Part shown: piece by piece, positions 1-64,000 of the stretch
Numbering within the stretch: the first letter of the stretch is position 1
Layout of the letters: every line of letters begins with the position of its first letter
Source of the DNA: Bacilli bacterium
GTDB taxonomy: Bacteria; Bacillota_I; Bacilli_A; RF39; UBA660
Length of the DNA: 64,000 nt
Direction: 5' to 3'
Assembly: GCA_017428495.1 (NCBI GenBank)
Contig: JAFRQS010000026.1
Location: forward strand, 8,372 to 72,371
The notes under the pieces: generated by a model
Databases searched by the model: none
The model's input: only the letters and a program-made list of their open reading frames with translations
What the model was told of the DNA's origin: nothing
Made by a program: the position numbers and the translations under genes

Positions 1-987
1 CATGATTTGCAAGTTCTGATATCATATTGATTCTTAGTGGTCCAACTTCAGTTGCAACTAATGGATTTACATATCTTGTTTTTGCATTAATATTTACACA
101 ATATCTGCCATCAACATATTCATTGCTGTGATAAACTGTATTAGCATTTTGAAATCTTCTAAAACTATCAGATAGATAAGTATCATTACAATTTAAAAAT
201 TTATTAATTATTTCTTCTTCTGATAATGTATATAAATCATCTATTGTTAAATACCCAGCATTACTCATAGATTTACACATATCCGCTAAGAATTGCATAA
301 CAGTCCTATCTTTATCACTTACCCATTCGGGCCAAAGTCTTGATATAGTATGAATATATTCTTCACACACTTCTTTATCCTTAAATGCCAGTTCATCTAT
401 ACCATCTTCATTTTTTACAATTGTTATATTATTGTACATCTTTTTTATTTGTTCTAATTCCCATACTCTAAAAAATGTTAGTCCACTAGCAAAAGTATAT
501 TCAAATCTATCGGCTGATAATCTTGGAGTATCATTATCAGCAATTGGATATATATGATAGTCATCTACTTCTTCTAATTTTATTCCATCTCTATTTAATA
601 AAGCCATTATTTCTTTTGAATTTTTAATAATATCAGTTGTTCTTTCTTCAGTAGATTCTTGTGTTTCTGAATCGCCATTCATAAAATCTATACAATGTTT
701 AAATACTGGAGTTGCTATATCATGAAATAGTCCAGCAATAGTTTGCTTCTTATCATGAGTAAAATTCCATATTATTAATGCTACTCCAACACTATGATCT
801 AAATTAGAATACCAATATCTTAGATTAAAGCATTTAGAGTAATCTGTTCCACAACTCATACTTATTTTTCCAATTCTTTCCATTTCTGGAGTATCTATAT
901 ATTCTAATAACCATTCTGGAAATGTTGGCGATAAGATACTAAAATAATCTCTTACTTCATCATTTAAATTATCTATGTACTTTTCCA
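1..987 (-). CDS. HD-domain phosphohydrolase (5' part; continues beyond window start)
   Basis: Reverse translation from ATG at 987 (MEKYIDNLNDEVRDYF...). Contains H..G.....H.........AGLFHDIATP, the HD metal-binding motif. No stop before position 1. Confidence 0.6.
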
Positions 988-1014
988 TATAACCACCTGT
1001 TTAATTATTATATC

Positions 1015-1116
1015 AAAAAAGACTAGTTTTACCTAGTCTTTTTACTACTTATTGTTGATTGCAGCTTGTGCAGCAGTTTACACCAGCAGTCAATTATTAT
1101 TTTAACTAAAATGACT
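1015..1116. repeat. att-like unit A: conserved-stem hairpin (1015-1043) + ppdK 3'-end mimic ttgattgcagcttgtgcagcag (1055-1076) + ACTAAAATGACT (1105-1116)
   Basis: 19-nt identity to ppdK 3' end at 12985-13003. Hairpin stem aaaagactag/ctagtcttt is shared with the units at 1880, 2754, 3388 and 12910. Confidence 0.8.
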
Positions 1117-1118
1117 CT

Positions 1119-1850
1119 TTAATCGAATTCTAATCTCCCTTTTCCTTTATAAAGATATTGTGGAATATTTAGTTTTAATTTTAATTCTTTAACATATCGT
1201 GGTTTAATATTTTCCTCTAATATTCTGCTAATAGCATCTGTTTGATGTTCTGGAACAGGTTCATCTAATGGCATTCCTAATACACACTTATCTTCACTTG
1301 CAGATGGAATAATGCCATGTGCTAACAATTCATTTTCTTTTGTCCAATCATCTTCCAAATCATAAACAGGTAATAATAGTTCTATGCCAAATTCATTTAG
1401 TAATTGCCTATATCCTTCAATAACTTTTGGCTGCTCAATAGAAAATAATTGACTTTTTCTTGCACCTTCGGCAATAAAATGAACATCATTTAATAAACAA
1501 TATCTTATTGCTTCATGATACATAGCACTTCTGCAATTTAGGCATCTGACTTGCGAAATAGTAGTATCACCATATCTACTGCAAAGCTCACTAAATGACA
1601 TATTTGCTATTACTCTTTCATTGTCTCTAAATAGAGGAACCGTTGTAAGTTTTCCTACATATTCAACTATATCTTTACCATATCCATTTTCAAATTTTAT
1701 TGCTCTTTCAACTTCTAAACCAGTTGATATAGAGCAGCCATTATCAAAATGAACTAATAAAACTTTATAACCTTGTGATACCAATCTTGCCATAGATAAT
1801 ATTGAATCTAATCCGCCAGAATACATTAGAAGAACTTTTTTCCTTTCCAT
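1119..1850 (-). CDS. PP-loop ATPase, QueC-like (7-cyano-7-deazaguanine synthase family); cassette cargo
   Basis: N-terminal LLMYSGGLDS PP-loop motif. About 240 aa with a C-terminal Cys pair (CLNCRS). Stop is 2 bp from ACTAAAATGACT. Confidence 0.6.
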   Translation of the reverse strand: MERKKVLLMYSGGLDSILSMARLVSQGYKVLLVHFDNGCSISTGLEVERAIKFENGYGKDIVEYVGKLTTVPLFRDNERVIANMSFSELCSRYGDTTISQVRCLNCRSAMYHEAIRYCLLNDVHFIAEGARKSQLFSIEQPKVIEGYRQLLNEFGIELLLPVYDLEDDWTKENELLAHGIIPSASEDKCVLGMPLDEPVPEHQTDAISRILEENIKPRYVKELKLKLNIPQYLYKGKGRLEFD

Positions 1851-1879
1851 AACCCCACTCCTTGAATAGATTATAACAT

Positions 1880-2116
1880 AAAAAAAGACTAAAATATAAT
1901 AATTCTAGTCTTTCTAAATATAAATATCCATAAATATAGGTTCATTTAATCTATATTTTACATTATTACCACATATTCTTTTAACATCATCAATTGTAAT
2001 AATTATTCTCACTAAGAATATGCTTTCATACTGTTTCATTTTCCTGATTTTTCGTGAAGATGAGCTTGTGCAATTTCCTACTTTGGCAGTCAATTTATAA
2101 ACTCACTAAAATGACT
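1880..2116. repeat. att-like unit B (degenerate): hairpin 1880-1914, core gatgagcttgtgcaatttcc 2058-2077, ACTAAAATGACT 2105-2116
   Basis: Same stem (aaaagacta...ctagtcttt) and agcttgtgca core as the ppdK end. The right-end ACTAAAATGACT is 9 bp from the stop of the next gene. Confidence 0.65.
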
Positions 2117-2126
2117 TATATTTTTA

Positions 2127-2468
2127 TTATTTCTTATTTTTGGGCTTTAATATTTTAGAAAATGCATTTGAACATTTTTCTTTTATTCTAGCTGTTTTTG
2201 GACCAAATCTTTTAGATACGATTGCAACTGACATTACAAATCTAGTATATATTTCTTCAATTTGTTTACATTTGTCCATATAATATTGTTCTGTATCTAT
2301 ATTATTGGCAATTGATTCTTTAACTTCTTGTTCCATTAAAGATAATGGATATTCAAAATATTGAACAATTGTAGAATATAAATGATCAGCTTTACATTTT
2401 TCTATATCTTCTTTTAACAAATTTAATCCTATATAGTATTGTTCTTTAAAAGTTATTTTCTTTTCCAT
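2127..2468 (-). CDS. hypothetical protein (cassette cargo)
   Basis: 113-aa ORF with no recognisable motif. Bracketed by att-like units B and C. Confidence 0.45.
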   Translation of the reverse strand: MEKKITFKEQYYIGLNLLKEDIEKCKADHLYSTIVQYFEYPLSLMEQEVKESIANNIDTEQYYMDKCKQIEEIYTRFVMSVAIVSKRFGPKTARIKEKCSNAFSKILKPKNKK

Positions 2469-2753
2469 ATTTCCTCCTTTTTTATTAATTTCATAGTTTT
2501 AACGCTCTGGAATTATTTGGTTATTTATCGAGCTAACCAATATCACCAAATTGCATTCATAATTTGCTATATATTTCTCATCTGATGACATGACAAAAAC
2601 CTCTATTGCAGTCACATATTATACATCAACTTTTGAAATATATCAAATACTAAATAGAACAACTCTAAATAAGCCAATTATAATCTAATTCCTGTTGGTT
2701 TTCTAAAATACATATATTATCATCCTTTCTTTTTTATATATTTTTTTCCAACA

Positions 2754-2877
2754 AAAAAAGACTATTTCTAGCCTTTCTTGTATTTTATATTTTCATGCTT
2801 TTGCGTTCTAATTATTTCTCGCTTTAATTGCAGCTTGTCACCATGTGAGGTTCGGGCCGATTTAGACTAAAATAACT
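2754..2877. repeat. att-like unit C: hairpin 2754-2778 + ttaattgcagcttgt 2824-2838 + ACTAAAATaACT 2866-2877
   Basis: About 85 bp collinear with 12910-12996 (ccaacaaaaaaagactatttctag...ttaattgcagcttgt), then diverges after cttgt. Confidence 0.8.
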
Positions 2878-2902
2878 TTTTGTCATATGTACAACAATTA
2901 AT

Positions 2903-3361
2903 TTAAATCTTTTTTCTCGCATTATCAATTTGTAATCTGCATTCATTTTCTAATATTCCAATTTCAATATTTAGTTCTGTTTTTGATTTATCTTTAATAT
3001 CAAATATAGTCACATTAGGGTTCATAGTTTCTTCACTTGGAGCACCATATATATAATTTTGTATTTTTGCTTTGATGCATGCAGACATACACATACTACA
3101 ACTCCATGCATTTGACATTATACAATAATCAGATAAATCCATTGTATGAAGTTTCTTGCATGCTTTTGAGATTAAATTAATTTCTGCATGTAAAATAGGA
3201 TTCATCATTGATTTAACAGTATTGTGTGCCTTTTCTATTATATTTCCATTTTTATCAATTAGTATTGCACCAAATGGTGAATTTCCTTCTTTGATTGCTT
3301 CATCTACTTCTTGCATCACTAATCTCATTAATTCTTCTTTTTTCTCTATAGTTAGATTCAT
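2903..3361 (-). CDS. CDA-fold (cytidine/guanine deaminase-like) zinc deaminase; cassette cargo
   Basis: HAEINLI ... CSMCMSAC zinc-binding signature of the cytidine/dCMP deaminase superfamily. About 150 aa, comparable to Bacillus GuaD. Confidence 0.65.
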   Translation of the reverse strand: MNLTIEKKEELMRLVMQEVDEAIKEGNSPFGAILIDKNGNIIEKAHNTVKSMMNPILHAEINLISKACKKLHTMDLSDYCIMSNAWSCSMCMSACIKAKIQNYIYGAPSEETMNPNVTIFDIKDKSKTELNIEIGILENECRLQIDNARKKI

Positions 3362-3387
3362 TCTATCACCTATATAAATTATACCAT

Positions 3388-3527
3388 AAAAAAGACTAGA
3401 TTAGTCATCTAGTCTTAATTACACTTTTTACTTATTTGCCCCAGACTTGATTGCAGCTTGTCAAACCAGATAATTAACTTATCCAATATGGACGCTTAAA
3501 TGTATGATTTTTAAGACTAAAATGACT
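3388..3527. repeat. att-like unit D: hairpin 3388-3416 + ttgattgcagcttgt 3447-3461 + ACTAAAATGACT 3516-3527
   Basis: Same three-part architecture as units A and C. ACTAAAATGACT is 13 bp from the stop of the downstream gene. Confidence 0.8.
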
Positions 3528-3540
3528 TAATTTAATTTTT

Positions 3541-4221
3541 CTATTTAATATTTATTAGATTTTTTACTATTTCTATAAATTGATTCCATCCTATTACTAT
3601 TGTTATAATCACTGAAAGAAAAGTTAAAATACTGATAATACCACTACATAATTTGAATAATACACTATCTTTTACTTTAGATAAACTTTTAGAAGATATT
3701 AATCCCACACTAAATAATATATCAAGAGGGCTTCCTAATATTGCTTTAATACCGCTTGTTAAGTCATATATAGGATTAAATAATCTTCTTATTTCATTTT
3801 TTCTATACTCATCTATTATTCCCATCTTTCTTAAAAAACAATTATGACACCATGTTATTTGATCTCCTTCATATTCAATCAACCCTTTTGCTTTTAAAGA
3901 TAAGACTTCGTTCATGAAATTAATTACTACTTCATAATTTGGATAATGACCTCTACTATCTCTGTAAAGCATTATTCCCGAATCACCTAATATTATTTGT
4001 ATTTTATCACTATTTGACATAAGCCATTCATATTCTTTTGCATTATATTTATCTTTATTCATCAAATCTGAAATAAATTTGCTAAACTTTTCTCTATACT
4101 CATAGATAAAGTTATAATTATCAGACCACTTTCTTATATTTAAAACATTAGTAATAATACCAATTATAATTAGAAAAATTACTGTTAGAATAAAATATAT
4201 CATGGTATGCCTCCTTAACAA
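3541..4221 (-). CDS. membrane protein (N- and C-terminal TM helices), unknown function
   Basis: Hydrophobic segments at residues about 7-28 and about 195-220. Lies immediately downstream of the serine recombinase, co-directional. Confidence 0.45.
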   Translation of the reverse strand: MLRRHTMIYFILTVIFLIIIGIITNVLNIRKWSDNYNFIYEYREKFSKFISDLMNKDKYNAKEYEWLMSNSDKIQIILGDSGIMLYRDSRGHYPNYEVVINFMNEVLSLKAKGLIEYEGDQITWCHNCFLRKMGIIDEYRKNEIRRLFNPIYDLTSGIKAILGSPLDILFSVGLISSKSLSKVKDSVLFKLCSGIISILTFLSVIITIVIGWNQFIEIVKNLINIK

Positions 4222-4250
4222 TATATTATACCATTTTATTCTAAAATAGC

Positions 4251-5876
4251 TTAATCTAATTTGTGTTCTACGATAAAATAATCTTGTTTTTTTCCTTTCA
4301 CTTCTAAATTAATTGGTTCCTTTAAAAATACTAATTTCCATTCGAACCAATCTTTATGTACTGTTATTTTTTCTACTACCTCCTCTATTAATAAATCATT
4401 AATTCCATTGTAATTAAAATCTAATAATCTTCTAACACTTTGTTTAGCTTTTTCAATTTTAACTTCAGGTGGATCTAATCTTTTTAATTCTTTTTCTAAA
4501 TCTTCTATTTCTAATTTATATAATTCTATTTTATCAGATAGTTTCTTTTGAAAAGATTCATAATCATTTGAATTAACTTTCTTATCTAAATATAAATTCA
4601 ATAATCTATCTAATTTAGTAGATTCTTCTTTTATTAATTTATTATATCTTTTTATTTCACTATTTAATTCATCAGCTTCATGTGTATCTATTTTTATACC
4701 ATTAAGTAGTATTAGTTCTAATTCTATTCTGTTGTGATCATCTTCAACAAGATTTCTAAATATAAACTCAGCCATTTTTTCAAGTTTCCATTCCTGTACT
4801 TCTTTAACTTCACAATATTTATAACCATATTCATACTTCCCACCCTTGGGATGAGTTTTTCTATTATAGCATGCATAGGCATATGTTTTACCTTTGTTAG
4901 TTGTGTGATCTTTTCTTCTATTAAATGTTGAACCACATTCACAAATCATTTTCTTGCTCCAAACATATTTAGGTACTCCAATTGCTGTCCTATCACCTGA
5001 TGGTGATGGTTTAGAGTGTCTATCTAATATAGCTTGTACTTTATCAAAATCTTCTTTTGAAATAATAGGTTCATGTGTACCTTCAACAACTATTTGTTCT
5101 ATCTCTCCTCTATTCTTTTTAGCTTTTTGCTCAAGATAATCTGGAATATATTGTTTGTTATAAACTATTGTTCCAGCATAGAATTGATTTCTTAATACAC
5201 GAGTTATATAAGCCGCATTCCATCTATTTAGTCCAGTTGATGTCTTATAACCCTTCCTTTCTAAGTCTTTTGCTATAGTAGTAGTTCCTACACCATTTAG
5301 ATATTTTTTAAATATATATCGAACTATATCTGCTTGGTCTTGATTAACTATCATAGTATTCTTATTAATTTTGTCATATCCAAGAATATTTCCTGAACCC
5401 ATGAAAATTCCATTCATGAATGCTATTCTTAAACCTGCTTTTACTCTTTGAGAAGTTTTCTTACTCTCATTTTGAGCTAGTGTTGCCATTATAGTGAGCT
5501 TTAATTCTCCATCATCATCCTTAAATGTCCATATATTATCTTCAGTAAAATATACTTCAACACCAATCTTTTTTAGTTTTCTTGTTTCTTGTAATGTATC
5601 AACTGTATTTCTAGCAAATCTTGATACTTCACGAGTAATAATTAAATCAAATTTACCTTCATGGGCATCTTTCATCATTCTTATAAAATTCTTTCTTTTC
5701 TTAATAGAAGTTCCTGTAATACCTTCATCTATATATCTATCATATAGAATCCAATTAGGATGTTTATCTAAAATATCATCATAGTACTGAACTTGATTAT
5801 CTAATGCTGACAATTGAGCTTCATGTTCAGTAGATACACGAGCATATATAGCAACCTTCCTATTCATTTTCATCAC
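4251..5876 (-). CDS. large serine recombinase (resolvase/invertase N-domain + recombinase domain + zinc ribbon + coiled coil)
   Basis: VAIYARVSTEHEAQLSALDNQ with the catalytic Ser region, RFARN and a Cys cluster (CECGS...CYNRK...YCE). 541 aa, typical of phage/ICE-type serine integrases. Confidence 0.85.
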   Translation of the reverse strand: MMKMNRKVAIYARVSTEHEAQLSALDNQVQYYDDILDKHPNWILYDRYIDEGITGTSIKKRKNFIRMMKDAHEGKFDLIITREVSRFARNTVDTLQETRKLKKIGVEVYFTEDNIWTFKDDDGELKLTIMATLAQNESKKTSQRVKAGLRIAFMNGIFMGSGNILGYDKINKNTMIVNQDQADIVRYIFKKYLNGVGTTTIAKDLERKGYKTSTGLNRWNAAYITRVLRNQFYAGTIVYNKQYIPDYLEQKAKKNRGEIEQIVVEGTHEPIISKEDFDKVQAILDRHSKPSPSGDRTAIGVPKYVWSKKMICECGSTFNRRKDHTTNKGKTYAYACYNRKTHPKGGKYEYGYKYCEVKEVQEWKLEKMAEFIFRNLVEDDHNRIELELILLNGIKIDTHEADELNSEIKRYNKLIKEESTKLDRLLNLYLDKKVNSNDYESFQKKLSDKIELYKLEIEDLEKELKRLDPPEVKIEKAKQSVRRLLDFNYNGINDLLIEEVVEKITVHKDWFEWKLVFLKEPINLEVKGKKQDYFIVEHKLD

Positions 5877-5980
5877 CTCTACTAAAAATTAACATTTTTA
5901 TAAGAATTTGTTTACTGTGCGATTTTTACATAAGAAAAAGAAGTATTTCTACTTCTTTCATCACACATTTGACAATTATT

Positions 5981-6292
5981 CTATTCTTCAGCAGCTATAT
6001 CCTTATACTTATCGATTACCTCTTGCATCTCACTGTTGATTTCTTGCACCAATACAGGCTTATTTTGAACAAACGTTTTTAATTGCCCATATATATTACT
6101 ATAAATAAGTTTTTCAACGTCACTTGCAATTTCAACGCCTTCAATATATTCATCTAATACTATCTCTTCCTCATCATATATTTTTTGTAAAATTTCATAT
6201 ATATCTTCTTTAGCAATATCAGATATAGGTTTAAAATCCACTCCATCTTTGCTAAAATAGCACTTTTTATTTTCAATTTTTAAAAGTTTCAT
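5981..6292 (-). CDS. small acidic protein, partner of the PHP-ATPase (translationally coupled)
   Basis: Start MKLLKIEN at 6292 with RBS AAAGGAGAAATATAT upstream. Overlaps the upstream gene's stop (6273) by 20 bp. Confidence 0.5.
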   Translation of the reverse strand: MKLLKIENKKCYFSKDGVDFKPISDIAKEDIYEILQKIYDEEEIVLDEYIEGVEIASDVEKLIYSNIYGQLKTFVQNKPVLVQEINSEMQEVIDKYKDIAAEE

Positions 6293-8306
6293 ATATATTT
6301 CTCCTTTCATCATATGCTTCACTACCTGCTTCCATAACTTCCATTATAGTGTCATAACTCATTATTGAATCATTATTAACTGTTGATAATGTTTTACTAC
6401 CAAATTCTCCAGTATAAACCTTAAACACATTATCTTCGTTAGCTGTATAAATCAATTTATTAGGTTTCATTAACATTCCCAATGAATTATTATGTGTAGA
6501 TATAAATACAGTAGTTTTATTAGATAATTCTTTTATTATCTCTATTATATAATCCTTTATAAATGGATTATCAAATGATGCTTCTGGTTCATCTAATAAT
6601 AATATATCATAACTTTCAGAGCCTTTAATCTCCCGTAACAAATTGTATTCAGCTCTTTCTCCTCCAGATAATTCATTACCATTCTCATTTATTACCTTAA
6701 CTTTAAATGATAATATTGCTTTGTAAACCGTGCTTCTGTCGATTCCAGCATTTACTAATTCTTTAATAAATTTAAATGGATTGGTATTATAGTTAGAATT
6801 AAAATATGAACTAATTCCTGTTCTTGTCGAAAGTTCGTGTTTTACTTCATCTGCATTATTAAATTTATCTTTCTCAACAATAAGTTTAAAACGATACACA
6901 TCTAATTCACAAATATTTTTCTTTGTTTTTAGTCTTGATACCAATTCATTATATTTATTAACTAAAATTAATTCTTTACTAGCTTTGTAAAGATTAACCT
7001 CACTTATATTTATCATTGAGGATTTTGTTGTTAATTTATCCTTAATTATAGTTACTATATTATCAGTGCTTTGCTTTAACTTATATTCTAAATACTCTTT
7101 TCTTCTCCTAGCAATTAAATCATTTATTAAACTTACAATTTGCTTTTTATCTAAATATTTTTCAATCAAATCTTTGTTATGATCACTATCAAGAATTACA
7201 GTTAACGCATTTACTATTTTTTTAGTATCATAATTATCTAAAAAATCAAACTTAATTTCATTGAATAGTTTAGTTTTTGAATATGAATCTTGTAAAGATT
7301 GATTTGTAGCAAACTCTTTTAGACTTGATAAATAATTATCTATTTTATTTAATTCTTCATTATTAATATCTAAAATTGTATCAGTTAGTTTTCTAAGTGG
7401 TTCTAAATAATTAGAAATGATTCTTTGTTGTTCATCTTTAACAAGTTCCTTAAACTTGCTTTCTTCACTTTTACCAGTCAAAGAGAATTGAGGAATATAT
7501 TTGATATTCTCACTTTTATTATCCTTTGAACTATAAATGTGTTCCAAATTATAAGTTTTTCCAGATGATCTCTTTCCTATAATTACATTTAATTTTGTTG
7601 AAGCAGTTGTACCATCTGGTAAATATGAAAATTCATCTGCTTTTTTATTTTCAGAGATAAAAACCTTATTTTTATCTGATAAAGCTTGTTTTAATACGCC
7701 AAACTCTGTTGAATTTATGTCTACGAAAGTGCTTTTTGATGGAAAGCTATATATTCCTTCTTCATTTTTATATGAATCCTCCATTCGAATATCGCTAAAG
7801 AAAACAGGTGAATAAAAAGTATCCTCTTTTTTTGTACTTTCAAATTTTTTTGCACTTTTTACTTCACCAACATTTATAATATTACCAAATTTTTCAATTG
7901 TGGTACTTTTCATTGATGGCTCTTTCTTTATGTGGGGGATTAAAATATAATCTCTGTAGTTTGGAAATATTCTAATAAATTCTTCATAACTAATTGAATC
8001 ATTAGCATTGTGTATGGAATTATTTAATAAAACGCATGAATTATTCAATTCTTCAACTCTATCTATTGAGGCAATAGCTAACATATGAGATGATTCAATA
8101 TCAATTTCTACCCCTGGTAATACAACACAGTTTAATTTGTTAACGATTGTTTCAAATTGATCTTTATCAAAATGATTATGATTAGTTATTGATATTATAT
8201 CTAATTTATTGATGTCAACATACTTTTCTAATGCATCGATTGAAAAATCAAATGATCTTTCAAAATTACTTGGTGATGTGTGTATATGTAAATCTATTTT
8301 TTTCAA
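6273..8306 (-). CDS. PHP-domain phosphoesterase fused to SMC/ABC-type ATPase (Walker A, coiled coil, LSGG signature, Walker B, H-loop)
   Basis: N-terminal IDLHIHTSPS...ITNHNHFD (PHP). GKRSSGKT (Walker A). About 300 aa helical region. LSGGERAEYNLL signature. ILLLDEPEASFD (Walker B). ISTHN (H-loop). Likely TTG start at 8306 preceded by an in-frame stop and a GGAG RBS. Confidence 0.7.
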   Translation of the reverse strand: MKKIDLHIHTSPSNFERSFDFSIDALEKYVDINKLDIISITNHNHFDKDQFETIVNKLNCVVLPGVEIDIESSHMLAIASIDRVEELNNSCVLLNNSIHNANDSISYEEFIRIFPNYRDYILIPHIKKEPSMKSTTIEKFGNIINVGEVKSAKKFESTKKEDTFYSPVFFSDIRMEDSYKNEEGIYSFPSKSTFVDINSTEFGVLKQALSDKNKVFISENKKADEFSYLPDGTTASTKLNVIIGKRSSGKTYNLEHIYSSKDNKSENIKYIPQFSLTGKSEESKFKELVKDEQQRIISNYLEPLRKLTDTILDINNEELNKIDNYLSSLKEFATNQSLQDSYSKTKLFNEIKFDFLDNYDTKKIVNALTVILDSDHNKDLIEKYLDKKQIVSLINDLIARRRKEYLEYKLKQSTDNIVTIIKDKLTTKSSMINISEVNLYKASKELILVNKYNELVSRLKTKKNICELDVYRFKLIVEKDKFNNADEVKHELSTRTGISSYFNSNYNTNPFKFIKELVNAGIDRSTVYKAILSFKVKVINENGNELSGGERAEYNLLREIKGSESYDILLLDEPEASFDNPFIKDYIIEIIKELSNKTTVFISTHNNSLGMLMKPNKLIYTANEDNVFKVYTGEFGSKTLSTVNNDSIMSYDTIMEVMEAGSEAYDERRNIYETFKN

Positions 8307-8361
8307 CTATCTCATCTCCACTTCAACAATTATTATAACATAAAACAGGAAGCTTAACTTC

Positions 8362-8565
8362 CTATTTTATTCCCCTTGGATTCCAATCCATACCTATATT
8401 TTCAAGTAATTCTATTTTTTCTTTTGATAATTTATTCTTTTTATAAGTACCTCTTTGAGTTCCTATCCATCTACCTAATTGTATTTTATCTATAGTTGTA
8501 TATCGAAACGGAATTAATAAATTTCCTTTTTCTTTATAATATTGTTCAGCAAGTTTATAAATATA
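8362..8565 (-). pseudogene. remnant of a helicase-associated (HA) domain gene
   Basis: 57-codon frame with no start: ...KLAEQYYKEKGNLLIPFRYTTIDKIQLGRWIGTQRGTYKKNKLSKEKIELLENIGMDWNPRGIK*. Matches the G.W...QR..YK.GKLS.E....L...G..W HA-domain pattern. Stop codon lies just upstream in frame. Confidence 0.5.
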
Positions 8566-8625
8566 TTATTTCAATGGTTACTCTCCATAAAATTTCTTCT
8601 CACTTGTTGTTATTATATCATGAAA

Positions 8626-8652
8626 AAAGCAGATTTTTTCATCTGCTTTAGA
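8626..8652. terminator. hairpin aaaaaagcagattttttcatctgcttt (second copy at 10562-10589)
   Basis: Perfect inverted repeat (gcagat/atctgc) flanked by A/T runs. A near-identical copy lies 1.9 kb away. Confidence 0.55.
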
Positions 8653-8677
8653 ATGCACAATATCTTAATCTTCCGAT

Positions 8678-9607
8678 CTAATCTATTTTTAATTTAAATG
8701 AATACCAAGCAGTTCCACGATCACATATTGTATCAATTAACACTACATATTCCCCTTTTAAATTAGGAACTGTAAAATTATTTTTTTCATAAGTAATAGG
8801 AATATCTACTTTTTCATATTTTGAATCATAAAAGGTAATTCTAGTTATAGTTAAATCACTAGAGGAATCTAGAGCAATAATATCCTCTTTATTACTTGGC
8901 AAATATTCATCATAATTAATATCTTCTAAAGGAATTGACAAGCCACATGAACTTGCTTTATCTTCTCCTTTAGTATCAGTAATACAATATGAGCCAATTT
9001 GTGTAAGATTTCTATCTTTACCATTAATTACCCACAAATTTCTTGGTGTTGGATTAAATACTTCAACATCCCAAGTAAATAGCCAAAAGCCAAATTTAAT
9101 ATTAATACTATTACTTAATGGCTCATTAGGTGAAATACTTACTTCTTTTTTCATTTTATAACCAAATCCCAAATAAGTATAATTATTTCCATTTTCACGA
9201 ATTGGTATCATAAACAATGGATTTTCATTATGCCTTACACGATTATAATCAGTCCAAAATGTATAAATAAAGAACAATAGCAGGAAAGCAACTACAGATA
9301 TAATTATAATTCTTTTAATTTTTTTAATCCTATTTGTTGAATATTTTATTGTATTATTTAATACTTCATCAGTTTTTTCTTTTAATTCACTTTCTTTTAT
9401 TCTTTCACCACTCAATAATTCATTTAAAGATATATCAAGTATTTCACATAGCGGTTTATAAAAAACTATATCTGGCATTCTTCTACCATTTTCCCAGTTA
9501 CCAATAGCTCGATCTGTTACATTTAATTTATCTGCAAGTTCTTGTTGTGTCATCTTTTTTTCTTTACGAATTTTAGCAATAAATTTTCCAATTTTTTCTT
9601 GATTCAT
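8678..9607 (-). CDS. membrane-tethered XRE-family HTH regulator (HTH - TM - extracytoplasmic domain)
   Basis: N-terminal MTQQELADKLNVTDRAIGNWENGRRMPD (Cro/C1 HTH). TM at about 100-120. Confidence 0.7.
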   Translation of the reverse strand: MNQEKIGKFIAKIRKEKKMTQQELADKLNVTDRAIGNWENGRRMPDIVFYKPLCEILDISLNELLSGERIKESELKEKTDEVLNNTIKYSTNRIKKIKRIIIISVVAFLLLFFIYTFWTDYNRVRHNENPLFMIPIRENGNNYTYLGFGYKMKKEVSISPNEPLSNSINIKFGFWLFTWDVEVFNPTPRNLWVINGKDRNLTQIGSYCITDTKGEDKASSCGLSIPLEDINYDEYLPSNKEDIIALDSSSDLTITRITFYDSKYEKVDIPITYEKNNFTVPNLKGEYVVLIDTICDRGTAWYSFKLKID

Positions 9608-9746
9608 AGTTTTTGCTCCTTTCGTATTTAATTATAGATTGCATTTCTAAAAAAGTATCCAAACAATCCGTAGGGTTTCATATATCTATATTTTATCACA
9701 AAAAAAGAGAATTCTTTAATTCTCCTAATAACCATTATTTGAATAG

Positions 9747-10469
9747 TTATTTTTCATATAACAATACTGATTTATTTATATATTCATCTAGTTGCTTTTT
9801 TGATATGTTTTTAATATTATTTATATTTGAATCAATATAATATATTTTTATTTTCTTAGTCTCTTTGTCGTTGATAGTTATGGGATAGTATCTATAACTA
9901 TTTCCGTTATAAATAGATTTCTTAACTATTTCATTATAAGAACATTTAGAATTCAAAAATATAATCTCATAATCATTATCATCCATTATAGAGTATTGAT
10001 TAATGTTGCCACTATAGACGGTACATAAATCTTTTGTGGTAAAAAATAATTGATTATCTCTTTCTTCAACATACATCCTATTTTCATCATAGTTTAAAAT
10101 TACTTTATGATTTCCAACAAGTATTAATGTTAAAACAACAATAACTATTATTGATACTAAAACAATAATTGTTCTTCTTATTCGTGTAATTTTAGTATTT
10201 ACATTTGATATAACGGAAAAAACATTTTCTTCTAACTTTTCTTGGTATGAATTTTTTTCTACCTTTTCACCACTTAACAAATCATTTATTGTAATATTTA
10301 ATTCATTACACAACGGTTTAAAAAAAGATACATCAGGAAAATTCTTACCATTTTCCCAATTTGATATAGCTCTATCTGTTACACCTAATTTTTCAGCTAA
10401 TTCACTTTGAGTAATTTTATTATCTTTACGACATTTAGCTATAAACTTTCCTATTTTAATTTGATCCAT
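9747..10469 (-). CDS. membrane-tethered XRE-family HTH regulator, paralog of 8678..9607
   Basis: ITQSELAEKLGVTDRAISNWENGKNFPD HTH followed by a TM segment. N-terminal region nearly identical to its neighbour. Confidence 0.7.
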   Translation of the reverse strand: MDQIKIGKFIAKCRKDNKITQSELAEKLGVTDRAISNWENGKNFPDVSFFKPLCNELNITINDLLSGEKVEKNSYQEKLEENVFSVISNVNTKITRIRRTIIVLVSIIVIVVLTLILVGNHKVILNYDENRMYVEERDNQLFFTTKDLCTVYSGNINQYSIMDDNDYEIIFLNSKCSYNEIVKKSIYNGNSYRYYPITINDKETKKIKIYYIDSNINNIKNISKKQLDEYINKSVLLYEK

Positions 10470-10613
10470 TTTATTTCTCCTTTCTAGATTTAGAATACTA
10501 TGGCTTATAAAAAAATAACACGAAGTGTTGCTTGAGTTTTTAATATTATTATTTTATCACAAAAAAAGCAGATTTTTTTCATCTGCTTGATTATTAATTT
10601 TATAAGAATTCTA

Positions 10614-10934
10614 CTATGAAACCCATGACCACAGTCTTATTCCATAGAATAAATAAAATTCTTTCCCCATAACCTTAACCATTTTATTATCGTCTGAAGA
10701 ATCTTCTGACATATAATACTTTACTTTTATTTTATAGCCAAGGCTAAAATATTCAAAATCTATTTCTTCACCAGGTTCTAAACATGATATACAATATTTT
10801 GTCCTATCCAAAACTATTAATGGTTTACTACTATCATTAATTTTTAATCTTATACTTTCTTCTGTAATAAATAAAGCAAATATTCCTATAATTACTATTA
10901 ATATTATTCTTATTATTTTAAATACTTTCTTCAT
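10614..10934 (-). CDS. small membrane-anchored protein
   Basis: N-terminal hydrophobic anchor, 106 aa. Confidence 0.35.
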   Translation of the reverse strand: MKKVFKIIRIILIVIIGIFALFITEESIRLKINDSSKPLIVLDRTKYCISCLEPGEEIDFEYFSLGYKIKVKYYMSEDSSDDNKMVKVMGKEFYLFYGIRLWSWVS

Positions 10935-10945
10935 CTAAACACCTT

Positions 10946-12121
10946 TTATTTCTTTATTAATACATCAGGATAGTCATCAGCAATTTTATCAGCTGATATT
11001 AAGTTGGTTTCTAATGCAGACTTAAGAGTCATAACCTTATTATCAATCATAAACTTAATCATTACTTTATCACTCTTAATGCAACTTAAATAGTATTTAT
11101 GTCCATTATTTTCATAGATTTGTTCTAATGCTGTAGCACAAGTTTCGTCTGGATCAGAATAGTCTAAAATGCTATAGAAAATATAATCTGTTTCATTCTC
11201 AATTATTTTTCTCAAATCTGTTCCATTTGATATTGAATAATAACAACTATTTATACTTTCTGGTAGAATTCTCTTTCCATCACCCCATACTTGTATCGTT
11301 TCAATTAGTTTTTTATCATCATACATTTTAAACTCAAATCCATGTCCATCACTTAAACAATATTCACCATATCTGTTTGCACTTGATATTGCATTTAATA
11401 TTTCCTTTATTTTATTCGAATCTTTTATTACACCTAATTCTTTATCACCAGCATTAATTATTATTTTATTAGTTTTATCTATTTTTTTAATAATATTGGA
11501 TGGTATAGATTTACTTTGTTTTTCACTATTATTAGTTACACATTTATTAGTTAAGTCTTCCATATCAATATCGTTATTTTCAGTATGAACATAAATAATA
11601 GGAATTACTGGGCTTGAGAATGTTTGGTATGTAGTAAACCTTTTACTAAAGTATTCATCAAAAACATTCATTACTTCTGATTCATAAGTTCCATTTTTAG
11701 GGAAAATAATAAAATACATATTGTCTTTATGTTTACTAGCATATTTACCTTTAAATATATCAATTTTATCTTTATTAACATTTTTTATTTCAGATAATTG
11801 TATTTCAATTAAATCATCTTGTTCTGTTACTAAATATCCACCTAATTCATTTTCTAAACAAGATACAAGTTTATTCATGTCTTGTTCTGCTTCAACATAG
11901 GTATTTATTTCTCCGGCAACATGAAATCCTAGTATTTTAAGTTCCCATCCGTCTTCATATCCAGTTGATGAGGTCTGACTTATTCTGTGTATTTTAGTAT
12001 ATTTATATAAAACAGCTTTATATTCTGTAGATCCTCCATCCCATAATCTGTCTTTAATTGGAATAAGCATTAAGATAAAAATTGCAATTATAACAATAAT
12101 AATTATTTTTTTCTTTTTCAT
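10946..12121 (-). CDS. membrane-anchored extracytoplasmic protein, unknown function
   Basis: N-terminal KKKK plus hydrophobic anchor. 391 aa. Confidence 0.4.
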   Translation of the reverse strand: MKKKKIIIIVIIAIFILMLIPIKDRLWDGGSTEYKAVLYKYTKIHRISQTSSTGYEDGWELKILGFHVAGEINTYVEAEQDMNKLVSCLENELGGYLVTEQDDLIEIQLSEIKNVNKDKIDIFKGKYASKHKDNMYFIIFPKNGTYESEVMNVFDEYFSKRFTTYQTFSSPVIPIIYVHTENNDIDMEDLTNKCVTNNSEKQSKSIPSNIIKKIDKTNKIIINAGDKELGVIKDSNKIKEILNAISSANRYGEYCLSDGHGFEFKMYDDKKLIETIQVWGDGKRILPESINSCYYSISNGTDLRKIIENETDYIFYSILDYSDPDETCATALEQIYENNGHKYYLSCIKSDKVMIKFMIDNKVMTLKSALETNLISADKIADDYPDVLIKK

Positions 12122-12213
12122 AGTTCCTCCTATATCTTTATTATACTACATAATTATTAAATATTATCATCAACTTAAATCATCGTAATATTACTATTTT
12201 TCGAACAAAGGAA

Positions 12214-12681
12214 TTAGCTATATAAATTATAGTTTAATTTCCATTCAATATATTCTTGATCTGATATTTCACCTTTCATTCTTCTTTCTCTCATTTCTCC
12301 CCATTCTTCTAATCCTCTTATAATATCTTCATTGTAATATGTCTTTTTCATTGCATCTTTGTCGAAAATATATTCACTATAAGGGCTTAGTTCTTCTTCC
12401 CACATATGATAATAAATAACTTCATTAGGGTCTACAAAATTATATCTTCTTATTGCATAGTTACTTACATCAAATAATTCTGCTAAATCTTCTAATCTTT
12501 CTGGTTGTGGTTCTCTAGCATTTCTTTCATATTTATCTATGCTATCTGTTGGTTTTTCACCTCCTAACTCTAAAAACTCTGCTACATTTGGCTTAGACAT
12601 ATATCTTAGCTCCCTTACAAATTTTAGTCTTGCGCCTTGACTAAGATTCTCCAATTCAGGTTTAAAAAAATAATTTTTCAT
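12214..12681 (-). CDS. XRE-like HTH domain protein
   Basis: ARLKFVRELRYMSKPNVAEFLELGG ... LEDLAELFDVSNYAI resembles an HTH_3 domain. Located at the ppdK-proximal end of the island. Confidence 0.4.
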   Translation of the reverse strand: MKNYFFKPELENLSQGARLKFVRELRYMSKPNVAEFLELGGEKPTDSIDKYERNAREPQPERLEDLAELFDVSNYAIRRYNFVDPNEVIYYHMWEEELSPYSEYIFDKDAMKKTYYNEDIIRGLEEWGEMRERRMKGEISDQEYIEWKLNYNLYS

Positions 12682-12721
12682 AAATATACCTCCTATCTTA
12701 TTTTTTTATTCCATTAAAAAA

Positions 12722-12760
12722 GCTAGTACTTAATACTAGCCAACTCCTTTTTTATTCTTT
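12722..12760. terminator. bidirectional terminator hairpin gctagtacttaatactagc
   Basis: Perfect 7-bp stem flanked by A-run and T-run. Confidence 0.5.
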
Positions 12761-12909
12761 TTAACTTTTGCTCTCCATATTTGGACTACAAGAAATGCAA
12801 CCCGAGTTTTATTGTCACTATACTATGCCATTTAGAACCACCTCTTTTCCAATTTTTAATAATTTTCACTTAAATATTTATGATTACCCCCAAACCCTTT
12901 TAATCCCAA

Positions 12910-12996
12910 CAAAAAAAGACTATTTCTAGTCTTTTCATTTTATTACTTTGGTACGTTTAAACGTCCTATTTTTGATTCGCCTTAATTGCAGCTTGT
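12910..12996. repeat. ppdK-proximal att-like unit: terminator hairpin 12910-12935 + ttaattgcagcttgt 12982-12996 (current ppdK 3' end)
   Basis: Template for units A-D. The core overlaps the last 9 codons of ppdK. Confidence 0.8.
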
Positions 12997-15596
12997 GCAG
13001 CAGCAAGTCTAGCAAGTGGTACTCTATATGGTGAACATGATACATAATCTAGTCCTACATTATGACAGAACTCTACTGATGATGGTTCTCCACCATGTTC
13101 TCCACATATACCTAAATGTAAATCTGGTCTTGTACTTCTTCCTAATTCAGCAGCCATTTTTACAAGTTTACCAACACCTATTTGATCTAATTTAGCAAAT
13201 GGATCTTGTTCATAAATATTATTCTTATAGTAATCACCTAAGAATTTAGATGCATCATCTCTTGAGAATCCAAATGTCATCTGTGTTAAATCATTTGTAC
13301 CAAATGAGAAGAATTCTGCTTCTTTTGCTATATCATCTGCTGTAAGTGCTGCTCTTGGTATTTCTATCATAGTACCAACTTTATATTTTAATTCTACTCC
13401 AGCATTTTTAATTATTTCATCTGCAGTTTTAACTACTATATCTTTAACAAATTTTAATTCCTTAACCTCTCCTACTAGCGGAATCATTATTTCAGGTTCT
13501 ACATTTAATCCTTCTTTATTAACATTAATTGCTGCTTCAATTACAGCTCTTGTTTGCATTTTTGCTATTTCTGGATATGTAACAGCAAGTCTACATCCTC
13601 TATGTCCCATCATTGGGTTAAATTCTTTTAATGATTCAACTCTTTTCTTCAATGATTCAAAACTCATACCTAAACTCTTTGCAAGTGGTTTAATTTCTTC
13701 ATCTGTATGTGGTAAGAATTCATGTAGAGGTGGATCTAAGTAACGAATAGTTACTGAATATGGAGCCATTGCTTTAAATAATCCTTCAAAGTCACTTCTT
13801 TGATATGGAAGAATCTTTTCAAGTGCTTCTTCCCTTTGTTCAATAGTTTCTGCTGCTATCATTCTTCTAAAATTAAATATTCTATCTTCTTCAAAGAACA
13901 TATGCTCTGTTCTACATAAACCAATACCTTCTGCGCCAAATTTTCTTGCTTGAATAGCATCTTTAGGCGTATCAGCATTTGTTCTTACTTTTAATCTTCT
14001 AACACTATCAGCCCAATTCATAAATGTTTCAAAGTCTCCACTTATTTCTGGTTCAACTGTTTTAATTTGTTCACCATAAACATTACCAGTTGATCCATCT
14101 AAACTCATGAAGTCTCCTTCATGGAATACTAATCCATCCTTTGTTGTAAGAGTTTTTTCTTCTTCACTAATTGTTAATTCACCACAACCAGATACACAGC
14201 AAGTTCCCATACCTCTTGCTACTACTGCAGCATGTGATGTCATACCACCTCTTATAGTAAGTACACCATTAGCATAGTTCATACCTTCTATATCTTCTGG
14301 ACTAGTTTCTAATCTTACTAATAATAAGTCTTTCTCACCAGATTCTTTAGCTTTAACTACATCTTCAGCTGTAAAGTAAATTTTACCAGTTGCTGCACCT
14401 GGAGATGCTGCTAAACCTTTAGCTATTACTTTACCATTCTTTAATGCTTCAGAATCAAACATTGGATGTAATAATTGATCTAATTGTTTTGGTTCAACTC
14501 TTAAAAGTGCTTCTTCTTTAGTAAGCATACCTTCAGATACAAGATCTACTGCCACTTTAAGTGCTGCTGCTGCAGTTCTTTTACCATTTCTAGTTTGTAG
14601 CATAAATAATTTGCCATTTTCTATAGTAAATTCCATATCTTGCATATCTTTATAATGATTTTCTAATAAATTAGCAATTCTTACAAATTCAGAATATACT
14701 TCTGGCATATCACTTTCTAGTTTACTTATTGGTTCTGGTGTTCTTATACCTGCAACAACATCTTCACCTTGTGCATTTATTAAATATTCACCATATAATT
14801 TCTTTTCACCAGTAGCAGGGTTTCTTGTAAATGCAACACCTGTTCCACAATCATTACCACGGTTTCCATATACCATTTCCTGAACATTAACAGCTGTTCC
14901 CCAATCACTTGGTATATCATTTAATCTTCTATATACTATAGCTCTTTCATTCATCCATGATCTAAATACTGCCTTAACTGCTTCTATTAATTGTACTTTT
15001 GGATCTTGTGGGAATTCTTCACCAGCAAGTTCTTTATAATTTTCTTTAAATCTTAGTGTAACCTCTTCCATATCATCTGCTGTAAGTTCAAGGTCACTCT
15101 TAACTCCTTTTTCTTCTTTTATTTTATCGAAATATCTTTCAAATGATGATTTTGGATATCCTTTAACTACATCTGCAAACATTTGAATAAATCTTCTATA
15201 AGAATCATATGCAAATCTTTTATTATTTGTAGCTTCTGCAAATCCTTTTGCAACTTCATCATTTAAACCTAGATTTAAAACTGTATCCATCATACCAGGC
15301 ATTGATGCTCTTGCACCACTTCTTACTGATACAAGTAATGGATTATTTAAATCTCCCATCTTCTTTCCTGTTTTAGCTTCTAATTCAGCAAGTTTAGTAA
15401 ATATTTCATCTTCTATATCTTTACCAATTTCCTTACCATTATCATAATATCTTGTACAAGCTTCTGTTGTAACTGTAAATCCTCTTGGTACAGGCATACC
15501 TATATTAGTCATTTCTGCTAAGTTAGCACCCTTACCACCAAGTAGATTTCTCATGTCTTTACTACCTTCTTCAAAGGCATAAACGTATTTTCCCAT
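12966..15596 (-). CDS. ppdK: pyruvate, phosphate dikinase
   Basis: 876 aa. N-terminal GKYVYAFEEG...LLGGKGANLAEM. Central phospho-His domain (GGMTSHAAVVARGMG). C-terminal PEP-utilising domain. Confidence 0.9.
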   Translation of the reverse strand: MGKYVYAFEEGSKDMRNLLGGKGANLAEMTNIGMPVPRGFTVTTEACTRYYDNGKEIGKDIEDEIFTKLAELEAKTGKKMGDLNNPLLVSVRSGARASMPGMMDTVLNLGLNDEVAKGFAEATNNKRFAYDSYRRFIQMFADVVKGYPKSSFERYFDKIKEEKGVKSDLELTADDMEEVTLRFKENYKELAGEEFPQDPKVQLIEAVKAVFRSWMNERAIVYRRLNDIPSDWGTAVNVQEMVYGNRGNDCGTGVAFTRNPATGEKKLYGEYLINAQGEDVVAGIRTPEPISKLESDMPEVYSEFVRIANLLENHYKDMQDMEFTIENGKLFMLQTRNGKRTAAAALKVAVDLVSEGMLTKEEALLRVEPKQLDQLLHPMFDSEALKNGKVIAKGLAASPGAATGKIYFTAEDVVKAKESGEKDLLLVRLETSPEDIEGMNYANGVLTIRGGMTSHAAVVARGMGTCCVSGCGELTISEEEKTLTTKDGLVFHEGDFMSLDGSTGNVYGEQIKTVEPEISGDFETFMNWADSVRRLKVRTNADTPKDAIQARKFGAEGIGLCRTEHMFFEEDRIFNFRRMIAAETIEQREEALEKILPYQRSDFEGLFKAMAPYSVTIRYLDPPLHEFLPHTDEEIKPLAKSLGMSFESLKKRVESLKEFNPMMGHRGCRLAVTYPEIAKMQTRAVIEAAINVNKEGLNVEPEIMIPLVGEVKELKFVKDIVVKTADEIIKNAGVELKYKVGTMIEIPRAALTADDIAKEAEFFSFGTNDLTQMTFGFSRDDASKFLGDYYKNNIYEQDPFAKLDQIGVGKLVKMAAELGRSTRPDLHLGICGEHGGEPSSVEFCHNVGLDYVSCSPYRVPLARLAAAQAAIKANQK

Positions 15597-15672
15597 ATAA
15601 TCTTCCTTTCACACAACATTTATTGTAACAAAAAAAAAATAGTAGAGCAATAAATCTTTACTATTCTTTACA

Positions 15673-16551
15673 TTAGAAATCTTTTTTAAATTCGCCTCTT
15701 ATTCCTATTCCGTCACTTTTAATCATAAAAGTTTCAATATTAAATTTTTTCATATTTCTTTCTAATTTAATTAATTCATATTTAGTTAAAGCAGTATATA
15801 TGATATATGTTTTAGAATCATCATATCCACCTTTGGCATCCCAATAAGTAAAATCTCTTTTTAATTCATTTTTTATAAAATCATTTATTTGTTTTGGATT
15901 TTCCTTACAAAAAATAAATGCTGTAGAACATATATTTTGTTCATGTAATTTATCCACCATTAAACTATCTACTGCTGAGTATATTATAGAATAAATCATT
16001 ATATCTAAACCATATTTATATCCAGCAATTATATATATAAACAAATTAACTATTAAGCCTAATTTACCTACTGAAAAGTGATTGTTTTTTTTAGCTAATA
16101 TTAAACCTATTATGTCTGTCCCACCTGTACTTGCACCAGATGATAGCATTATTCCTACTCCAACTCCTGCTATTATTCCACCTACTACTACATTAGTTAA
16201 TATATCATCTACTAGTATTTTACTTGGCAAAACTGATAATAAAATTGCTTGTATTGTTACTGCAAATAATGTTCTAAAAAAGAAATGTTTACTAATTGAT
16301 TTATATGAAATTATAAATAAAGGAATATTAATTATGTAATAAATAACACCACTAAAATCAAATGTAGTTTTTATTTTAAATACGTCTATTGATGTACTTC
16401 TTATTAGTTGTGATAATCCCAAGATACCACCAGTATATAATTTATTAGGAACAACAAAATAATTTATTGCAAAACAAAATAGGAATGATCCTATTAATAC
16501 TCTTATTAAATCTTCAATATTCCAATTAAATACTTCTTTTATTTTTTTCAT
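15673..16551 (-). CDS. YitT-family (DUF161/DUF2179) membrane protein
   Basis: Multi-TM protein with GGILGLSQL and C-terminal DUF2179-like region. Confidence 0.55.
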   Translation of the reverse strand: MKKIKEVFNWNIEDLIRVLIGSFLFCFAINYFVVPNKLYTGGILGLSQLIRSTSIDVFKIKTTFDFSGVIYYIINIPLFIISYKSISKHFFFRTLFAVTIQAILLSVLPSKILVDDILTNVVVGGIIAGVGVGIMLSSGASTGGTDIIGLILAKKNNHFSVGKLGLIVNLFIYIIAGYKYGLDIMIYSIIYSAVDSLMVDKLHEQNICSTAFIFCKENPKQINDFIKNELKRDFTYWDAKGGYDDSKTYIIYTALTKYELIKLERNMKKFNIETFMIKSDGIGIRGEFKKDF

Positions 16552-16602
16552 AAAAATATCACCTAGACAATTGTATCATTTTATAATTAATTGTAAATAG
16601 AT

Positions 16603-17361
16603 TTAATCTATTATTTTATTTATTTCTTCAATGCCATATCCTTTTTGATATAATTTAGATTTTAATACATTTTTTAATTTATATTCATCATATTTATTGC
16701 TATATTTTTTATATAGTTTATCATAATCATTTCTAATATCACTGGTACTTACTAAATCATAATTATCTAATATATTATTTATATCTTCTAATCTATATCC
16801 AAGATTTATACATCTATTTATGATTTTATTCTTCATTTTGCCTATTGGTAATTTAGAATTTAATCTTATTTCTTTATCTATAATTTTATTTAATTTATCT
16901 AATAACATATTACTATCAATACTATTTAGTGCATTATTTATAAATTCTTCTTCTACTCCTAATTTTTCCAAATCATTTTTTATTTTATCTATACCATTAT
17001 TAGTTAAATGTATTTTATCATTTACAAAACTTATAGCAAATTTCTTATTATCTAATAATCCATTATTTATTAATTTATTAATAGTATCTTCTATATCCTT
17101 ATTATCAAATTTCTTTCTATTTAAGTATTCTCTCATTTCTTTAATTGAACGCATTCTTATACTTATATATTTTAATGATACATCATAAATTGAAGCTTTT
17201 AAATTTTCTTTATCTATTTCAAGTAATAAATCAGAGTCTATATCTTTTTTATACAACAAATTATATTTTAATATTACATCTTCATAAAGTAACAAAGAAT
17301 TATTATCAAAATAAATTCTATATTTATTTGTTCCAACTTTTTTAAATTTATTTATTCTCAT
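16603..17361 (-). CDS. recX: RecX-like regulatory protein
   Basis: Helical repeat protein of about 250 aa. N-terminal KITKIE-type motif pattern. Confidence 0.5.
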   Translation of the reverse strand: MRINKFKKVGTNKYRIYFDNNSLLLYEDVILKYNLLYKKDIDSDLLLEIDKENLKASIYDVSLKYISIRMRSIKEMREYLNRKKFDNKDIEDTINKLINNGLLDNKKFAISFVNDKIHLTNNGIDKIKNDLEKLGVEEEFINNALNSIDSNMLLDKLNKIIDKEIRLNSKLPIGKMKNKIINRCINLGYRLEDINNILDNYDLVSTSDIRNDYDKLYKKYSNKYDEYKLKNVLKSKLYQKGYGIEEINKIID

Positions 17362-17415
17362 ATAACCTCCTTAAAAATATTATAATTCTTTTTAATTAAA
17401 ATAAAAAGGTATAAA

Positions 17416-18189
17416 TTATTCATTTACACCTTTCTTATGTTTTCTTTTCTTATTCTTAAATTTAGCAGCATAATACTCTTCTAATTCAGGCATCATTTCT
17501 AGATCTCCATCCCAAAGATGCCATCTATTAATGTATGCAATCATATCTCTTAAATATTCTTTTATTCCTCTAAATATTTGATCAGGTTTAATTTTTTTAT
17601 TTATATATTGCATCATTAAAGGAATATTTTCTTCTTTTATTTCAAATGAATATGTAGTTCCATATTCTTCTTTATATACTTTTATTTCATCTTCTATAAA
17701 ACAGCTTATTTTCTTACATTCTTCTTTATCACTACTATATCTACCTATTTCTTTTCCATAAGAATATATTGGATATATTGTTCCATTTTGTATAAGTTCC
17801 ATTATTTTATCATATGAATATTTTCCCTTTTCTAATTCAAAATCATCATTTACAGCACATACTAAATGAGTTCTAGTTTTTACAGTCCACCAACTAAAAT
17901 CTCTACCATGACCTTCAGATTCAATATATTCACCTTCCATTTTAGTAGGTATTTTTACTACTTTTGTATATCTTCTATTGTGCCAAAAATTGATTAATTC
18001 AATAAAATTTTTTTCTTCTAACTCAAATGTAAAAAAATGACACAACAGACTATATTTTTCTTTATCATCTAATTCATCATATTTATCTATATAAGTTCTT
18101 ATATAATTAAATTCTTCTTTTATTTGTGAAGTAGTATATTCTTCACCAAAGGATATATTGTTATCACTACTATTTAACTCAATTCTCAT
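17416..18189 (-). CDS. hypothetical protein
   Basis: Start chosen at MRIELN (18189) with GGAGGGATAATA RBS. No recognisable domain. Confidence 0.4.
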   Translation of the reverse strand: MRIELNSSDNNISFGEEYTTSQIKEEFNYIRTYIDKYDELDDKEKYSLLCHFFTFELEEKNFIELINFWHNRRYTKVVKIPTKMEGEYIESEGHGRDFSWWTVKTRTHLVCAVNDDFELEKGKYSYDKIMELIQNGTIYPIYSYGKEIGRYSSDKEECKKISCFIEDEIKVYKEEYGTTYSFEIKEENIPLMMQYINKKIKPDQIFRGIKEYLRDMIAYINRWHLWDGDLEMMPELEEYYAAKFKNKKRKHKKGVNE

Positions 18190-18257
18190 TATTATCCCTC
18201 CAAAATCATTTAGTATTATATCACTTATAATATTTAAGTCAAACAAAAAGCTTAATA

Positions 18258-18452
18258 CTATTTAATATGTATTAAGCCATTTGCTACTTCTTCTAGTGCC
18301 CTTCCAATATTCTTCTTACATTTATAGTCTCTTTCTCTAATTTGATAGAAACCATCTTCATGCATTTGCCTTGCTCTTCTTGATACTATATGCACTAGAG
18401 CATATTTAGAATCAACTATATTTAATAGTTTATCTATTGAAGGATAAATCAT
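18258..18452 (-). CDS. rpoZ: DNA-directed RNA polymerase subunit omega
   Basis: MIYPSIDKLLNIVDSKYALVHIVSRRARQM matches the RpoZ N-terminal consensus. 64 aa. Confidence 0.8.
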   Translation of the reverse strand: MIYPSIDKLLNIVDSKYALVHIVSRRARQMHEDGFYQIRERDYKCKKNIGRALEEVANGLIHIK

Positions 18453-18522
18453 ATACTCACCTCTATTTTAAGAATATTATACATAAATTTAACATTCAAT
18501 AGTTTAGACAAAAGTTTACAAT

Positions 18523-20391
18523 TTATTCAACTAATTTTCTAATTTTATCCAATATTACTACCATTGCCCATGTATCTTGTTTACAATATTCTAATAATGA
18601 ATGATATTTAAAATCTAATTCTTCTTTTGACATACTACTAAACATCGCATATGTAACAAGAGCTTCTGTACCATTTTTTACATCTAAATCATCATACTTT
18701 AAATCACTAAATACTGGTAATGTCTTTTTAATTGAATAAGAACCAGATAAGTGACTATCATAGAAGTTTACTTTTTTAGCTTCTACTTCATCATAACCAA
18801 TAGATTCATAAAATTTAGGTTGTCCTTTTACTATATATAATAGATCAGATCCAGTAGCATGTATTTTTAATAGTTCTTCTTTATATTGTGGAAATATTTC
18901 ACTTAATTCTTTAATTCTCCCTTTTTCAAATGACACATTTTGAGCAAATAAAGTTCCATCTGGTTTAATATATTCAACTAATTTCTTTACTAATTCTTCT
19001 CTTTCATCTTTAGTTGGATCACTACTCAAAAATTCATAATGATCTAGTTCTTTATCACATACACCTGGTGTTCTTTCAATATGTAATGAAAATTGAAATG
19101 GTGATTGTCTATAACATTTTTCACCTCTAAATCTAGGTAATGGGCATGGGAATGTTTCAAAATCTAAGTGATATATTGGATATTTAATATTATTAAGTGC
19201 TTGTTTTATTTTTTCTTTATTAATATATTGTTTACCAGTTATTAAAGCTTCTCTTTGAATAAAATGATTTTCATTTTTTATCCATGATTCAGGCACATCC
19301 ATCATATTAATATAGCCTTCATTTATTAAATCTAATCCTTTATGTATATCACCATTTTCATCTTTAAATCCAAAACCATTATTCATATAACTTAATGATG
19401 AATTATATTTTGGTATATGCTTCATACATATTTTACAAAATTTACATTTACTTGGTTTTTTATATTCACAATATTTACCCAAATTACATGGGCTTAAATC
19501 CATATCTTTTAAAAAACTATTTATTTCTTTTTTATCAAAATATACTCTTTCTAATGCTTCTTCTGTTAACTTAGTATAATCAAATATATCTATAATGTCA
19601 TCTGTATAACATGCCTTACCATCTTTATAAGTACCATCAAATACATATTTATGATTTAATACTGCAAGATAATAATTAATCTTTTTATTAGTAAAATTAT
19701 GTTGTTTTAAATCACCTTCTATAATCATTCTTTGTACAGATAGATCATATATGTATTTACCACAGGAATCATATTTGTCTAATAATTTATTTCTTTTAGA
19801 TATATACTCTTTCTCAGGCATTTCATCTAACATATTCCAATTTTTATTATCTTCTTTTAAATGAAATATTCCTTTATTATCTTTATAAAATATTGAGAAT
19901 TTATCATGCTTTTCTTTAGCAGTACTTCTATATCCTGCTTCTAAACTCAAATATTTATTACTAGTAGTAGCTTTAACTTCTATTATATTTATTTCATTTT
20001 CTTGTTCATTATATATATCTACATAACAAAGATACTTAATACCATCTTCATCAAAATCAAATGATTCCTGTGTTTTAGTATCTAATGAATATATTGTTTT
20101 ACCACCAAAAATATGCTCCACCTTTTTACCTGCAAGCATTTCTATTTCTTTGTAGTATGGAAGCATTACATTAAGCTGTGGATCTTCTACATCAATATTA
20201 TCAATTTCATTACCATCTTCATCATATGAATACATTTCACCAACTATACTTTTTACTTCTTCCTTTAGTTCTTCATCTTTATATTCATCATAACTCACAT
20301 CTGCATTTAATCTTTCTTTTTTCACTTCATCTAGTGCAACATATCTTCTACACCTAGAATAATTAATAAAATTAGTTTTAGTTACTGCCAT
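18523..20391 (-). CDS. Cas4/RecB-like PD-(D/E)XK nuclease with Cys cluster + C-terminal DUF2779-like (DEDD-like HLDFETF) domain
   Basis: N-terminal Cys, VDIY...IIEVKAT (D...ExK), CNLGKYCEYKKPSKCKFCKIC cluster. C-terminal half has a YHLDFETF exo-I-like motif. Confidence 0.4.
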   Translation of the reverse strand: MAVTKTNFINYSRCRRYVALDEVKKERLNADVSYDEYKDEELKEEVKSIVGEMYSYDEDGNEIDNIDVEDPQLNVMLPYYKEIEMLAGKKVEHIFGGKTIYSLDTKTQESFDFDEDGIKYLCYVDIYNEQENEINIIEVKATTSNKYLSLEAGYRSTAKEKHDKFSIFYKDNKGIFHLKEDNKNWNMLDEMPEKEYISKRNKLLDKYDSCGKYIYDLSVQRMIIEGDLKQHNFTNKKINYYLAVLNHKYVFDGTYKDGKACYTDDIIDIFDYTKLTEEALERVYFDKKEINSFLKDMDLSPCNLGKYCEYKKPSKCKFCKICMKHIPKYNSSLSYMNNGFGFKDENGDIHKGLDLINEGYINMMDVPESWIKNENHFIQREALITGKQYINKEKIKQALNNIKYPIYHLDFETFPCPLPRFRGEKCYRQSPFQFSLHIERTPGVCDKELDHYEFLSSDPTKDEREELVKKLVEYIKPDGTLFAQNVSFEKGRIKELSEIFPQYKEELLKIHATGSDLLYIVKGQPKFYESIGYDEVEAKKVNFYDSHLSGSYSIKKTLPVFSDLKYDDLDVKNGTEALVTYAMFSSMSKEELDFKYHSLLEYCKQDTWAMVVILDKIRKLVE

Positions 20392-20449
20392 ATTATCACC
20401 AGTTTAATTATATCATAATTTATGATATAATGAACATAGGAGGATAGTT

Positions 20450-20704
20450 ATGAATTTTGATCAATTTGGAAAAACTTATGCTGAACTTACTGAAGAAGAA
20501 AGAAAAATAGTTGATGAAAGAATGAAAGAATTAAGAAAACAAGAAGCTGAGCTTGCTGAAGATGAATTAGAAAAAGAAACTGGAGGAACTGAATTTAGAT
20601 TTGGCGAACTAGATAGTAATGCTTTAACTGAACAAGAACTTGAAAACACTCTTGGGGGTGTGCCTTATGATGTCGGTGAAGAACAATTTAAAAAAAGAGT
20701 TTAA
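20450..20704 (+). CDS. small acidic helical protein
   Basis: Strong RBS AGGAGGA 8 nt upstream. 84 aa. Contains LTEQELENTLGG, a double-glycine-like motif. Confidence 0.45.
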   Translation: MNFDQFGKTYAELTEEERKIVDERMKELRKQEAELAEDELEKETGGTEFRFGELDSNALTEQELENTLGGVPYDVGEEQFKKRV

Positions 20705-20712
20705 ACTCTTTT

Positions 20713-23259
20713 TTATTTTGCTTCATACCAGTTATTACCTGAAGATATTTCTACTTCAAGTGGTACATCTAATTTATATGTATTTTCCATTATCTTTTTA
20801 ACTAGTTTTTCTAATTCTTTCTTTTCTTCTTTTACTACATCAAATATAAGTTCATCATGTATTTGAAGAATCATTTTGCTCTTTAGATTTAATTCTTTCA
20901 TTTTGCTATGTAATTCTATCATAGCTTTTTTAATTATGTCTGCACTTGAACCTTGTATTGGTGTATTAAGAGCAATTCTTTCTCCTGATTGTCTTATCAT
21001 ATAATTAGTATTTTTAAGTTCATCAATAGTTCTTTTCCTATTCATTATAGTACTTACATAACCTTTTTCTTTGGCTATTTCTACTGTATTATCCATATAA
21101 TCTTTTACACCAGGAAATGCTTCTAAATATCTTTTTATAAATTCTTGTGCATCTTGTATACTCATATCTAAGTTTTCAGATAGACCAAATCCACTTATAC
21201 CATATAGAATTCCAAAATTAACAGCTTTTGCTTGTCTTCTCATTTCACTATTAACTTCATTTTCATTTACATTAAATATTTCCATAGCTGTTTTTGTATG
21301 TATATCCATACCTTTTTTAAATGCTTCTATAAGTTTTGGTACTTTTGATAGATGTGCAAGTATTCTAAGTTCTATTTGACTATAATCTGAAGATAATATT
21401 AAGTCATTATCTGGTATGAATGCTTTTCTAATTAACTTAGCATATTCATATCTAGTAGGTATATTTTGCAAATTTGGATATGAAGAAGATAGTCTTCCTG
21501 TTCTAGTAAGAGTTTGATTAAATATTGTATGTATCTTACCATCTGCATTTATAAAATCTTCTAATCCCACTATATATGTACCATATATTTTAGATAACAT
21601 TTTATATTCTAATATTTTATTTATTATTGGATATTTATCTTTATATTTTACTAAATGTTCTTTATCAGTAGCTCTCTTCTTATTAGCAGGTACTCCTATT
21701 TTATCAAACAATATATCTCCCAATTGTTTTGGTGAATTAATATTGAATTCTATTCCTGCCATATTATATATATCTTTTGTTAATAACTCTATTTTAATAC
21801 TTATTTCATTTTTCATCTCATCTAGTACTTTTTTATCCACTTTCATACCAGTAAGTTCCATATCTGCAAGTACATAAGATAAAGGCATTTCTATATTATT
21901 AAATAAATCTATACATTCATTTAATTTACCATATAATTCATCTTTTGTTTCATATATAAATTTTGCTTTTTTTACTGCTTCTATTGCTATAGAATTACTA
22001 TCTTTTTCTTTATATAAAGCATCCTCGAATTTAATACCATAATTATAATTATTTGCTAAATATGCAATATCATCTTTTATATTATAATTTAATAAATAAC
22101 CTGCAATCATAGTATCAAAACTATACATAGATGTATTTATATTTAATTTTGTTAAAGATACTAGTACTTTCTTTAAATCATATGTATATTTATTTATTTT
22201 GGTTAAAAAACTAGGATTTAATTTTAATATATCTATAGGTATAAAACCACTTATATCATTATTATATATACCCATACCTATTACATTACCAAAATGATAA
22301 TTAGGATCATCTACTTCTAAATATACTGCTATATCACTAGTAATATTTAATTCATCAATAGATTTAAATATTTTCACTTCTTTTATTTCATCTTTTTCCT
22401 CTACTTTTATATTTTTAATAAATGAATAAAATTCTAACTCTTCATATATTTCTTTTAATCTATTATTTGGTCCTCTATATTTAATATCATCTATTGTTAA
22501 ATTAAGTGGTACTTCTTTAAATATAGTTGCAAGTTGTTTAGACATAAATGCAGAATCTTTACCATCATTTAATTTTTCAAATAATTTACCTTTAACTTTG
22601 TCTAAATTAACATATAAATTTTCTACACTTCCATATTCTTGTAATAATTTTAATGCTGTTTTTTCACCTATACCAGGCACACCTGGTATATTATCAGATG
22701 AATCTCCCATTAATCCTTTTATATCAATCATTTTATTTGGCTCTACTCCATATGTTTCAATAAAAGTATTTCTATCCATCATTATATAATCTTTTGTTTT
22801 TAATAATTTAACTGTAATATTATCATTTATTAATTGTAATAAATCTTTATCACTACTCACTATTAATCCATAATAATTATCATCTTTTTCAACCATTTCA
22901 GAAAAAGTACCAATAATATCATCTGCTTCATAACCATCTATTTCAAACCATTTAATACCCATTTCATCAAGCATTTCTTTTGCAACAGGAAATTGTACCT
23001 TTAAATCTTCTGGCATAGCTATTCTTCCTGCTTTATATTCATGATAATTATCATGCCTAAAAGTTTTACCTTTATCAAATGCTACTATAACATATTTTGG
23101 TTTTTCCTCATTTACTATTTTATTAATCATATTAGTAAAACCATATAATGCATTTGTAGGAAATCCTTTAGAATTTTTCATCATACTACCTGAATATGCA
23201 GTAGCATAATAACTTCTAAACATTAAATTATTACCATCGATCATTACTACTTTTTCCAT
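20713..23259 (-). CDS. polA: DNA polymerase I
   Basis: 5'-3' exonuclease N-terminus, RRQAKAVNFGILYGISGFGLS and QIHDELIFD polymerase motifs. Start set at MEKVVMIDG with AGGTGG RBS. Confidence 0.9.
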   Translation of the reverse strand: MEKVVMIDGNNLMFRSYYATAYSGSMMKNSKGFPTNALYGFTNMINKIVNEEKPKYVIVAFDKGKTFRHDNYHEYKAGRIAMPEDLKVQFPVAKEMLDEMGIKWFEIDGYEADDIIGTFSEMVEKDDNYYGLIVSSDKDLLQLINDNITVKLLKTKDYIMMDRNTFIETYGVEPNKMIDIKGLMGDSSDNIPGVPGIGEKTALKLLQEYGSVENLYVNLDKVKGKLFEKLNDGKDSAFMSKQLATIFKEVPLNLTIDDIKYRGPNNRLKEIYEELEFYSFIKNIKVEEKDEIKEVKIFKSIDELNITSDIAVYLEVDDPNYHFGNVIGMGIYNNDISGFIPIDILKLNPSFLTKINKYTYDLKKVLVSLTKLNINTSMYSFDTMIAGYLLNYNIKDDIAYLANNYNYGIKFEDALYKEKDSNSIAIEAVKKAKFIYETKDELYGKLNECIDLFNNIEMPLSYVLADMELTGMKVDKKVLDEMKNEISIKIELLTKDIYNMAGIEFNINSPKQLGDILFDKIGVPANKKRATDKEHLVKYKDKYPIINKILEYKMLSKIYGTYIVGLEDFINADGKIHTIFNQTLTRTGRLSSSYPNLQNIPTRYEYAKLIRKAFIPDNDLILSSDYSQIELRILAHLSKVPKLIEAFKKGMDIHTKTAMEIFNVNENEVNSEMRRQAKAVNFGILYGISGFGLSENLDMSIQDAQEFIKRYLEAFPGVKDYMDNTVEIAKEKGYVSTIMNRKRTIDELKNTNYMIRQSGERIALNTPIQGSSADIIKKAMIELHSKMKELNLKSKMILQIHDELIFDVVKEEKKELEKLVKKIMENTYKLDVPLEVEISSGNNWYEAK

Positions 23260-23324
23260 AATACCACCTATAATTATTATACCAAAAAAATACAAATAGA
23301 TATACCTATTTGTATTTTTATTTA

Positions 23325-25916
23325 TTACATTATAAATGTCATTTCTTTGCCAGTTTTACCCTCATATGCATCTTTCATTCTTCCCATTATACTTGTTAAT
23401 ATATCTCCATAGTTATTACCACCATTATATCCAGTATATCCAAATTTTTGAGTAGTATCACCATTATATTGTCCTACATAAAATTCTTTTATCCATCTTG
23501 CTGCTTTCATTATACCTTCTTCAACAGAACCTGCATAATCTCTTGTTACTTTACCAAAGTATTGTACACCATTTTGATATTTCATACCAAAGAAATTATT
23601 TCTTGTTAGAGCTAAATTTGAAGTTCCTAATCCAGATTCCTGCCTTGCTAACGCTAATAAGAATAATGGATCCAATCCTGTTTCTTCAGCCGCTTTTACC
23701 CAATATTCTCCACTTCCAACTAAAATAGACTTTTTGCCTCTTACTTCTGAATCAATTATCATGTTAATATCTTCAGCTGTTAAATTTGCCCTTGCATATA
23801 CACTTTTATTTCTCAAATCATTTATAACATATGTCTGTACTTCTTGAACTGTAGTTTGTTCAGATGATGCACTTGGTGTTTTCTCCTCTATCTCTGCTTT
23901 TTCTTCTTGTGGTGATTCAGTTTTTTTTTCAGGTTCTTTAACTGTATCCTCACCTTTTTGATTAACATCCTTTACTTCTTCTACTTTTTCTTCTAAAGGC
24001 TTTTCAGTTGGTGTAGTTTCTTTTTGTGGAATAGATTCTTGTGAACTATTTGTAGGTTCTACATTATTAGTTGAAGGGCTTGATAATGAACCTACATTTG
24101 CATTTAAAGTTGTAGCTTGTGCTGTTCCACTATTTGATGATAATTGTACAGGCGTTTCAGTAGATTGTATCGCACTATTTGATTCTAGTGTTACGCTATT
24201 TGATAAATTAACTGCAACCGGATTTCCACCAGTAACTCTATTATCATATGTACTTCTATTATATACATTACCATAATCACTTACTTGATACCCTTGCCAA
24301 CTTGTAATAGTAGGTGCTCTAAATTCTGTATAATCCAACTGATTTCTAATTCCACCATATATGGCATCTCTTGTTGCTTTTATTGCTACACTAAGTTTTT
24401 CTTGCTCTGCTTGTGTCAAGTCTGTTCTATTATAATATCTTAAAAAAGATCTCCCACCATAAACTGAAAATTGTCCTGGTGCTCTTATTTGATCAACCGG
24501 ATTTGTACCATGACTTTTTATCCAGTTACCATTTTCACATCTATTTAATATTGTAGATGCTATTGCAAGACCATCATCATAAGTCCATAAATGATTTCCT
24601 GCCATCTCTGCACACACTACTGCTGTTATTTCTCTTACCTGCTCTTCTGTCAAATATTCATACGTTAGATTACCTTTTGTTACTTTAAATCCAGGTTTAT
24701 TATGATATACTGATAAATCTGTTGTATATGGTCCTTTTGAAATAACAGTAGAATTATTTGAAGAATTATCTATTGCTGTATCATCAACTGTTGCTTCTAA
24801 TGTCATAGCAGTTGCCGTCCCAGGTACTAATTGTACATACCATGAATTTTTTACTTCTTTATTTCCATTCTCCATCATCGATGTTGAAACGACTGTGCTT
24901 CTATCTACTTTCTGTACTCCACTAACAAGAGTATTTAATTTTTGACCTCTTTTTATATTTAATATATCATGAATTAATGCTGAATTTATCATTTCTGTGT
25001 CATCTGAATGCGTTGCATCTACAACTTGATATATCATTGCTTGTACACCATTTGCTACCATTACATTGTATGCATTTAGTGCTTCATTACTACCTTGATC
25101 ATATGTACCATTTATAAATATAAATGTTGTTGATGAGTCTTTAGGAATATTATCTGTACGTGCTCCTCCAAAAGATGTTACCGTTGCAAAATAATCCGGA
25201 TATGTATATGCATATCTATCTACTCCGTATGCTCCATTACTATATCCATATAAATTTATTCTATCTCTATCTAATTTTAACTTATCTACTAATTCTTCAC
25301 ATGATACCATAGTATTATATACTTTATTACTATCTCCACCAGCTAAATTAAGCATCTTATCATAATACTTATTACCAGGATTAGGTGTTGCAGTATCCCA
25401 ACTCCATGGATGGGATGATATTGGTACCCATACTACTGAATCAAATGCACAACCATTTTCTATCAAATATGGCAAACCTGTTGTTTTCATCTTGTTAGCA
25501 TTACCTAATTCTCCTGCACCTGCTAACCATACAAGTAGTGGTAATCCTGCTGTTGATGAATATCCTTTTGGTACATATAAAAAACCTTGTTGTCCATTTT
25601 CTAATGTTATTAATTCTGCATATTTTGAATTTATTAATGCATTTATTATCTTTTCATTAGCAATATAATCATCAAATTGCTTTTGTATATCCTCTAATGT
25701 ACCTGATAAATCTGTTAACTTTGTATTTATTCCATTTATTAAGCTTTGTGCTGTATTTATTCCACTACTACTAAAACCACTTGGTACAGAATTCACTATT
25801 CCATCCATTCCACTTTTTAATTCAGAAGCGTTTGTATTTACCTTTTTGGCATTTAATACAGCCTCACTCATCTTATCTGGATCATATGTAATTGTTCCAC
25901 TTCTATATATTCCCAT
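23325..25916 (-). CDS. multidomain protein: N-terminal helical domain + esterase/alpha-beta hydrolase + Ser/Thr/Pro-rich linker + C-terminal glucosaminidase (peptidoglycan hydrolase); no signal peptide
   Basis: GYSNGAY esterase nucleophile elbow. C-terminal ILVGSGEYWVKAAEETGLDPLFLLALARQESGLG glucosaminidase motif. Start MGIYRSG with AGGTG RBS. No hydrophobic N-terminal segment. Confidence 0.6.
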   Translation of the reverse strand: MGIYRSGTITYDPDKMSEAVLNAKKVNTNASELKSGMDGIVNSVPSGFSSSGINTAQSLINGINTKLTDLSGTLEDIQKQFDDYIANEKIINALINSKYAELITLENGQQGFLYVPKGYSSTAGLPLLVWLAGAGELGNANKMKTTGLPYLIENGCAFDSVVWVPISSHPWSWDTATPNPGNKYYDKMLNLAGGDSNKVYNTMVSCEELVDKLKLDRDRINLYGYSNGAYGVDRYAYTYPDYFATVTSFGGARTDNIPKDSSTTFIFINGTYDQGSNEALNAYNVMVANGVQAMIYQVVDATHSDDTEMINSALIHDILNIKRGQKLNTLVSGVQKVDRSTVVSTSMMENGNKEVKNSWYVQLVPGTATAMTLEATVDDTAIDNSSNNSTVISKGPYTTDLSVYHNKPGFKVTKGNLTYEYLTEEQVREITAVVCAEMAGNHLWTYDDGLAIASTILNRCENGNWIKSHGTNPVDQIRAPGQFSVYGGRSFLRYYNRTDLTQAEQEKLSVAIKATRDAIYGGIRNQLDYTEFRAPTITSWQGYQVSDYGNVYNRSTYDNRVTGGNPVAVNLSNSVTLESNSAIQSTETPVQLSSNSGTAQATTLNANVGSLSSPSTNNVEPTNSSQESIPQKETTPTEKPLEEKVEEVKDVNQKGEDTVKEPEKKTESPQEEKAEIEEKTPSASSEQTTVQEVQTYVINDLRNKSVYARANLTAEDINMIIDSEVRGKKSILVGSGEYWVKAAEETGLDPLFLLALARQESGLGTSNLALTRNNFFGMKYQNGVQYFGKVTRDYAGSVEEGIMKAARWIKEFYVGQYNGDTTQKFGYTGYNGGNNYGDILTSIMGRMKDAYEGKTGKEMTFIM

Positions 25917-25999
25917 AATACACCTCATATACTATATCAATTATAACACATTATTACAAAAATATAAAAAAAAAACCGCCAAGGGTTGTTTTTTTTAAA

Positions 26000-26092
26000 T
26001 GGCGGAGCAGGAGAGATTTGAACTCTCGCACCAGTTAACCCAGTCTACACCCTTAGCAGGGGCGCCTCTTCAGCCTCTTGAGTACTGCTCCA
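26000..26092 (-). tRNA. tRNA-Ser (anticodon GCT)
   Basis: Cloverleaf on minus strand: acceptor GGAGCAG/CTGCTCC, anticodon loop CTGCTAA, long variable arm, T-loop GAGAGTTCAAATCTCTC, CCA end. Confidence 0.8.
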
Positions 26093-26204
26093 CAACAAAT
26101 ACAATTATAAATTATTTTTAATAATTTGTAAAGAATATTATTTAATTTTAATTTATACTCATTTTTAATAAAAAAAATATCATAATGATATTTTTCTTTT
26201 TATG

Positions 26205-28760
26205 CTATACTCCTCCTTTAATCCCTTTTGCCCTAAGTATGAGTTTTCTAATATTATCAATAGGTACTACAGTAAAAGATAATGCTATTGTTATTAATAA
26301 CTCATTTAATCTTAAACCTGTTGTCCTAAAAACATTTCCACCATAATAAATCATTATTATCTGCATTATTACAATAAAAGATATAATTAATATGAACACT
26401 TTATTTTTTCTTAAGTTAGATAATAAATTTAATCTATGAGTTCTTGCATTAAATGCATTAAATACATCTATAAATATCAATAATGCAAAAAACGCTGTTA
26501 AAAAGTAATTTGTATTATTTCTATAAAAAGCATGAAATATTGGTAATTTTAAAAATAATATGCACAGTATAGATGAATATATTCCAGTAAATAATATTTC
26601 ATTAATCATATACTTATTTATAATTCTTTCATTCTTCTTTTTAGGTGATTCATACATATATTCAAGTAGTGCTGGTTCAAATGAAAATGCAAGACCTGCA
26701 AGTGTATCCATAACCATATTTATCCATAACATTTGAATAACTGTTACTGGTGTATTTACCCCTATAAATGGTCCAATTATTGATAGAGATAATGCACATA
26801 AATTAGATGTAAGTTGTAATATTATAAATTTTCTTATACTTTTAAATATTGTTCTGCCATATAAAATAGCTTTAGAAATAGACATAAAATTATCATCTAA
26901 TATTACTATATCACTTGCTTCTTTTGCTATTTCTGTTCCAGACCCCATAGAAAACCCTACATCAGCTATTTTAAGTGCAGGTGCATCATTTACCCCATCC
27001 CCTGTCATACCTACTACAAATCCAGCTTCTTGAGCTATTTTAACTAATCTACTTTTATCTTGTGGCAAACTTCTCGCTACTATTTTTAATTTAGGCAATA
27101 TGTTTATTATTTCATTTGTATTCATATTTGATAATTCTTCACTAGTAAGTACTGCATCACCATTATTTATTAATCCAAGTTCATTTCCTATTGCATATGC
27201 AGTATCTTTATTATCACCTGTAATCATAATTGTGTGTATTCCTGCATTTTTTACTAATTTTATACCTTCTATTGCTTCTTCTCTTATCTCATCTTTTATA
27301 TATACAAATCCAAGCAATATATATATATCACTTTTATAAGCTACTGCAAAACATAGTACTCTAATACCTTTTTTAGATATTTCATTAATCTTATTCATTA
27401 TTTTATTTTTATCTACTAAAAATCTTTTATTCATAGAATCATCATAATAATATTTACATAATGGTAATATTTTTTCAGTAGCACCTTTAATAAGATTATA
27501 TCCACTTTCCAATTCTACTTTTGAATATTTATTCTTACTATCAAATGGTACTCTTTTTTTTACTATATCACTATTATCATTACTATTTATAAACTTTAAC
27601 AATGCTCTATCTGTTATATTACCACCTATTATATTATTATCTGAATATACACCTTCATTATTAAGTACAAATGACTTTTTTACTAAACTATATAACTTAG
27701 TATTTTTTTCTAACTCATATATATTATCATATGACTTTAGTGTAGCACTTACAAATCTAATAACCTCTAATTTACCTTTAGTTAAAGTACCTGTTTTATC
27801 TGTAAATAGCATGTTCAAACTTCCAGATGTTTCTATACCCATCATTCTTCTTACTAACACATTATTTTTAAGCATTCTTTTCATATTAGAAGATAATACT
27901 AAAGTAATCATCATAGGTAGACCTTCTGGCACTGCTACCACTATTATTGTTACAGCAAGTGTAAGTGCATAAAGTATATGACCACTTATAACTCTCACAT
28001 CTTTAATTGTAGTTATTATTAAATTAATATCAAAATTATTATTTATAACTATTACTGAAAATAAATAAGATATAAAAACAAAGAAAGCACCTATATAACC
28101 TATTTTACTAATTACTTTTGCTAAATCTCTAAGTCTTATTTTTAATGGACTCTCTGGTTCCTTTTCTTGTATTTCAAGAGCCAATTTTCCATAAAATGTA
28201 TTTATTCCTACTTTTTTTACCACCATTGTACCAATTCCACTTGATACAATGGTACCTCTATATAATTCATCATTAATATTTTTATATTTTTCTTTTGATT
28301 CACCATTTAAAGTACTTTCATCTACACTTAATTTACCTTCAATAAGTATTCCATCTGCTGGTATTTTATCACCCGCTGATAAAATTATAATATCACCTAC
28401 TACTACATCATCTACATTTATCTCAATGGTCTTATTATCTCTTTTTACTTTACACCTAATTCTAGATGATTCTTCTTGCAATCTTTTAAATGCTTTTTCA
28501 CTACCATATTCTGATATGGTAGATATAAAAGACGCTAAAAAAATTGCTATAACTATGCCAATTGTTTCATACCAATCAAATGACTTTATTAGAAATACTA
28601 TTTTTATAGCTAGTGCTATAAGTAATATCTTAATAATAGGATCTCCTAAAGACTCTAATAATAATTTAAAAAAACTATTACTAACTCTCTTCTCTAATTT
28701 ATTTGTACCATATTTATTTCTACTATCTATTACTTCTTTAGTACTAAGTCCATTATTCAT
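26205..28760 (-). CDS. P-type ATPase, Ca2+-transporting type (P2)
   Basis: DKTGTLT phosphorylation motif, TGDN, GDGVNDAPALK. About 10 TM segments. 851 aa. Confidence 0.85.
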   Translation of the reverse strand: MNNGLSTKEVIDSRNKYGTNKLEKRVSNSFFKLLLESLGDPIIKILLIALAIKIVFLIKSFDWYETIGIVIAIFLASFISTISEYGSEKAFKRLQEESSRIRCKVKRDNKTIEINVDDVVVGDIIILSAGDKIPADGILIEGKLSVDESTLNGESKEKYKNINDELYRGTIVSSGIGTMVVKKVGINTFYGKLALEIQEKEPESPLKIRLRDLAKVISKIGYIGAFFVFISYLFSVIVINNNFDINLIITTIKDVRVISGHILYALTLAVTIIVVAVPEGLPMMITLVLSSNMKRMLKNNVLVRRMMGIETSGSLNMLFTDKTGTLTKGKLEVIRFVSATLKSYDNIYELEKNTKLYSLVKKSFVLNNEGVYSDNNIIGGNITDRALLKFINSNDNSDIVKKRVPFDSKNKYSKVELESGYNLIKGATEKILPLCKYYYDDSMNKRFLVDKNKIMNKINEISKKGIRVLCFAVAYKSDIYILLGFVYIKDEIREEAIEGIKLVKNAGIHTIMITGDNKDTAYAIGNELGLINNGDAVLTSEELSNMNTNEIINILPKLKIVARSLPQDKSRLVKIAQEAGFVVGMTGDGVNDAPALKIADVGFSMGSGTEIAKEASDIVILDDNFMSISKAILYGRTIFKSIRKFIILQLTSNLCALSLSIIGPFIGVNTPVTVIQMLWINMVMDTLAGLAFSFEPALLEYMYESPKKKNERIINKYMINEILFTGIYSSILCILFLKLPIFHAFYRNNTNYFLTAFFALLIFIDVFNAFNARTHRLNLLSNLRKNKVFILIISFIVIMQIIMIYYGGNVFRTTGLRLNELLITIALSFTVVPIDNIRKLILRAKGIKGGV

Positions 28761-28848
28761 AGTTCCTCCTAAATAAATATATTAAGAGAAACTATTTTTT
28801 AGAATAAAAAAAGAATCTACTAAAATGTCTATTTTTAGTAGATTTTCT

Positions 28849-29298
28849 TTATTTAATTTTTTCATTATAAATAATCTTTTCTTTTAATTGTTCTTTTCTT
28901 TCCTGATGAAGCAATCTTATATCTCTTAGCCTATTTACATATTTGTTTTCCACTTCATCAAACATCCATATAGCAGTCAAATCTTCAATTGGTATTGCAC
29001 CTATTTGACCATCCAAAACTTTATCAGCTGGCGCTTCAATTACTGGCTTTTTACTAATATAATGTAATTTGTCATTACCACTTGCCCAATAAATAATATC
29101 ACCAACTCTATCCCTTCTTGCACCATGCCCTTTAGGTCTTACATATCCACACTCTATAATATCCTGTATTTGATTTACACCAGTAACTCTATAAACTGAT
29201 GATTCACTAGTATGTAATGCTATTGGATTGTCCTTACCTGGTCCAAATCCAGGACCAACGCTATTTCTTGCAACTTTTATTCTATTATCTTCTTCCAT
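28849..29298 (-). CDS. hypothetical protein
   Basis: 149-aa ORF with no recognisable motif. Confidence 0.35.
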   Translation of the reverse strand: MEEDNRIKVARNSVGPGFGPGKDNPIALHTSESSVYRVTGVNQIQDIIECGYVRPKGHGARRDRVGDIIYWASGNDKLHYISKKPVIEAPADKVLDGQIGAIPIEDLTAIWMFDEVENKYVNRLRDIRLLHQERKEQLKEKIIYNEKIK

Positions 29299-29300
29299 AT

Positions 29301-29606
29301 CTATTTTTTCTTTCTAAAAAACGCTTTTATTACATATATCAAGAATATTATATATATTATAAGTAATAACCATACAAGTATTAAATTAACTGGGCCAGTT
29401 GTATAACTATTAATAACATCTAATAATGAATTATGAAAATATTTGTTTACTAAATTAGAAAATTCTCTAACTCCCAACAAATGATCAAGCCTATCTAGTA
29501 TTCTCAAAAACATATCTATTATGCATATTACATATACAATATTACTAAATCTTCTAAAGAATATTATAGTTAACACTAATAAAACTAATAAAATAATTAA
29601 ATCCAT
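29301..29606 (-). CDS. small membrane protein
   Basis: Three hydrophobic segments, 101 aa. Confidence 0.35.
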   Translation of the reverse strand: MDLIILLVLLVLTIIFFRRFSNIVYVICIIDMFLRILDRLDHLLGVREFSNLVNKYFHNSLLDVINSYTTGPVNLILVWLLLIIYIIFLIYVIKAFFRKKK

Positions 29607-29681
29607 ACTATCACCTATTTAATAATAACATATAAATCATTAACAAAAAAAGTAAACTAATAAAGTTTACTTATTTTTACA

Positions 29682-29758
29682 TGGCGTCCCCGGAGCGATT
29701 CGAACGCCCGACCGATCCCTTAGAAGGGGATTGCTCTATCCAGCTGAGCTACGAGGAC
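29682..29758 (-). tRNA. tRNA-Arg (anticodon TCT)
   Basis: Acceptor GTCCTCG/CGGGGAC, D-loop AGCTCAGCTGGATAGAGC, anticodon loop CTTCTAA, T-loop GGGCGTTCGAATCGCTC, CCA. Confidence 0.8.
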
Positions 29759-29798
29759 ATAACTCAAAGACAAATAGATTATATAACAAAAAAACTCT

Positions 29799-30755
29799 TT
29801 ATTCAAGAGTTTTTACAACACTTTTTACTATTTCCTCACCATTTATTAAAAACACAACATCTTTTACTTTATAATTATCCATAACAGATAAACCTATAGA
29901 ATATATTACTTCTTCTAAAATATTCTTTTCTTCTAAATTATCCAATATATATTCATTAAAAGTTAAATACATCTTATCATCTTTCAATTCATAATTTTCT
30001 AATTTTGTATTTAAATTCATAAAACTCATTAAATTATCTTCATAAATAGGCCCACTAGATAATTCATCTACTATTACCTTTACCTTGTCTTTATTTGAAT
30101 TATTTACTTTGGTAACAGGAACATAATAATAAGAATCATTGTTTTTTGATACATAATAAATTGTTGTTTTTGTTATATTTTTTGTATCTGTAATATCATA
30201 TTCTTTATTGATTCCAATATCTCTAGTTAATATACTTGGCAAATTTGTTTTAGTTTTGGGTAAGGCAGTAAGTAATTCATCTTCAACATATATTAATATT
30301 CCTTTTACACCATTAATAGATGTTAAACTATATACTATAGATTCTAACATTTTTTCTTCTAATTCTTTAGATATTTCTAATATTTCTTTAGAAAAATTAA
30401 TTTTTAGTAAACCATCTACTAATTTAATACTTTTAATCTCTGTACCACTAGGTATTATGCTTCTAAATCCATTAGGCACCCCACTTTCTTTTTTACCATC
30501 AATAATTAAATATTCTAAAATTTCTCTTACTTTCTTTTCAATATCATTTTCATTTACTAATACATTAGTTCTTGCTACATAGTTATCTTTATTTACCATA
30601 AATATTTCATGTGTTATATTTCCACTTGTATACTCTACGCTTTCACCCTTTAAACTAATTTTATCTTCATTCTTAGGAAATAATACAAACAAAAAACAAA
30701 TAAATAAAAGAATAGTTGTTATTGCTATCTTTTTCATAGTTATATTTTTTAACAT
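29799..30755 (-). CDS. GerMN-domain lipoprotein (GerM-like)
   Basis: Signal/lipobox-like N-terminus, two GerMN-like repeats, 318 aa. Confidence 0.5.
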   Translation of the reverse strand: MLKNITMKKIAITTILLFICFLFVLFPKNEDKISLKGESVEYTSGNITHEIFMVNKDNYVARTNVLVNENDIEKKVREILEYLIIDGKKESGVPNGFRSIIPSGTEIKSIKLVDGLLKINFSKEILEISKELEEKMLESIVYSLTSINGVKGILIYVEDELLTALPKTKTNLPSILTRDIGINKEYDITDTKNITKTTIYYVSKNNDSYYYVPVTKVNNSNKDKVKVIVDELSSGPIYEDNLMSFMNLNTKLENYELKDDKMYLTFNEYILDNLEEKNILEEVIYSIGLSVMDNYKVKDVVFLINGEEIVKSVVKTLE

Positions 30756-30820
30756 ATCACACCTCTAATTAATAATATGAATATGTTTAAAAATAATGAA
30801 AAAAAGACTAAAAAGTCTTT

Positions 30821-31339
30821 TTATTTAATCGTACCAGATTTTTCTACAACGCTACAACTTGTAAAACTATTATTTACTTCACATCTAGTCACAAATCCAT
30901 TTTCAGAATATATACAATATGAATTGTTATTGCCACTTTGACAGGACCAAATTGTTATATCTTCAACTCTGCAACGCACATATACTCCCACATAAGATGA
31001 TTCAATACAATTAGTTTCACCAAACAAAGTTTTTACATGATTCCATTCCGAATTAGTATCATCTTTTGTATTATATGCATTTTTACTTATACATGTAGGT
31101 TCATTATTTGTCATATTATATGTTGTACATACATATCTTTCACTTAAATTATTCTTATTGTATCTTATAAATACTGTTCTTTCATTATTACTATCATCTT
31201 TTAAATTTCTAAAATTTTCTTCTCCATCACTTGCATTTGTTATATTTCCAAATGCATATACCCATTCTAATTTTGTACAGCTAACATCATCTTTTGTACC
31301 TACACATTGCATATTATCAAATATATTACTTATTACCAA
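30821..31339 (-). CDS. Cys-rich protein without signal peptide
   Basis: About 14 Cys in 172 aa. No hydrophobic N-terminus. Confidence 0.3.
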   Translation of the reverse strand: MVISNIFDNMQCVGTKDDVSCTKLEWVYAFGNITNASDGEENFRNLKDDSNNERTVFIRYNKNNLSERYVCTTYNMTNNEPTCISKNAYNTKDDTNSEWNHVKTLFGETNCIESSYVGVYVRCRVEDITIWSCQSGNNNSYCIYSENGFVTRCEVNNSFTSCSVVEKSGTIK

Positions 31340-31440
31340 ATTACAAAAATTTGATTTTTGTAATTATTTATATACAAAAAAGTACAAATATTAGAACTAT
31401 ATTCTTTTATTTGTACTTTTATTTTTAATGTATACATATT
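31340..31440. repeat. about 100-bp intergenic repeat with hairpin (second copy 60268-60368)
   Basis: caaaaaagtacaaatattaga...tatttgtacttttatttttaat shared at both loci. Palindromic stem aaaagtacaaata/tatttgtactttt. Confidence 0.6.
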
Positions 31441-31458
31441 TTTGTGATTTATAAAAAG

Positions 31459-31719
31459 TCACTTAGTGACTTTCTCTAATGATATTTCTCCTAATTTCAG
31501 TAATTCAATAACTGCTGCTGTTCTTCCTTTTACTCCAAGTTTTTGCATAACATTAGAAATATGATTTCTAATTGTTTTTTCACTTATATCTAATAATGTT
31601 GCTATTTCTTTTGTGGTTTTATTTTGAACAAGTAAATCAAAAACTTGACATTCTCTTTTTGTTAATATTCCCAATAAATTCTCCTCACTTTCTATAGAAG
31701 AGGTATTAATATTATTCAT
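31459..31719 (-). CDS. LuxR/GerE-family HTH transcriptional regulator
   Basis: LTKRECQVFDLLVQNKTTKEIATLLDISEKTIRNHISNVMQKLGV is a LuxR-type C-terminal HTH. 86 aa. Confidence 0.7.
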   Translation of the reverse strand: MNNINTSSIESEENLLGILTKRECQVFDLLVQNKTTKEIATLLDISEKTIRNHISNVMQKLGVKGRTAAVIELLKLGEISLEKVTK

Positions 31720-31747
31720 ATTATTGTATGTAGAATATTCAAAAATG

Positions 31748-33019
31748 TTAATCTATATAAGTAAATTCATAATCCATTATTCTTACTGTATCACCACTAT
31801 TTGCACCCATCTTTTTAAGTTCTTCATCTATACCCATATTTTTTAGTTTCTTTGCAAATCTTAATGTAGCATCATTTGAATTAAATTTTGTCATTTTAAA
31901 TAGTTTTTCTACAGTATCTCCTCTTACAACCCAAGCATTATTATCTTTTGTAATAGTAAATGGTTTTTCTTTTTTAAATTTATATAATACATGACTTTCT
32001 ATTTGACTATCTTGATATAATGGTTCAGATTCTACCTCATCTAATATATCTGCTAGATGTGTTATTACTTCATCTAAACCAATATTCATCATAGCACTTA
32101 CTTCATATACTGGTAATTTTACTTTTTCTTTAAATAATTTTAGATTTTCTTTAGATGAATCTAAATCCATTTTATTAGCAATTATAACTTGTTTTTTATT
32201 TAATAGTTTAGGTGAAAATTCTTCTAATTCTTTATTTATTAACAAGTAATCTTCATATGGATTTCTTCCTTCAGAGCCACTCATATCTATTACGTGACAT
32301 ATTACTCTTGTTCTTTCTATATGCCTTAAGAACTTATCTCCTAGTCCTTCTCCTTTAGATGCTCCTTCAATTAAACCAGGTAAATCAGCCATTACAAATA
32401 CTCTATTATCTTTAGTTTTAACTACACCTAAATTAGGTGATAATGTTGTAAAATGATATGCTGCTATTTTAGGATTTGCTCTTGATACCTGTGATAATAT
32501 TGTACTTTTACCTACACTTGGTAAACCTACTAGACCTACATCTGCAAGCATCTTAAGTTCTACCTTTATATTTCTTTCTTCACCAGGTTCACCATGTTCT
32601 GATATATCTGGTGCTGGATTTGTAGGAGTTGCAAAGGCTTTATTTCCTCTTCCACCTCTTCCTCCATACGCAATTACTGCAGTATCTTCTTCTTTAATTA
32701 AATCAGCAATAACCATACCTGTTTCTAAATCAGTAACAGTTGTTCCTTCTGGTACTTTTATTATTACATCTTCTGCATTTTTACCATATTGATTTTTACC
32801 AGAGCCATGTTCTCCTCTTTTACCTTTTATCTCTTTTTTATATTTTAAATCTAGTAATGTACGAAGTCCTTTATCAACAGTAAATATTATGTTACTACCT
32901 TTTCCACCATTCCCACCATCTGGTCCTCCATTTGGTACAAATTTTTCTCTTCTAAAAGCAGTACATCCATCTCCACCTGCTCCTGCAATTACTTTTAATT
33001 TAACTTCATCTACAAACAT
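31748..33019 (-). CDS. obg: GTPase Obg/CgtA
   Basis: N-terminal Obg fold (FVDEVKLKVIAGAGGDGC). G-domain GLVGLPSVGKST, DLPGLIEGA, NKMD. C-terminal OCT domain. Confidence 0.9.
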   Translation of the reverse strand: MFVDEVKLKVIAGAGGDGCTAFRREKFVPNGGPDGGNGGKGSNIIFTVDKGLRTLLDLKYKKEIKGKRGEHGSGKNQYGKNAEDVIIKVPEGTTVTDLETGMVIADLIKEEDTAVIAYGGRGGRGNKAFATPTNPAPDISEHGEPGEERNIKVELKMLADVGLVGLPSVGKSTILSQVSRANPKIAAYHFTTLSPNLGVVKTKDNRVFVMADLPGLIEGASKGEGLGDKFLRHIERTRVICHVIDMSGSEGRNPYEDYLLINKELEEFSPKLLNKKQVIIANKMDLDSSKENLKLFKEKVKLPVYEVSAMMNIGLDEVITHLADILDEVESEPLYQDSQIESHVLYKFKKEKPFTITKDNNAWVVRGDTVEKLFKMTKFNSNDATLRFAKKLKNMGIDEELKKMGANSGDTVRIMDYEFTYID

Positions 33020-33591
33020 TATCTCACCTCATTTAATATTATTTGAGCTTTTTTAACAAAATAATTACTCTTATCATAATCAATTCCAATTTTATCAAAA
33101 TCTCTTATCATATCTTCTATATTATCATAATGATGATTTTTAGTTTTATCACTAGTATTTTCCATCTCAATCATTAAATATTTATCATTAACATTTTGAA
33201 CACATATTTCAATATTACCATTGGAATAAACAGTAAGCTTATCATATATTTTAAATAATACTTTATATCCAATAGATTTCATAAATTTTATTGCTGCATC
33301 TAGATTTTCTACTATACAATCTACTTTAGATTGATTTATTATATTTTCATTTTTATCATATTTCTTTGATTTATATGTTAAGCATTTTTTAGAATCCCCA
33401 ATTTTTCTTGCTAATATACATTTGTCTAATATATCTAAATCCTTCATATTAGTTATATCTAAATCTTTATTAATCATATATCTATCATATAGATCATATT
33501 TATCAACTATTTTAAAATCATTGCTTAATAAGTATTCATTTAATTTTTCAAAACTCCAATTTACTTTAACAGTTATTTCTAAATTTTTCAT
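33019..33591 (-). CDS. CYTH-like domain protein (class IV adenylate cyclase/triphosphatase fold), possibly inactive
   Basis: N-terminal EITVKV (degenerate ExExK), DRYM, ARKIG, KYLMIEME pattern similar to CyaB/CYTH proteins. Occupies the rpmA-obg interval where Bacillus has spo0B. Confidence 0.4.
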   Translation of the reverse strand: MKNLEITVKVNWSFEKLNEYLLSNDFKIVDKYDLYDRYMINKDLDITNMKDLDILDKCILARKIGDSKKCLTYKSKKYDKNENIINQSKVDCIVENLDAAIKFMKSIGYKVLFKIYDKLTVYSNGNIEICVQNVNDKYLMIEMENTSDKTKNHHYDNIEDMIRDFDKIGIDYDKSNYFVKKAQIILNEVR

Positions 33592-33639
33592 AACTCCACC
33601 TAAATAAATTATACTTTAAAATTAAGAAAAAAACTAGAT

Positions 33640-33921
33640 TTATCTAGTTTCATATACACTTACTTGAGTTTTAGTTCTTCCCTTACGTTCAAACTTAACA
33701 TATCCATCCATTTTAGCATATAAAGTGTCATCAACACCTTTACCTACATTTGTACCTGGAAATACTTTAGTACCCCTTTGACGATATATAATTGAACCAC
33801 CAGTAACAAATTCACCATCAGAAGCTTTAGCACCTAAACGCTTTGATTCAGAATCTCTACCATTAGTTGTAGAACCTTGTCCTTTTTTATGTGCAAATAA
33901 TTGAATGTTAAACTTCATCAT
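33640..33921 (-). CDS. rpmA: 50S ribosomal protein L27 (with N-terminal propeptide)
   Basis: [14 protein letters not shown] cleavage motif followed by L27 core. Confidence 0.85.
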
Positions 33922-33922
33922 G

Positions 33923-34228
33923 TTAGCACCTCCTAATATCTATATTATCTTTATAATCTTTTTGTAATTCAGTTAATAAATTAATCATATTATTAAGTAA
34001 TTTATCAACTACTTCTGTATGTTTTAGTATTACTATATTAACACTACCTTTTTCATTAACTTTAATAGCATCTTTATCAATTGATAAGATACCATTAACA
34101 GTAGTTATTACAGTAGAACTTACTGCTGCACACACTATATCTTTCCCATACTCATCATATAAAGCATGTCCAGATATATTAATTTCATCTTTTTTAATTA
34201 ATATTTTTATCATATTATCTTTCTTCAA
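33923..34228 (-). CDS. prp: ribosomal-processing cysteine protease Prp
   Basis: About 100 aa with the INISGHA...VCAAVS catalytic Cys/His pattern. Sits between rplU and rpmA. Confidence 0.75.
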
Positions 34229-34517
34229 TACTAGTTATTCTAACTTTTGTATATGGTTGTCTATGTCCTTGCTTTTTATGATAGTTATTCTTTTGTCTAT
34301 ACTTAAATACAACTACCTTTTTTTGTTTACCTTGTTTAACTACTTCACCTTTAACAACTACATTAGATAAATAAGGTTTACCAGCAACTCCATTAACCAT
34401 TAAAACTTTATCAAAAACAACTTCTTTACCAACTTCAGCATCTATTTTCTCAACATATACTTCTTTATTTGGTTCAACATAATATTGTTTTCCTCCAGTT
34501 TCGATTATTGCTTTCAT
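34215..34517 (-). CDS. rplU: 50S ribosomal protein L21
   Basis: MKAIIETGGKQYYVEPNKEVYVEKI is the L21 signature. Confidence 0.85.
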   Translation of the reverse strand: MKAIIETGGKQYYVEPNKEVYVEKIDAEVGKEVVFDKVLMVNGVAGKPYLSNVVVKGEVVKQGKQKKVVVFKYRQKNNYHKKQGHRQPYTKVRITSIEER

Positions 34518-34650
34518 AATTTACCTCCTTTATTAAACTTAGACTCACCTTTTAAGGCACATTACGTTTAAAACCTTATCAGTGTGGTTGAAGACCGAGG
34601 TCTTTCAAACTACTAAATAATACCATAAATTATATGATAAGTCAAACATT
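34518..34650 (-). promoter_or_regulatory. putative L21-leader-like structured 5' UTR
   Basis: About 130-nt untranslated leader with hairpin (gaagacc/ggtcttt) between the upstream terminator (34660-34690) and rplU. Matches the position of the Firmicutes L21 leader. Confidence 0.3.
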
Positions 34651-34696
34651 TATATATAAAAAAACAAATAAGTATACTTATTTGCTTTTAATATTT

Positions 34697-34984
34697 TTAC
34701 ATTACATCATGACTAAGTGATGCATCATCTGCTTCATATTGATCTACTGCAGCATTTAAGAAACTTTGGAAAGATCTTACTTTATTTGGGAATCCACTTA
34801 ATTTAGCTTCCAATGTTTTATATGTTTCAACTAATTCATCAGCGCCCTTACTTTTTAATACATCATCTAAAGTATTCATTTCAGCGCTTAAATTTTTAAA
34901 TAAATCATCCATTTCTTTTGCTGCATTTCCTAATGCATTTGCGCAACCTCTAGCCTCATCATAACTCATGCTTCCTAGTGCCAT
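34697..34984 (-). CDS. WXG100-family-like small helical protein (EsxB-like partner)
   Basis: Start MALGS with GGAGGTG RBS. About 95-aa helical hairpin. Adjacent to a bona fide WXG100 gene. Confidence 0.5.
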   Translation of the reverse strand: MALGSMSYDEARGCANALGNAAKEMDDLFKNLSAEMNTLDDVLKSKGADELVETYKTLEAKLSGFPNKVRSFQSFLNAAVDQYEADDASLSHDVM

Positions 34985-35010
34985 AAATACACCTCCCATA
35001 TATTTTTATT

Positions 35011-35307
35011 TTATAATCTTGATGCGATATTTCTAATTGCATCTCTAGAATCTGCTAATCTTGTACCATGTTTTATTAAAATCTGACCAATTTGTTCTAA
35101 TACTGCACCTAATTTCTTGAAATCTTCTTCATAACTATGTATAGCAGTTACATATCCAGCACTATCAGCACCAGTCCAAGCTTTGGCTACTCTATCAGCT
35201 GTTTCATAAATCTTATCTTTTTGAACTACATAGCCATCATATATAGAAGTAACACTATTACCTTTTGTAATTAACCCTTCTGGATTAGCTTGAAATCCTC
35301 CACTCAT
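35011..35307 (-). CDS. esxA: WXG100 (ESAT-6-like) secreted protein
   Basis: 98 aa with central AWTGADS (W-x-G) motif between two helices. Confidence 0.7.
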   Translation of the reverse strand: MSGGFQANPEGLITKGNSVTSIYDGYVVQKDKIYETADRVAKAWTGADSAGYVTAIHSYEEDFKKLGAVLEQIGQILIKHGTRLADSRDAIRNIASRL

Positions 35308-35326
35308 TCAACTTCACCACCTTTCT

Positions 35327-35581
35327 TTATATTAATATTATTTTGGAACCATTAATCATTTTTGATTCCTTTACGGTAATATTAATATCATATACATTAC
35401 CTGATTCCACATCTATTATTACCGAATTATCTTTATCCGGATAATAACCATTAGTCATTTCTTTTAAGGCCTTTTCTATCAATTTTATAATTGTTGATAT
35501 TCTTTTACTAATAGGTATAAACATTTGATATCTTTCTTCTAATAAAGGTACTATAACTTCAACTAATACTTTGTTATTCAT
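35327..35581 (-). CDS. esaB: T7SS ubiquitin-like protein EsaB/YukD
   Basis: 84 aa with a beta-grasp pattern (VLVEV...IILI end). Immediately downstream of and overlapping essC. Confidence 0.65.
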   Translation of the reverse strand: MNNKVLVEVIVPLLEERYQMFIPISKRISTIIKLIEKALKEMTNGYYPDKDNSVIIDVESGNVYDINITVKESKMINGSKIILI

Positions 35582-38500
35582 AATCTTCTCCTTTATAACC
35601 TTCTTCAGTTGTTAAAAACTTAGTTAATACTGGTACTCCCCTTTTTACTACATATCCAAAACCAGTTTCTACATCTGCTTGAAGCTCTCTAGTAATCTTA
35701 GATACCTTAAGTGTATATTGTTCAGATATACCATTTCCTATCCATATACCTTGATTATTTTTCAATATAGCCTTATACCAATTATCATACTCCATTTTCT
35801 TAAATATATCAATAGTATCAAAGAAAATAAATTTAATTGTCTGAATCATATTTGCCGTTTCTACCAATAAATTATATTTGTTTTTAGCATCCGGACTTAA
35901 CTTCAATAATAATGAATCAATTCCAATTATTATACAAACAACTGGCTTAACATTATTAAATATTTCCTTGTTATAATTGTTATTTATATATACTTGTTTT
36001 TGCTTTTCAGCTGTTTGTTCTAATGATTCAATTATTTTATTAAAATCACTTCTATAATAGAATGTATTACCACTATTTACTGCATCTTTCAATAAATCAA
36101 GTGCATCAAATACAAGGATTGTAGAATTTTTAATTTCTTTAAATTGATCTATAAACGGTTTTATAAAGAAATTCATATTATCAAACTCAACTGCACTTAT
36201 CATTGTACCAATATTAGTATTGAAATCCCATGTAGATATTGCTAAACTTCCTTTATTTATACCAATTGGGATAGAATCAATTCCTTTTAATTTAGCATTT
36301 ATATCATCTGCAGTTACAACCTCTGGAAGAACAGCAACTGGTTCTGCAAATACATCTGCTTCAGCTTTCAATTTATCACATACCTCTGATATATGCTCAG
36401 ATAATTCTTCGGGATTATATGGATGTGAAGTTTGGAATTCATAAAGTGCATCTAATTTCACTAATCCTCTACCATACATTTTAGAAGGATACATCCTATG
36501 TACATTTCCTAATATTGAAGAATAATCTGTTTCATCATTCAATTGTAATACAAACTCTTGTTTAAAGTTTTGTCTCAATCTATATCTTACACTATTTGTT
36601 GAACTTACTGATAAAATAAATACAATTCCATACATTGAAGCTTCTCTAGTAAGCTGTAACATATGTTCTTCATGCATATCATAATTTTCATAGAATGCTT
36701 CATAGTTGTTGATAACTACAACAATTAAAGGCATCTTTTTATCTGATTTCTTATTATAGTAATTAAAATCACCATTGTACTCAGATAAAATTTTCTTTCT
36801 TTCACTCATCTTAGCAAATAACATCTTAAACAAGTTATTTACTTTTTCAACATCATTTACTAACAATACATCACCAACTTGCGGTGCTTTTTTATATGTT
36901 CTAAATATTTCAGATCCAAAATCCATGATATAAAAGTTAACTTCTTCTGCAGAATGATTAATAATTGTAGAATATACTATACTACTAATAAATGTATTTT
37001 TTCCACTTCCTGCTGCTCCATAGACAATTGTATTTCCCTCTTTAGATAAATTAAGAGTAAGTAAATCTTGTCTTTGATTAGCAGGGTCGTCATATTCACC
37101 TACAATTGGATTTATAATTCCAGGTTCAGGTACATAATTATATTTTTTAGCTAAATCTTCTACATAAATCAATTCTGGTATCTTATCTAACCATAATTGT
37201 TTAACTTCTATTTTTTCTTCCTTTGCTATATCTATTAAGTAATTAATTACACTAGATAATTGTTCTTCTTTAGAACTTTGATTTAAATCTTTTTCATCAT
37301 CAACATTCTTATATATATAACCTATGTTATCAATGAAATTAACAGCATTATCTACTTTCTTCTTTGGCTTATCGGTAGGTATATATGGTGCCCCACTCCA
37401 AGCCGCTAAACCTTGAGCAAAGAATTCATTATAACCTACTTGTAAATAGAATCTACCAACATTCTTAAGCATTGCAGCCTCTGGAGATTTAATCATATCC
37501 ATACTATCTTCTTTTTCTTGAACTTTCAAGCATATTCTAAATCTACTGTTACTCCAAATTTGATCGTTTACAACACCTGAAGGTTTTTGAGTAGCCAAAA
37601 TAAGGTGTACACCTAAACTACGTCCTATACGTGCTGTACTAATTAATTGATCCATAAATTCTGGCTGTTGAGTCTTTAATTCAGCAAATTCATCACAAAT
37701 TATAAATAAGTGTGATATTGGTTCTGAAACAACTCCACTTCTATATAATTTTTGATATTTATATATATCTATTGTACTCTCATTAGATATATCTCTTGCT
37801 TTATTAAATGCTTTTTGTCTTCTCCTTAACTCACTTTCAATAGAAGTAAGTGCTCTATTCATCTCAGCAGTATCTAAGTTTGTTATTGTTCCCGCTATGT
37901 GAGGAAGTTTTTTACCAGTCTCCTTATTCTCAAAAGCAAGAGCAACTCCACCACCTTTATAGTCAATTATTATGAATGAAACTTCATAAGGATGATAATT
38001 TACTGCAAGTGATAGTATATAAGTAATTATAAGTTCTGATTTACCACTACCTGTCATACCTGCTATAAGGCCATGTGGCCCATGAAATTTTTCATGTAAA
38101 TCTAGTTTAAATATATTACCTTGTTTATCAACACCTAATGGTGCTTGCAAACTATTTATAGGCACATTTGTTTGCCATCTATTATAAGAATTTAATTGTT
38201 CTACTTTACCTACATTATACATTTCTAAGAATGATATAGATTTAGGGAACGCTACTTCATCTTTTACTGTATCGATAGGAATATTAGCAAGTTTTATTGC
38301 ACACTCTGTCAAATCTAGTGTTTCATCATAATCAGCTATAAATTTCTTTTGTTTATTTGTTACTAACTCATCTTCAAATATAACACCTCTATTGTTATGA
38401 CCAATAGCAATAAAATTCATACATTCATTTGGAAGATTTGTAAGTTTATCATTTAATATTAATATTGAAAAACCATAATTAATTTTTTGATCCAAAATAT

Positions 38501-40202
38501 TCTTTACTATCTCTATATCTCTTGCCGTTTTAAAATCATCTGTAATTATAAAATAATATGGTCTATATGATTTATAATTTGCCTCTTTATATCCACGTTC
38601 ATCTTCCCTATAAGCTCTAGCTTGGAATTCAGCTTCTAACGCACTAGATACTTGCTTCATATCATCTAATGTATCTGCAAAATATCTTATTGATTTTTCA
38701 TCATTAAAGCAATGTGGTAATAATTTTGCAAACTCCCAAAAATGAGACTTTTCCTTATTTGTAAAAAATACTAATTTTAAATCATCATAACTAAAGTAAG
38801 TTATAAGTTGTAATATCAATCCATATGAAACTTTTTCTATAATAGGTGTCTCACCTACTAAAGCCGAAATATATTTATCTACAAATGAAACCGTAATAGG
38901 AACATTAACCAAGTCCTTAGAATCAGATACCAACTTGTTAGTTACTTGCTTTAAGTCATCAATTTGAAGTGAAAAGTGTTCTTCTGGATACCTAATATCA
39001 ATGTTAACAGGCTCAGTTCCCGTTCCAACTCTAACTCTTAAAAAATCATCTTGATCTTTTTCTCTTTCCCACAAATTTGTTTTTCTAAACAAAATTGTCT
39101 TTTTTAGTTCTTCTGTTGGTGGAAAGCTTTCAATTAATGCAGTTGTTTGAACTTGCATTACATTTCTTATATAATTTCTTTTTTGCTCAATATATTCAGT
39201 ATATTTATCAATTCTAAGTTTCTCTTGAGCTTTAAATTGTTTCTTTTTATACCACTTGTTTAATAATGGCCACAAGAACATTGTACATAGCATCGCAACT
39301 GCCATTATTATTGATGGTAATGCTTCTTTAAGTGGTCTATGATTAGTTACTACACTATTTATTGCTGTAAACGCACTTACCGCTGAAGTCATACCCATAG
39401 TAAGCATTGGTCCTATCGAAAATAATAATGGGGTTTTATCTTCCTCTGGCTTTGGAGGAGGTGAATCAATTTGCATTACAATTTTATCTGGATTATTCCT
39501 AAATCTAGGTGCTTTAAAGAAATAATCAGAATCTTTATACATCAAAATTTCTTCATCTGATTCTTCGAATACTTTAGCATTTTGCTTTGGATATCTAGAT
39601 TCCACAAAAAGATTACTATCTACTTTTATTTTATCTACATTATTAATAATAATATTATTCTTTATTACAATAATTTTAAGTCCCATAATAAATATTACAT
39701 CGCCATTGCTTAATACCTTGTTTATTACTTTTTTATTATTTACATATACATTTCTATTACTAGAAAGAGCACTTATACTCCACAAATTGTCTCTAAATAT
39801 TAATCTGGCATTTTCTGGCTCTACATATGGGTTATTATATTGTATTTGACAAGTTTCTTTACTTCCTATAGTCATTTCAGCATTACCTTTAATCATAAGC
39901 TGAACAGTCTTAGAACTATAAACCTCTGAGCAATACACCATTGCATCAGATTCTCTATTTACTTTCAATAAATAGAATTTTCCCAACTCTAAATCAACAC
40001 TATCTTTTTGTTCATTATTTTCATCATAAATAGTTACTTCATAGTTACTAAGCATTTGCCATTTGCCATTATTCTCAACTATATTTATAAAATTTCTATC
40101 TTTCCCATCTTTAGCTTTATCAGTAATCCAATAGTTACCATGCACTTGTGCTGGTAAAACAAAATTAATTACCTCATCCTCCTTAATAACAGAAACTTTC
40201 AT
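35574..40202 (-). CDS. essC: type VII secretion FtsK/SpoIIIE-family ATPase EssC
   Basis: 1542 aa. N-terminal forkhead-like domains, TM segments around residue 250-310, three P-loop ATPase domains (GMTGSGKS, GAAGSGKN). Confidence 0.85.
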   Translation of the reverse strand: MKVSVIKEDEVINFVLPAQVHGNYWITDKAKDGKDRNFINIVENNGKWQMLSNYEVTIYDENNEQKDSVDLELGKFYLLKVNRESDAMVYCSEVYSSKTVQLMIKGNAEMTIGSKETCQIQYNNPYVEPENARLIFRDNLWSISALSSNRNVYVNNKKVINKVLSNGDVIFIMGLKIIVIKNNIIINNVDKIKVDSNLFVESRYPKQNAKVFEESDEEILMYKDSDYFFKAPRFRNNPDKIVMQIDSPPPKPEEDKTPLLFSIGPMLTMGMTSAVSAFTAINSVVTNHRPLKEALPSIIMAVAMLCTMFLWPLLNKWYKKKQFKAQEKLRIDKYTEYIEQKRNYIRNVMQVQTTALIESFPPTEELKKTILFRKTNLWEREKDQDDFLRVRVGTGTEPVNIDIRYPEEHFSLQIDDLKQVTNKLVSDSKDLVNVPITVSFVDKYISALVGETPIIEKVSYGLILQLITYFSYDDLKLVFFTNKEKSHFWEFAKLLPHCFNDEKSIRYFADTLDDMKQVSSALEAEFQARAYREDERGYKEANYKSYRPYYFIITDDFKTARDIEIVKNILDQKINYGFSILILNDKLTNLPNECMNFIAIGHNNRGVIFEDELVTNKQKKFIADYDETLDLTECAIKLANIPIDTVKDEVAFPKSISFLEMYNVGKVEQLNSYNRWQTNVPINSLQAPLGVDKQGNIFKLDLHEKFHGPHGLIAGMTGSGKSELIITYILSLAVNYHPYEVSFIIIDYKGGGVALAFENKETGKKLPHIAGTITNLDTAEMNRALTSIESELRRRQKAFNKARDISNESTIDIYKYQKLYRSGVVSEPISHLFIICDEFAELKTQQPEFMDQLISTARIGRSLGVHLILATQKPSGVVNDQIWSNSRFRICLKVQEKEDSMDMIKSPEAAMLKNVGRFYLQVGYNEFFAQGLAAWSGAPYIPTDKPKKKVDNAVNFIDNIGYIYKNVDDEKDLNQSSKEEQLSSVINYLIDIAKEEKIEVKQLWLDKIPELIYVEDLAKKYNYVPEPGIINPIVGEYDDPANQRQDLLTLNLSKEGNTIVYGAAGSGKNTFISSIVYSTIINHSAEEVNFYIMDFGSEIFRTYKKAPQVGDVLLVNDVEKVNNLFKMLFAKMSERKKILSEYNGDFNYYNKKSDKKMPLIVVVINNYEAFYENYDMHEEHMLQLTREASMYGIVFILSVSSTNSVRYRLRQNFKQEFVLQLNDETDYSSILGNVHRMYPSKMYGRGLVKLDALYEFQTSHPYNPEELSEHISEVCDKLKAEADVFAEPVAVLPEVVTADDINAKLKGIDSIPIGINKGSLAISTWDFNTNIGTMISAVEFDNMNFFIKPFIDQFKEIKNSTILVFDALDLLKDAVNSGNTFYYRSDFNKIIESLEQTAEKQKQVYINNNYNKEIFNNVKPVVCIIIGIDSLLLKLSPDAKNKYNLLVETANMIQTIKFIFFDTIDIFKKMEYDNWYKAILKNNQGIWIGNGISEQYTLKVSKITRELQADVETGFGYVVKRGVPVLTKFLTTEEGYKGEDYE

Positions 40203-40285
40203 ATGCCACCACCTATTATTCTAATCTAAATATAATTTTACCACATAAATCTATTAATTCAAATATAAAATTAAAAAAAAGAAGA

Positions 40286-40642
40286 TTATTCATCTTCTAT
40301 TAAACCATCAACTTTTTCTATAATTTCATCAAACAATTTTTCATCATCAATTGATTTAAATATTTCACTACCATCTTTATCTTTAGTAATTTCTAAAATA
40401 AACACAGATTCATTATTACAACAGCAATCATCACCGCAAGTACATTCACCATCTTTACAATGACAATCATCTCCACAAGTACATTCTCCACCTTCTTTGC
40501 AATTGCAATCATCATCACAAGAATCTATTTCTGTCAATATTGCATACTTTTTCTTTTTATAATCAAATTCCTTTAATATAAGAAGATTATATTCCTTTCC
40601 ATCTTCTCCTACCACTTTTACTAAATTATTCTCATTTTCCAT
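40286..40642 (-). CDS. DUF1292-like protein with 12-Cys insertion
   Basis: DUF1292 pattern (VVGEDGKEYNLLIL...YAIL ... ILEITKDKDGSEIF...DDE) interrupted by CDDDCNCKEGGECTCGDDCHCKDGECTCGDDCCC. Confidence 0.45.
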   Translation of the reverse strand: MENENNLVKVVGEDGKEYNLLILKEFDYKKKKYAILTEIDSCDDDCNCKEGGECTCGDDCHCKDGECTCGDDCCCNNESVFILEITKDKDGSEIFKSIDDEKLFDEIIEKVDGLIEDE

Positions 40643-40698
40643 CTTTTCACCTCGAACATAATTATATCATATATTTTTTTACATGTATAAATTTTATA

Positions 40699-41334
40699 TT
40701 ATTTTATTTCTCTTTTTATAATAAAACATTTATTATTTCTATAAAAAGCATAAAACACATCCTCTATTGTAGTTTTTTCTTGTTTTAACACTTTAATAAG
40801 CCAATCCTTTGTCTTATTAATACTATTCAATGTATCATATTGAATTTTGCCATCTAATATTAATGGCATTGGATATATCTTTTTATTATCAAACAAAAAT
40901 ACTGATAACTTCCCATTGTTTTCTAATATGGCATATTCAATTTCATCTAATGATTTTATTCCTTTATCTCTTATCTGCATTAATAAATCTTCTATACTAT
41001 ATCTTTGTTTTTCCATTTCTTTAAAATTTATATTTCCATCCTTTATTATTACTGATGGATTAAAATCAACTAATGTTCTAAATCTTACACTTTTTAATGA
41101 TAAAAATGACACTACTACCTCTAATAATACAATTATTATTGTTGGTATTAATGTTTGAAATAATGGAATATTATAATTTTCTATACCAATAGTAGCAAAT
41201 TGTGCAAATAAAACAGATACTAGTAAATCATTTATCCCCAATTCTCCTATTTCTCTTTTGCCCATTATTCTAAACAATAATAAAAATAAAATATAATAAA
41301 AGAATGTTCTAAATATTATTATATATAAATTCAT
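40699..41334 (-). CDS. DUF421/YetF-family membrane protein
   Basis: N-terminal TM helices plus MGKREIGELGINDLLVSV. Confidence 0.6.
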   Translation of the reverse strand: MNLYIIIFRTFFYYILFLLLFRIMGKREIGELGINDLLVSVLFAQFATIGIENYNIPLFQTLIPTIIIVLLEVVVSFLSLKSVRFRTLVDFNPSVIIKDGNINFKEMEKQRYSIEDLLMQIRDKGIKSLDEIEYAILENNGKLSVFLFDNKKIYPMPLILDGKIQYDTLNSINKTKDWLIKVLKQEKTTIEDVFYAFYRNNKCFIIKREIK

Positions 41335-41406
41335 AATATCACCTATTTCATTATGAACTTATACATATTTTATTATTCAATTTAATAATATAATTTAGGA
41401 GGAATT

Positions 41407-41760
41407 ATGAAAAAATTTATAAAACCAACTCTTTATTCTTTAATAGCATTTATAATATTTACATTTATAATCACTTTATTTAACTATATTGGTATATTAC
41501 CATATAAATTATTTAAAATTATTAGGATTATAGGAATTATAATAATATTCTTTATAGATGGTTTTTTAGTTGGAAAAGAATCTAATAAAAAAGGATGGTT
41601 AAATGGATTAGAAGGTAGTTTAATATTATTAATAATATTTGCTATATTTAATTTATTATTTAATGGGAATTTTAGTATTAAAACTCTAATTGGATATGTA
41701 GTACTTATAGTAATTAGTATACTAGGTAGTATGCTTGGCATAAATAAAAAGAACATTTAG
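41407..41760 (+). CDS. small membrane protein
   Basis: Four hydrophobic segments, 117 aa. RBS AGGAGG upstream. Confidence 0.45.
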   Translation: MKKFIKPTLYSLIAFIIFTFIITLFNYIGILPYKLFKIIRIIGIIIIFFIDGFLVGKESNKKGWLNGLEGSLILLIIFAIFNLLFNGNFSIKTLIGYVVLIVISILGSMLGINKKNI

Positions 41761-42290
41761 TTCTTTTCTTTTAACAATTTAAAATAATAATATATTTTAT
41801 TATAAAATTCTTCTTTATTTTTATTATAAAACTCTATTATTTTATTAGCTGTTTCATATGATAAATCATATTCTTCTTTAGTTATAAAATTTTTATTTAA
41901 CGCATTATTAATCTCATCTTCATCTAATAAATATATTTTTTTATCATTTCTAATAACTACATCTAAAAATATATCAACAAAATATGGATTATATGCATCA
42001 ATATTATTTTCTTTTGTTATATCAAAATAACTCTCTATTAAATTATCATTTTCATCAAACATTACAGTTAACCACCATTTAGAATTTCTAGGCGCAAATT
42101 CTAACCATTTATAATTATTATCTAATATTTTTATATCCCCATATGGATACTTAATTATAAGTGGTTCAACATTATATACATTTAATAATGCTATTTTTCC
42201 ATCAAAAAAATTATTTTTAATATCTATTGTTTTAACATCTTTTTCTTTTATTCTAGACATTTCGGTCCTATATAAACTTTTTTCTTTCAT
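41757..42290 (-). CDS. DUF402 (FomD-like nucleoside phosphatase family) protein
   Basis: WLEFAP...WWLTVMFDEN...YFDI...VDIFLDVVI...LLDEDEI pattern. Confidence 0.5.
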   Translation of the reverse strand: MKEKSLYRTEMSRIKEKDVKTIDIKNNFFDGKIALLNVYNVEPLIIKYPYGDIKILDNNYKWLEFAPRNSKWWLTVMFDENDNLIESYFDITKENNIDAYNPYFVDIFLDVVIRNDKKIYLLDEDEINNALNKNFITKEEYDLSYETANKIIEFYNKNKEEFYNKIYYYFKLLKEKN

Positions 42291-42291
42291 A

Positions 42292-43662
42292 TTACCTACA
42301 TTTTTCTACTATACTTAAAAATTCTTCTTTTATTTCTTCTAGCCTTTTTTCAGTACTTGCTTCAAATCTTGCTGTTACATTAGGTCCTGTGTTAGAGCAT
42401 CTAACAAGTGCCCATCCATCATCAAAATATACTTTAACTCCATCTATTAATGACATCTTATAACCCTTTAAATTACAATATTTTTTTATTTCATCTATTA
42501 CTAAATATTTTGTATCATCAGAAAAAGCAAATTTAAGTTCAGGAGTAGCATAATACTTATTTACTCCTTTTACCATATCCGATAATTTTTTATCACTTTT
42601 AGACATTATTTCTAATAGTTTTAAGCCAGCATATAAACCACTAGTTATAGGTGGAAAATTATTATTAAAATATATGTGCCCAGAATATTCTACTCCAAAT
42701 AGCATATTATCCTTCATAACAGTATCCATCATATAAGATGCACCCGTTCTATTTTCATGTGGTATTCCGCCTAACTTTAATATTTCATCCTTTACTATTT
42801 TAGAACATTTTATGTCATATAAAGCATTTTTATTACTATTATTTTTTAATAATTCTCTAAGTATTACAATAGCATAAAAATCAGATGTCATCATTTCTCC
42901 ATTTTCATAAATAAAACCTGCTCTATCTCCATCTCCATCAAAACCAATACCTACATCAGCTTTTTCTTCTAATACTTTTTTCTTTAAATCACGTACATTT
43001 TCTTCAACTATTGGATCTGGATGGTGATTAGGAAAATTACCATCAGATTCATCATAAAGCATTACTAAGTCTATTGGAAATTTACTATATAATTCTTTTG
43101 CAAATACTGATGTTGTACCATTTCCACAATCAAGCACTACTTTTAACCTTCTATTTCCAAAATTAAGATTATTTTTTATCAAATTATAGTATTCTTCGAT
43201 AATATTATATCTAAATAGTGTACCTTTACCTTCATCAAATGCATTATTAATTACAAAATCTCTAAATTTAAATATTTCTTCACCTTTAGCATTTCCTATC
43301 TCACTAAAAGAAAACTTAAATCCATTATCATCCTTTGGATTATGACTAGCTGTAACCATTATACCAGCATTTATTTTCTTTAACATTCTAGCATAATAAA
43401 GCATAGGTGTTGTAACAAGGCCTAAATCTATAACATCAACGCCAGTACTTAATATTCCTTCTGTTAATGCATGATTAATAGAGCTTGAACTAATTCTATT
43501 ATCATGTCCAACCAAGCACATATTTTCTCCAAGTTTCTTTATATAAGTACCATATGCTTTACCAATTGTATAACTAACATCTTCATCTATATCAATTGGA
43601 TATACTCCTCTAATATCATATTCTCTAAATATATTCTTATTAATATTCCTAACTATATTCAT
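42292..43662 (-). CDS. phosphoglucomutase/phosphomannomutase family protein
   Basis: TASHNPKDDNGFKF active-site serine loop. 456 aa. Confidence 0.75.
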   Translation of the reverse strand: MNIVRNINKNIFREYDIRGVYPIDIDEDVSYTIGKAYGTYIKKLGENMCLVGHDNRISSSSINHALTEGILSTGVDVIDLGLVTTPMLYYARMLKKINAGIMVTASHNPKDDNGFKFSFSEIGNAKGEEIFKFRDFVINNAFDEGKGTLFRYNIIEEYYNLIKNNLNFGNRRLKVVLDCGNGTTSVFAKELYSKFPIDLVMLYDESDGNFPNHHPDPIVEENVRDLKKKVLEEKADVGIGFDGDGDRAGFIYENGEMMTSDFYAIVILRELLKNNSNKNALYDIKCSKIVKDEILKLGGIPHENRTGASYMMDTVMKDNMLFGVEYSGHIYFNNNFPPITSGLYAGLKLLEIMSKSDKKLSDMVKGVNKYYATPELKFAFSDDTKYLVIDEIKKYCNLKGYKMSLIDGVKVYFDDGWALVRCSNTGPNVTARFEASTEKRLEEIKEEFLSIVEKCR

Positions 43663-43711
43663 ACTATCACCACTTTAATTATACAATAATACATGATAAA
43701 AGTGTAAACAA

Positions 43712-44533
43712 TTACATTTGTTTACACTTTTTTTCATTAAGCAATTCCTCCAAAAAAACTATATTATATCCCTTCTTTAATATATAATTACTTACAAATT
43801 CTAATTTATTTATACTATTCTCATCAAAATAAATTATACTTCCATTTTTAATATTCTTTTTCAAATTATATATATCTTTAGCAGTTAATTTAGGTGTTAT
43901 AGTATACATCTTATTCTTTGAACAATTTATTAAACTATCATTATCTTTCAGAATATTTAAGCAATATAATGACTCATTATAATTGCTTTCTATCACATCA
44001 TTAATCCATTCTATATTCACATCATCATAGTAACTATCTATTCCACCATTAAATACTTTAATATTTTCTGGTATATTTATTTTACTATCTTTAAGTAACA
44101 TTCCATCTAAAAACAAATTCAATCTAATATCATCAATTTCTTTAAGCTTATCTAATGAATCTTCTAAGTATACAACAATAGATATATTTCTATTAAGATT
44201 ATTTCCACCTGTAATATATTTATCATAATAATTAATAGATGTAATCTTAGGTATCAAATCTTTATACCTTAACATTTTATCTGAGTAATTATTCAATTTT
44301 TTCATATTCTCATAGCTTTTATTTATATCAACACTGCATCCAGATATTCCTGTTACTAATTCATCATCATTTATAATTGCATTTATACTTTCCGTATCAA
44401 TAACTTCTGAAACCTCTTTTATTTTAATCATTATTGGATCCTTGTCTTTAACAATATCATTAATATTATTTGTATAAATTAAACTTATTACAAACAAAAA
44501 AATAATTATAAAATATTCAAAAGACTTATTCAT
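43712..44533 (-). CDS. secreted/membrane-anchored hypothetical protein
   Basis: N-terminal signal anchor. 273 aa. Confidence 0.35.
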   Translation of the reverse strand: MNKSFEYFIIIFLFVISLIYTNNINDIVKDKDPIMIKIKEVSEVIDTESINAIINDDELVTGISGCSVDINKSYENMKKLNNYSDKMLRYKDLIPKITSINYYDKYITGGNNLNRNISIVVYLEDSLDKLKEIDDIRLNLFLDGMLLKDSKINIPENIKVFNGGIDSYYDDVNIEWINDVIESNYNESLYCLNILKDNDSLINCSKNKMYTITPKLTAKDIYNLKKNIKNGSIIYFDENSINKLEFVSNYILKKGYNIVFLEELLNEKKCKQM

Positions 44534-44575
44534 TTTACCACCAATAAATTATATTAATAAGAAAGAAAAAAATTC

Positions 44576-46297
44576 TTATTTAGAATTTTTTTCATATAAA
44601 TTTGACAATTTTTTATATATTCCTGGTTCAACCATATCTATTGTATTTAAAGTAAGTTCTAAGGCTTTCTTATAATCTCCTCTTAAAAATAAAACCTCTG
44701 CTTTATTTAAACCTTCATTTACATATTGCTTCTTAACTCTATATCTATTGCCATAAATTATAGCATTTTCTGCTAATGTAGCAGCTTTTACAAGTTCATT
44801 GCTTGTATTATTAAACTTAAAAATCAAATCTCTTGCTGTATCTACTCTAGTATTTAGTATATCGATATTTATAGGCTTCCTATCTAGTTCTTTATTTACT
44901 TCTCTAACTGCTTCCATAGCTTCTTTCAATTCAACAAAATATAAATCAGGTATAAGCGGTAATTTGTATTCTCTTATTTTTGATTTACTAAGTTCAAGTA
45001 ATGATGACATATCTTCAAGCTGTTCTCGTGCTCTTTTCTCATCTTCTTGCATACTTCCAATTGATTGCATATAACTATCTAATCTTTCTTCTACTTTAGA
45101 CAATTTAAGTATCAATATTTCTTGTTCTTTATTTAATCTTGTATATGGAAAGCTTGAAGTTCTAGTAGCATCTAATAATTTATCAAAATCTTCATCAAGA
45201 ACAACCAATTCATTAGACAAATCATCTAATGACTTTAATTGACCTTCTGATAATTTATAATTATACTTTGAATCAACAACCTTGCCATATAATTTATTCA
45301 TTACTTCATTAATTTTCTTTATCTTTGATTTAAATAATGTTACAGATTCCTCATACTCTTTTCTTGCTATTTTTTCTCTTTCAAAATCAGTAAAAATAGA
45401 ATCTGTATATTCTAGTATTGTCCTAAGTTCGAAAAGTGCATCTTCCAAATTTAAAACTCTAATCCTAGACATAATATCTTTTAATTTCTTATCTATTTCA
45501 TTTATATTATATTCAATATTTAAATAATCCAATTGAAAACCAGATTTAACCATATTTTCATATGTATTACTTACTTCTTCTAATCTTTTTGGTATTATTG
45601 TCTCTATCATAGCAATAGACGGAGGTATTTCATCTACTATAGTCTCCAAATGCTTTACTAGCTTATCTATTAACTTAACCATTTTATTTGCGGATATATA
45701 GTCTTGCTTTTCCAAATCTTTCTCAAATTCCAAAAATCTTTTCTCTATAGTTTCAATTTGTAATTCCACAACATTTGTTACTGATGAAAATGAACCTTTA
45801 TTAGTTTCAAAATTATGTACTATATCTCTATACTTGGTTTTTAATTCTGTAATTAATACTCTATTTCTTTCTTCACTCAACGTTATCTCTTTTATCTCTT
45901 CTAATAGTCTTTCTTTTTGTTCTTTTAATTCAAGTAATTTTATTTCAATATTAATCTTTTTCTTTAAAAAATCCTTATAATCTTTTTGTTCTATAGAAAA
46001 ATCAGCGTCAAGTATCATATCATTTATAGAAGACTCTAAATCTGTTTTTATACTTTCTATTTCTTTCTTCCATAGTTTATATTTATCCTTTATTGACTTA
46101 GTTTTTAATGTTTCAACTTTAGACAATTCTGATAATATAGGAGCATCAAGTATTTGATTTTTTTCTACATCTAATTCTTGCATTTCACTTTTATATTTTT
46201 TCTTATTAAAATATTGTATTAAATTTAATGCAATAATTATACATGCAACACCTATAAAATAATATGTTATCATAAGTAAAATTATATTATCTTCCAT
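44576..46297 (-). CDS. ezrA: septation ring formation regulator EzrA
   Basis: N-terminal TM anchor plus about 540-aa coiled-coil. Conserved position next to rpsD/tyrS. Confidence 0.7.
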   Translation of the reverse strand: MEDNIILLMITYYFIGVACIIIALNLIQYFNKKKYKSEMQELDVEKNQILDAPILSELSKVETLKTKSIKDKYKLWKKEIESIKTDLESSINDMILDADFSIEQKDYKDFLKKKINIEIKLLELKEQKERLLEEIKEITLSEERNRVLITELKTKYRDIVHNFETNKGSFSSVTNVVELQIETIEKRFLEFEKDLEKQDYISANKMVKLIDKLVKHLETIVDEIPPSIAMIETIIPKRLEEVSNTYENMVKSGFQLDYLNIEYNINEIDKKLKDIMSRIRVLNLEDALFELRTILEYTDSIFTDFEREKIARKEYEESVTLFKSKIKKINEVMNKLYGKVVDSKYNYKLSEGQLKSLDDLSNELVVLDEDFDKLLDATRTSSFPYTRLNKEQEILILKLSKVEERLDSYMQSIGSMQEDEKRAREQLEDMSSLLELSKSKIREYKLPLIPDLYFVELKEAMEAVREVNKELDRKPINIDILNTRVDTARDLIFKFNNTSNELVKAATLAENAIIYGNRYRVKKQYVNEGLNKAEVLFLRGDYKKALELTLNTIDMVEPGIYKKLSNLYEKNSK

Positions 46298-46559
46298 TGT
46301 TACACTCTCCTATCTATAATATATTCTATCACATATTTCGACATTTTAGAATATATTTTATAGTATTGACTAAATTTAAATTAAATATTATAATACATAT
46401 GCTTTAAACATTTTGGCAGCATTGTAATCTATCTTATAATGTGTTTATTTTAAATGAAATTAGTAGTTAAAAGCTGCTTTAGCGAAAATTGTAAATAATC
46501 ACCCTATAAGTAAAATTATGATCTCTTGTTTATAGTAAACAAAAGAAAGGAGAAATGTT

Positions 46560-47159
46560 ATGAGATATACTGGACCAAGTTATAAGAAAAGTCGTCGTGT
46601 TGGCATTTCAACATTAGAAACTGGCAAGGAACTTGTTAAGAGACCTTATGGACCAGGTCAACATGGAAACGCTAGAAAAAGTAAATTATCTAACTATGGT
46701 GTTCAACTAGTTGAAAAACAAAAAATTAGATTTACTTATGGAATTAGTGAAAAGCAATTAAAGAAAGCTTTTGAAAAAGCTGGTAAATTAAAAGGTATCC
46801 ATGGTGAAAATATGCTTAAATTATTAGAAAGCAGACTTGATAACATAGTTTATCGTATGGGTATTGCTTCTACAAGAAGAGCTGCAAGACAATTTGTAAA
46901 TCATGGACACGTAGCTGTAAATGGTAAAAAAGTTGACATTCCTTCATATCAAGTTAAACCTGGTGATGTAGTATCAGTAAGAGAAAATTCTAAAGAACAT
47001 AAAGGCATGAAGCAAGCATTAGAAGCAATTAATAGAAATGTAGAATATGTTTCATTTGATAAGAATAAACTTGAAGGTACTTATATAAGATATCCAGAAA
47101 GAAGTGAATTAAGTCAAGATATCAATGAATCATTAGTTGTTGAATTCTATAATAAGTAA
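46560..47159 (+). CDS. rpsD: 30S ribosomal protein S4
   Basis: MRYTGPSYKKSRRVG ... S4 domain. 199 aa. Confidence 0.9.
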   Translation: MRYTGPSYKKSRRVGISTLETGKELVKRPYGPGQHGNARKSKLSNYGVQLVEKQKIRFTYGISEKQLKKAFEKAGKLKGIHGENMLKLLESRLDNIVYRMGIASTRRAARQFVNHGHVAVNGKKVDIPSYQVKPGDVVSVRENSKEHKGMKQALEAINRNVEYVSFDKNKLEGTYIRYPERSELSQDINESLVVEFYNK

Positions 47160-47197
47160 TAAAAAGAGGTAAATCCTCTTTTTTTACTAAAAAAGTA

Positions 47198-48424
47198 TTA
47201 CTTAAATTTAACTAAGTAATACTTTTTCTTTCCACGTCTAACTACAATATATTTATTATCTATTGCAAAAGTTTTATTAATTATAAAATCTAAATCTGTA
47301 ATTTTATCACCATTTATAGTAATACTTCCGTTAGTCAAAAATTCCCTTGCTTCTCTTTTAGATGAACATATAGTTGTATTAACTAACATATCTACTACAT
47401 TTAATTCACTATCTATTTCATAACTATCAACATTATTAAATACTTTTTCAATATCACTAGGATCCAATTTTCTAATCTCACCACTAAATAATATCTCACT
47501 AGTTTCTAGTGCTTTTTTATATTCATCTTTACCACGTATATCTGTTATTACTTCTTCTGCCAATACTTTTTGTGCAATTCTTAAATGTGGTTCAGCATTA
47601 TGCCTTTTCATTATATCCATTATTTCTTCAGGAGTTTTGAATGTAAATACCTTTAAATAATCTTCACACATTGTATCATCTGTATTAATAAAATATTGAT
47701 ATAATTCATAAGATGATGTCTTATTCTTATCTAACCATACTGTTTTACCTTCACTCTTACTTATTTTAGTACCATCCTTATTAGTAATAAGTGGCATAGT
47801 AAACGCATATACATCCTTCCCTGTCTTCTTTCTTATTAAATCTACACCTGCTGTTATATTTCCCCATTGATCTGACCCTGCTACCTGCATAGTGCAATTC
47901 TTAGTTTCATATAGATGTAAAAAATCTAATGCCTGCATTATCATATATGAAAATTCTGTATATGTAATACCTGTTTCCAATCTTCTTTTTATTATATCTT
48001 TATCAAGCATATAATTTAAACTAAAATATTTACCATAATCTCTCAAAAAATCAATAAAATTAATATCTTTAGACCAATCATAATTATTAACTACTTCAAA
48101 GCCAAAAATCTCCTCTGCTTGTTTTTTTAATCCTTTTATATTACGCTCTATTTCTTCAACCGGTTTCATTTCTCGTTCACTAGTAGGTCTAGGGTCTCCA
48201 ATTCTACCAGTAGCACCTCCAACCAAAAGTATTGGATGATGACCACCTTTTGCAAGCCTTTTAGATATTAAAAATGATGGATAGTGACCTATATGTAGAG
48301 AATCAGCAGTAGGATCTGTTCCAATGTAAAATGTCATTCCTCCATTATTTATTTTATCCTCCAAATCATCGCCTGCTGTATCTTTAATTAAGCCTCTCCA
48401 TTTCAATTCATCAAACAATTTCAT
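47198..48424 (-). CDS. tyrS: tyrosine--tRNA ligase
   Basis: HIGH-class motif (SLHIGH), KISKS (KMSKS), C-terminal S4 domain. Confidence 0.9.
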   Translation of the reverse strand: MKLFDELKWRGLIKDTAGDDLEDKINNGGMTFYIGTDPTADSLHIGHYPSFLISKRLAKGGHHPILLVGGATGRIGDPRPTSEREMKPVEEIERNIKGLKKQAEEIFGFEVVNNYDWSKDINFIDFLRDYGKYFSLNYMLDKDIIKRRLETGITYTEFSYMIMQALDFLHLYETKNCTMQVAGSDQWGNITAGVDLIRKKTGKDVYAFTMPLITNKDGTKISKSEGKTVWLDKNKTSSYELYQYFINTDDTMCEDYLKVFTFKTPEEIMDIMKRHNAEPHLRIAQKVLAEEVITDIRGKDEYKKALETSEILFSGEIRKLDPSDIEKVFNNVDSYEIDSELNVVDMLVNTTICSSKREAREFLTNGSITINGDKITDLDFIINKTFAIDNKYIVVRRGKKKYYLVKFK

Positions 48425-48432
48425 AATTCCTC

Positions 48433-48906
48433 CTAATAATCACTATTTAATCTATCTTCTATTATTTTCATTTTTTTATAGCAAGCTTCATATTTTTCAT
48501 TATCACTAAATTTAAACAAGTCTCCCAAATATAAAACATCACTAAATATTTTTTTAACTAATACAGCACTTTTCTCTTCATATAATCTAGATATATTACT
48601 ATATAATATATTCAATAAATATAATAAATCATCTGTATCAGTATGTGGTACTATTTCTAACTCTATATCTAAAATTGTAAAAAAACTTAATGACATAGTT
48701 ATTACATCTGCATATTCCTCTAATGCTTTCTCTTTATCCATCTTTTTAATACTCCAATACTTAAAGCATTTTGTTTCATTCGCAAATTCTGATATTTCAT
48801 TCATAAATTCTATACAATTTTTTTCATACATCTTATTTTCATTTTTATATTTCGACATAAAAATCATATCTAATTTTCTATTTTCATTATAAATATTTTC
48901 CCACAT
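48433..48906 (-). CDS. dimeric dUTPase-like (all-alpha NTP pyrophosphatase) protein
   Basis: EFANETKCFKYW motif resembles the dUTPase_2 family. Co-operonic with tyrS. Confidence 0.35.
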   Translation of the reverse strand: MWENIYNENRKLDMIFMSKYKNENKMYEKNCIEFMNEISEFANETKCFKYWSIKKMDKEKALEEYADVITMSLSFFTILDIELEIVPHTDTDDLLYLLNILYSNISRLYEEKSAVLVKKIFSDVLYLGDLFKFSDNEKYEACYKKMKIIEDRLNSDY

Positions 48907-48924
48907 AATGCCTCCATAAAAAAA

Positions 48925-49135
48925 TAAAAATCTATAATCTAAGGGCGCATAAGCACGGTACCACCTTAGTTTATAGATTAATCTATACTCTTCCTATAAC
49001 CGGGTTAACGGGATTAGCAGTAATTCATCTAGTAATTAGTTTAATTTCCACCAAACATTAAATCTCTATATTTCTAATTAATAAACTACTAAAATTCGCT
49101 AATTGCTTGTAGTATATAACTTATTGCAAATTAAG
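48925..49135 (-). promoter_or_regulatory. T-box leader (tRNA-sensing riboswitch), probably Tyr-specific
   Basis: Minus strand contains AACTAAGGTGGTACCGTG (T-box consensus AATTAGGGTGGTACCGCG). Followed by a terminator-like helix and T-run before the 157-aa ORF-tyrS operon. Confidence 0.6.
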
Positions 49136-49139
49136 TCAA

Positions 49140-49535
49140 TTATTTTTCCAGCTTATTTAAAACTTCTCTAGTAACATTTGCTAAGCCATTTTTAAGTGAT
49201 ACAGCAGCATCCTCTATTACTGGTTTACCTGCATCTTTAGCCATCTTTACTAACTCTTCTGTTTTACTCTTTAAATTACTTGCTTTTTCTTTAGCAATTG
49301 ATAAAACTTTCTCTTTATCTAAATCCTTTAGACCTGATTCAATTTCTTTCAATTTGTTTTCAAATTTACCTTTAATTTCATTAGCATCCATGCTTCTTAC
49401 TTTATCCCATAAATTTGAAATTTGACTTGCTAATTCCTTTCTAGTTTCTTCACCAGTTTTTGGTGCAAATAGAAAACCTAATCCTAATCCAACTAATGCT
49501 CCTCCTAAAAAACCTAATTTACCTTTCTTACTCAT
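49140..49535 (-). CDS. YtxH-like protein (DUF948)
   Basis: GFLGGALVGLGLGFLFAPKTGEETRKEL. Confidence 0.6.
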   Translation of the reverse strand: MSKKGKLGFLGGALVGLGLGFLFAPKTGEETRKELASQISNLWDKVRSMDANEIKGKFENKLKEIESGLKDLDKEKVLSIAKEKASNLKSKTEELVKMAKDAGKPVIEDAAVSLKNGLANVTREVLNKLEK

Positions 49536-49830
49536 AATCTTCCTCCTCTTTCTTATTATATTTCTTTCTTTTAAAATGCATTACCAAATTTGTTACATTA
49601 TCAACCACTTTATTTGTCATATAAGATACTTTATCAGTACAAAAGTCAATAAAACCAAATACTTTATCCAAAGATTTTACTTTCTTATCTACATTTTCAA
49701 CTATCTCATCAACCTTTTTCATTGTTTTAATAATCTTAATACACAAAACAATTAAAACTACTAATAAAACTATAGCTGCTAAATATAAAAGCAAAGGCAA
49801 CATTACTTGCATTGTTTCTACAAAAGTCAT
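49528..49830 (-). CDS. DUF948-family membrane protein
   Basis: N-terminal TM helix plus helical domain. Overlaps the downstream ytxH-like gene. Confidence 0.45.
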   Translation of the reverse strand: MTFVETMQVMLPLLLYLAAIVLLVVLIVLCIKIIKTMKKVDEIVENVDKKVKSLDKVFGFIDFCTDKVSYMTNKVVDNVTNLVMHFKRKKYNKKEEEDYE

Positions 49831-50522
49831 TATTCTCCATCTCCTTCTTCATCTTTATACATACTATCAACTAGTGAATAAAAATCATCATCAGTAGTAT
49901 CCTTTAATAATTCATCTATAGATTTAATTTTTTCATCTACATCTGTAGACTCTTTAACTTCATCTTCTTTTACAGGCTCAGTTTCAACAAATAATTCTAT
50001 TGGTGTACTTTCTACTTCCATACTATTTTTTTCTTCTCTAGTAGTATACTCACCAGAAGCTTTCTTTATAACATAATCAATATCTACTTCCGAAGCATCA
50101 TTCAAAAGTCCATCTTTTATTGTTATATCTTCTTTAGAATAATTTTTATCTAATACACCATAAACTGGTGATATAACTGGAGAAGGTTTGAATGTTTTTT
50201 TCTCTTTTCTTGAATCTTTCTTTATTTCCGGATCATATTTAGAAACCTCTCTATCTAATACATTTACACTCTTTGTATTCTTTTTTTCTTCTTTAAAATC
50301 ATCATCTTCAAATATAATAGGAAATTTAAACTTTTCTTTAGTATCTAATAATTCTCTATCACTAAAGGTATCATCACTAACAAAATCATTTTTTTCTTTA
50401 GATTCTTCTTTAACTTCCTCTATCTTTACTTCAGATTTTACTTCTTTTTTCTCTATTTCTGAATCATCATCTTCAAAATCTTCCTCGATAAATACATTCT
50501 TCAATTTATCAAATAATCCCAT
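49830..50522 (-). CDS. acidic Glu/Asp-rich protein
   Basis: Low-complexity acidic sequence. 230 aa. Confidence 0.35.
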   Translation of the reverse strand: MGLFDKLKNVFIEEDFEDDDSEIEKKEVKSEVKIEEVKEESKEKNDFVSDDTFSDRELLDTKEKFKFPIIFEDDDFKEEKKNTKSVNVLDREVSKYDPEIKKDSRKEKKTFKPSPVISPVYGVLDKNYSKEDITIKDGLLNDASEVDIDYVIKKASGEYTTREEKNSMEVESTPIELFVETEPVKEDEVKESTDVDEKIKSIDELLKDTTDDDFYSLVDSMYKDEEGDGE

Positions 50523-50531
50523 AATACACCT

Positions 50532-51185
50532 CTATTCATTTCCTTTATTACCAATATTATTTTCATCAGTTATGTCTTTATATTCATCATATAATCTTAT
50601 ATAGTCTATGAAATTGCCTTCTTTTTTTCTTGGTGTAAAGAAATCATATACTTCTTCTTTTAAAACAGTTGCATCATCTCCCATAGACAATTCAATTATA
50701 GCATCATTGAATTTAATCGAATTAAGAATATAACAAATATTTATCAAAGATTGTCCTATATTATCATGTGCTACATAACTTTCTATTTTTGCATAATTAT
50801 AATATACTTCTATCTTATACAAATCATCTACTTTTAATATTTGTACATAACCTTTTTTCCCGTTATATTCTAAAATCTTAGAAAATAATGCATTTGAAAC
50901 AATTTCATAATCAATATCATTCTTATAATAATAATTAACTATGTCTACAAACAAATAATAATACTCACCATTACAATACAATTTATCATTATAATCCTTA
51001 CTATCCAATACTTTTACACCAGTTGGCAGATAATACTTATAACCAGTAGAATAGTTATTTACTAAAGATGTATCTTTACTTAAAAAAGTATTAAATATCA
51101 TTTCATAATTATTGATATCTATATTTTCTTTACTACATCCAGTAAATACTAGTAAGAATAGTATTAAAATAATAACCTTCTTCAT
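50532..51185 (-). CDS. lipoprotein, unknown function
   Basis: MKKVIILILFLLVFTGCS lipobox. Confidence 0.5.
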   Translation of the reverse strand: MKKVIILILFLLVFTGCSKENIDINNYEMIFNTFLSKDTSLVNNYSTGYKYYLPTGVKVLDSKDYNDKLYCNGEYYYLFVDIVNYYYKNDIDYEIVSNALFSKILEYNGKKGYVQILKVDDLYKIEVYYNYAKIESYVAHDNIGQSLINICYILNSIKFNDAIIELSMGDDATVLKEEVYDFFTPRKKEGNFIDYIRLYDEYKDITDENNIGNKGNE

Positions 51186-51244
51186 AGAGCCACCTACTCT
51201 TTTTACATTATAACACAAAAAGGCTCATATAAACACAATTTTTG

Positions 51245-51865
51245 TTATTTTTTATATATTGCCATATATATCGGGCCAATCTTCATAAATTTTTCCTCAT
51301 ATTCAGTTGTTACTATATCTTGACTATCCTTATGTAAATCTAAACTTATTTTTTCAATCTTATAGCCATAATCAACTAAAGAACAAATAGAATATTCAAA
51401 TAACTTTCTATTATCCGTCTTTTGAATTATTAACTTGTTTTTTAAAATAATATCATATATATCCAAAAAATGTTTATGAGTAAGTCTTCTCTTCTCATGC
51501 CTATCTTTTGGCCAAGGATCAGAAAAATTTAAATATAGTGTATCCACTTCACTATTAAATACATTAGATAATTCTTCAGCATCTATTCTTATTAATCTTA
51601 TATTATCCAATTTATAATTTTCAATCTTTTTAATAGCTCTACTAATAGCAGAATCAAATTTTTCTATTCCAATATAATTTATATTTGGATTTTTAATAGC
51701 ATTTTCTAGTATAAATTTGCCTTTACCCATACCTATTTCTATATGAATTGGATTAGAATTATTAAAAACTTTTTTCCACTCGCCTTTATATTCACTTGGA
51801 TTTAATACTATATATTTTGAATTATCTATTAATTCCTTCGAATTTTTTAACTTCCTAAGTCTCAT
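51245..51865 (-). CDS. trmB: tRNA (guanine46-N7)-methyltransferase
   Basis: IHIEIGMGKGKF SAM-binding motif, FSDPWPK. Confidence 0.85.
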   Translation of the reverse strand: MRLRKLKNSKELIDNSKYIVLNPSEYKGEWKKVFNNSNPIHIEIGMGKGKFILENAIKNPNINYIGIEKFDSAISRAIKKIENYKLDNIRLIRIDAEELSNVFNSEVDTLYLNFSDPWPKDRHEKRRLTHKHFLDIYDIILKNKLIIQKTDNRKLFEYSICSLVDYGYKIEKISLDLHKDSQDIVTTEYEEKFMKIGPIYMAIYKK

Positions 51866-52942
51866 TTAATCACCTTTTTCAAACAATATTATATCATTAA
51901 ATCTCCAAGATTTTATAATTTTAGTACTCTTTTTTATTTTATTAAAGTTTAAATATAAAGCATCAATATTTTTAACTTTTACCTCAACATATTTTTTATT
52001 AGTATTAAGTATTTCATTTAATTCATTTATATTACTATTCTTATATGTATAACTTAAATTATTCATATCATAGTAATTCATATTATACCTAATAAATGGT
52101 ATAACTTCTTTATAAGAATAGGAATAATCACTCTTTTTCATGCTTAATAATCCAACATATGAAATATTATTACTTATAGACTTTGTGATACTACTTTGTG
52201 TAACATCATATACATAGTAATAATTTCCTATTTTTACTAAATTCCATAAGTGAGAATCTCCTACAAAAAATCCACTTTTCAAATCTCCTTTTACAAGCAA
52301 TGAATCTACTCCTATATTTTTAAATATTATTTCAGATGCCTTTGCATAACCAGCACATACTGGTGATAATTCATCTAAAAATGCACTTAATGCAGTTTGA
52401 CCTTCAATAGAATGTATATTACCATAAGTATTCTTATTACCTAAATACTCATATACATACTTTACTTTATCATATGTGTTCATTTCTATAGTTGCTCTTT
52501 TGATATCATCTATGATATTTTTTATCTTACTTAAATACATATCATATTCATTGCTATCTACATAATTAAATTCTATTGTTATGGAACCATTCATATTTGA
52601 TTTAAATGTAGGATATCCGTAATAAAATAATTCTGGGTGATCAAGCATAACAGCGTCTGTTATTTTTGATAGATTATTTACATCTAAATAAAAATTATTA
52701 GATCTTTCTAGGTTTATTTTTGTTTTAAATTTAATAATTGCATCTAAAATATTTTCATATATCTCCTTTTCATCTTCTTTTAATATAGTTCTATAATATA
52801 TTTCTTTTGAATTATATAAATCATTCACGTAGTGTCTAGATTCATAATCTCTTGTAATTAAATTATCAATTTTATTATATCTGAAAAATATGCAAGTTAT
52901 AATTGTAATTATTACTATACAAAATATCAACTTATTTCTCAT
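51866..52942 (-). CDS. transglutaminase-like cysteine protease superfamily protein
   Basis: VCAGYAKAS (catalytic Cys), HLWNLV (His), YVYDVT (Asp). N-terminal TM. Confidence 0.6.
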   Translation of the reverse strand: MRNKLIFCIVIITIITCIFFRYNKIDNLITRDYESRHYVNDLYNSKEIYYRTILKEDEKEIYENILDAIIKFKTKINLERSNNFYLDVNNLSKITDAVMLDHPELFYYGYPTFKSNMNGSITIEFNYVDSNEYDMYLSKIKNIIDDIKRATIEMNTYDKVKYVYEYLGNKNTYGNIHSIEGQTALSAFLDELSPVCAGYAKASEIIFKNIGVDSLLVKGDLKSGFFVGDSHLWNLVKIGNYYYVYDVTQSSITKSISNNISYVGLLSMKKSDYSYSYKEVIPFIRYNMNYYDMNNLSYTYKNSNINELNEILNTNKKYVEVKVKNIDALYLNFNKIKKSTKIIKSWRFNDIILFEKGD

Positions 52943-53013
52943 ATTATCACCAATATAATAATAACACAAATATTAATTTTGCATATAATTTAATGAAAGG
53001 TATTAGGTGAATC

Positions 53014-53241
53014 ATGAAAGATATAAATAATCAAATGTTTATACCATATCCAGAATATTATCCAAATATGATGGGAAATTTTGAAAATAGACTTAGCAGT
53101 TTAGAAAGGATGGTAAAAAAACTAGATACTAGAATATCTAGATTAGAAGGTACAACTAATATTTATAATGAATATAATACAAGTTTACCTTCAGATATGT
53201 ATAATCAAAATACTTATCCAAATGCTATGCATATGATGTAA
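53014..53241 (+). CDS. small Q/N/Y-rich protein
   Basis: 75-aa ORF with low-complexity N/Y-rich ends and a central heptad region. Confidence 0.3.
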   Translation: MKDINNQMFIPYPEYYPNMMGNFENRLSSLERMVKKLDTRISRLEGTTNIYNEYNTSLPSDMYNQNTYPNAMHMM

Positions 53242-53263
53242 AAAAAACTTCCAAAGAAGTTTT

Positions 53264-54409
53264 TTATTTTAATTTACTACATATATTGACTATATTCTTA
53301 CAAACTACACTCTTATCATATTTATTAAAAGCATATTCTTTTATTTTTTTAGAATCATATTTTTTGTAATTTTTTATCATATTTAGAATAGATTCTGCAT
53401 ATTTATCGATGTCATTAATAGGTGTAACTATAGCATTATCTTTATTCACTATTTCAAGTGGACCAACACAATCTGTAGTGATTACTGGTATACCAGACGC
53501 AAAAGCTTCTACAATAGGAATACAAAATGTTTCAAATGTAGATGATACACATAAGGCATGGCTTTTAGAATATAATTCTGGTAATTTATCATTTTCTACA
53601 TATCCAACAAACTCAACATTATCATTAAGATTTAAGCTTCTAGCAATTCCCTCATAAAAATCTTTATATTCACCAGTACCAACTATCTTTAATTTTACAT
53701 TTTTATTTCCCTTTTTATTTACAACTATATCCATCGCTTTTAATAACACATCTATTGCTTTAACTTTATAGAAATTACTTACACTAATTAGCGTAAAATC
53801 CTTTGAATCCTTTTTACCAATCTTAAATTTATTACAATCTATAAAATTAGGTACCAAATGACAATTCTTTCTCTTTGATTCAATTATTTTCTTTATACTT
53901 TCATTTACTGCCATATAATCTGATGCATCTTTTATTATAGATGTCACATAATCTTTATATTCTGGATTAATCATTATGCCTTCAGAATGTGCATGTATAA
54001 CATATGGGATATTCTCTTTTTTTGATATATATCTTGCACCAATTCCTGCAGGAAGGGCACTCATTGCCAAAATTACATCTGGTTTACCTATAATTTCCTT
54101 TAATTTATTATATGCTCTATAAGATTCTCTTGCATATTTTTTATAAGAATATTCTAAGCTTACCGACTTAAGATTTATTATAGTTTTTTTATAAAATTTA
54201 AATGCATACTTATCTTTATAATATCCATCTGTCTTTTTTTCAGAAAAATAATCGATTGGTTGCTTTATACTTGCTCTATTTATATATAACATTGAAACAT
54301 CTGCATATTGACTTAATGCTTCTGCTTGCTTTATAAAATAATTACCCCATAGTGGATCAGATTTATTTGGATACCAACTTGGTATTATCATTATCTTTAA
54401 TTTTTTCAT
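53264..54409 (-). CDS. glycosyltransferase family 4 (GT-B, group 1)
   Basis: C-terminal EGIPVITTDCVGPLEIV (E-x7-E-like motif). Confidence 0.75.
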   Translation of the reverse strand: MKKLKIMIIPSWYPNKSDPLWGNYFIKQAEALSQYADVSMLYINRASIKQPIDYFSEKKTDGYYKDKYAFKFYKKTIINLKSVSLEYSYKKYARESYRAYNKLKEIIGKPDVILAMSALPAGIGARYISKKENIPYVIHAHSEGIMINPEYKDYVTSIIKDASDYMAVNESIKKIIESKRKNCHLVPNFIDCNKFKIGKKDSKDFTLISVSNFYKVKAIDVLLKAMDIVVNKKGNKNVKLKIVGTGEYKDFYEGIARSLNLNDNVEFVGYVENDKLPELYSKSHALCVSSTFETFCIPIVEAFASGIPVITTDCVGPLEIVNKDNAIVTPINDIDKYAESILNMIKNYKKYDSKKIKEYAFNKYDKSVVCKNIVNICSKLK

Positions 54410-54412
54410 ATT

Positions 54413-55378
54413 TTACCTCTTCTTTAATTTGTTATCTACATAATACATTATATCTTTTCTACCTCTATCACTTAAAACTTGTACTAAGTCAAATCCTGCT
54501 CTTCTATTTCCCTCAACTAAAATAGGACCATTTTTAGTAATAGCAACATCCCAACCAATAACTTTTATATTTTGATTTACTAATGCAGCTTTTAACACTA
54601 ATTCTTTAGTTTCATTCCAAAATGGCAATTCATAATTATTAAAAATTGTCTTTGTTGTGGGATGCTTTTTATAATGCTTTAAATCTTTATCTATTGCTTC
54701 ACCTTTTAACTTACCTGTTCTAGTATCTATTGATACTCCCATACCACCTTTATGAAAATTATCAACTTCATATTTACCATTTCCAACTCTTAAAGCCGCA
54801 TATAAAATTTCACTTCTATTATTATTAGCAAAAGTCATAATACGTATAGTATTTACTGATGTAGGACAAATAATATTCATTTTTTTATGCTGAACAATTA
54901 ACTCTTCTATAAACATTCTATTATCTTCTAAATATTTTAAAAACTCATCTAAATTTTTTACTTCCTTAGAACTCATTTTTTTAACATCTGCACCACCTAA
55001 TCCATCAATAGGTTTAATCATAAACTCCTTATTATTTTTTAAAAATAATTTTAATTTATCTATACCATTTTCAGGAATAAAATAGTCTCTACCAACATAC
55101 TCTTTAAAGTTCTTCATAAAATTAGGTTTTACTGTAAAAAATTCTTTATATTGAGACGGATTTATCCTTTCATAAAATTTACCTTGTGTCCTAACAACAG
55201 CATACATTTTTCTTTCTTTAAAACTTCTTTTATAAAATTCATAATTTAAATAATCAGTTAGTGTGCATCCATAGAATACATACCATAAAATAATATCAAT
55301 AAACATTAAAAATGAACTTTTATTATTTCTATTAGCTGCTTCTACTATTCTTTTAAAATATTGTTTAATTCTACTCAT
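54413..55378 (-). CDS. sugar-transfer-associated ATP-grasp (TupA-like) protein
   Basis: Start at MSRIKQYF. ATP-grasp core with KPIDGLGGADV. Confidence 0.55.
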   Translation of the reverse strand: MSRIKQYFKRIVEAANRNNKSSFLMFIDIILWYVFYGCTLTDYLNYEFYKRSFKERKMYAVVRTQGKFYERINPSQYKEFFTVKPNFMKNFKEYVGRDYFIPENGIDKLKLFLKNNKEFMIKPIDGLGGADVKKMSSKEVKNLDEFLKYLEDNRMFIEELIVQHKKMNIICPTSVNTIRIMTFANNNRSEILYAALRVGNGKYEVDNFHKGGMGVSIDTRTGKLKGEAIDKDLKHYKKHPTTKTIFNNYELPFWNETKELVLKAALVNQNIKVIGWDVAITKNGPILVEGNRRAGFDLVQVLSDRGRKDIMYYVDNKLKKR

Positions 55379-55456
55379 AATATCACCTGTAATTATTATA
55401 ACACGTATATAAATAAACAAAAAGATTTAATAAAAAATAGAACAAAAATGTTCTAT

Positions 55457-56929
55457 TTATCTATATATTGTATAAGGATTAAAATGTTTTCCTCCTCTTC
55501 CAGGAGGCCCTTTATATGTTGCAAAATGTAAGTGCGTTCCTGTACATGCACTACCAGTACATCCCATTGCACCTATTTTTTGTCCTCTTTTTACTACGTC
55601 TCCCGCTTTTACATATTGCGCAGAAAGATGTGCGTACCAAGTATATATTTCATTTTCATGCGCTATTATAACTTGATATCCACCTATTGGTTCATAGAAT
55701 ACTCTATATACAACACCATTATTTGCTGAGAATATTGGTGAACCGTGACCTGTACCTGTTATATCAATTGCATCATGGAATGATCCCCATCTCCAACCAT
55801 ATCCACTAGATACTTTTGAAGGTTGTAATGTTGGCCATACCCAATCACCAGAAGTTGGTATTGTAGATGGATCTATAGAAATAGCACTCTTTGTACCTAT
55901 TATAATTATCTTATTAATTACTTCATTAACCTTTTCAGTATTAGAAATTAATGCATTTGTTACATCGCCATTTTCATATTTAATTTTATATGTTACTACC
56001 TGTTTACCATTTTGTCCTTCTTGCTTTACTAATCTAGTTCCATATGATTTTGTACCATCATATTCATATTCAGTTGTAAACGCAATTTCCTGTTCTTCTA
56101 CAGAATGTTCCTCTTCTACAACTGTTACAACTGGAGAAATAAGTGCTACTGAAACCTCTTGACCTATTGAAAGTATACTATTCTTACTTTTTAAATTCTG
56201 ATTAACAACTAATAATTCTTCTACAGCAAGTTTATTATCTTCTGCAATACTTTCAATTGTATCTCCAGCTTTTACTGTATAATACTTTTCAGTTATTTCA
56301 TCTCCAAATAATAAATATTTAGTTATTTCCTTTTCATCAGGTAATATTAACTCACTACTAGGTATAAATGCTTCTTTTATTTTTATATTTTCTTTTATAT
56401 ATACATCCTCTATTTTTTTACCTACACCCTTTAGTACTACTTCTTCTCCACTTAAAAAGGCTTCTAATTCATCATTATCTACAAAAGCTCTTACAACTGT
56501 ATTAATTGAATTCTTAAACTCTTCTTTATTTAATACATTCAATTCTATATTTTCACCAGATTCAGTTTCAATAATAACTTTATAACCTTTTATAGTAAAA
56601 TCTTCTTTATCTTTGATTAATTTATACAATTCTTCTTCTGACATTGTTTTATCATCATAACCATTATATTTACTAATATACAAACTTTTAGGAACATATA
56701 CTGTATCTACATTATACTTCTCTTTTAGTTCCTTTTGCTCTTCATTTATATAATCATTTAATTTGCTTTTTGACTTAATTAAACCAACGCTTTTACCATT
56801 CAAATATACTCTATATAATTCTTGAGGTTTTATATTTTTATGCTTTTTAAATTCATATATTGGTATTAATGCGAATACAGTCACAAGTATTGTAAATATT
56901 ATGCTTAGTATTCTATCCTTATGAGTCAT
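55457..56929 (-). CDS. M23-family metallopeptidase with LysM domain
   Basis: LysM (YTVKAGDTIESIAEDN). C-terminal HDAIDI...GTHLHFA M23 zinc motifs. N-terminal TM. Confidence 0.8.
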   Translation of the reverse strand: MTHKDRILSIIFTILVTVFALIPIYEFKKHKNIKPQELYRVYLNGKSVGLIKSKSKLNDYINEEQKELKEKYNVDTVYVPKSLYISKYNGYDDKTMSEEELYKLIKDKEDFTIKGYKVIIETESGENIELNVLNKEEFKNSINTVVRAFVDNDELEAFLSGEEVVLKGVGKKIEDVYIKENIKIKEAFIPSSELILPDEKEITKYLLFGDEITEKYYTVKAGDTIESIAEDNKLAVEELLVVNQNLKSKNSILSIGQEVSVALISPVVTVVEEEHSVEEQEIAFTTEYEYDGTKSYGTRLVKQEGQNGKQVVTYKIKYENGDVTNALISNTEKVNEVINKIIIIGTKSAISIDPSTIPTSGDWVWPTLQPSKVSSGYGWRWGSFHDAIDITGTGHGSPIFSANNGVVYRVFYEPIGGYQVIIAHENEIYTWYAHLSAQYVKAGDVVKRGQKIGAMGCTGSACTGTHLHFATYKGPPGRGGKHFNPYTIYR

Positions 56930-56955
56930 CTTATCACCTCATCTTTTTGATTATA

Positions 56956-59817
56956 TCATAGTTTTTTCACTTTTTCTAATACAAGTTGATACTTTGACAT
57001 TCTCTTTTCTATCCTACCAGTAACTAATAATATATTCCCCTTACTTATATTACTAATTAAATCATATTGATCTGGAAATACAACTATATCTATTTCATCT
57101 GTATCATCTACTCCACTTATAAAGCTCATATTTGTATTTTTCTTAGTTAATATTGTACTTACTTTATTTACATATATAACTACATTTACTACCTTGTCAA
57201 AATATCTACTAATATCATTTGCATCTATAATATTGCTATACTGTGCTTTATATTTTGTTACAGGATGATTAGTCAAATAAAATCCAAATACATCAATTTC
57301 TTTCTTTGATATTTCTTCAGATGAATATTCTTCTTCAATATTAATAATTGGCTTATCCACTAGTGATTCATCTAAATCTTTTAAAAGCATTCCATAATTA
57401 ATTGCAGAATCTATATTAGAGTGTAATGTTTTATGATTATAATGAAAATCACTAAATACATCTGCATCTATTAAACTTTCTAATGTTTTTTTATTTACGC
57501 TTTTACCATACATTCTTTTTACAAAATCAAAGAAATCTACAAATTTACCATTCTCATCTCTCTCATTAATTATTTCTTTACAAGTAATTCCACCTACATT
57601 TCTAATTGTAGCAAGTGAAAATCTAATGTTATTACCTTCTTTTTTATATTTATAATCACTTATATTTATATTTGGTTTTAATATATTTATATTCATTTTT
57701 TTACATTCATCTATGTATTCTTTAGTTTTTGCTTCATTACCTATTGCATTAGTTAAAAGAGATGACATAAAATATTCTTTATAATGAGTCTTTAAATATG
57801 CCATTTTAAGAGAAATCATCGAATATGCAACTGAATGAGCCTTATTAAATCCATAATTTGCAAATTCAAGTATATATTCATATACTTTAGTTGCTAATTC
57901 CTTCTTATATCCTCTTTTTATACTATTAGTTATAAATTTATCTTTTTCACTTTCTAATACTTCTTTTTTCTTTTTACTCATTGCTCTTCTTAATACATCA
58001 GCTTCACCATAACTATATCCAGCCATTACATTAGCAATTTGCATTATCTGTTCTTGATAAATTATTATTCCATACGTTGGCTTTAATATATTTTCTAATG
58101 ATTTATCTAAATAATCTATCTTTTCTAGTCCATTTTTCCTTCTAATATAACTATCTATATTAGAAGAAGGCCCCGGTCTAAAAAGTGCAATTGCCGCTAC
58201 TATATCATCAAAACTAGTAGGTCTAAATTTACTTAAAAATCTTTTCATACCTGCTGATTCAAATTGAAATATTCCACATGTTGTAGCATTATTAAATATA
58301 CTTAAAGCTTTCTTATCATCTATTTCTATATCCTTAAAGTTAACGTTTCCTATATCATTTAATATATTTAATATCATAGTTAAATTTTTAAGGCCTAAAA
58401 AATCCATTTTTATTAATCCAAGTTCTTCCAAGTGTTCCATTGAATATCCGCTCAGATAATAATCATCATATTTTTCTAATGGAATATAAGAATCTAATTC
58501 TTCGCCACTTATTATTACACCAGCAGCATGAATAGATATTTGCCTTTTTAATCCTTCTAATTTAAGTGCTATCTTATATATTTGTTTCAATTTATAATCA
58601 TCATTTAAATATGTTTTTAATTCATCATTATTTAGTGCTTCAGATAGAGTCATATTAGAACCTATATATTTAGTAAGATTATCTATTATACTAGTAGATA
58701 TATTGAAAATTCTACCTAAATCTCTTAATACTTGTTTACCTGCTAAAGTAGAAAAAGTAATAATTGGTACAGCTCTTTTTTTGCCATATTTGTTTATTAC
58801 ATAATTAACTACTTCTTCCCTTCTTTCTGACTCAAAATCTATATCTATATCAGGCATTGTTATTCTTTCTGGATTTAAAAATCTCTCAAATAACAAATCA
58901 TATTTTAATGGATCCACATCTGTTATTCCAAGAGAATATGCTACTAAACTACCAGCAGCACTACCTCTTCCAGGACCTACCAATATACCATTTTGTTTTG
59001 AATATTTTACATAATCCCATACTACTAAGAAATAATCATTAAATCCCATTTTATCAATCACACTTAATTCATACAATAATCTATCATAATACTTCTTAGT
59101 AACCTTACCATCAAATCTTTTATATAATCCTTTTTTACATAAATTTAATAAATATTCTTTAACATCATCTTTATCATACTTTGGATTTAAATTCTTATTT
59201 GACTTAAATTCTATATTACATTTATTCACTAATTCTAACGCATTATCATAATCATTTTCTAAAAAATCAAAATAACAATTATCATGTACATTAAAACTAT
59301 AATTATCATCTATCTTCTTATTATTTTTAATTAGATATAAATATTTTAAATATTCTTTATCAGATTTTCTTAAACATAATATTTCATTTATATATACAGA
59401 TTTATTATTTTTTCTATCTTCTATATTTGTATATCCATAATAAAAATCAGTATATATTTTACTTAAATCTCTTGTAGATACGCATATTAAATCATTACTA
59501 TACTCATTTAAAGTATCAATTGTAATATCTTCATTTTGCTTTAAATATACAAGCCTTGTAAGATTTTGATATCCAGAATAATTCTTTGCATATAAAAGTA
59601 CTATACTATCATCTATTATTAATTCCAAGCCTATAACTGGTTTTATATTATTCTTAATACATTCTTTATAAAATTCCATTACACCATACATATTACTATC
59701 AGTAATACATAAAGTATCTATACCATTCTCTTTGCAAAATAAAATCATCTTATTAATATCATTTAAAGATGTTAGAAGTGAATAACTAGTTTTTACTCTA
59801 AGTGGTATGTATTTCAT
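56956..59817 (-). CDS. dnaE: DNA polymerase III alpha subunit (DnaE type), short 953-aa form
   Basis: N-terminal PHP-like domain (degenerate His motifs), polymerase core (GPGRGSAAGSLVAY...), C-terminal OB fold. No C-terminal extension beyond the OB domain. Confidence 0.75.
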   Translation of the reverse strand: MKYIPLRVKTSYSLLTSLNDINKMILFCKENGIDTLCITDSNMYGVMEFYKECIKNNIKPVIGLELIIDDSIVLLYAKNYSGYQNLTRLVYLKQNEDITIDTLNEYSNDLICVSTRDLSKIYTDFYYGYTNIEDRKNNKSVYINEILCLRKSDKEYLKYLYLIKNNKKIDDNYSFNVHDNCYFDFLENDYDNALELVNKCNIEFKSNKNLNPKYDKDDVKEYLLNLCKKGLYKRFDGKVTKKYYDRLLYELSVIDKMGFNDYFLVVWDYVKYSKQNGILVGPGRGSAAGSLVAYSLGITDVDPLKYDLLFERFLNPERITMPDIDIDFESERREEVVNYVINKYGKKRAVPIITFSTLAGKQVLRDLGRIFNISTSIIDNLTKYIGSNMTLSEALNNDELKTYLNDDYKLKQIYKIALKLEGLKRQISIHAAGVIISGEELDSYIPLEKYDDYYLSGYSMEHLEELGLIKMDFLGLKNLTMILNILNDIGNVNFKDIEIDDKKALSIFNNATTCGIFQFESAGMKRFLSKFRPTSFDDIVAAIALFRPGPSSNIDSYIRRKNGLEKIDYLDKSLENILKPTYGIIIYQEQIMQIANVMAGYSYGEADVLRRAMSKKKKEVLESEKDKFITNSIKRGYKKELATKVYEYILEFANYGFNKAHSVAYSMISLKMAYLKTHYKEYFMSSLLTNAIGNEAKTKEYIDECKKMNINILKPNINISDYKYKKEGNNIRFSLATIRNVGGITCKEIINERDENGKFVDFFDFVKRMYGKSVNKKTLESLIDADVFSDFHYNHKTLHSNIDSAINYGMLLKDLDESLVDKPIINIEEEYSSEEISKKEIDVFGFYLTNHPVTKYKAQYSNIIDANDISRYFDKVVNVVIYVNKVSTILTKKNTNMSFISGVDDTDEIDIVVFPDQYDLISNISKGNILLVTGRIEKRMSKYQLVLEKVKKL

Positions 59818-59913
59818 AAAGACCTCCTATTTAATTTTACCAAATTTTGTTGACTTATAGCAATATTTATGATACATTTAACAAAGGAAATGAACTCAAA
59901 AAGGAGGGATAAT

Positions 59914-60084
59914 ATGGCAAATACTAAATCTGATAGAAAACCTTTATTTGGAAATAATCGTTCACATGCTTTAAATGCAACTAAGAAAAAACAAGGATTA
60001 AATAAACAAAAAGTTACAGTAAATGGTAAAACTTATGTAACTACTACAAGAGAAGCTAAAAAAATAAGAAAAGAATCAAAGTAA
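59914..60084 (+). CDS. ribosomal protein bL28-family protein (Cys-less)
   Basis: GNNRSHALNATKKKQGLNKQKVTVNGK aligns to Bacillus RpmB [41 protein letters not shown] upstream. Confidence 0.55.
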   Translation: MANTKSDRKPLFGNNRSHALNATKKKQGLNKQKVTVNGKTYVTTTREAKKIRKESK

Positions 60085-60370
60085 GAAATATAACAATTGT
60101 TATGTTTTTTTATTTATATAATAAGGTGATTATTATGGAAAATAAAAGGATTATTATGAATAGTAGAGAATTTTCTCTTTTAGTCATAAGTCCACCTCCC
60201 TTCTATCTAGAATGGAAGGGTGCATCTGATTAAGGTATCCATACGCAATATATCAGAATTAAAATACATAATCAAATTACAAAAATCACATTTTAGTTAT
60301 TAATTTTATACAAAAAAGTACAAATATTAGATTATTATTATTCTATTTGTACTTTTATTTTTAATATAAA

Positions 60371-61573
60371 CTATTTTTGTAAATTTATTATATCTTCTAT
60401 GGTTTCCCTTTTTCTTATCAATATATCCTTATCTCCATCTAATAATACCTCTGCTCCTCTTAATCTACCTGTATAATTAGATGACATTGAATATCCATAT
60501 GCACCAGTATTATAAATGACAACGTTATCATTAACTTTAGGCATATTTACTATTCTATCCTTACCCAATATATCAGAGCTTTCACATATAGTTCCACAAA
60601 AGTTTGCAATTATTTTTTCTGTATCCCTTTTGGGAGATAATTCAATTTTATGATATGCATCATACATAGATGGCCTTATTAGATCATTCATACCAATATC
60701 TGTCCCAATATAATAATTATTAAGTTTCTTTATTGAAGTGACTATACCATATATCTTACCACATTCACATACTATATATCTTCCTGGTTCAAACTTTATT
60801 TCTTTCAAATGTAGTTGCTTAATATATTTTTTTAATAAGTCAGTTAATTTTTTACATAATAAATTTAAATCTAATCTATCTTCATCTTTATATGGTACTC
60901 CAAATCCTCCCCCTAGATCTATAATTTCAACATTAGGAAAATAGGAAACAACTACTTTTAAAAAGCTTTCTATACCTTCTAAATAATTATCCATCTTGTC
61001 ATTCAAAAATAAACTTCCTAAATGCTCATGTACTCCTATTATATTTAAGTTATATTTTTTAATTATATTAAATAATTCATTAATCTCCGATATTGCTATA
61101 CCAAATTTAGTAACTTTCCCTGAAGTTATTACTTTATCTGAATGTCCTACTCCAAGTATTCCTGTATTTATTCTTACCATTATATTAGTATTTGGAAAAT
61201 TTTTACCCCAAGTTTCTACTTGTGATATAGAATCTAGACAAATAAGTATATTATTATCATGTACGTTTTTCATTTCTTTTTCTGTAATATTATTACATAC
61301 ATATAATATTTCATCTTTATTAAATCCTACTAATCTAGATAAATACAATTCTAATTCTGACATTGAATCTACTTTTAAACCACAATCTTTTATTATCTTT
61401 AAAAGACTTAAATTTTCATTTGCTTTTATTGAATAATGCATACTTATATCAACATTTAAATTATTTTCTAATCTATTTTTAAATTCTATCATCTCATTAC
61501 ATCTTTTAATTAATATACTTTTATCATATACATATAATGGACTACCATATTTATTTAATAATTTTTTTATCAT
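60371..61573 (-). CDS. PLP-dependent Orn/DAP/Arg decarboxylase family (fold-type III) enzyme
   Basis: YSIKAN PLP-lysine motif, GGG loop, 400 aa. Confidence 0.6.
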   Translation of the reverse strand: MIKKLLNKYGSPLYVYDKSILIKRCNEMIEFKNRLENNLNVDISMHYSIKANENLSLLKIIKDCGLKVDSMSELELYLSRLVGFNKDEILYVCNNITEKEMKNVHDNNILICLDSISQVETWGKNFPNTNIMVRINTGILGVGHSDKVITSGKVTKFGIAISEINELFNIIKKYNLNIIGVHEHLGSLFLNDKMDNYLEGIESFLKVVVSYFPNVEIIDLGGGFGVPYKDEDRLDLNLLCKKLTDLLKKYIKQLHLKEIKFEPGRYIVCECGKIYGIVTSIKKLNNYYIGTDIGMNDLIRPSMYDAYHKIELSPKRDTEKIIANFCGTICESSDILGKDRIVNMPKVNDNVVIYNTGAYGYSMSSNYTGRLRGAEVLLDGDKDILIRKRETIEDIINLQK

Positions 61574-61614
61574 ACTACCACCACTTAAATAGAAAAAAGA
61601 ATCAAAAGATTCTA

Positions 61615-62694
61615 TTAATCTATAAATATTCTTGGCACCCTATATGATATACATGTCATTATTTCATAGTTTATAGTATTACACATATTTGCAATATCAT
61701 CTAATTTTATTAAATCATTATCCCATATATACGCATAATCCCCAACTTTAACATCAATATCTGTTACGTCTACCATAAAACTATCCATACATATATTACC
61801 TACTATATTACATAGTTTGCCATTTATTATTACTCTACCTTTATTAGATAATTCTCTTCTTATACCATCTGCATATCCAATTTGTATCGTAGCTATCTTC
61901 ATTTTTTTATTTGTAATAAATGTCCTTGAATAACTTATTGATTCATTTTCATTTACCTCTTTTATAAACACTATTTTAGCTTTTAACTTACATATTGGTT
62001 CAACATCTATATTTGCATCTTTATAAGGCTTATAACCATATATTATAATACCTGGTCTTACCATATTAGATACTCCATCATCATAATTTAATAATCCTGA
62101 TGAAGCACTTGAATGTATATATTTTAATTTATAATATTTTTGTGTTAATTCTACTGCTTCTTTAAATAAACTCAATTGTTTATTAGTATATTTCACATCC
62201 TTATCAGCACTTGATAAATGCGTATATATTCCCTCTACTTCTATATTAGTACCCTTTAATAATTTCAAAATGTCCTCTAAATTTTCAATTTTGATACCTG
62301 TCCTATTCATACCAGTTTCTATCTCTAAATGCACTTTAATTTTAGATTTATTTTCTATCATCCTATTAAGTATTAATTTATCACAAACACCAATAGTAAT
62401 ATTATATTTAATAATATTATCTATTTCATCAATCGATGGTTCATTAAGCAAAAATATATCTTTCTTATATCCTAAATTTCTTAACTCAATTCCTTCATCT
62501 ACAACTGCTACTCCTACTATATCAAAATTATTCAGTACATCTATATTTTTATTTATATATGTTCCATATCCATTTGCTTTTATAATAGGCATCATTGTTT
62601 TATTACCAATTATTTTTTTTATCTTTTTAATATTATTATTAAACTTACATATGTCAACTTCCATAATTGCTCTCATAATATCACCTAAGTACAT
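61615..62694 (-). CDS. alanine racemase-family protein
   Basis: PIIKANGYGTY (PLP-Lys motif AVVKANAYGHG-like). TIM barrel plus C-terminal beta domain. Confidence 0.65.
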   Translation of the reverse strand: MYLGDIMRAIMEVDICKFNNNIKKIKKIIGNKTMMPIIKANGYGTYINKNIDVLNNFDIVGVAVVDEGIELRNLGYKKDIFLLNEPSIDEIDNIIKYNITIGVCDKLILNRMIENKSKIKVHLEIETGMNRTGIKIENLEDILKLLKGTNIEVEGIYTHLSSADKDVKYTNKQLSLFKEAVELTQKYYKLKYIHSSASSGLLNYDDGVSNMVRPGIIIYGYKPYKDANIDVEPICKLKAKIVFIKEVNENESISYSRTFITNKKMKIATIQIGYADGIRRELSNKGRVIINGKLCNIVGNICMDSFMVDVTDIDVKVGDYAYIWDNDLIKLDDIANMCNTINYEIMTCISYRVPRIFID

Positions 62695-62732
62695 TATACA
62701 CTATTTTATAAAATAAAAGAACATTGATAGTT

Positions 62733-63332
62733 CTAATTGTGATTATATAATTTCTTTTCAGTTTCAATATTCTTTTTATTTGAATCTTCAATGGATTTAT
62801 TTATTTTTTTTAATCTTGCTTCCATTTCACTAAATACGCATCCACAATACTTCTGCATATATAATCCTGTTTGTTTAAACATAGCTTGTCCTTCATAAAA
62901 ATGTGGTCTAAAATCTCTATAAAGAAATGGAATATCATACTTTTTGCTTAAATCTTCACATATGCCTTTTAATAGATCATGTTTTTGATATGGACTTATA
63001 AATAACGTACTACAAAAAGCATCATAATTATGTTCTTTTGCGTATTTTACAACTTCTTCCATTCTACTAGTATAACAATATCCACACCTATTATTTATAT
63101 CATTAACTACGTTTTTAGTAAATTCTACAAGACCATAATTATCATTATAAATCACATCCAAATCTATCATTTTAGAATATTCTTTTAATGCTTCTAACCT
63201 ATTTTTATATTCCTCAAATGGATGAATATTAGTATTATACCAATATCCAACTATATCAATGTTTTCCTCTCTTAAACTTTTAATACAATACGCACTACAT
63301 GGTGCACAACAAATATGTAACAAAACTTTCAT
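62733..63332 (-). CDS. queH: epoxyqueuosine reductase QueH (DUF208)
   Basis: MKVLLHICCAPCS ... CGYCY ... CGCVFSE Cys motifs of QueH. Confidence 0.75.
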   Translation of the reverse strand: MKVLLHICCAPCSAYCIKSLREENIDIVGYWYNTNIHPFEEYKNRLEALKEYSKMIDLDVIYNDNYGLVEFTKNVVNDINNRCGYCYTSRMEEVVKYAKEHNYDAFCSTLFISPYQKHDLLKGICEDLSKKYDIPFLYRDFRPHFYEGQAMFKQTGLYMQKYCGCVFSEMEARLKKINKSIEDSNKKNIETEKKLYNHN

Positions 63333-63391
63333 ATAACCACCATATGTATAATAACACATAAAAAAAATGAAGTGAATACTTCATTTTATTA

Positions 63392-63862
63392 TTAATATAT
63401 CCTATCTGGATAAGTAGTAGAGTTTATATTATATGTTGTAATATTTTTATTTATTGGTACCAAGTATAAATCATATGTAAAAATCTCATCTTTTGAAGAT
63501 AGTGGTGAAGCATAATATATCTTTATATCTATACTATTTTTTCCAATTTTTAATTTATTTACTTTTGAACCTATTCCACCACGAATTACAATTAACTTAT
63601 ATTCTTTAAAAAAATTATCATTAAATTTTTGTTTATATTCTTTATTATTAACTCTATCTAATATTTGATTTAGTTTACCAACTTCTTCAATTATTTCATA
63701 TTTTTTATTTATATTTAATACATTTGAATCATTATAATTTGATTCATATTCAATTACATAATAATTATCATTTTTGTTATTTTTTACATTATTATTTAAT
63801 ATTAGAATAACAGAAACAACTAATATTAAACACAATACTATTATTTCAATATACCTTTTCAT
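63392..63862 (-). CDS. membrane-anchored hypothetical protein
   Basis: N-terminal TM helix. 156 aa. Confidence 0.35.
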   Translation of the reverse strand: MKRYIEIIVLCLILVVSVILILNNNVKNNKNDNYYVIEYESNYNDSNVLNINKKYEIIEEVGKLNQILDRVNNKEYKQKFNDNFFKEYKLIVIRGGIGSKVNKLKIGKNSIDIKIYYASPLSSKDEIFTYDLYLVPINKNITTYNINSTTYPDRIY

Positions 63863-64000
63863 AACTTCTAAAATAAACTTAATTGACTAGTTTCTGGCAT
63901 ATCATCAAGTATACCCATAAATCTCATTTTATCAATTAATGTTTGTGATACCTTTCCTCTATTTTGAACATCTTCTATACTAAAAAATTCTTGTTTATTT

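Follow-up and report, generated by a model that had tools for sequence, protein, structure and literature searches.

A tandem cassette array at the 3' end of ppdK in uncultured gut Bacilli, apparently an integron-like system built on a large serine recombinase

Results

Repeat units downstream of ppdK

The window, that is, the whole 64-kb stretch of DNA analysed here, contains ppdK on the minus strand and, past its 3' end, a series of repeat units of the form arm, ACAAGCYGCAAT and tail. Three sequence matches define the units:

1055-1069, 2824-2838, 3447-3461 and 12982-12996, all + strand: core 15-mer TTRATTGCAGCTTGT, exact matches
1015, 1881, 2754, 3388 and 12912: hairpin stem AAAAAAGACTA, one per unit
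1104, 2104, 2865 and 3515: box GACTAAAATGACT, 0-1 mismatch

With up to 2 mismatches allowed, the 15-mer had 4 matches against 0.55 expected, and 4 or more were reached in 0 of 100 shuffles; no further copy was found anywhere in the 64 kb. A previous sequence-only reading had described five units that all share the 15-mer. All five exist, far beyond chance, and the 15-mer is exact in four of them, but the degenerate unit at 1880-2069 retains just ACAAGCT (2063-2069 on the gene strand). Since its left arm is 92% identical to arms of sites in other genomes, this unit is also a real site. The shared-stem hairpins reported before were recovered in every unit. The position of the box 2-25 bp from the stop of the adjoining minus-strand genes was also confirmed (2, 10, 25 and 13 bp for the boxes at 1104, 2104, 2865 and 3515, respectively). 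Elsewhere in the window, the box was matched at 2 mismatches only. Terminator stems of the AGACT type are also present outside the array, for example at 30800-30818.

The array extends past the left window edge, where the same scaffold has three more units (L011 13617, 14195 and 15444; loci are numbered with L), and it comprises at least 8 sites rather than five. A GNAT cassette, an HTH+KilA-N cassette and a terminal site lie beyond the window, followed by TetR/MMPL genes (L011 12293-15444). The cassette order of the window was found again in the independent assemblies L012, L016, L017 and L021, thus it is not an assembly accident. The sites and cassettes are as follows:

12966..15596, minus: ppdK, pyruvate, phosphate dikinase, 876 aa (ORF and translation)
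12898..13020, minus: site 0, attB-like/attL junction adjoining ppdK; B arm 12997-13020 (ppdK coding), core ACAAGCTGCAAT 12985-12996, E1-borne tail IKANQK-stop ending at 12966, terminator hairpin 12912-12935
3374..3527, minus: site D, right end of E1; box AGTCATTTTAGTC 3515-3527, long left arm 3462-3514, core 3450-3461, tail QAAIKSGANK-stop to 3428, terminator 3392-3416, TGGTATAAT 3378-3386
2839..3461, minus: cassette 2, 623 bp, with tail, terminator, promoter, gene, box and short left arm
2903-3361: gene of cassette 2, cytidine/dCMP deaminase fold, 152 aa (Pfam dCMP_cyt_deam_1, 1.1e-19)
2741..2877, minus: site C; box AGTTATTTTAGTC 2865-2877, ending 26 nt from the core, short left arm 2839-2864, core 2827-2838, tail QAAIKARNN-stop to 2808, terminator about 2755-2778
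2070..2838, minus: cassette 3, 769 bp; one 113-aa protein of unknown function, 2127-2468
1880..2116, minus: site B, right side degenerate; box AGTCATTTTAGTG 2104-2116, left arm 2070-2103, ACAAGCT 2063-2069, divergent in-frame tail QAHLHEKSGK-stop 2036-2068, terminator 1882-1911
1914-2039: remnant of a CBS-domain gene at site B, 41 aa
1070..2069, minus: cassette 4, 1000 bp; decayed CBS gene, then a PP-loop ATPase-like gene
1119-1850: PP-loop ATPase-like gene, 243 aa (Pfam ThiI 5.9e-05, QueC 5.9e-04)
1007..1116, minus: site A; box AGTCATTTTAGTT 1104-1116, left arm 1070-1103 of the ATTGACTGC... family, core 1058-1069, tail QAAINNK-stop to 1045, terminator 1016-1043, TATAAT 1007-1012
1..1069, minus: cassette 5, cut by the window edge; putative HD-domain gene, 1-987 here, 369 aa in full

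The identical ppdK gene in L001 has the Pfam domains PPDK_N, PEP-utilizers and PEP-utilizers_C. The core copy at 12982-12996 lies inside ppdK, and the last nine codons (QAAIKANQK-stop) consist of the recombination core and the tail brought by the first inserted element. The copy at 12910-12996, formerly regarded as the only one with the ppdK end, does encode these codons, but every unit has an in-frame ppdK-like tail with stop (see the list). Site C and the ppdK unit form a 98-nt repeat (D2) with 72% identity. The spacer of about 140 bp in unit B does not derive from ppdK but is the remnant of the CBS-domain gene; in L020 a longer CBS-domain ORF stands upstream of the same PP-loop gene. For the 113-aa protein of cassette 3, no match was obtained in Pfam or PADLOC.

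Element E1 and its large serine recombinase

Between site 0 and site D lies the autonomous element E1, bounded by homology breaks in other loci and by the arm/core junction:

3462..12996, minus: E1, 9.5 kb
12214-12681, 9747-10469 and 8678-9607: three HTH genes
10946-12121 and 10614-10934: two genes of unknown function
6273-8306 and 5981-6322: candidate defence genes PDC-M49A/B
4251..5876, minus: large serine recombinase (LSR), 541 aa, proposed catalyst, with the catalytic motif YARVSTEHEAQ near the N terminus
3541-4221: membrane protein, 226 aa

E1 has the tail and terminator on the ppdK side and the box and long left arm on the other; no hidden ACAAGC site with a recognisable arm was found in its interior. 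The LSR, which the sequence-only reading had missed, matched Pfam Resolvase and Recombinase (both 1.1e-27) and, weakly, Zn_ribbon_recom (0.0052), with 3g13, SPbeta YokA/SprA and the A118 integrase as relatives in PDB. Its best NCBIfam model is CcrB, at 154.7 bits versus a cut-off of 900. The E1-type tail is joined to at least 4 different left arms in other loci (L131, L132, L053, L099), and in L131, L132 and L053 the homology to the window begins exactly at 12996. This tail stays with the E1 left end behind those arms, in agreement with the earlier proposal that arrivals bring their own gene end and terminator. Arm D is identical behind LSRs of 97-98% identity in L027, L129, L131 and L132.

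Cassettes in related species

The same architecture was found in about 90 species-level MAGs of gut Bacilli, in which 258 core sites and 82 non-redundant cassettes were counted; the whole data set consists of MAGs and metagenome contigs, where repeated modules can mis-assemble. The non-redundant cassettes have a median length of 1203 bp and mostly one ORF in the array orientation (112 of 116 ORFs co-oriented). The 117 cassette proteins represent 95 families, and GNAT, NUDIX, toxin and defence genes are among the cargo; cassettes without an ORF measure 112 bp in L069 and 287 bp in L100. The first ATG lies at a median of 105 nt past the core, and the coding fraction is 0.77. With each cassette come a terminator and a substitute ppdK tail that is in frame, and usually also an extended -10 promoter belonging to the cassette: a stop occurs 6-27 codons past the Gln in 253 of the 258 sites, and TAnAAT is found within 45 nt past 98 of 145 canonical terminators (background 17%), at a fixed 2-5 nt in 75 of the 98.

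Cassettes are common to distant species, at different array positions. The HTH+KilA-N cassette is 7th in the window array and first after ppdK in L045 (91.4% identity), and a 92.2% identical copy of the deaminase cassette is second after ppdK in L101; the ppdK proteins of these two hosts are just 65-67% identical to that of the window. A 94.7% identical copy of the putative HD cassette stands directly behind a recombinase arm in L027, and the HD-domain gene, previously taken for the chromosomal flank, is itself a cassette. Rare tail types move with their cargo, QAAINNK-stop with the HD cassette and the QAAIKSGANK-stop type with the deaminase cassette.

LSR clades and left-arm families

The ppdK specificity of this clade emerged from 80 metagenome loci built around LSR relatives of 49-98% identity. 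ppdK lies 2-8 kb upstream on the same strand in 22 of the 80 loci, with the same core downstream of the LSR. Among the 22 loci having the full 10 kb upstream, ppdK was present in 13; its absence from the other 9 counts against the specificity. In all 80 loci every core is on the LSR strand, and where ppdK is present nearly all cores lie at its 3' end or beyond it; L152 has one match within ppdK. In about 25 loci the left arm and core follow directly on the LSR stop; others have one extra gene in between.

Each LSR clade has its own left-arm family. Within each LSR cluster (at least 85% identity) the left arm is the same and the right-hand tails differ, while the arms differ between clusters. 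The window-type cluster has one arm in 5 of 5 members with a downstream core; three other clusters have at least 3 such members. The resident LSR, the sole one in the window, belongs to arm type D and the four to six small cassettes have other arm types, so that either this LSR cross-reacts or LSRs now absent inserted them. Decay was also observed: in L131 the LSR is truncated (residues 351-539 only) and adjoins a mutated core, ACAATCCGCAAT.

The strand-exchange interval

Comparison of the sites places the strand exchange in the hexamer ACAAGC. For core positions +7, +10 and +13, the right-hand tail is a better predictor than the left arm; divergence starts right after ACAAGC in L002 and L006, which represent another strain of this species, and in unit B, and the E1 tail stays with the E1 left end.

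Discussion

The earlier reading of serial site-specific insertion at the ppdK 3' end is supported by the LSR in the array, by its relatives downstream of ppdK in 22 loci and by the same cassettes at other array positions in other species. In our interpretation, the ppdK 3' end probably serves as the fixed insertion target of a family of integrative elements that depend on a ppdK-specific LSR clade. Apparently, this is an integron-like gene-capture system built on an LSR rather than the integron enzyme, and our literature search found no description of such a system. Read along the ppdK strand, the mobile unit consists of the right core part, a replacement ppdK tail with stop, a terminator, usually a TGnTATAAT promoter, cargo, often the AGTCATTTTAGTC box, a family-specific left arm and the left core part. 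The LSR, as the likely catalyst, would exchange strands within ACAAGC (the Gln-Ala codons of ppdK) between the element site (left arm, ACAAGC, tail) and ppdK (coding arm, ACAAGC, tail). The arriving tail and terminator would mimic the resident ones, so that the ppdK-proximal product would resemble the target again and ppdK would stay intact and terminated, while the distal product would resemble the element site. The next arrival would then insert at the same place and shift earlier ones outward, giving a one-way array in which the newest insertion is presumably the most proximal.

Autonomous members such as E1 carry the LSR just upstream of their own left arm. Most units are one- or two-gene cassettes without recombinase, whose arms belong to families cognate to particular LSR clades; such LSRs may mobilise these cassettes in trans or, as blocks, in cis. 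Recombination of the ppdK site with any downstream site could excise the intervening block as a circle, provided that the reaction is reversible even where no directionality factor acts. The attachment sites of LSRs usually span about 50 bp, attP and attB having little identity, and LSRs usually catalyse integration only, excision requiring a directionality factor. The long stretch shared between the present sites is unlike usual LSR sites, and the long-arm box and hairpin fall outside a typical LSR half-site; both count against the proposed mechanism.

The small one- and two-gene units look more like compact mobilisable cassettes than whole elements. A rather unlikely alternative is that only LSR-bearing elements integrate and the small units are CIME-like deletion remnants, the array being a fossil record. 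Decay is directly visible in the truncated LSR and mutated core of L131 and in the CBS-gene remnant of unit B, so some small units may be wreckage; all small-cassette arm families that could be matched are cognate to some LSR clade, and decay followed by accretion is a documented route to CIME tandems (PMC5704250). However, single-gene cassettes without LSR are 91-95% identical across species whose ppdK proteins are about 66% identical, with different array positions and neighbours. Random deletion also predicts gene fragments and irregular spacing, whereas the cassettes are compact in coding fraction, ATG position and promoter spacing, and the ORFs of the 117 proteins in 95 families are intact.

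It is improbable that homologous recombination across the shared module of about 100 bp (core, tail, terminator, promoter) moved the small units with no dedicated enzyme. A module of this length would suffice for RecA-dependent exchange, the HTH+KilA-N cassettes have different tails in L011 and L045 although their cargo is 91% identical, and the start of BLAST homology at core base 1 is in part a forced outcome, as every module begins at that base. But the variable bases at core +7 and +10 already go with the tail, and one left arm joins many tails, which locates the exchange to the left border of the module instead of across it. Moreover, rare tail types move with cargo (HD, deaminase, E1), the break is again at ACAAGC where the tails are unrelated (unit B, L006), and the conserved left-arm families with their LSR-clade match would be left without explanation.

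Even less probable is an integron- or Xer-like tyrosine recombinase as the driver, although the array architecture is integron-like, a XerC/XerD-type gene lies directly upstream of ppdK and co-oriented in at least 11 loci, and a 320-aa tyrosine recombinase lies about 5 kb past the distal end of the array in the window genome. These proteins score as housekeeping XerC (341.7 bits in L078, cut-off 335) and fall far short of the integron-integrase model, at 138 bits with a cut-off of 265. The 64-kb window has no XerC-like gene, inspection by eye showed neither a dif-like 11-6-11 layout nor an attC signature at the sites, and co-variation with the arms was seen for the LSR but not for the tyrosine recombinase.

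That the units are dispersed terminator or REP-like repeats, unlinked to ppdK or recombination, is hardly credible despite the AGACT-type stems elsewhere in the window, since the core 15-mer is confined to the array, the repeats are only ppdK-distal and on one strand, every core of the 80 LSR loci is on the LSR strand, and the in-frame tail is kept in nearly all of the 258 sites.

The proposed insertion by an LSR invites comparison with known systems, of which SCC composite islands, CIME accretion and integrons are the closest. The phage LSRs (A118/LI, SPbeta SprA, Bxb1, phiC31) likewise have a resolvase catalytic domain, a recombinase domain and a zinc-ribbon region, a recombinase gene adjoining the attP arm and exchange within a very short interval. 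In contrast, the left product here would regenerate a usable target for serial insertion, the attP-like and attB-like sites have the whole right half in common, and neither phage genes nor a directionality factor were identified; a search of IMG/VR found no relatives. Tycheposons of Prochlorococcus resemble the array in their tandem small cargo elements and remnants at a conserved gene end with partial target copies kept. Unlike the ppdK array, they target tRNA genes with mostly tyrosine-type recombinases and, to our knowledge, are without a single-gene cassette format having promoter and terminator.

CIME accretion, as for ICESt1/ICESt3 at the fda 3' end of Streptococcus thermophilus, also yields integrase-less units retaining both att sites and composite blocks that are possibly excised (PMC5704250), but it involves tyrosine integrases, conjugative or mobilisable elements of many kb and usually two or three units. 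For IMEs with serine recombinases, insertion inside genes and very short flanking repeats are described (PMC5704250), whereas the target proposed for the present LSR is the 3' end of a gene, whose tail is rebuilt, and an array can comprise 8 or more units of about 1 kb each.

SCC/SCCmec (background: PMC7029136, PMC12648241) uses Ccr LSRs at the 3' end of the housekeeping gene rlmH/orfX and restores the gene end, each element is flanked by direct repeats containing the target gene end, and tandem composite islands include recombinase-less (pseudo-SCC) units. The window LSR has CcrB as its best NCBIfam match, but it is far outside the Ccr family, and the target is ppdK instead of rlmH. There is a single recombinase gene versus the ccrAB pair, and most units measure 0.6-2 kb and hold one gene and a promoter of their own, versus tens of kb for SCC elements. 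Dozens of left-arm families matched to LSR clades and hosts that are uncultured gut Bacilli (Erysipelotrichaceae-like and Acholeplasmatales-like MAGs) further separate the two systems.

With sedentary chromosomal integrons (IntI, attI, attC), the array shares its one-way, compact, co-oriented and mostly single-ORF form at one fixed site, a very large and varied cargo repertoire, cassettes without an ORF, and variable site families around a small invariant core. It differs in having a serine and not a tyrosine recombinase, with no intI beside the array, and sites lacking the attC R''/L''-L'/R' structure or GTTRRRY. The cassettes have their own promoter and terminator, independent of Pc; every cassette has to restore the end of the housekeeping gene in which the landing site lies, and the recombinase travels within an array member.

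Organization of the array downstream of ppdK

The array lies beyond the 3' end of the pyruvate, phosphate dikinase gene ppdK, and its successive core sites going away from ppdK are named 0, D, C, B and A. The core 15-mer to which the sequence-only reading had pointed, TTRATTGCAGCTTGT (read on the ppdK strand as ACAAGCTGCAATYAA), was present in four exact copies on the plus strand; at up to two mismatches 0.55 matches are expected in the 64-kb window, and no shuffle reached four. The hairpin stem AAAAAAGACTA, said to be conserved, adjoined every copy and was present also at 1881. The box GACTAAAATGACT was likewise found near minus-strand stops with at most one mismatch at 1104, 2104, 2865 and 3515, at a distance of 2-25 bp, and the copy closest to ppdK proved to lie within the gene, where it codes for QAAIKANQK*. 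Since MAFFT gaps scrambled the register of the six raw units, core-anchored stacking was used for the alignment instead.

Features of the array region (window coordinates)
12966-15596, minus strand: ppdK
12982-12996, plus strand: core 15-mer copy within ppdK (site 0)
3447, 2824 and 1055, plus strand: starts of the other exact core 15-mer copies
1880-2069: unit B, with core ACAAGCT at 2063-2069
3515-3527, 2865-2877, 2104-2116 and 1104-1116: AGTCATTTTAGTC box
3462-12996: E1, the 9.5-kb ppdK-proximal element
4251-5876, minus strand: large serine recombinase (LSR), 541 aa
5981-8306, minus strand: full-length PDC-M49 match (PADLOC; M49A 677 aa, E = 4e-188; M49B 113 aa, E = 7e-18)
3541-4221: 226-aa membrane-protein gene
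3462-3514: long left arm, containing the hairpin
Unit layout on the ppdK strand, start: cargo stop codon, AGTCATTTTAGTC box, unit-specific left arm, ACAAGCTGCAAT
Unit layout after ACAAGCTGCAAT: a short run of in-frame codons and a stop, then the terminator AAGACTAG-loop-CTAGTCTTTTTT
Unit layout after the terminator: -10-like TATAAT box and ribosome-binding site, then the following ORF

The TATAAT box is TGn-extended at site D, and a ribosome-binding site is not evident at site C. Unit B is a genuine site, because arms from other genomes match its left arm at 92% identity, but one side is degenerate, with the core reduced to ACAAGCT. After ACAAGCT its right side has the in-frame tail QAHLHEKSGK*, followed by a 41-aa remnant of a CBS-domain gene, of which contig L020 carries a longer version ahead of the same PP-loop gene.

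All five units of the array as first described were confirmed, but their total was too low: the scaffold containing the window (L011, L015) has at least 8 sites and 7 units, with a single LSR among the called genes of the array. The gene first called HD-domain, which had been taken as the chromosomal flank, is one more cassette, and the sites continue past the left edge of the window. Three extra sites were located there, behind the 'HD' gene, a GNAT acetyltransferase and an HTH+KilA-N pair, and TetR and MMPL genes begin only past the third of them. The order of the recombinase-less cassettes 2-5 beyond E1 (deaminase, 113-aa, PP-loop and HD) was found again in independent assemblies from other samples. 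In a second strain of the window species (L002, L006) the first element differs, and the ppdK tail diverges directly after ACAAGC. The ppdK-adjacent element of this strain starts with TfoX_N (competence-regulator-like) and zinc-ribbon genes (L002 13704-13997, L006 4340-4864).

E1 carries the LSR and the PADLOC candidate defence pair PDC-M49A/B. M49A has an ABC-type ATPase signature, and its N-terminal motif is PHP-like by eye only, without Pfam confirmation. Relative to elements with 97-98% identical LSRs (L027, L129, L131, L141), the 226-aa membrane-protein gene, with its own promoter, is an insertion that exactly separates the LSR stop from the box, and its region (3528-4250) has a box-like repeat at either end, GCTATTTTAGAAT at the left and GTCATTTTAGTCT at the right. 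This insertion hints that the box may be a second exchange or fusion point. A 240-nt direct repeat of 71% identity in E1 (9375-9614 and 10237-10476) corresponds to two paralogous HTH-plus-membrane-anchor genes (8678-9607 and 9747-10469). Hidden sites were looked for within E1 and none was found. Scans of 1-16000 for known RNA families (Rfam, E up to 1) and for tRNA/tmRNA were empty: the arms correspond to no known RNA, nor is the target a tRNA. A generic promoter scan gave 31 matches against 27 expected in DNA of 25% GC, and promoters were tested by position instead, as TAnAAT downstream of the terminator.

The recombinase and its cognate arms

The window LSR has a resolvase catalytic domain (Pfam Resolvase, 1.1e-27), a recombinase domain (Recombinase, 1.1e-27) and a weakly matching zinc-ribbon/coiled-coil region (Zn_ribbon_recom, 17.6 bits, under the cut-off), the features by which LSRs are recognized. 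Its PDB matches were the A118 integrase, residues 159-468, and SPbeta YokA, and the motif YARVSTEHEAQ was seen in the translation. As in other LSR elements, the recombinase adjoins an attachment site and a short exchange sequence is shared. No second recombinase of this kind was detected in the 64-kb window. IMG/VR was also scanned with the LSR and contained no relatives, thus giving no evidence for a phage.

Metagenome loci with a relative of the LSR at their centre (49-98% identity) were fetched, 80 in all. The LSR clade is specific for ppdK, which was found 2-8 kb upstream on the same strand in 22 of the 80 loci; among these are 13 of the 22 loci whose upstream sequence spans the full 10 kb. 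A core lies 4-100 nt past the LSR stop in about 25 loci, and one extra gene stands between them in others. The arms co-vary with the LSR clades: when LSRs were clustered at 85% identity, each cluster had its own left arm while the right-hand tails varied, which is what would be expected of a cognate element half-site. The left arms of recombinase-less cassettes fall in families cognate to other LSR clades. The arm of window site C matches that adjoining the LSRs of L201 and L177, and the ATTGACTGC/ATGACTGC arms, found at sites A and B and at the two distal sites beyond the window, are matched by the arm at the upstream, 52%-identical LSR of L162.

Movement of cassettes and the exchange interval

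Cassettes are shared between species. The HD cassette has a 94.7% identical copy in L027, directly behind an LSR arm, and the deaminase cassette has a 92.2% identical copy in L101, second after ppdK. The HTH+KilA-N cassette, seventh in the window array, is first after ppdK in L045 (91.4% identical). With the ppdK protein of the window, those of the hosts in L101 and L045 share only 65-67% identity, so these cassettes (91.4-92.2%) are much younger than the divergence of their hosts.

The exchange interval was mapped from the junctions. The E1-type tail joined to the E1 left end occurs behind the ppdK arm (window, L113), behind a D-type arm (L131, L132) and behind two others (L053, L099), and in L131, L132 and L053 the homology to the window begins exactly at 12996. 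Rare tail types accompany their cargo between loci, and one identical left arm was found joined to many tails. At the variable core positions +7, +10 and +13, the tail is a better predictor than the left arm, and unit B and strain L006 both diverge immediately past ACAAGC; the exchange is therefore placed inside or at the edge of ACAAGC. Around the core, several GCTGC-repeat registers of dyad symmetry fit about equally, by eye.

L131 and L132 were considered as a circular form of E1 and this was ruled out, as they hold two LSR elements in tandem, of which the second has a mutated core and an LSR that is truncated. The decaying member (L131 5582-6261) retains LSR residues 351-539 only, followed by a D-type arm and the mutated core ACAATCCGCAAT.

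Distribution and content of the cassettes

One genome per species was scanned for core plus terminator. Because every locus had to show both in canonical form at one site, the estimated conservation of both is biased. The scan returned 104 stretches, which belong to roughly 90 MAGs (gut Bacilli, 'Tenericutes', Erysipelotrichaceae, Acholeplasmatales), with two or three chance hits besides; the ppdK proteins at these loci are 54-81% identical to that of the window. Up to five sites per array occurred within 8 kb, and since the genome loci are 8-kb blocks, array length and LSR presence per genome are lower bounds. All sequences came from MAG or metagenome assemblies.

Over all fetched loci there were 258 core sites, 60 ending ppdK, 20 directly behind an LSR gene and 178 behind other cargo; at least five of these cannot be counted as att sites, since L029 and L117 are chance hits and three others match coding sequence inside ppdK. 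An in-frame stop 6-27 codons past the Gln is kept at 253 of the 258, with typical tails QAAIKAKKN*, QAAIKAKNNK* and QAAINNK*. The 82 non-redundant cassettes had a median length of 1203 bp and a coding fraction of 0.77, and 112 of their 116 ORFs are co-oriented with ppdK. Their first ATG lies a median of 105 nt past the core and their last stop a median of 80 nt ahead of the next core. Single-ORF cassettes numbered 51 of 83. Two mini-units without an ORF, with cores 112 bp apart (L069 2737-2849) and 287 bp apart (L100 2309-2596), consist solely of arm, core, tail and terminator and recall the ORF-less cassettes of integrons.

The canonical terminator was present at 145 of 244 sites. At 98 of these 145, TAnAAT follows within 45 nt, against a background of 17%; in 75 of the 98 it stands at a fixed 2-5 nt and in 58 it has the TGn extension. 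The cassettes are thus predicted to carry their own promoter. The cargo is diverse (117 proteins in 95 families) and includes GNAT, NUDIX, HAD, deaminase, UDG, metallophosphoesterase, HTH, ToxN/AbiQ and several PADLOC candidate families.

Proposed mechanism and alternative explanations

We infer that the LSR acts on two substrates, an element site composed of left arm, ACAAGC and tail, and ppdK, composed of coding arm, ACAAGC and tail, and recombines one with the other. As the right halves of element and ppdK are equivalent, the proximal product would be target-like and the distal product like an element site. The consequence would be serial insertion without limit at the ppdK-proximal position, with ppdK remaining intact and terminated. 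LSRs typically carry out a one-way attP x attB reaction and require a directionality factor for excision; no such factor was identified here. The shared right half-site suggests that the products would still be substrates, and under the model the ppdK site should be able to recombine with any site downstream and so cut out the block between them, with no need of a directionality factor. Cassettes that lack a recombinase would move in trans or within excised blocks.

Our tentative reading, held at somewhat short of even confidence, is that the array is a functional analogue of the integron built on an LSR. The ppdK 3' end would serve as a permanent capture site at which cassettes are captured, excised and exchanged in trans from species to species, and diverged LSR clades would share the target core while each has its own element arms. 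Because each insertion would regenerate the target, stacking could proceed without limit and without a directionality factor. The ppdK 3' end would then correspond to attI and the clade-matched left arms to attC, and the cassettes would be recombinase-less, promoter-equipped and single-gene.

It is unlikely, though it deserves some weight, that the array is a graveyard of decayed LSR elements. The truncated LSR and mutated core of L131 and the remnant in unit B indicate that arrays are a mix of active, mobilisable and dead units, but a graveyard does not account for compact single-gene units shared between species. Homologous recombination alone is considerably less probable. Cassette sharing in itself would not exclude it, because all modules start at the core, but the exchange was placed at the module's left edge, and this interval pattern disfavours plain homologous recombination across the 100-bp module.

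A tyrosine or Xer-type enzyme as the agent is still harder to sustain. In at least 11 loci (L078 1024-2001, L167 1069-1980, L164 363-1256; L101, L039, L151, L153 and others) ppdK is directly preceded by an XerC/XerD-type gene of the same orientation, but these genes score as housekeeping XerC, for which reason they were rejected as the array integrase, and the 64-kb window contains no tyrosine recombinase. Their proximity is probably housekeeping synteny, and its recurrence is notable. The window genome also encodes a 320-aa tyrosine recombinase, about 5 kb past the array end (L015 19250-20212). That the core is a dispersed REP-like repeat can practically be dismissed, since such repeats are scattered in both orientations, whereas the core is restricted to the array, is missing from the other 51 kb of the window and lies on the LSR strand in every case among the 80 LSR loci.

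Comparison with known systems

The closest known systems are SCC composite islands, CIME accretion and integrons. As in SCC, an LSR is associated with insertions at the 3' end of a housekeeping gene, target-end direct repeats bound the units, and recombinase-less units stand in a composite island. SCC inserts in the rlmH 3' end, whereas the array targets ppdK, and the window LSR scored far from the Ccr families on NCBIfam models (CcrB 154.7 bits, cut-off 900; CcrC 120.5, cut-off 900; CcrA 59.4, cut-off 700). [quoted passage not shown] An ICE/IME origin, as for CIMEs, does not fit, as the recombinase is of the serine type with no tyrosine integrase; relaxase or conjugation domains were absent from the scanned E1 proteins and the 25 commonest cassette Pfam families. 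Serine-recombinase IMEs usually insert within genes and have very short flanking repeats (PMC5704250), which makes an LSR system that uses a 3' end and rebuilds its tail unusual.

The array resembles integrons in its compact, co-oriented, mostly single-gene cassettes at one site and in its cargo. It differs in the enzyme, since no IntI was found and the XerC-like genes near ppdK gave 125-139 bits on the integron-integrase model (cut-off 265). The sites share ACAAGCYGCNAT and a coding tail and show no GTTRRRY boundary, and where attC sites have inverted repeats, a hairpin here is confined to the long-arm class. Integron cassettes are promoterless under Pc, whereas the TAnAAT data predict, from sequence only, that these cassettes bear their own promoters. 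Xer-dependent elements (IMEX, pdif) use a 28-bp dif-like site in which a 6-bp spacer separates the XerC and XerD arms; their TTATGTTAAAT-type arm was not seen in the array sites by eye. No description of ppdK or LSR cassette arrays was found among open-access papers and bioRxiv.

As far as we know, Bacillota and their wall-less relatives are essentially without integrons. If our reading is true, a serine-recombinase cassette array would be an independent invention of the integron strategy, in bacteria that are abundant in the gut of ruminants, rabbits and humans, reaching a like outcome by a different route in which each cassette brings a promoter, a terminator and a spare host-gene end. The cargo includes candidate anti-phage systems (PDC-M49 in E1, and ToxN/AbiQ-type and other PADLOC candidate-family matches elsewhere), and the arrays may act as defence and small-enzyme banks, a role that chromosomal integrons have been suggested to play (bioRxiv 10.1101/2024.07.02.601686). 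For inserting large DNA, LSRs are among the leading tools (PMC10083194), and an apparent natural set of diverged LSRs with one target core and distinct element arms could be an engineering resource; target regeneration, if true, would allow serial stacking at a single landing pad.

Left arms, box and accessory modules

The one thing common to all left arms is a weak consensus (CC.A at -17 to -14, G..GT at -5 to -1), with which the ppdK arm agrees at C -16, A -14, G -5 and G -2. Synonymous positions of ppdK are fixed from -8 to +12, of which +1 to +12 were imposed by the search pattern.

A TTAGTC-type match to the AGTCATTTTAGTC box was found ahead of 78 of 198 non-ppdK sites (background 0.11 per 95 nt), with two preferred distances from box end to core, 26 nt and 50-53 nt. 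The box marks the cargo-side edge of many left arms, outside the normal serine-integrase half-site, and ppdK itself has a loosely similar sequence, CCATTTAGAGT, about as far from the core. Cassettes at L097 4825 and L107 146 have the same cargo 3' end and box (atttataataatgtattaataagtcattttagtct) followed by different core-proximal arms, which suggests that modular exchange may occur at the box.

The long-arm class (50-53 nt) is the class adjoining several LSR clades and has an 8-bp hairpin (window 3462-3514; L031, L043, L057, L080, L095, L138, L145, L151, L164 and others), with pairs such as GAACGA/TCGTTC, GGAGCG/CGCTCC and, with G-T pairs, GGAGTGT/ACATTCC. Compensatory changes altered six of the eight pairs on both sides, and 83% of cells were paired against 30-45% in slid controls, a comparison biased towards the structure, which was drawn from the same sequences. 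G-T pairs occur on the sense strand, a hint that the role may be at the level of RNA or single strands, and the hairpin could serve as a 3'-UTR structure in RNA or as a site for an accessory protein. The terminator stem was rejected as an outer recombinase-binding repeat, the distance from core to AGACTA being broad (14-75 nt, main peak 43-46); it is probably a plain terminator travelling with the tail.

A second post-terminator module was noted at 15 of 240 sites (e.g. L006 4260-4290, L011 15510-15545, L077, L104, L112, L131 8912), located either at terminal sites or where larger elements begin. It consists of the inverted repeat GTTCGGAAAATAGTAATATTCCGA, which may be an operator, and a TGGTATAAT promoter about 30 nt on. 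A repeated GGAAGATTAAGATAT motif separates the genes of the TfoX_N/zinc-ribbon element and also heads one left-arm family (L098, L104).

What the first reader, a model, noticed from the sequence alone, without database searches (positions are those of the whole stretch)
1070..3461. Three integrase-less, single-gene cassettes (0.6-1.0 kb) bounded by the att-like arms
Dividing the array at the inferred crossover (after cagcttgt) gives three units: 1070-2069 (QueC-like PP-loop ATPase), 2070-2838 (113-aa hypothetical plus 280 bp gene-free DNA) and 2839-3461 (CDA-fold deaminase, 623 bp total). Each has a P'-arm with ACTAAAATGACT at its gene's 3' end and a P-arm carrying the hairpin plus ppdK-end mimic at the other side. 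None encodes a recombinase. This is organisationally like integron gene cassettes, or satellite elements mobilised in trans. The nearby recombinase, however, is a large serine recombinase and the target is a protein-coding 3' end, not attI. Cargo types (QueC-like ATPase as in Qat/Dpd-type systems; a nucleobase/nucleotide deaminase) are typical of phage-defence or accessory functions.
Basis: partly seen in the sequence, partly recalled or inferred. Interest (0 to 1): 0.75.

Follow-up and report, generated by a model that had tools for sequence, protein, structure and literature searches.

The report
Recombinase-less gene cassettes stacked behind ppdK
Three tiny one-gene DNA units lacking their own recombinase sit head-to-tail after the ppdK gene, as part of a longer stack found widely in uncultured gut and rumen bacteria; it resembles an integron but is associated with a large serine recombinase.

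Summary
Window 1070-2069, 2070-2838 and 2839-3461 are three discrete units. Read in ppdK's direction, each consists of the core CAAGC, an in-frame replacement of the ppdK C-terminus, an AAGACTAG..CTAGTCTT terminator hairpin, a promoter-like TGnTATAAT, one gene, the motif AGTCATTTTAGT and a 27-35 nt arm.

None encodes a recombinase or holds a recombinase remnant. They belong to an array of at least seven units that runs off the window's left edge; only E4 (3462-12996) carries the 541-aa large serine recombinase (LSR).

In other contigs each unit has different neighbours, with the change exactly at the core. E1 is the only segment shared by two otherwise unrelated 12-17 kb regions.

A metagenome scan hit its 120-locus limit. 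Together with relatives from the genome scan and the source contig (132 loci), it gave 75 complete units: median about 1.1 kb, co-oriented, mostly one ORF, 70 cargo families, and only 4 with an LSR.

The LSR is a distant Ccr relative. The closest known analogues are SCC/ψSCC composite islands and CIME accretion; the layout resembles an integron. Recombination by the LSR, and mobilisation in trans, are inferred rather than shown. A defence role for the three cargo genes is not supported.

The parts
2..991 (-). 3' part of a 369-aa gene. It is itself the cargo of a further unit of the array, not the chromosomal flank. It has an LFHD motif but no Pfam family.
   Evidence: In the source contig L121 this gene lies between cores at 8782 and 10106. 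The same unit has other neighbours in L016 and L174. No Pfam hit.
1007..1069 (-). ppdK-side arm of the 369-aa unit. It comprises the core (CAAGC within 1062-1069), the ppdK-end copy QAAINNK* (1045-1068), the terminator hairpin (1016-1043) and TGATATAAT (1007-1015).
1070..2069 (-). Unit E1. Parts: far arm 1070-1116 with the motif at 1105-1116; 243-aa PP-loop ATPase gene 1119-1850; TGTTATAAT 1870-1878; hairpin 1885-1912; fragment of a CBS-domain-like gene's 3' end, about 1914-2000; atypical ppdK-end copy QAHLHEKSGK* 2036-2068.
2070..2838 (-). Unit E2. Parts: far arm 2070-2116 with the motif at 2105-2116; 113-aa gene 2127-2468 with no family match; 280-nt leader holding the promoter-like TTGATA-17-TATAAT (2646..2618) and a 30-codon ORF; hairpin 2758-2775; ppdK-end copy QAAIKARNN* 2808-2837.
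2839..3461 (-). Unit E3. Parts: far arm 2839-2877 with the motif variant ACTAAAATAACT at 2866-2877; 152-aa CDA-fold deaminase gene 2903-3361; TGGTATAAT 3377-3385; hairpin 3392-3416; ppdK-end copy QAAIKSGANK* 3428-3460.
3462..12996 (-). Unit E4, the only unit here with a recombinase. Parts: far arm 3462-3527 with the motif at 3516-3527; 226-aa membrane protein 3541-4221; LSR 4251-5876; PDC-M49 B and A 5981-8306; two XRE-HTH genes 8678-10469; 106-aa and 391-aa genes; 155-aa HTH gene 12214-12681; hairpin 12916-12933; the ppdK end it supplies, 12966-12996.
4251..5876 (-). Large serine recombinase, 541 aa, with Resolvase and Recombinase domains and a weak zinc-ribbon match. It is a distant relative of CcrB and CcrC.
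   Evidence: Pfam. NCBIfam CcrB 154.7 bits against a cut-off of 900. PDB relatives. Large metagenomic family.
12966..15596 (-). ppdK (pyruvate phosphate dikinase, 876 aa), the target gene. Its last codons, from the core at 12989-12996 onward, are supplied by E4.

Best explanation

Layout of each unit, read in ppdK's direction:
- the core CAAGC, which contains the crossover;
- a few codons that complete ppdK;
- a copy of the ppdK terminator hairpin;
- an extended -10 promoter and a ribosome-binding site;
- usually one gene;
- the motif AAGTCATTTTAGTC;
- a roughly 25-nt half-site that is an imperfect mirror image of the ppdK end.

Proposed mechanism (inferred). Each unit brings its own copy of the ppdK end. 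The junction between ppdK and the first unit therefore still resembles an empty target site, while every internal junction resembles an element-borne attP site. A Ccr-related large serine recombinase, carried by a minority of units such as E4, can then do three things. It can insert further circles at the ppdK-proximal junction. It can excise the proximal unit, or runs of units, as circles. It can re-insert those circles through any of their attP-like junctions. Cassettes are thereby stacked, shuffled and passed between genomes without encoding a recombinase.

Shown here: the unit structure; its recurrence in many genomes; each of the three units with different neighbours, switching at the core; one LSR element at ppdK in four different genomic backgrounds; and a before/after pair for LSR-element insertion.

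Inferred: that the LSR is the enzyme acting on the small units; that there are circular intermediates; and whether units move singly in trans or only within composite circles.
For: Unit anatomy is repeated five times in the window and eight times in the source contig.

E1 in L258 is 96.3% identical over 1026 nt. Homology starts at the first base of ACAAGC and ends 14 nt into the next core. tblastx finds nothing else shared between the two 12-17 kb regions.

E1's own ppdK-end copy (CAAGCTCATCTTCAC...) shares only 7 nt with other such arms. Homologous recombination is therefore an unlikely source of its upstream junction in two different contexts.

E3 lies between other units in L174 and L154. 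E2 is the last unit in L165. The 369-aa unit has other neighbours in L016.

In four further cluster pairs with distinct upstream flanks, homology likewise starts exactly at the core.

L150 and L197 share an identical NUDIX unit plus downstream DNA (100% over 1200 nt). It is preceded by ppdK in L150 and by an LSR element in L197.

The identical LSR protein P0009, with the same cargo, sits at the ppdK 3' end in four different genomic backgrounds.

The roughly 40-nt far arms are conserved across units with unrelated cargo. They fall into classes of 27, 33-35, 40-42 and 47-54 nt. The class-42 arm forms an 11-bp perfect inverted repeat with the ppdK end.

The only recombinase family found in 1824 ORFs from 132 loci is this LSR.

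Across 75 units the median size is about 1.07 kb, 128 of 133 ORFs are co-oriented, and there are 70 cargo clusters.
Against: There is no direct evidence of recombination by the LSR. No circular contigs were found among the loci.

The far arms of E1-E3 (classes 27 and 35) differ from E4's own arm (class 54). No LSR gene was seen directly followed by a class 27, 35 or 42 arm: 17 of 18 LSR-adjacent arms are class 47-54. Cross-recognition is therefore assumed.

The conserved motif lies 27-54 nt from the core at variable spacing. That does not fit the compact att sites known for LSRs, and its role is unexplained.

E1 contains a fragment of a foreign gene, and E2's body is found behind a tRNA gene in L137. 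Other kinds of rearrangement therefore also shape these units.

Some recombinase-less units elsewhere are visibly decayed LSR elements.

The locus sample was selected by a pattern requiring motif plus core, so frequencies are biased.
Confidence: 0.7

Rival explanations
1. The three units are dead remnants (CIME-type) of once complete LSR elements that lost the recombinase by deletion. They are carried passively and move, if at all, only in cis with a live neighbour.
For: Decay does happen in this system. LSR pseudogene fragments lie inside units in L254, L145/L206, L172, L179, L193 and L241. L179 holds a live LSR element followed by an E4-like element with only an LSR fragment. E1 holds a truncated foreign gene, and contig L127 has the intact version. 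The accretion-after-decay route is the published model for such tandems (PMC5704250).
Against: There is no LSR remnant in 1070-3461 even at E<=10.

In LSR elements the recombinase gene abuts the far arm, and that arm is class 47-54 in 17 of 18 cases. E1-E3, and most small units whose arm class could be assigned (28 of 34; about 31 more lacked an exact motif), carry class 27, 35 or 42 arms. Those classes were never seen next to an LSR.

Small units are compact and intact: median coding fraction 76%, and 50 of 65 have one ORF with its own promoter-like element. This is not what random deletion would leave.

E1 reached an unrelated region after acquiring its truncation.
Confidence: 0.15
2. The units are shuffled by ordinary homologous recombination between the roughly 60-110-bp repeated ppdK-end/terminator arms, after uptake of foreign DNA. 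The LSR moves only its own element.
For: Neighbouring arms are 75-95% identical over 60-110 nt. Homology between shared units often runs about 80-100 nt into the next unit's arm. Breakpoints at the hairpin, rather than at the core, are seen in L137 and L219.
Against: E1's upstream arm shares only 7 nt with other arms, yet it is joined at the core to two different upstream units.

Homologous recombination gives no reason for the roughly 40-nt far arms, and their mirror symmetry to the ppdK end, to be conserved across unrelated cargo.
Confidence: 0.1
3. The array is an assembly artefact of a repeat-rich metagenomic region.
For: The window comes from a metagenome scaffold. The junctions are repeats of 60-110 nt, which short-read assemblers can mis-join.
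Against: The same order CDA-113aa-PP-loop-369aa was assembled independently, at 98-100% identity, in about a dozen contigs from other samples and two assemblers. Comparable arrays occur in many unrelated assemblies and MAGs.
Confidence: 0.03

Closest known systems
SCC elements and SCC composite islands with recombinase-less ψSCC units (Staphylococcus, Ccr recombinases at rlmH)
   Same: A large serine recombinase of the Ccr lineage is the best family match. Integration is at the 3' end of a housekeeping gene that stays intact. Units are bounded by direct repeats of the target end. There is tandem stacking, and some units lack recombinase genes (PMC10581047; 10.1101/336396).
   Different: The target is ppdK, not rlmH. 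The LSR scores 154.7 bits against a CcrB cut-off of 900 and occurs as a single gene rather than a ccrAB pair. The units are 0.4-3 kb, mostly single genes with their own terminator and promoter, whereas the example ψSCC read here is 26.6 kb. Here there are at least 7 units per array, and recombinase-less units are the great majority (71 of 75).
CIMEs and site-specific accretion (ICESt1/ICESt3-type tandems in streptococci)
   Same: The elements are att-flanked and lack integration genes. They sit in tandem with an integrase-bearing element at the 3' end of a gene, and an incoming element integrates into the att site that includes the gene end (PMC5704250).
   Different: Known CIMEs are decayed ICEs or IMEs served by tyrosine integrases. 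Here most small units show no trace of decay. They have arm classes of their own and a uniform, compact expression layout.
Integron gene cassettes and CALIN arrays
   Same: Arrays of co-oriented, mostly single-ORF cassettes of about 0.5-1 kb with very diverse cargo. The short recombination arms are conserved while the cargo is not. Arrays without a resident recombinase exist (L025, L150), as CALINs do. The cargo spectrum is similar: GNAT, NUDIX, toxin-like genes and unknowns (PMC8618304).
   Different: The recombinase is a serine, not a tyrosine (IntI), enzyme. There is no attI or Pc platform. The insertion point is inside a housekeeping gene's 3' end. Every cassette carries a terminator and a promoter-like element. 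The unit boundary is at the centre of an inverted repeat in duplex-type sites, not at the R box of a folded attC. The recombinase gene itself rides in a mobile unit.
Tycheposons (Prochlorococcus islands)
   Same: Successive integrations at one site push older elements inward. Remnants and partial target copies are left in arrays, and the cargo is adaptive (10.1101/2020.12.28.424599).
   Different: Tycheposons mostly use tyrosine recombinases at tRNA genes and are multi-gene elements with replication modules. Single-gene self-expressing units are not their pattern.

Membership tests
Integron | Integron integrase IntI, a tyrosine recombinase | tested here: not met
   The only recombinase in the array is a Resolvase/Recombinase-domain serine enzyme. 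Only this family was found among 1824 ORFs of 132 loci, in a search seeded with the LSR. No tyrosine-recombinase seed was run.
Integron | Cassettes bounded by attC sites, with attI and a common promoter Pc next to intI | tested here: not met
   The junctions are a ppdK-end copy plus hairpin on one side and motif plus half-site on the other. Each unit has its own terminator and a TGnTATAAT element. The insertion point is inside ppdK. The GTTRRRY boxes were not searched for specifically.
Integron | Tandem array of co-oriented, mostly single-ORF mobile cassettes | tested here: met
   75 units, 128+/5- ORFs, 50 of 65 small units with one ORF, and the same unit in different arrays.
SCC / ψSCC | Ccr recombinase (CcrAB or CcrC equivalog) | tested here: not met
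   CcrB 154.7 bits (cut-off 900), CcrC 120.5 (900), CcrA 59.4 (700). The LSR is related but not a member.
SCC / ψSCC | Integration at the 3' end of rlmH (orfX) | tested here: not met
   The target is ppdK: 876 aa, PPDK_N and PEP-utilizers domains.
SCC / ψSCC | Units flanked by direct repeats of the integration-site sequence; recombinase-less units in composite islands | tested here: met
   The core plus ppdK-end copy is repeated at every junction. 71 of 75 units lack an LSR.
CIME (cis-mobilizable element) | Flanked by att sites and lacking integration and transfer genes | tested here: met
CIME (cis-mobilizable element) | Derived by decay of an integrase-bearing element | tested here: inconclusive
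   No LSR remnant in E1-E3, and their arm classes are never seen next to an LSR. However, other units do hold LSR fragments, and E1 holds a truncated gene.
CIME (cis-mobilizable element) | Excises together with, or by means of, a neighbouring element's integrase | not testable with these tools
   This needs excision assays or read-level data.
Large serine recombinase integrative element (applies to E4) | N-terminal resolvase catalytic domain, recombinase domain and zinc ribbon | tested here: met
   Resolvase 97.4 bits and Recombinase 96.6 bits. Zn_ribbon_recom reaches only 17.6 bits, below its 25.3 cut-off. The N-terminus reads AIYARVSTEHE. Relatives SPbeta YokA (9dxh) and A118 integrase are in the PDB.
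Large serine recombinase integrative element (applies to E4) | Same element at the same target in different genomes, with exchange within a few shared base pairs | tested here: met
   L259-L262 for a 74%-identical relative. L016 and L007 for 97% relatives.
Qat / Dpd-type defence (for the E1 cargo) | QatC or DpdC-type QueC-like protein with partner genes | tested here: not met
   QatC 15 bits (cut-off 280). Pfam QueC 19.8 bits, below its 22 cut-off. PADLOC QueC 16 bits. No partner genes are in the unit.

The most novel reading that the evidence does not exclude
This is a serine-recombinase counterpart of the integron. It would be a dedicated population of self-expressing, mostly single-gene cassettes whose roughly 40-nt conserved arms play the part of attC. 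The cassettes are captured at the ppdK 3' end, which regenerates itself as a target after every insertion. They circulate among small-genome gut and rumen Bacilli independently of any recombinase gene of their own. Mobile LSR elements act as the shared, exchangeable 'integrase' supply. The conserved outer motif and the co-varying hairpin are parts of a recombination or regulation signal not known for LSRs.
Probability: 0.4. Interest if true: 0.9.

Novelty: new variant of a known kind. Interest (0 to 1): 0.75.

Why it matters
If the LSR does move these units, it shows that an integron-like way of stockpiling and exchanging single genes has arisen with a wholly different recombinase chemistry. 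It would have done so in a lineage of uncultured, small-genome gut and rumen Bacilli.

The design is instructive. A target that rebuilds itself after each insertion permits unlimited stacking. Each cassette carries its own terminator and promoter.

The cargo is a pool of accessory genes that would otherwise be annotated as ordinary chromosomal genes. It includes nucleotide-pool enzymes, acetyltransferases, spare aminoacyl-tRNA synthetases, ABC-F proteins and toxin-like genes.

LSRs with a self-renewing landing site and natural multi-cassette stacking would also interest genome engineers.

Tried and rejected
1. The first genome contigs pattern (AGCTTGT N25-55 ACTAAAATRACT) was too loose. Most of the 120 hits were chance matches.
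2. Viral contigs with the tighter pattern gave no hit.
3. Rfam on window 1-13200 at E<=1 gave nothing.
4. PADLOC and PHROGs for E1-E3 gave nothing useful beyond a PP-loop N-terminus for E1.
5. The consensus promoter scan was not above shuffles in this AT-rich DNA: 25 found against 21 expected. The promoter claim rests instead on enrichment of TGnTAnnnT after the hairpin: 50 of 91, against about 3% expected from my own arithmetic on base composition.
6. I tested whether the motif's UAGUCUU pairs with the terminator's 5' arm as an anti-terminator. This was rejected: the predicted minimum-energy fold keeps the terminator in 58 of 60 junction modules and shows the alternative pairing in 2.
7. A search for circular contigs by terminal overlaps among the loci found none.
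8. A search for LSR remnants in E1-E3, and for pseudogene remnants in E2's 280-nt leader, found none.
9. I asked whether the hairpin is simply this genome's usual terminator. It is not: all five copies in 64 kb are at array junctions.
10. Seven literature searches found no description of LSR-linked cassette arrays or of ppdK as an integration site.
Full report
WHAT IS IN THE WINDOW

All genes in the first 16 kb lie on the minus strand. The 876-aa gene at 12966-15596 is pyruvate phosphate dikinase, ppdK. Reading the minus strand downstream from ppdK, the same junction recurs five times. On the plus strand the cores end at 12996, 3461, 2838, 2069 and 1069.

After each core the ppdK reading frame continues for 7-10 codons to a stop:
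- QAAIKANQK* (the current ppdK end);
- QAAIKSGANK*;
- QAAIKARNN*;
- QAHLHEKSGK*;
- QAAINNK*.

Each is followed by a hairpin, AAGACTAG-loop-CTAGTCTTTTT. That hairpin occurs five times in the 64-kb window, and only at these junctions, so it is not the genome's generic terminator.

After the hairpin's T-run I read an extended -10 element (TGGTATAAT, TGTTATAAT, TGATATAAT), then a ribosome-binding site and a start codon.

Each gene is followed within 2-26 nt by AGTCATTTTAGT, or AGTTATTTTAGT in E3. A further 27, 35, 35 or 54 nt lead to the next core. About 0.03 exact copies of the 12-mer are expected in the window from its base composition (my arithmetic). Three exact copies and one one-mismatch copy are present, all in the array.

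A fourth unit, E4 (3462-12996), carries the 541-aa large serine recombinase (LSR) with Resolvase and Recombinase domains.

E4 also carries:
- a PDC-M49 A+B candidate defence pair;
- three HTH genes;
- a 226-aa membrane protein.

THE CARGO

- E1 (243 aa) matches only through an N-terminal PP-loop: Pfam ThiI 23.2 bits, QueC 19.8 (below its cut-off), NCBIfam QatC 15 bits against a cut-off of 280.
- E2 (113 aa) matches nothing in Pfam, NCBIfam, PADLOC or PHROGs.
- E3 (152 aa) is a CDA-fold deaminase: dCMP_cyt_deam_1 70.6 bits, TadA 55 bits, below that model's cut-off.

None of the three has a convincing PADLOC match; E1's only hit is a marginal QueC match (16 bits). The defence reading is therefore unsupported. 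tblastn with the LSR finds no remnant in 1070-3461 even at E<=10.

The window comes from ENA scaffold ERZ28654133 scaffold_23, 328 kb. In that contig (L121) the gene at window 2-991 is a 369-aa protein that itself lies between two cores. Two more units follow:
- a 0.58-kb unit with a GNAT acetyltransferase;
- a 1.25-kb unit with an HTH gene and a KilA-N gene.

Only then come TetR and MMPL genes. The array thus has at least seven units, and only one carries a recombinase. The 369-aa protein has no Pfam family; 'HD' was only my reading of an LFHD motif.

THE THREE UNITS ARE NOT FIXED NEIGHBOURS

- E1. It recurs in L258 at 96.3% identity over 1026 nt. Homology begins at the first base of ACAAGC and ends 14 nt into the next core. 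The upstream unit and the downstream junction are both different. tblastx finds nothing else in common between the two regions of 12 and 17 kb.
- E3. It recurs at 95% identity in L174, between a Fic-domain unit and the 369-aa unit, with no E2 or E1. It also recurs in L154 behind yet another unit.
- E2. Its end in L165 is joined to the junction type that elsewhere borders the chromosome, not to E1.
- LSR and 369-aa unit. In L016 an LSR 97% identical to the window's, with the same far arm, is joined at the core directly to the 369-aa unit. That unit is followed by a different three-gene unit.
- Other clusters. In four further cluster pairs with distinct upstream flanks, homology again starts exactly at the core.
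- Assembly. About a dozen contigs assembled independently from other samples repeat the window's own order at 98-100% identity. This argues against mis-assembly.

A GENERAL PHENOMENON

They come from rumen and gut assemblies. I pooled these with the real relatives from the looser genome scan. Those relatives are MAGs labelled Bacilli, Erysipelotrichaceae, Bacillales or Bacillota, from sheep, goat, roe deer and human gut.

The pooled set gave 75 complete core-to-core units:
- sizes run from 364 to 7886 nt, with a median of about 1.07 kb, and 65 are below 3.1 kb;
- 128 of 133 ORFs of at least 80 aa point the same way as ppdK;
- 50 of the 65 small units have a single such ORF;
- the median coding fraction is 76%;
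- 82 cargo proteins fall into 70 clusters.

Pfam confirms the following cargo:
- NUDIX, GNAT and UDG;
- dCMP deaminase, CYTH and histidine phosphatase;
- Ham1, metallophosphoesterase and Asp/Glu racemase;
- Fic, HAD and an ABC-F ATPase;
- class II aminoacyl-tRNA synthetases of the AsnRS and ThrRS types.

A MetRS-like and an HtpG-like protein are my reading by eye.

Only 4 of the 75 units contain an LSR homologue. Arrays without any LSR in view exist. In L025, ppdK is followed by two small units and then other genes. In L150, ppdK is followed by one NUDIX unit.

The sample is biased by the search pattern, so these proportions are indicative only.

THE RECOMBINASE

Its best NCBIfam matches are CcrB (154.7 bits, cut-off 900), CcrC, XisF and CcrA. 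It is a distant relative of the SCC recombinases, not a member of those families. In the PDB the nearest chains are a conjugative-transposon recombinase N-domain, SPbeta YokA (9dxh) and the A118 integrase. The protein database holds thousands of relatives, unnamed or labelled only 'MAG: recombinase family protein [Bacilli bacterium]'. Some lie on contigs of 1.0-1.4 Mb.

A phmmer search with the LSR against 1824 ORFs of the 132 loci found only this family.

A relative 74% identical (P0009, the identical protein in each case) travels with the same cargo, an N6_N4 methyltransferase and an ASCH protein. It sits at the ppdK 3' end in four contigs whose genes on either side differ. The LSR elements are therefore mobile and ppdK-specific.

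L150 and L197 form a before/after pair. They share an identical NUDIX unit and downstream DNA (100% over 1200 nt). It is preceded by ppdK in L150 and by an LSR element in L197.

WHERE THE EXCHANGE HAPPENS

In L259-L262 the element-side and host-side sequences switch around CAAGC. The base before it, and the third base of the next codon after it, differ between the two ends within one genome. E1's arm diverges right after CAAGCT in two contexts. The shared dinucleotide that a serine recombinase needs must therefore lie within CAAGC.

The class-42 far arm forms an 11-bp perfect inverted repeat with the ppdK end (CTTGATTGCAG TACAAG CTGCAATCAAG), centred on the CA of that core. Class-27 arms are an imperfect version of the same mirror. 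Most arm classes share CC at -17/-16. This is the layout expected of a dimer-binding core site.

HOW IT MOST LIKELY WORKS (INFERENCE)

Each unit brings a functional copy of the ppdK end and terminator. After insertion, the ppdK|unit junction is still a near-copy of the empty target, and each internal junction is a near-copy of an element's joined ends. The array therefore holds one attB-like site and many attP-like sites in direct orientation.

An LSR that recombines attP with attB can then:
- add new circles at the ppdK-proximal position;
- delete the proximal unit, or a run of units, as a circle;
- re-insert such a circle through any of its internal junctions.

Together these steps permute and subdivide arrays. 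This would explain stacking, the shared distal units (the 369-aa unit in L121, L016 and L174), variable proximal units, and recombinase-less units being carried between genomes. Tight control of the LSR, perhaps by the HTH genes in E4, would be needed for stability.

Whether a 0.6-kb unit ever moves alone cannot be decided here.

RIVALS

1. Decay remnants. Decay demonstrably occurs. LSR fragments lie inside units in several loci, and L179 holds an E4-like element with only an LSR fragment behind a live one. This is the published CIME route (PMC5704250). However:
- E1-E3 hold no remnant;
- arms directly after LSR genes are class 47-54 in 17 of 18 cases;
- E1-E3, and most small units whose arm class could be assigned, have class 27, 35 or 42 arms, never seen next to an LSR;
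- the small units are compact and intact.

2. Homologous recombination between the repeated arms. It may contribute, since L137 and L219 show breakpoints at the hairpin. It cannot easily explain E1's upstream junction, where only 7 nt are shared, nor the conservation of the far arms.

3. Assembly artefact. Independent assemblies argue against it.

UNEXPLAINED

The motif AAGTCATTTTAGTC (AAGTCACTTAGTCC in the 74% group) is conserved even where LSRs are 59-74% identical. Yet it sits at a variable distance from the core.

The longer arm classes are the short one plus an inserted hairpin. In 36 LSR-type arms the 6-bp stem is paired in 93% of cells, against 31-54% in slid controls. One pair shows CG/UA/UG alternation, and there are many G·U pairs on the sense strand only. 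Compact att sites are the rule for known LSRs, so these outer elements may belong to an accessory factor, to regulation, or to an RNA-level function. An anti-terminator role was tested and rejected.

E1 carries the last 29 codons and the terminator of a CBS-domain-like gene. This gene is intact in contig L127. In L219 the same fragment sits in front of a different cargo gene. That may hint at how cassettes arise, or at a second target.

COMPARISON WITH KNOWN SYSTEMS

- SCC. It works most like SCC composite islands: a Ccr-lineage LSR, the 3' end of a housekeeping gene, direct repeats of the target end, and recombinase-less ψSCC units (PMC10581047; 10.1101/336396). It fails membership on recombinase family score, target gene and scale.
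- CIME. It also resembles CIME accretion (PMC5704250).
- Integron. Its layout and cargo resemble an integron array, including CALIN-like arrays without a recombinase (PMC8618304). It fails membership on the recombinase class, attC/attI/Pc, and the self-contained expression signals.
- Tycheposons. They share the 'push older elements inward' logic but are multi-gene, mostly tyrosine-recombinase elements at tRNA genes (10.1101/2020.12.28.424599).

Seven full-text searches found no description of this system or of ppdK as an integration site. This shows only that the held library contains none.

VERDICT

The finding is a new variant of a known kind: LSR-built tandem islands, here miniaturised into an integron-like cassette array. 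It is of high interest. The enzymology is still to be shown.

Noticed in passing
window 5981-8306 (-): E4 carries a two-gene candidate defence system. The 677-aa protein matches PADLOC PDC-M49A over its full length (625 bits), and the overlapping 113-aa protein matches PDC-M49B (63 bits).
   Followed up: partly
L121 8782-11932 (source contig, beyond the window's left edge): Three more recombinase-less units follow E1: a 369-aa protein, a 155-aa GNAT (a 0.58-kb unit), and an HTH gene plus a KilA-N gene. TetR/MMPL genes follow these.
   Followed up: yes
window ~1914-2000 (ORF 1914..2093, -); L127 1-200; L219 633-824: E1 contains the last 29 codons and the terminator of a CBS-domain-like gene. 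Contig L127 has the intact gene in front of the same PP-loop gene. L219 has the same fragment in front of a different cargo gene. This may be a trace of how cassettes form, or of a second target site.
   Followed up: partly
L137 1-400: In another contig, E2's body from the hairpin's T-run onward lies directly downstream of a tRNA-Met gene with a similar hairpin. That gene is preceded by repeated tRNA-like 5' halves. No core is present there.
   Followed up: no
LSR-adjacent arms, e.g. L096 4705-4777, L213 134-206 (alignment A1): A 6-bp stem with a 6-nt loop (GGAGCG..CGCTCC, GGAGTG..CATTCC, AGAACG..CGTTCT) is inserted between the motif and the half-site in arms that follow LSR genes. It is 93% paired and shows compensatory changes and sense-strand G·U pairs. 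Its function is unknown.
   Followed up: partly
window 1105-1116, 2105-2116, 2866-2877, 3516-3527 and all related loci: The motif AAGTCATTTTAGTC is conserved across LSR lineages of 59-97% identity, with the variant AAGTCACTTAGTCC at 74%. It sits 27-54 nt from the core. In class-35 arms its AGTCA has an inverted partner, TGACT, about 15 nt downstream. Its role is unexplained.
   Followed up: partly
L174 1753-3774, L206 6125-8454, L245 10035-14566, L225 1603-4639: The units carry spare aminoacyl-tRNA synthetases (AsnRS-type and ThrRS-type by Pfam; MetRS-like by eye) and an ABC-F ATPase. This kind of cargo is often linked to antibiotic tolerance.
   Followed up: partly
window 2469-2752 (-): E2's 'gene-free' 280 nt hold a near-consensus promoter (TTGATA-17-TATAAT, 2646..2618) and a 30-codon ORF ahead of the 113-aa gene. 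There is no Rfam match.
   Followed up: partly
window 9375-9614 and 10237-10476: The two XRE-type HTH genes of E4 (309 and 240 aa) are paralogues, 71% identical over 240 nt at their 5' ends.
   Followed up: no
L179 376-6330; L195: A live LSR element is followed at the core by an E4-like element that retains only an LSR C-terminal fragment. This is a tandem of related elements with the older one decaying.
   Followed up: yes
L263 (JGI 3300021326 Ga0214518_100002): An LSR 54% identical to the window's lies in a larger element of more than 13 kb. That element carries DnaB, SSB, a small resolvase, type I restriction and GmrSD genes. About 2 kb downstream is a QAAIKANK* core plus hairpin, followed by GNAT and hydrolase genes.
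   Followed up: no

What the first reader, a model, noticed from the sequence alone, without database searches (positions are those of the whole stretch)
1045..3461. Fossil alternative C-termini of ppdK preserved in each distal arm
Read in the ppdK frame on the minus strand, the distal arms encode ...AQAAINNK* (unit A, stop at 1045-1047), ...AQAAIKARNN* (unit C) and ...AQAAIKSGANK* (unit D). The present gene ends ...AQAAIKANQK*. Unit B is degenerate (QAHLHEKSGK*). So each integrating element appears to have brought its own replacement tail for ppdK and displaced the previous tail plus terminator. This shows the element family carries a gene-end mimic to keep the target gene intact.
Basis: seen in the sequence. 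Interest (0 to 1): 0.6.

Follow-up and report, generated by a model that had tools for sequence, protein, structure and literature searches.

The report
Stacked mobile elements, discarded ppdK gene ends
A family of mobile DNA elements inserts again and again into the last few codons of the metabolic gene ppdK, each bringing a spare gene end so that ppdK stays intact, which leaves a stack of discarded ends and small single-gene cassettes; the principle is known from SCCmec-type islands, but this target gene and the miniature cassettes are new.

Summary
ATTGCAGCTTGT occurs 4 times in the window against 0.02 expected. One copy is the live ppdK end; the others are units A, C and D. Each is followed by a short in-frame tail, a stop and a terminator hairpin. 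Unit B keeps only ACAAGCT.

A near-identical 6.3-kb element with a 74%-identical serine recombinase sits at this site in at least 4 host backgrounds. Its ppdK-side tail is always IKAHKN*, while the far-side fossil differs by host. In L109 a later insertion has turned IKAHKN* into a fossil. The crossover maps inside CAAGC.

Three corrections:
- Unit A is not the native arm. The scaffold holds 3 more units past the window edge, so the HD gene is itself a cassette.
- Each tail belongs to the element on its ppdK-distal side.
- Units C and D keep only QAAIK…, preceded by TGA.

The recombinase is a distant CcrB/CcrC relative (154 bits; cutoff 900). The system works like SCC, ECC and Dehalococcoides ssrA islands but is not a member.

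The new features are the ppdK target and the recombinase-less cassettes of 0.46–1.9 kb. A 578-bp GNAT cassette is 99.3% identical in another metagenome with different neighbours on both sides.

The parts
12966..15596 (-). ppdK (pyruvate phosphate dikinase, 876 aa), the target gene. Its last ~9 codons come from element E4.
   Evidence: Pfam PPDK_N, PEP-utilizers and PEP-utilizers_C; ends AAQAAIKANQK*.
12985..12996 (-). Live junction core ACAAGCTGCAAT. The inferred crossover lies inside CAAGC (12991-12995).
   Evidence: Exact 12-mer; crossover mapped by host-versus-element comparison.
12912..12984 (-). E4-borne replacement tail (IKANQK*, stop 12966-12968), a spacer, and an intrinsic terminator (12912-12935).
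   Evidence: Folds at -13.7 kcal/mol, z -2.9. 72% identical to the E2 tail module at 2741-2838. The same tail and terminator are a fossil in L125.
3462..12990 (-). Element E4 (~9.5 kb), the newest unit and the only one with a recombinase. Genes: HTH 12214-12681; 391 aa 10946-12121; 106 aa 10614-10934; XRE-type 9747-10469 and 8678-9607; PDC-M49A 6273-8306; PDC-M49B 5981-6322; recombinase 4251-5876; 226 aa 3541-4221.
   Evidence: ORFs; Pfam; PADLOC PDC-M49A E=4e-188 and PDC-M49B E=7e-18.
4251..5876 (-). Large serine recombinase (538-541 aa).
   Evidence: Pfam Resolvase and Recombinase, each E=1e-27. Best NCBIfam match CcrB at 154 bits, far below the 900 cutoff. PDB matches to SPbeta SprA/YokA and A118 integrase.
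3462..3527 (-). E4 distal arm, including the AGTCATTTTAGT motif at 3516-3527.
   Evidence: The arm is conserved in L102/L103, whose recombinase is 98% identical. The motif also occurs in the arms of L003, L147 and L141.
3428..3461 (-). Unit D: core 3450-3461 plus fossil tail QAAIKSGANK*. This is the tail of cassette E3.
2839..3427 (-). Cassette E3: terminator 3392-3416, extended -10 TGGTATAAT 3378-3386, cytidine/dCMP-deaminase-fold gene 2903-3361, arm 2839-2877.
   Evidence: Terminator; promoter-like box; Pfam dCMP_cyt_deam_1 E=1e-19.
2808..2838 (-). Unit C: core 2827-2838 plus fossil tail QAAIKARNN*. This is the tail of cassette E2.
   Evidence: The same tail and spacer form the fossil in L114/L116.
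2070..2807 (-). Cassette E2: terminator 2753-2776, long leader, 113-aa gene 2127-2468, class I arm 2070-2116.
   Evidence: In L120 the same arm is followed by an intact core and a different tail.
2036..2069 (-). Unit B: core remnant ACAAGCT (2063-2069) plus divergent tail QAHLHEKSGK*. This is the tail of cassette E1.
   Evidence: The same tail sits behind a different arm in L140.
1070..2035 (-). Cassette E1: remnant of a CBS-domain gene (last 30 codons, 1914-2003), terminator 1881-1914, TGTTATAAT 1870-1878, PP-loop ATPase (ThiI/QueC-like) gene 1119-1850, class I arm 1070-1116.
   Evidence: Pfam. The intact CBS-domain gene is present in L089. Fold; promoter-like box.
1045..1069 (-). Unit A: core 1058-1069 plus fossil tail QAAINNK*. 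This is the tail of the HD-gene cassette, not the native end.
1..1044 (-). Start of the HD-gene cassette: terminator 1016-1043, TGATATAAT 1007-1015, HD-domain-like gene from 988 running off the window. It ends in its own arm and core outside the window (L093 13617).

Best explanation
The units are junctions left by repeated site-specific integration of large-serine-recombinase elements into one site, 9-10 codons before the ppdK stop.

The circular element carries an attachment site with this layout: arm, then the crossover CAAGC, then a copy of the ppdK end (A-A-I-K plus 2-6 variable codons and a stop), then an intrinsic terminator.

Strand exchange inside CAAGC joins the body of ppdK to the tail brought by the element. 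It pushes the old tail and terminator to the far side of the insert.

The new junction again reads ppdK-body / CAAGC / GCTGCAATYAA. It therefore still looks like the empty site and can accept the next element. This gives a mostly last-in, nearest-to-ppdK stack.

On this scaffold the stack is seven units and eight tails deep. E4 (9.5 kb) carries the recombinase and a PDC-M49 candidate defence system. It is followed by six recombinase-less units of 0.58-1.3 kb. Four of these lie in the window: deaminase, a 113-aa gene, PP-loop, and the start of the HD cassette.

Shown: the repeats, tails and terminators; that the tail in use travels with the element; that the fossil varies with the host; that one element's tail becomes a fossil after a later insertion; and where the crossover interval lies.

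Inferred: that the recombinase catalyses these events, and that the regenerated junction is a substrate.
For: - Core 12-mer: 4 copies against 0.02 expected, plus 3 more beyond the window, all on one strand.
- All 8 tails are followed by a terminator hairpin.
- The recombinase has the catalytic, recombinase and zinc-ribbon domains of large serine integrases.
- All 8 recombinase variants examined (57-100% identity: the window, L003, P0002, P0006, P0009, P0012, P0039/P0047, P0066) end in an arm plus ACAAGC plus a ppdK-like tail. ppdK lies directly upstream wherever the contig reaches it.
- The P0009 element is near-identical in at least 4 host backgrounds, with a constant proximal tail and host-specific distal tails.
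- L109 shows stacking directly.
- Crossover interval: the base before CAA follows the host at the proximal junction and the element at the distal junction. The wobble base after CAAGC follows the element variant in three hosts and in the L109 fossil.
- In L147, L141 and unit B, identity to ppdK stops after ACAAGC(T).
- PpdK tails after AAQA vary in sequence and length across 80 species, so swapping them is probably tolerated.
Against: - No excised circle or empty site of the same strain was recovered, so no recombination event is observed directly.
- Classical large serine integrases do not use attL or attR as an integration target. Serial insertion therefore requires the tail side of the junction to mimic the attB half-site. 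That is known for SCC but untested here.
- The stack is not strictly last-in-first-position. L084 has the same E3-E2-E1-HD run but a different unit after HD.
- The arms of the recombinase-less units fall into three classes. None matches the arm of any recombinase-bearing element seen so far.
- L102 has a normal right end but no core at its left end.
Confidence: 0.85

Rival explanations
1. The small units are true gene cassettes. They are self-contained modules (tail, terminator, promoter, ORF, arm) without a recombinase, which are excised and inserted in trans at any core of the stack by recombinases encoded on the larger elements. The result would be an integron-like platform run by a serine recombinase. 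On this view the 'fossil tails' are working halves of cassette attachment sites as well as relics.
For: - 23 of 30 core-to-core intervals are 458-1891 bp, mostly holding one gene.
- The layout is compact and uniform: 84-103 nt from the core through the tail, terminator, TGNTATAAT box and RBS to the ATG. The GNAT stop codon abuts its arm.
- The 578-bp GNAT cassette is 99.3% identical core to core in L129, which comes from another metagenome, and has different neighbours on both sides.
- E1 has different neighbours on both sides in L140. E2 and HD have different downstream partners in L120 and L084.
- Three arm classes are each conserved across unrelated cargo.
- 7 of 8 fossil cores are exact or differ at one base, although they no longer code for protein.
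Against: - None of the recombinase-bearing elements seen has a class I, II or III arm, so no cognate enzyme is identified.
- Signs of decay exist: a recombinase N-terminal remnant in L125 and a truncated CBS-domain gene in E1.
- The left boundary of the PP-loop module differs between L103, L089 and the window and is not at a core.
- Reassortment could also arise from homologous recombination between the shared core, tail and terminator.
Confidence: 0.35
2. The small units are inert wreckage. Each was once a full recombinase-bearing element that integrated by itself and later lost its interior by deletion (cis-mobilizable-element-like decay). Array differences between strains then come only from homologous recombination or deletion between the repeated ends.
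For: - L125 keeps a 51-aa recombinase remnant behind an E4-type tail.
- E1 keeps the last 30 codons of a CBS-domain gene that is intact in L089.
- This decay-and-accretion route is the textbook one for tandem islands (PMC5704250).
Against: - Random deletions should not repeatedly leave one intact gene with its promoter flush against the terminator and its stop codon flush against the arm.
- The GNAT cassette has identical boundaries in two unrelated contexts.
- The arm classes are shared by cassettes with unrelated cargo.
Confidence: 0.4
3. The repeats are local duplications of the ppdK 3' end, produced by slippage or unequal crossing-over, or they are an assembly artefact. No mobile element would be involved.
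For: The repeated unit is short and direct.
Against: - The tails, arms and cargo all differ between units.
- An identical element occurs in different genomes.
- The junctions are reproduced at 98-100% identity in independent assemblies from more than 10 samples.
- A recombinase gene is always present at this site in related loci.
Confidence: 0.02

Closest known systems
SCC / SCCmec composite islands (CcrAB or CcrC) at the 3' end of rlmH in staphylococci, and the enterococcal ECC elements
   Same: - A large serine recombinase integrates an element into the 3' end of a conserved housekeeping gene.
- The element regenerates the gene end.
- The regenerated junction resembles attB, so elements stack in tandem. 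Units with and without recombinase genes are separated by repeated att sequences, and the cargo is variable (bioRxiv 10.64898/2026.03.31.715619; PMC6222049).
- CcrB and CcrC are the best NCBIfam matches of the recombinase here.
   Different: - The target is ppdK, not rlmH.
- The core is CAAGC, not TATCATAA/GA.
- There is a single recombinase only distantly related to Ccr (154 bits against a cutoff of 900).
- The hosts are uncultured low-GC gut Bacilli.
- The units are far smaller (0.46-1.9 kb, one gene), and each has its own terminator and promoter.
Dehalococcoides ssrA genomic islands (DsiB, a CcrB-like serine recombinase)
   Same: - Multiple tandem islands lie downstream of one single-copy essential gene.
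- Each is bounded by a direct repeat of the gene's 3' end.
- Some units lack the integration module and were proposed to be cis-mobilizable (PMC3146451).
   Different: - The target is tmRNA and the repeat is 20 bp of RNA gene, so no protein tail has to be replaced.
- The islands are many kb long, with a six-gene integration module.
Tandem accretion of ICE/IME with CIMEs, and tycheposon arrays at tRNA genes
   Same: [quoted passage not shown]
- It pushes older, often decayed, recombinase-less units further away (PMC5704250; bioRxiv 10.1101/2020.12.28.424599).
   Different: - Those systems mostly use tyrosine recombinases with longer identical cores at tRNA or protein-gene ends.
- According to the review, site-specific serine-recombinase IMEs usually integrate within dispensable genes and disrupt them. 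Here the target gene is preserved.
Integron cassette arrays
   Same: An ordered array of mostly single-gene units sits at one fixed platform, and units reassort between genomes.
   Different: - There is no IntI tyrosine recombinase and no attI.
- The boundaries are a linear core plus gene-end mimic, so nothing marks them as attC-type sites. Hairpin (attC-type) folding of the boundaries was not tested.
- Each cassette has its own promoter and terminator, so no common Pc promoter is needed.

Membership tests
Large serine recombinase (serine integrase) integrative elements | A recombinase with an N-terminal resolvase catalytic domain, a recombinase domain, and a zinc-ribbon/coiled-coil C-terminal part, about 450-700 aa in total. 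| tested here: met
   Pfam Resolvase and Recombinase (each E=1e-27) and a weak Zn_ribbon_recom match. PDB matches to SPbeta SprA/YokA over residues 48-339 and to A118 integrase over residues 156-465.
Large serine recombinase (serine integrase) integrative elements | Very short identity between the element site and the chromosomal site, centred on the crossover. | tested here: met
   In L147, L141 and unit B/L140 the shared sequence is only ACAAGC(T). The crossover interval is confined to CAAGC.
Large serine recombinase (serine integrase) integrative elements | Demonstrated excision and integration (circular form, empty site). | not testable with these tools
   No read-level data. No circular junction was found among the fetched contigs.
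SCC / ECC cassette chromosome elements | The recombinase is a CcrA/CcrB or CcrC orthologue. | tested here: not met
   NCBIfam CcrB 153.9 bits and CcrC 120.5 bits against equivalog cutoffs of 900.
SCC / ECC cassette chromosome elements | Integration in the 3' end of rlmH (orfX). | tested here: not met
   The target is ppdK in every locus where the upstream gene is visible.
SCC / ECC cassette chromosome elements | [quoted passage not shown] | tested here: met
   Seven units and eight tails on the scaffold. Further arrays in L103, L105, L125, L130 and L133.
CIME / site-specific accretion | Recombinase-less units that retain both att sites and derive from autonomous elements by deletion. | tested here: inconclusive
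   Decay traces are present (recombinase remnant in L125; CBS-domain gene remnant in E1). However, the tidy single-gene layout and the shared arm classes argue for more than random decay.
Integrons | An IntI tyrosine recombinase with attI next to the array, and attC hairpin sites at the cassette boundaries. | tested here: not met
   Only part of this was tested. The only recombinase in the array is a serine recombinase, and the boundaries are a linear core plus gene-end mimic. AttC-type hairpin folding of the boundaries was not examined. A tyrosine integrase exists about 4 kb beyond the last unit but is not adjacent to the array.

The most novel reading that the evidence does not exclude
The locus is a cassette platform run by a serine recombinase. 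Miniature, self-expressing, recombinase-less cassettes of 0.46-1.9 kb (gene-end mimic, terminator, extended -10 promoter, one ORF, arm) would be captured, excised and shuffled in trans at a 5-bp crossover in the end of ppdK. The enzymes would be recombinases carried on larger defence-cargo elements. This would be a functional analogue of the integron built from unrelated parts, in uncultured gut Bacilli.
Probability: 0.35. Interest if true: 0.75.

Novelty: new variant of a known kind. Interest (0 to 1): 0.55.

Why it matters
The locus gives a clean natural record of how an element can target an important metabolic gene without harming it. The element carries the last codons, the stop and the terminator of its target. 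Because the junction stays usable, the result is an ordered archive of past insertions.

It adds ppdK to the short list of protein-gene ends used by Ccr-like serine recombinases. I found no paper that names ppdK as a recombinase target. No recombinase more than 41% identical occurs in the annotated phage and plasmid collections searched.

It identifies a hotspot for defence and accessory genes in poorly known gut Bacilli. The cargo seen includes PDC-M49, restriction-modification systems, ToxIN-like toxin-antitoxin pairs and deaminases.

The recombinases, with their short defined sites, are candidates for genome-engineering tools.

If the small cassettes prove mobile in trans, the locus would be a second, independent invention of an integron-like gene-capture system.

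Tried and rejected
- **Fossil search in the 80 species representatives.** I used each locus's own 18-nt or 12-nt ppdK core. Only L003 was positive, so the phenomenon is rare among GTDB representatives or hidden behind 6-nt cores.
- **HD gene as conserved neighbour.** It occurs downstream of ppdK only in L014 and L009, at 33-35% identity. It is not a conserved neighbour.
- **Viral-contig scan.** A search for core plus terminator returned 0 hits.
- **Metagenome scan.** A search for class I arm plus core returned 23 hits. Only 7 are real (low GC, short tail); the rest are chance matches in high-GC DNA.
- **Rfam.** Nothing on window 1-16000 at E <= 0.1.
- **Consensus terminator scan.** It under-called the hairpins because it needs 3 G-C pairs. 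Folding was used instead.
- **Exact look-up of the window recombinase.** It returned only its own scaffold, so no alternative contexts or circles for E4 were found.
- **Dyad symmetry.** I looked by eye around the core and between the class I arm and the terminator stem. Nothing was convincing, and I did not pursue it.
- **Unresolved loci.** The left end of L102 and the tRNA-Met junction of L099 are unexplained. They may be rearrangements or chimeric joins in the shared terminator.
Full report
**What is in the window**

The gene at 12966-15596 on the minus strand is ppdK. It carries the Pfam domains PPDK_N, PEP-utilizers and PEP-utilizers_C, and it ends ...LAAAQAAIKANQK*.

The 12-mer ATTGCAGCTTGT is ACAAGCTGCAAT on the ppdK strand and encodes Q-A-A-I. 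It occurs exactly four times in the 64 kb, at 12985, 3450, 2827 and 1058, always on the same strand. The expectation from shuffles is 0.02 copies.

Read in the ppdK frame, the units give:
- Unit A: *TAAQAAINNK*, stop at 1045-1047.
- Unit C: W*QAAIKARNN*.
- Unit D: V*QAAIKSGANK*.
- Unit B: only ACAAGCT is retained, followed by QAHLHEKSGK*.

In C and D the residue quoted before Gln is in fact a TGA stop codon.

Every tail, including the live one, is followed within 10-45 nt by a hairpin of the type GACTAG..CTAGTC plus a U-run. Folding z-scores are -2.9 to -5.9.

**What lies between the units**

Taken in ppdK orientation:
- **E4 (3462-12990).** It carries an HTH gene, two XRE-type genes, the candidate defence pair PDC-M49A/B (E=4e-188 and 7e-18), a 538-541-aa large serine recombinase and a 226-aa gene.
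- **Three very small units.** One holds a deaminase-fold gene, one a 113-aa gene, and one a ThiI/QueC-like PP-loop gene.
- **Start of a fourth unit**, holding the HD-like gene.

Each small unit has the same compact layout. The core is followed by the tail, the terminator, an extended -10 box (TGNTATAAT) placed directly against the terminator's T-run, an RBS, one ORF and then a 40-70-nt arm that runs into the next core.

**The stack continues beyond the window**

Exact-protein look-ups returned the parent scaffold, ERZ28654133 scaffold_23. In it the HD gene is followed by its own arm and core with tail QAAINSRSK.... Next comes a GNAT gene with arm, core and QAAIKNK*. Then come an HTH gene and a KilA-N gene with arm, core (one mismatch) and QAAIKAKNNK*. 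Only after that does a convergent TetR gene appear.

The array is therefore seven units and eight tails deep. Unit A is not the native arm, and the HD gene is cargo.

Independent assemblies from more than ten samples reproduce the E4-E3-E2-E1-HD junctions at 98-100% identity. The structure is not a chimera.

**Test of the interpretation**

No such conspecific genome was available. Among 80 species-representative loci only L003 has a related island. It has a recombinase 66% identical to the window's, the same site, and the fossil QAAIKSAGKNQ*.

A better test came from the recombinase family. Protein P0009 is 74% identical to the window enzyme. It sits in a 6.3-kb element with 0-3 internal differences between L114, L110, L111 and L109, and 99.6% identity to the L108-group copy. 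These copies lie behind ppdK genes with different sequences and different upstream neighbours.
- In all these hosts ppdK ends IKAHKN* followed by the same spacer and terminator.
- The far-side junction carries a different tail in each host: IKSGKQN*, IKARNN*, IKASK*, IKAKQK* or EIKSKNN*.
- The tail in use therefore moves with the element, and the fossil belongs to what was there before.
- In L109 a further 1.7-kb recombinase-less unit lies between ppdK and this element. ppdK then ends IKAGQKK*, and IKAHKN* has become a fossil. This shows directly that a newcomer displaces the previous tail and terminator.

**Where the strands are exchanged**

- The base before CAA follows the host at the proximal junction and is always A at the distal junction.
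- The wobble base after CAAGC follows the element variant. It is C in three hosts and in the L109 fossil, and T in the other variant.
- The next wobble base is always element-type at the proximal junction and host-type at the distal junction.
- The crossover therefore lies inside CAAGC.

This fits three further cases. In the elements with recombinases P0047 and P0039 the fossils are QAKLKENI* and QATIKSGSRL*, and the shared sequence is only ACAAGC. In unit B identity stops after ACAAGCT. That odd tail recurs with the same cassette behind a different arm in L140, so it is carried by the element and did not decay in place.

**Breadth of the family**

All eight recombinase variants inspected (57-100% identity) end in an arm plus ACAAGC plus a ppdK-like tail. 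ppdK lies directly upstream wherever the contig reaches it.

The cargo is mostly defence-like. It includes restriction-modification systems (FokI-like, Eco47II, MmeI-like), a NERD-domain protein, a metallophosphatase, PDC-M49 and ToxN.

PpdK tails after AAQA vary freely in sequence and length across species. This explains why swapping them is tolerated.

**The small units**

- Core-to-core intervals fall into two groups. Twenty-three of 30 are 458-1891 bp. The recombinase-bearing elements measure 6.3-9.5 kb.
- The 578-bp GNAT cassette is 99.3% identical from core to core in L129, an unrelated metagenome. There it has a different arm before it and a different tail after it, and homology ends at the cores.
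- E1 has different neighbours on both sides in L140.
- E2 and HD have different downstream partners in L120 and L084.
- The arms of the recombinase-less units fall into three classes: TTGACTGCC-N15-17-ACAAGC...CGCCTAC.TTAGAAAGCGGCAGT, and ...CCCRAAC...TGGT. Each class is shared by cassettes with unrelated cargo.

These facts suggest that the units are discrete and recombine at their cores.

Two points argue against a clean cassette system. First, there are traces of decay: a recombinase remnant in L125, and in E1 the last 30 codons of a CBS-domain gene that is intact in L089. Second, no recombinase-bearing element with one of these arm classes was found.

I therefore leave two readings open, 'mobilised in trans' (0.35) and 'inert remnants reshuffled by homologous recombination' (0.40). 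They are not fully exclusive.

**Comparison with what is known**

The recombinase's best curated matches are CcrB (154 bits) and CcrC (120 bits), far below the equivalog cutoffs of 900. It is less than 41% identical to anything in the annotated phage and plasmid collections searched.

The logic is that of SCC and SCCmec composite islands at rlmH. In SCC the element-derived half-sites resemble the chromosomal one, so the regenerated junction is again a target (bioRxiv 10.64898/2026.03.31.715619).

The same logic applies to:
- the enterococcal ECC elements (PMC6222049);
- the Dehalococcoides ssrA islands, which have a CcrB-like recombinase and tandem units bounded by a 20-bp repeat of the gene end (PMC3146451);
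- accretion with CIMEs (PMC5704250);
- tycheposon stacking (bioRxiv 10.1101/2020.12.28.424599).

The locus fails two defining tests of SCC membership, Ccr orthology and the rlmH target. It works like SCC but is not a member.

Literature searches found no report of ppdK as a recombinase target.

**Verdict**

The principle is already known. The ppdK target, the recombinase lineage, the depth of the stack and the miniature self-expressing cassettes make this a new variant of a known kind.

Noticed in passing
window 5981-8306 (-): The cargo of E4 is a full-length match to the candidate defence system PDC-M49. The 677-aa protein matches PDC-M49A (E=4e-188) and begins with a PHP-like HIHTSPS motif. 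The overlapping 113-aa protein matches PDC-M49B.
   Followed up: partly
window 1914-2003 (-); L089 1-196: E1 contains the last 30 codons (...IITIDDVKRICGNNVKYRLNEPIFMDIYI*) of a CBS-domain gene. That gene is intact in contig L089, immediately upstream of the same PP-loop gene. E1 has therefore lost sequence by deletion.
   Followed up: partly
L003 19100-19555; L154 9520-10225; L102 9418-9891; L157 11460-12166: Type III toxin-antitoxin-like cassettes recur just after fossil ppdK tails in several arrays. Each has two to four tandem ~36-nt repeats followed by a ToxN/AbiQ-like gene of 155-166 aa. Pfam ToxN_toxin matches in L157.
   Followed up: partly
L129 ~760-1900; L120 (reverse) ~170-: In two metagenome contigs an IS3-like insertion sequence (end TGAAGTGAACCCC...) is inserted inside the cassette terminator hairpin. 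This suggests an IS that targets these conserved terminators.
   Followed up: no
L102 1-1950 compared with L083 18900-19300: A recombinase-bearing element (recombinase 98% identical to the window's) has a normal arm and core on its right. On its left it abuts the 705-aa gene that, on the window scaffold, lies beyond TetR-MMPL. There is no core at that left side. Either the 'last' tail together with TetR-MMPL-705 aa belongs to a further large element, or this is a rearrangement or a chimera.
   Followed up: partly
L099 277-420: In one contig the E2 leader and gene are preceded by tRNA-Met and a terminator instead of unit C. The breakpoint lies inside the terminator. This is either a second location for the module or a mis-join at the shared terminator.
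   Followed up: partly
L083 19250-20732: About 4 kb beyond the last ppdK-type unit the scaffold carries a tyrosine integrase followed by a Fic-domain gene. These are inserted where L102 has different sequence, so this is probably a separate integrative element.
   Followed up: no
window 8678-9607 and 9747-10469 (-): E4 holds two paralogous membrane-anchored XRE-type HTH genes. Their 5' ends share 71% identity over 240 nt (repeat D1).
   Followed up: no
L007, L030, L059, L077, about 200 nt after ppdK: Homologues (33-40% identity) of the first E4 gene (155-aa HTH) lie directly after ppdK in four other species. No recombinase or distal core was detectable within 10 kb. These may be larger or decayed elements of the same family.
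   Followed up: no
L002, contig end (window 12948): In sample SAMN15829927 the contig carrying an identical ppdK stops 18 nt after the stop codon, inside the E4 tail module. This is consistent with strain heterogeneity at this point in that sample.
   Followed up: no
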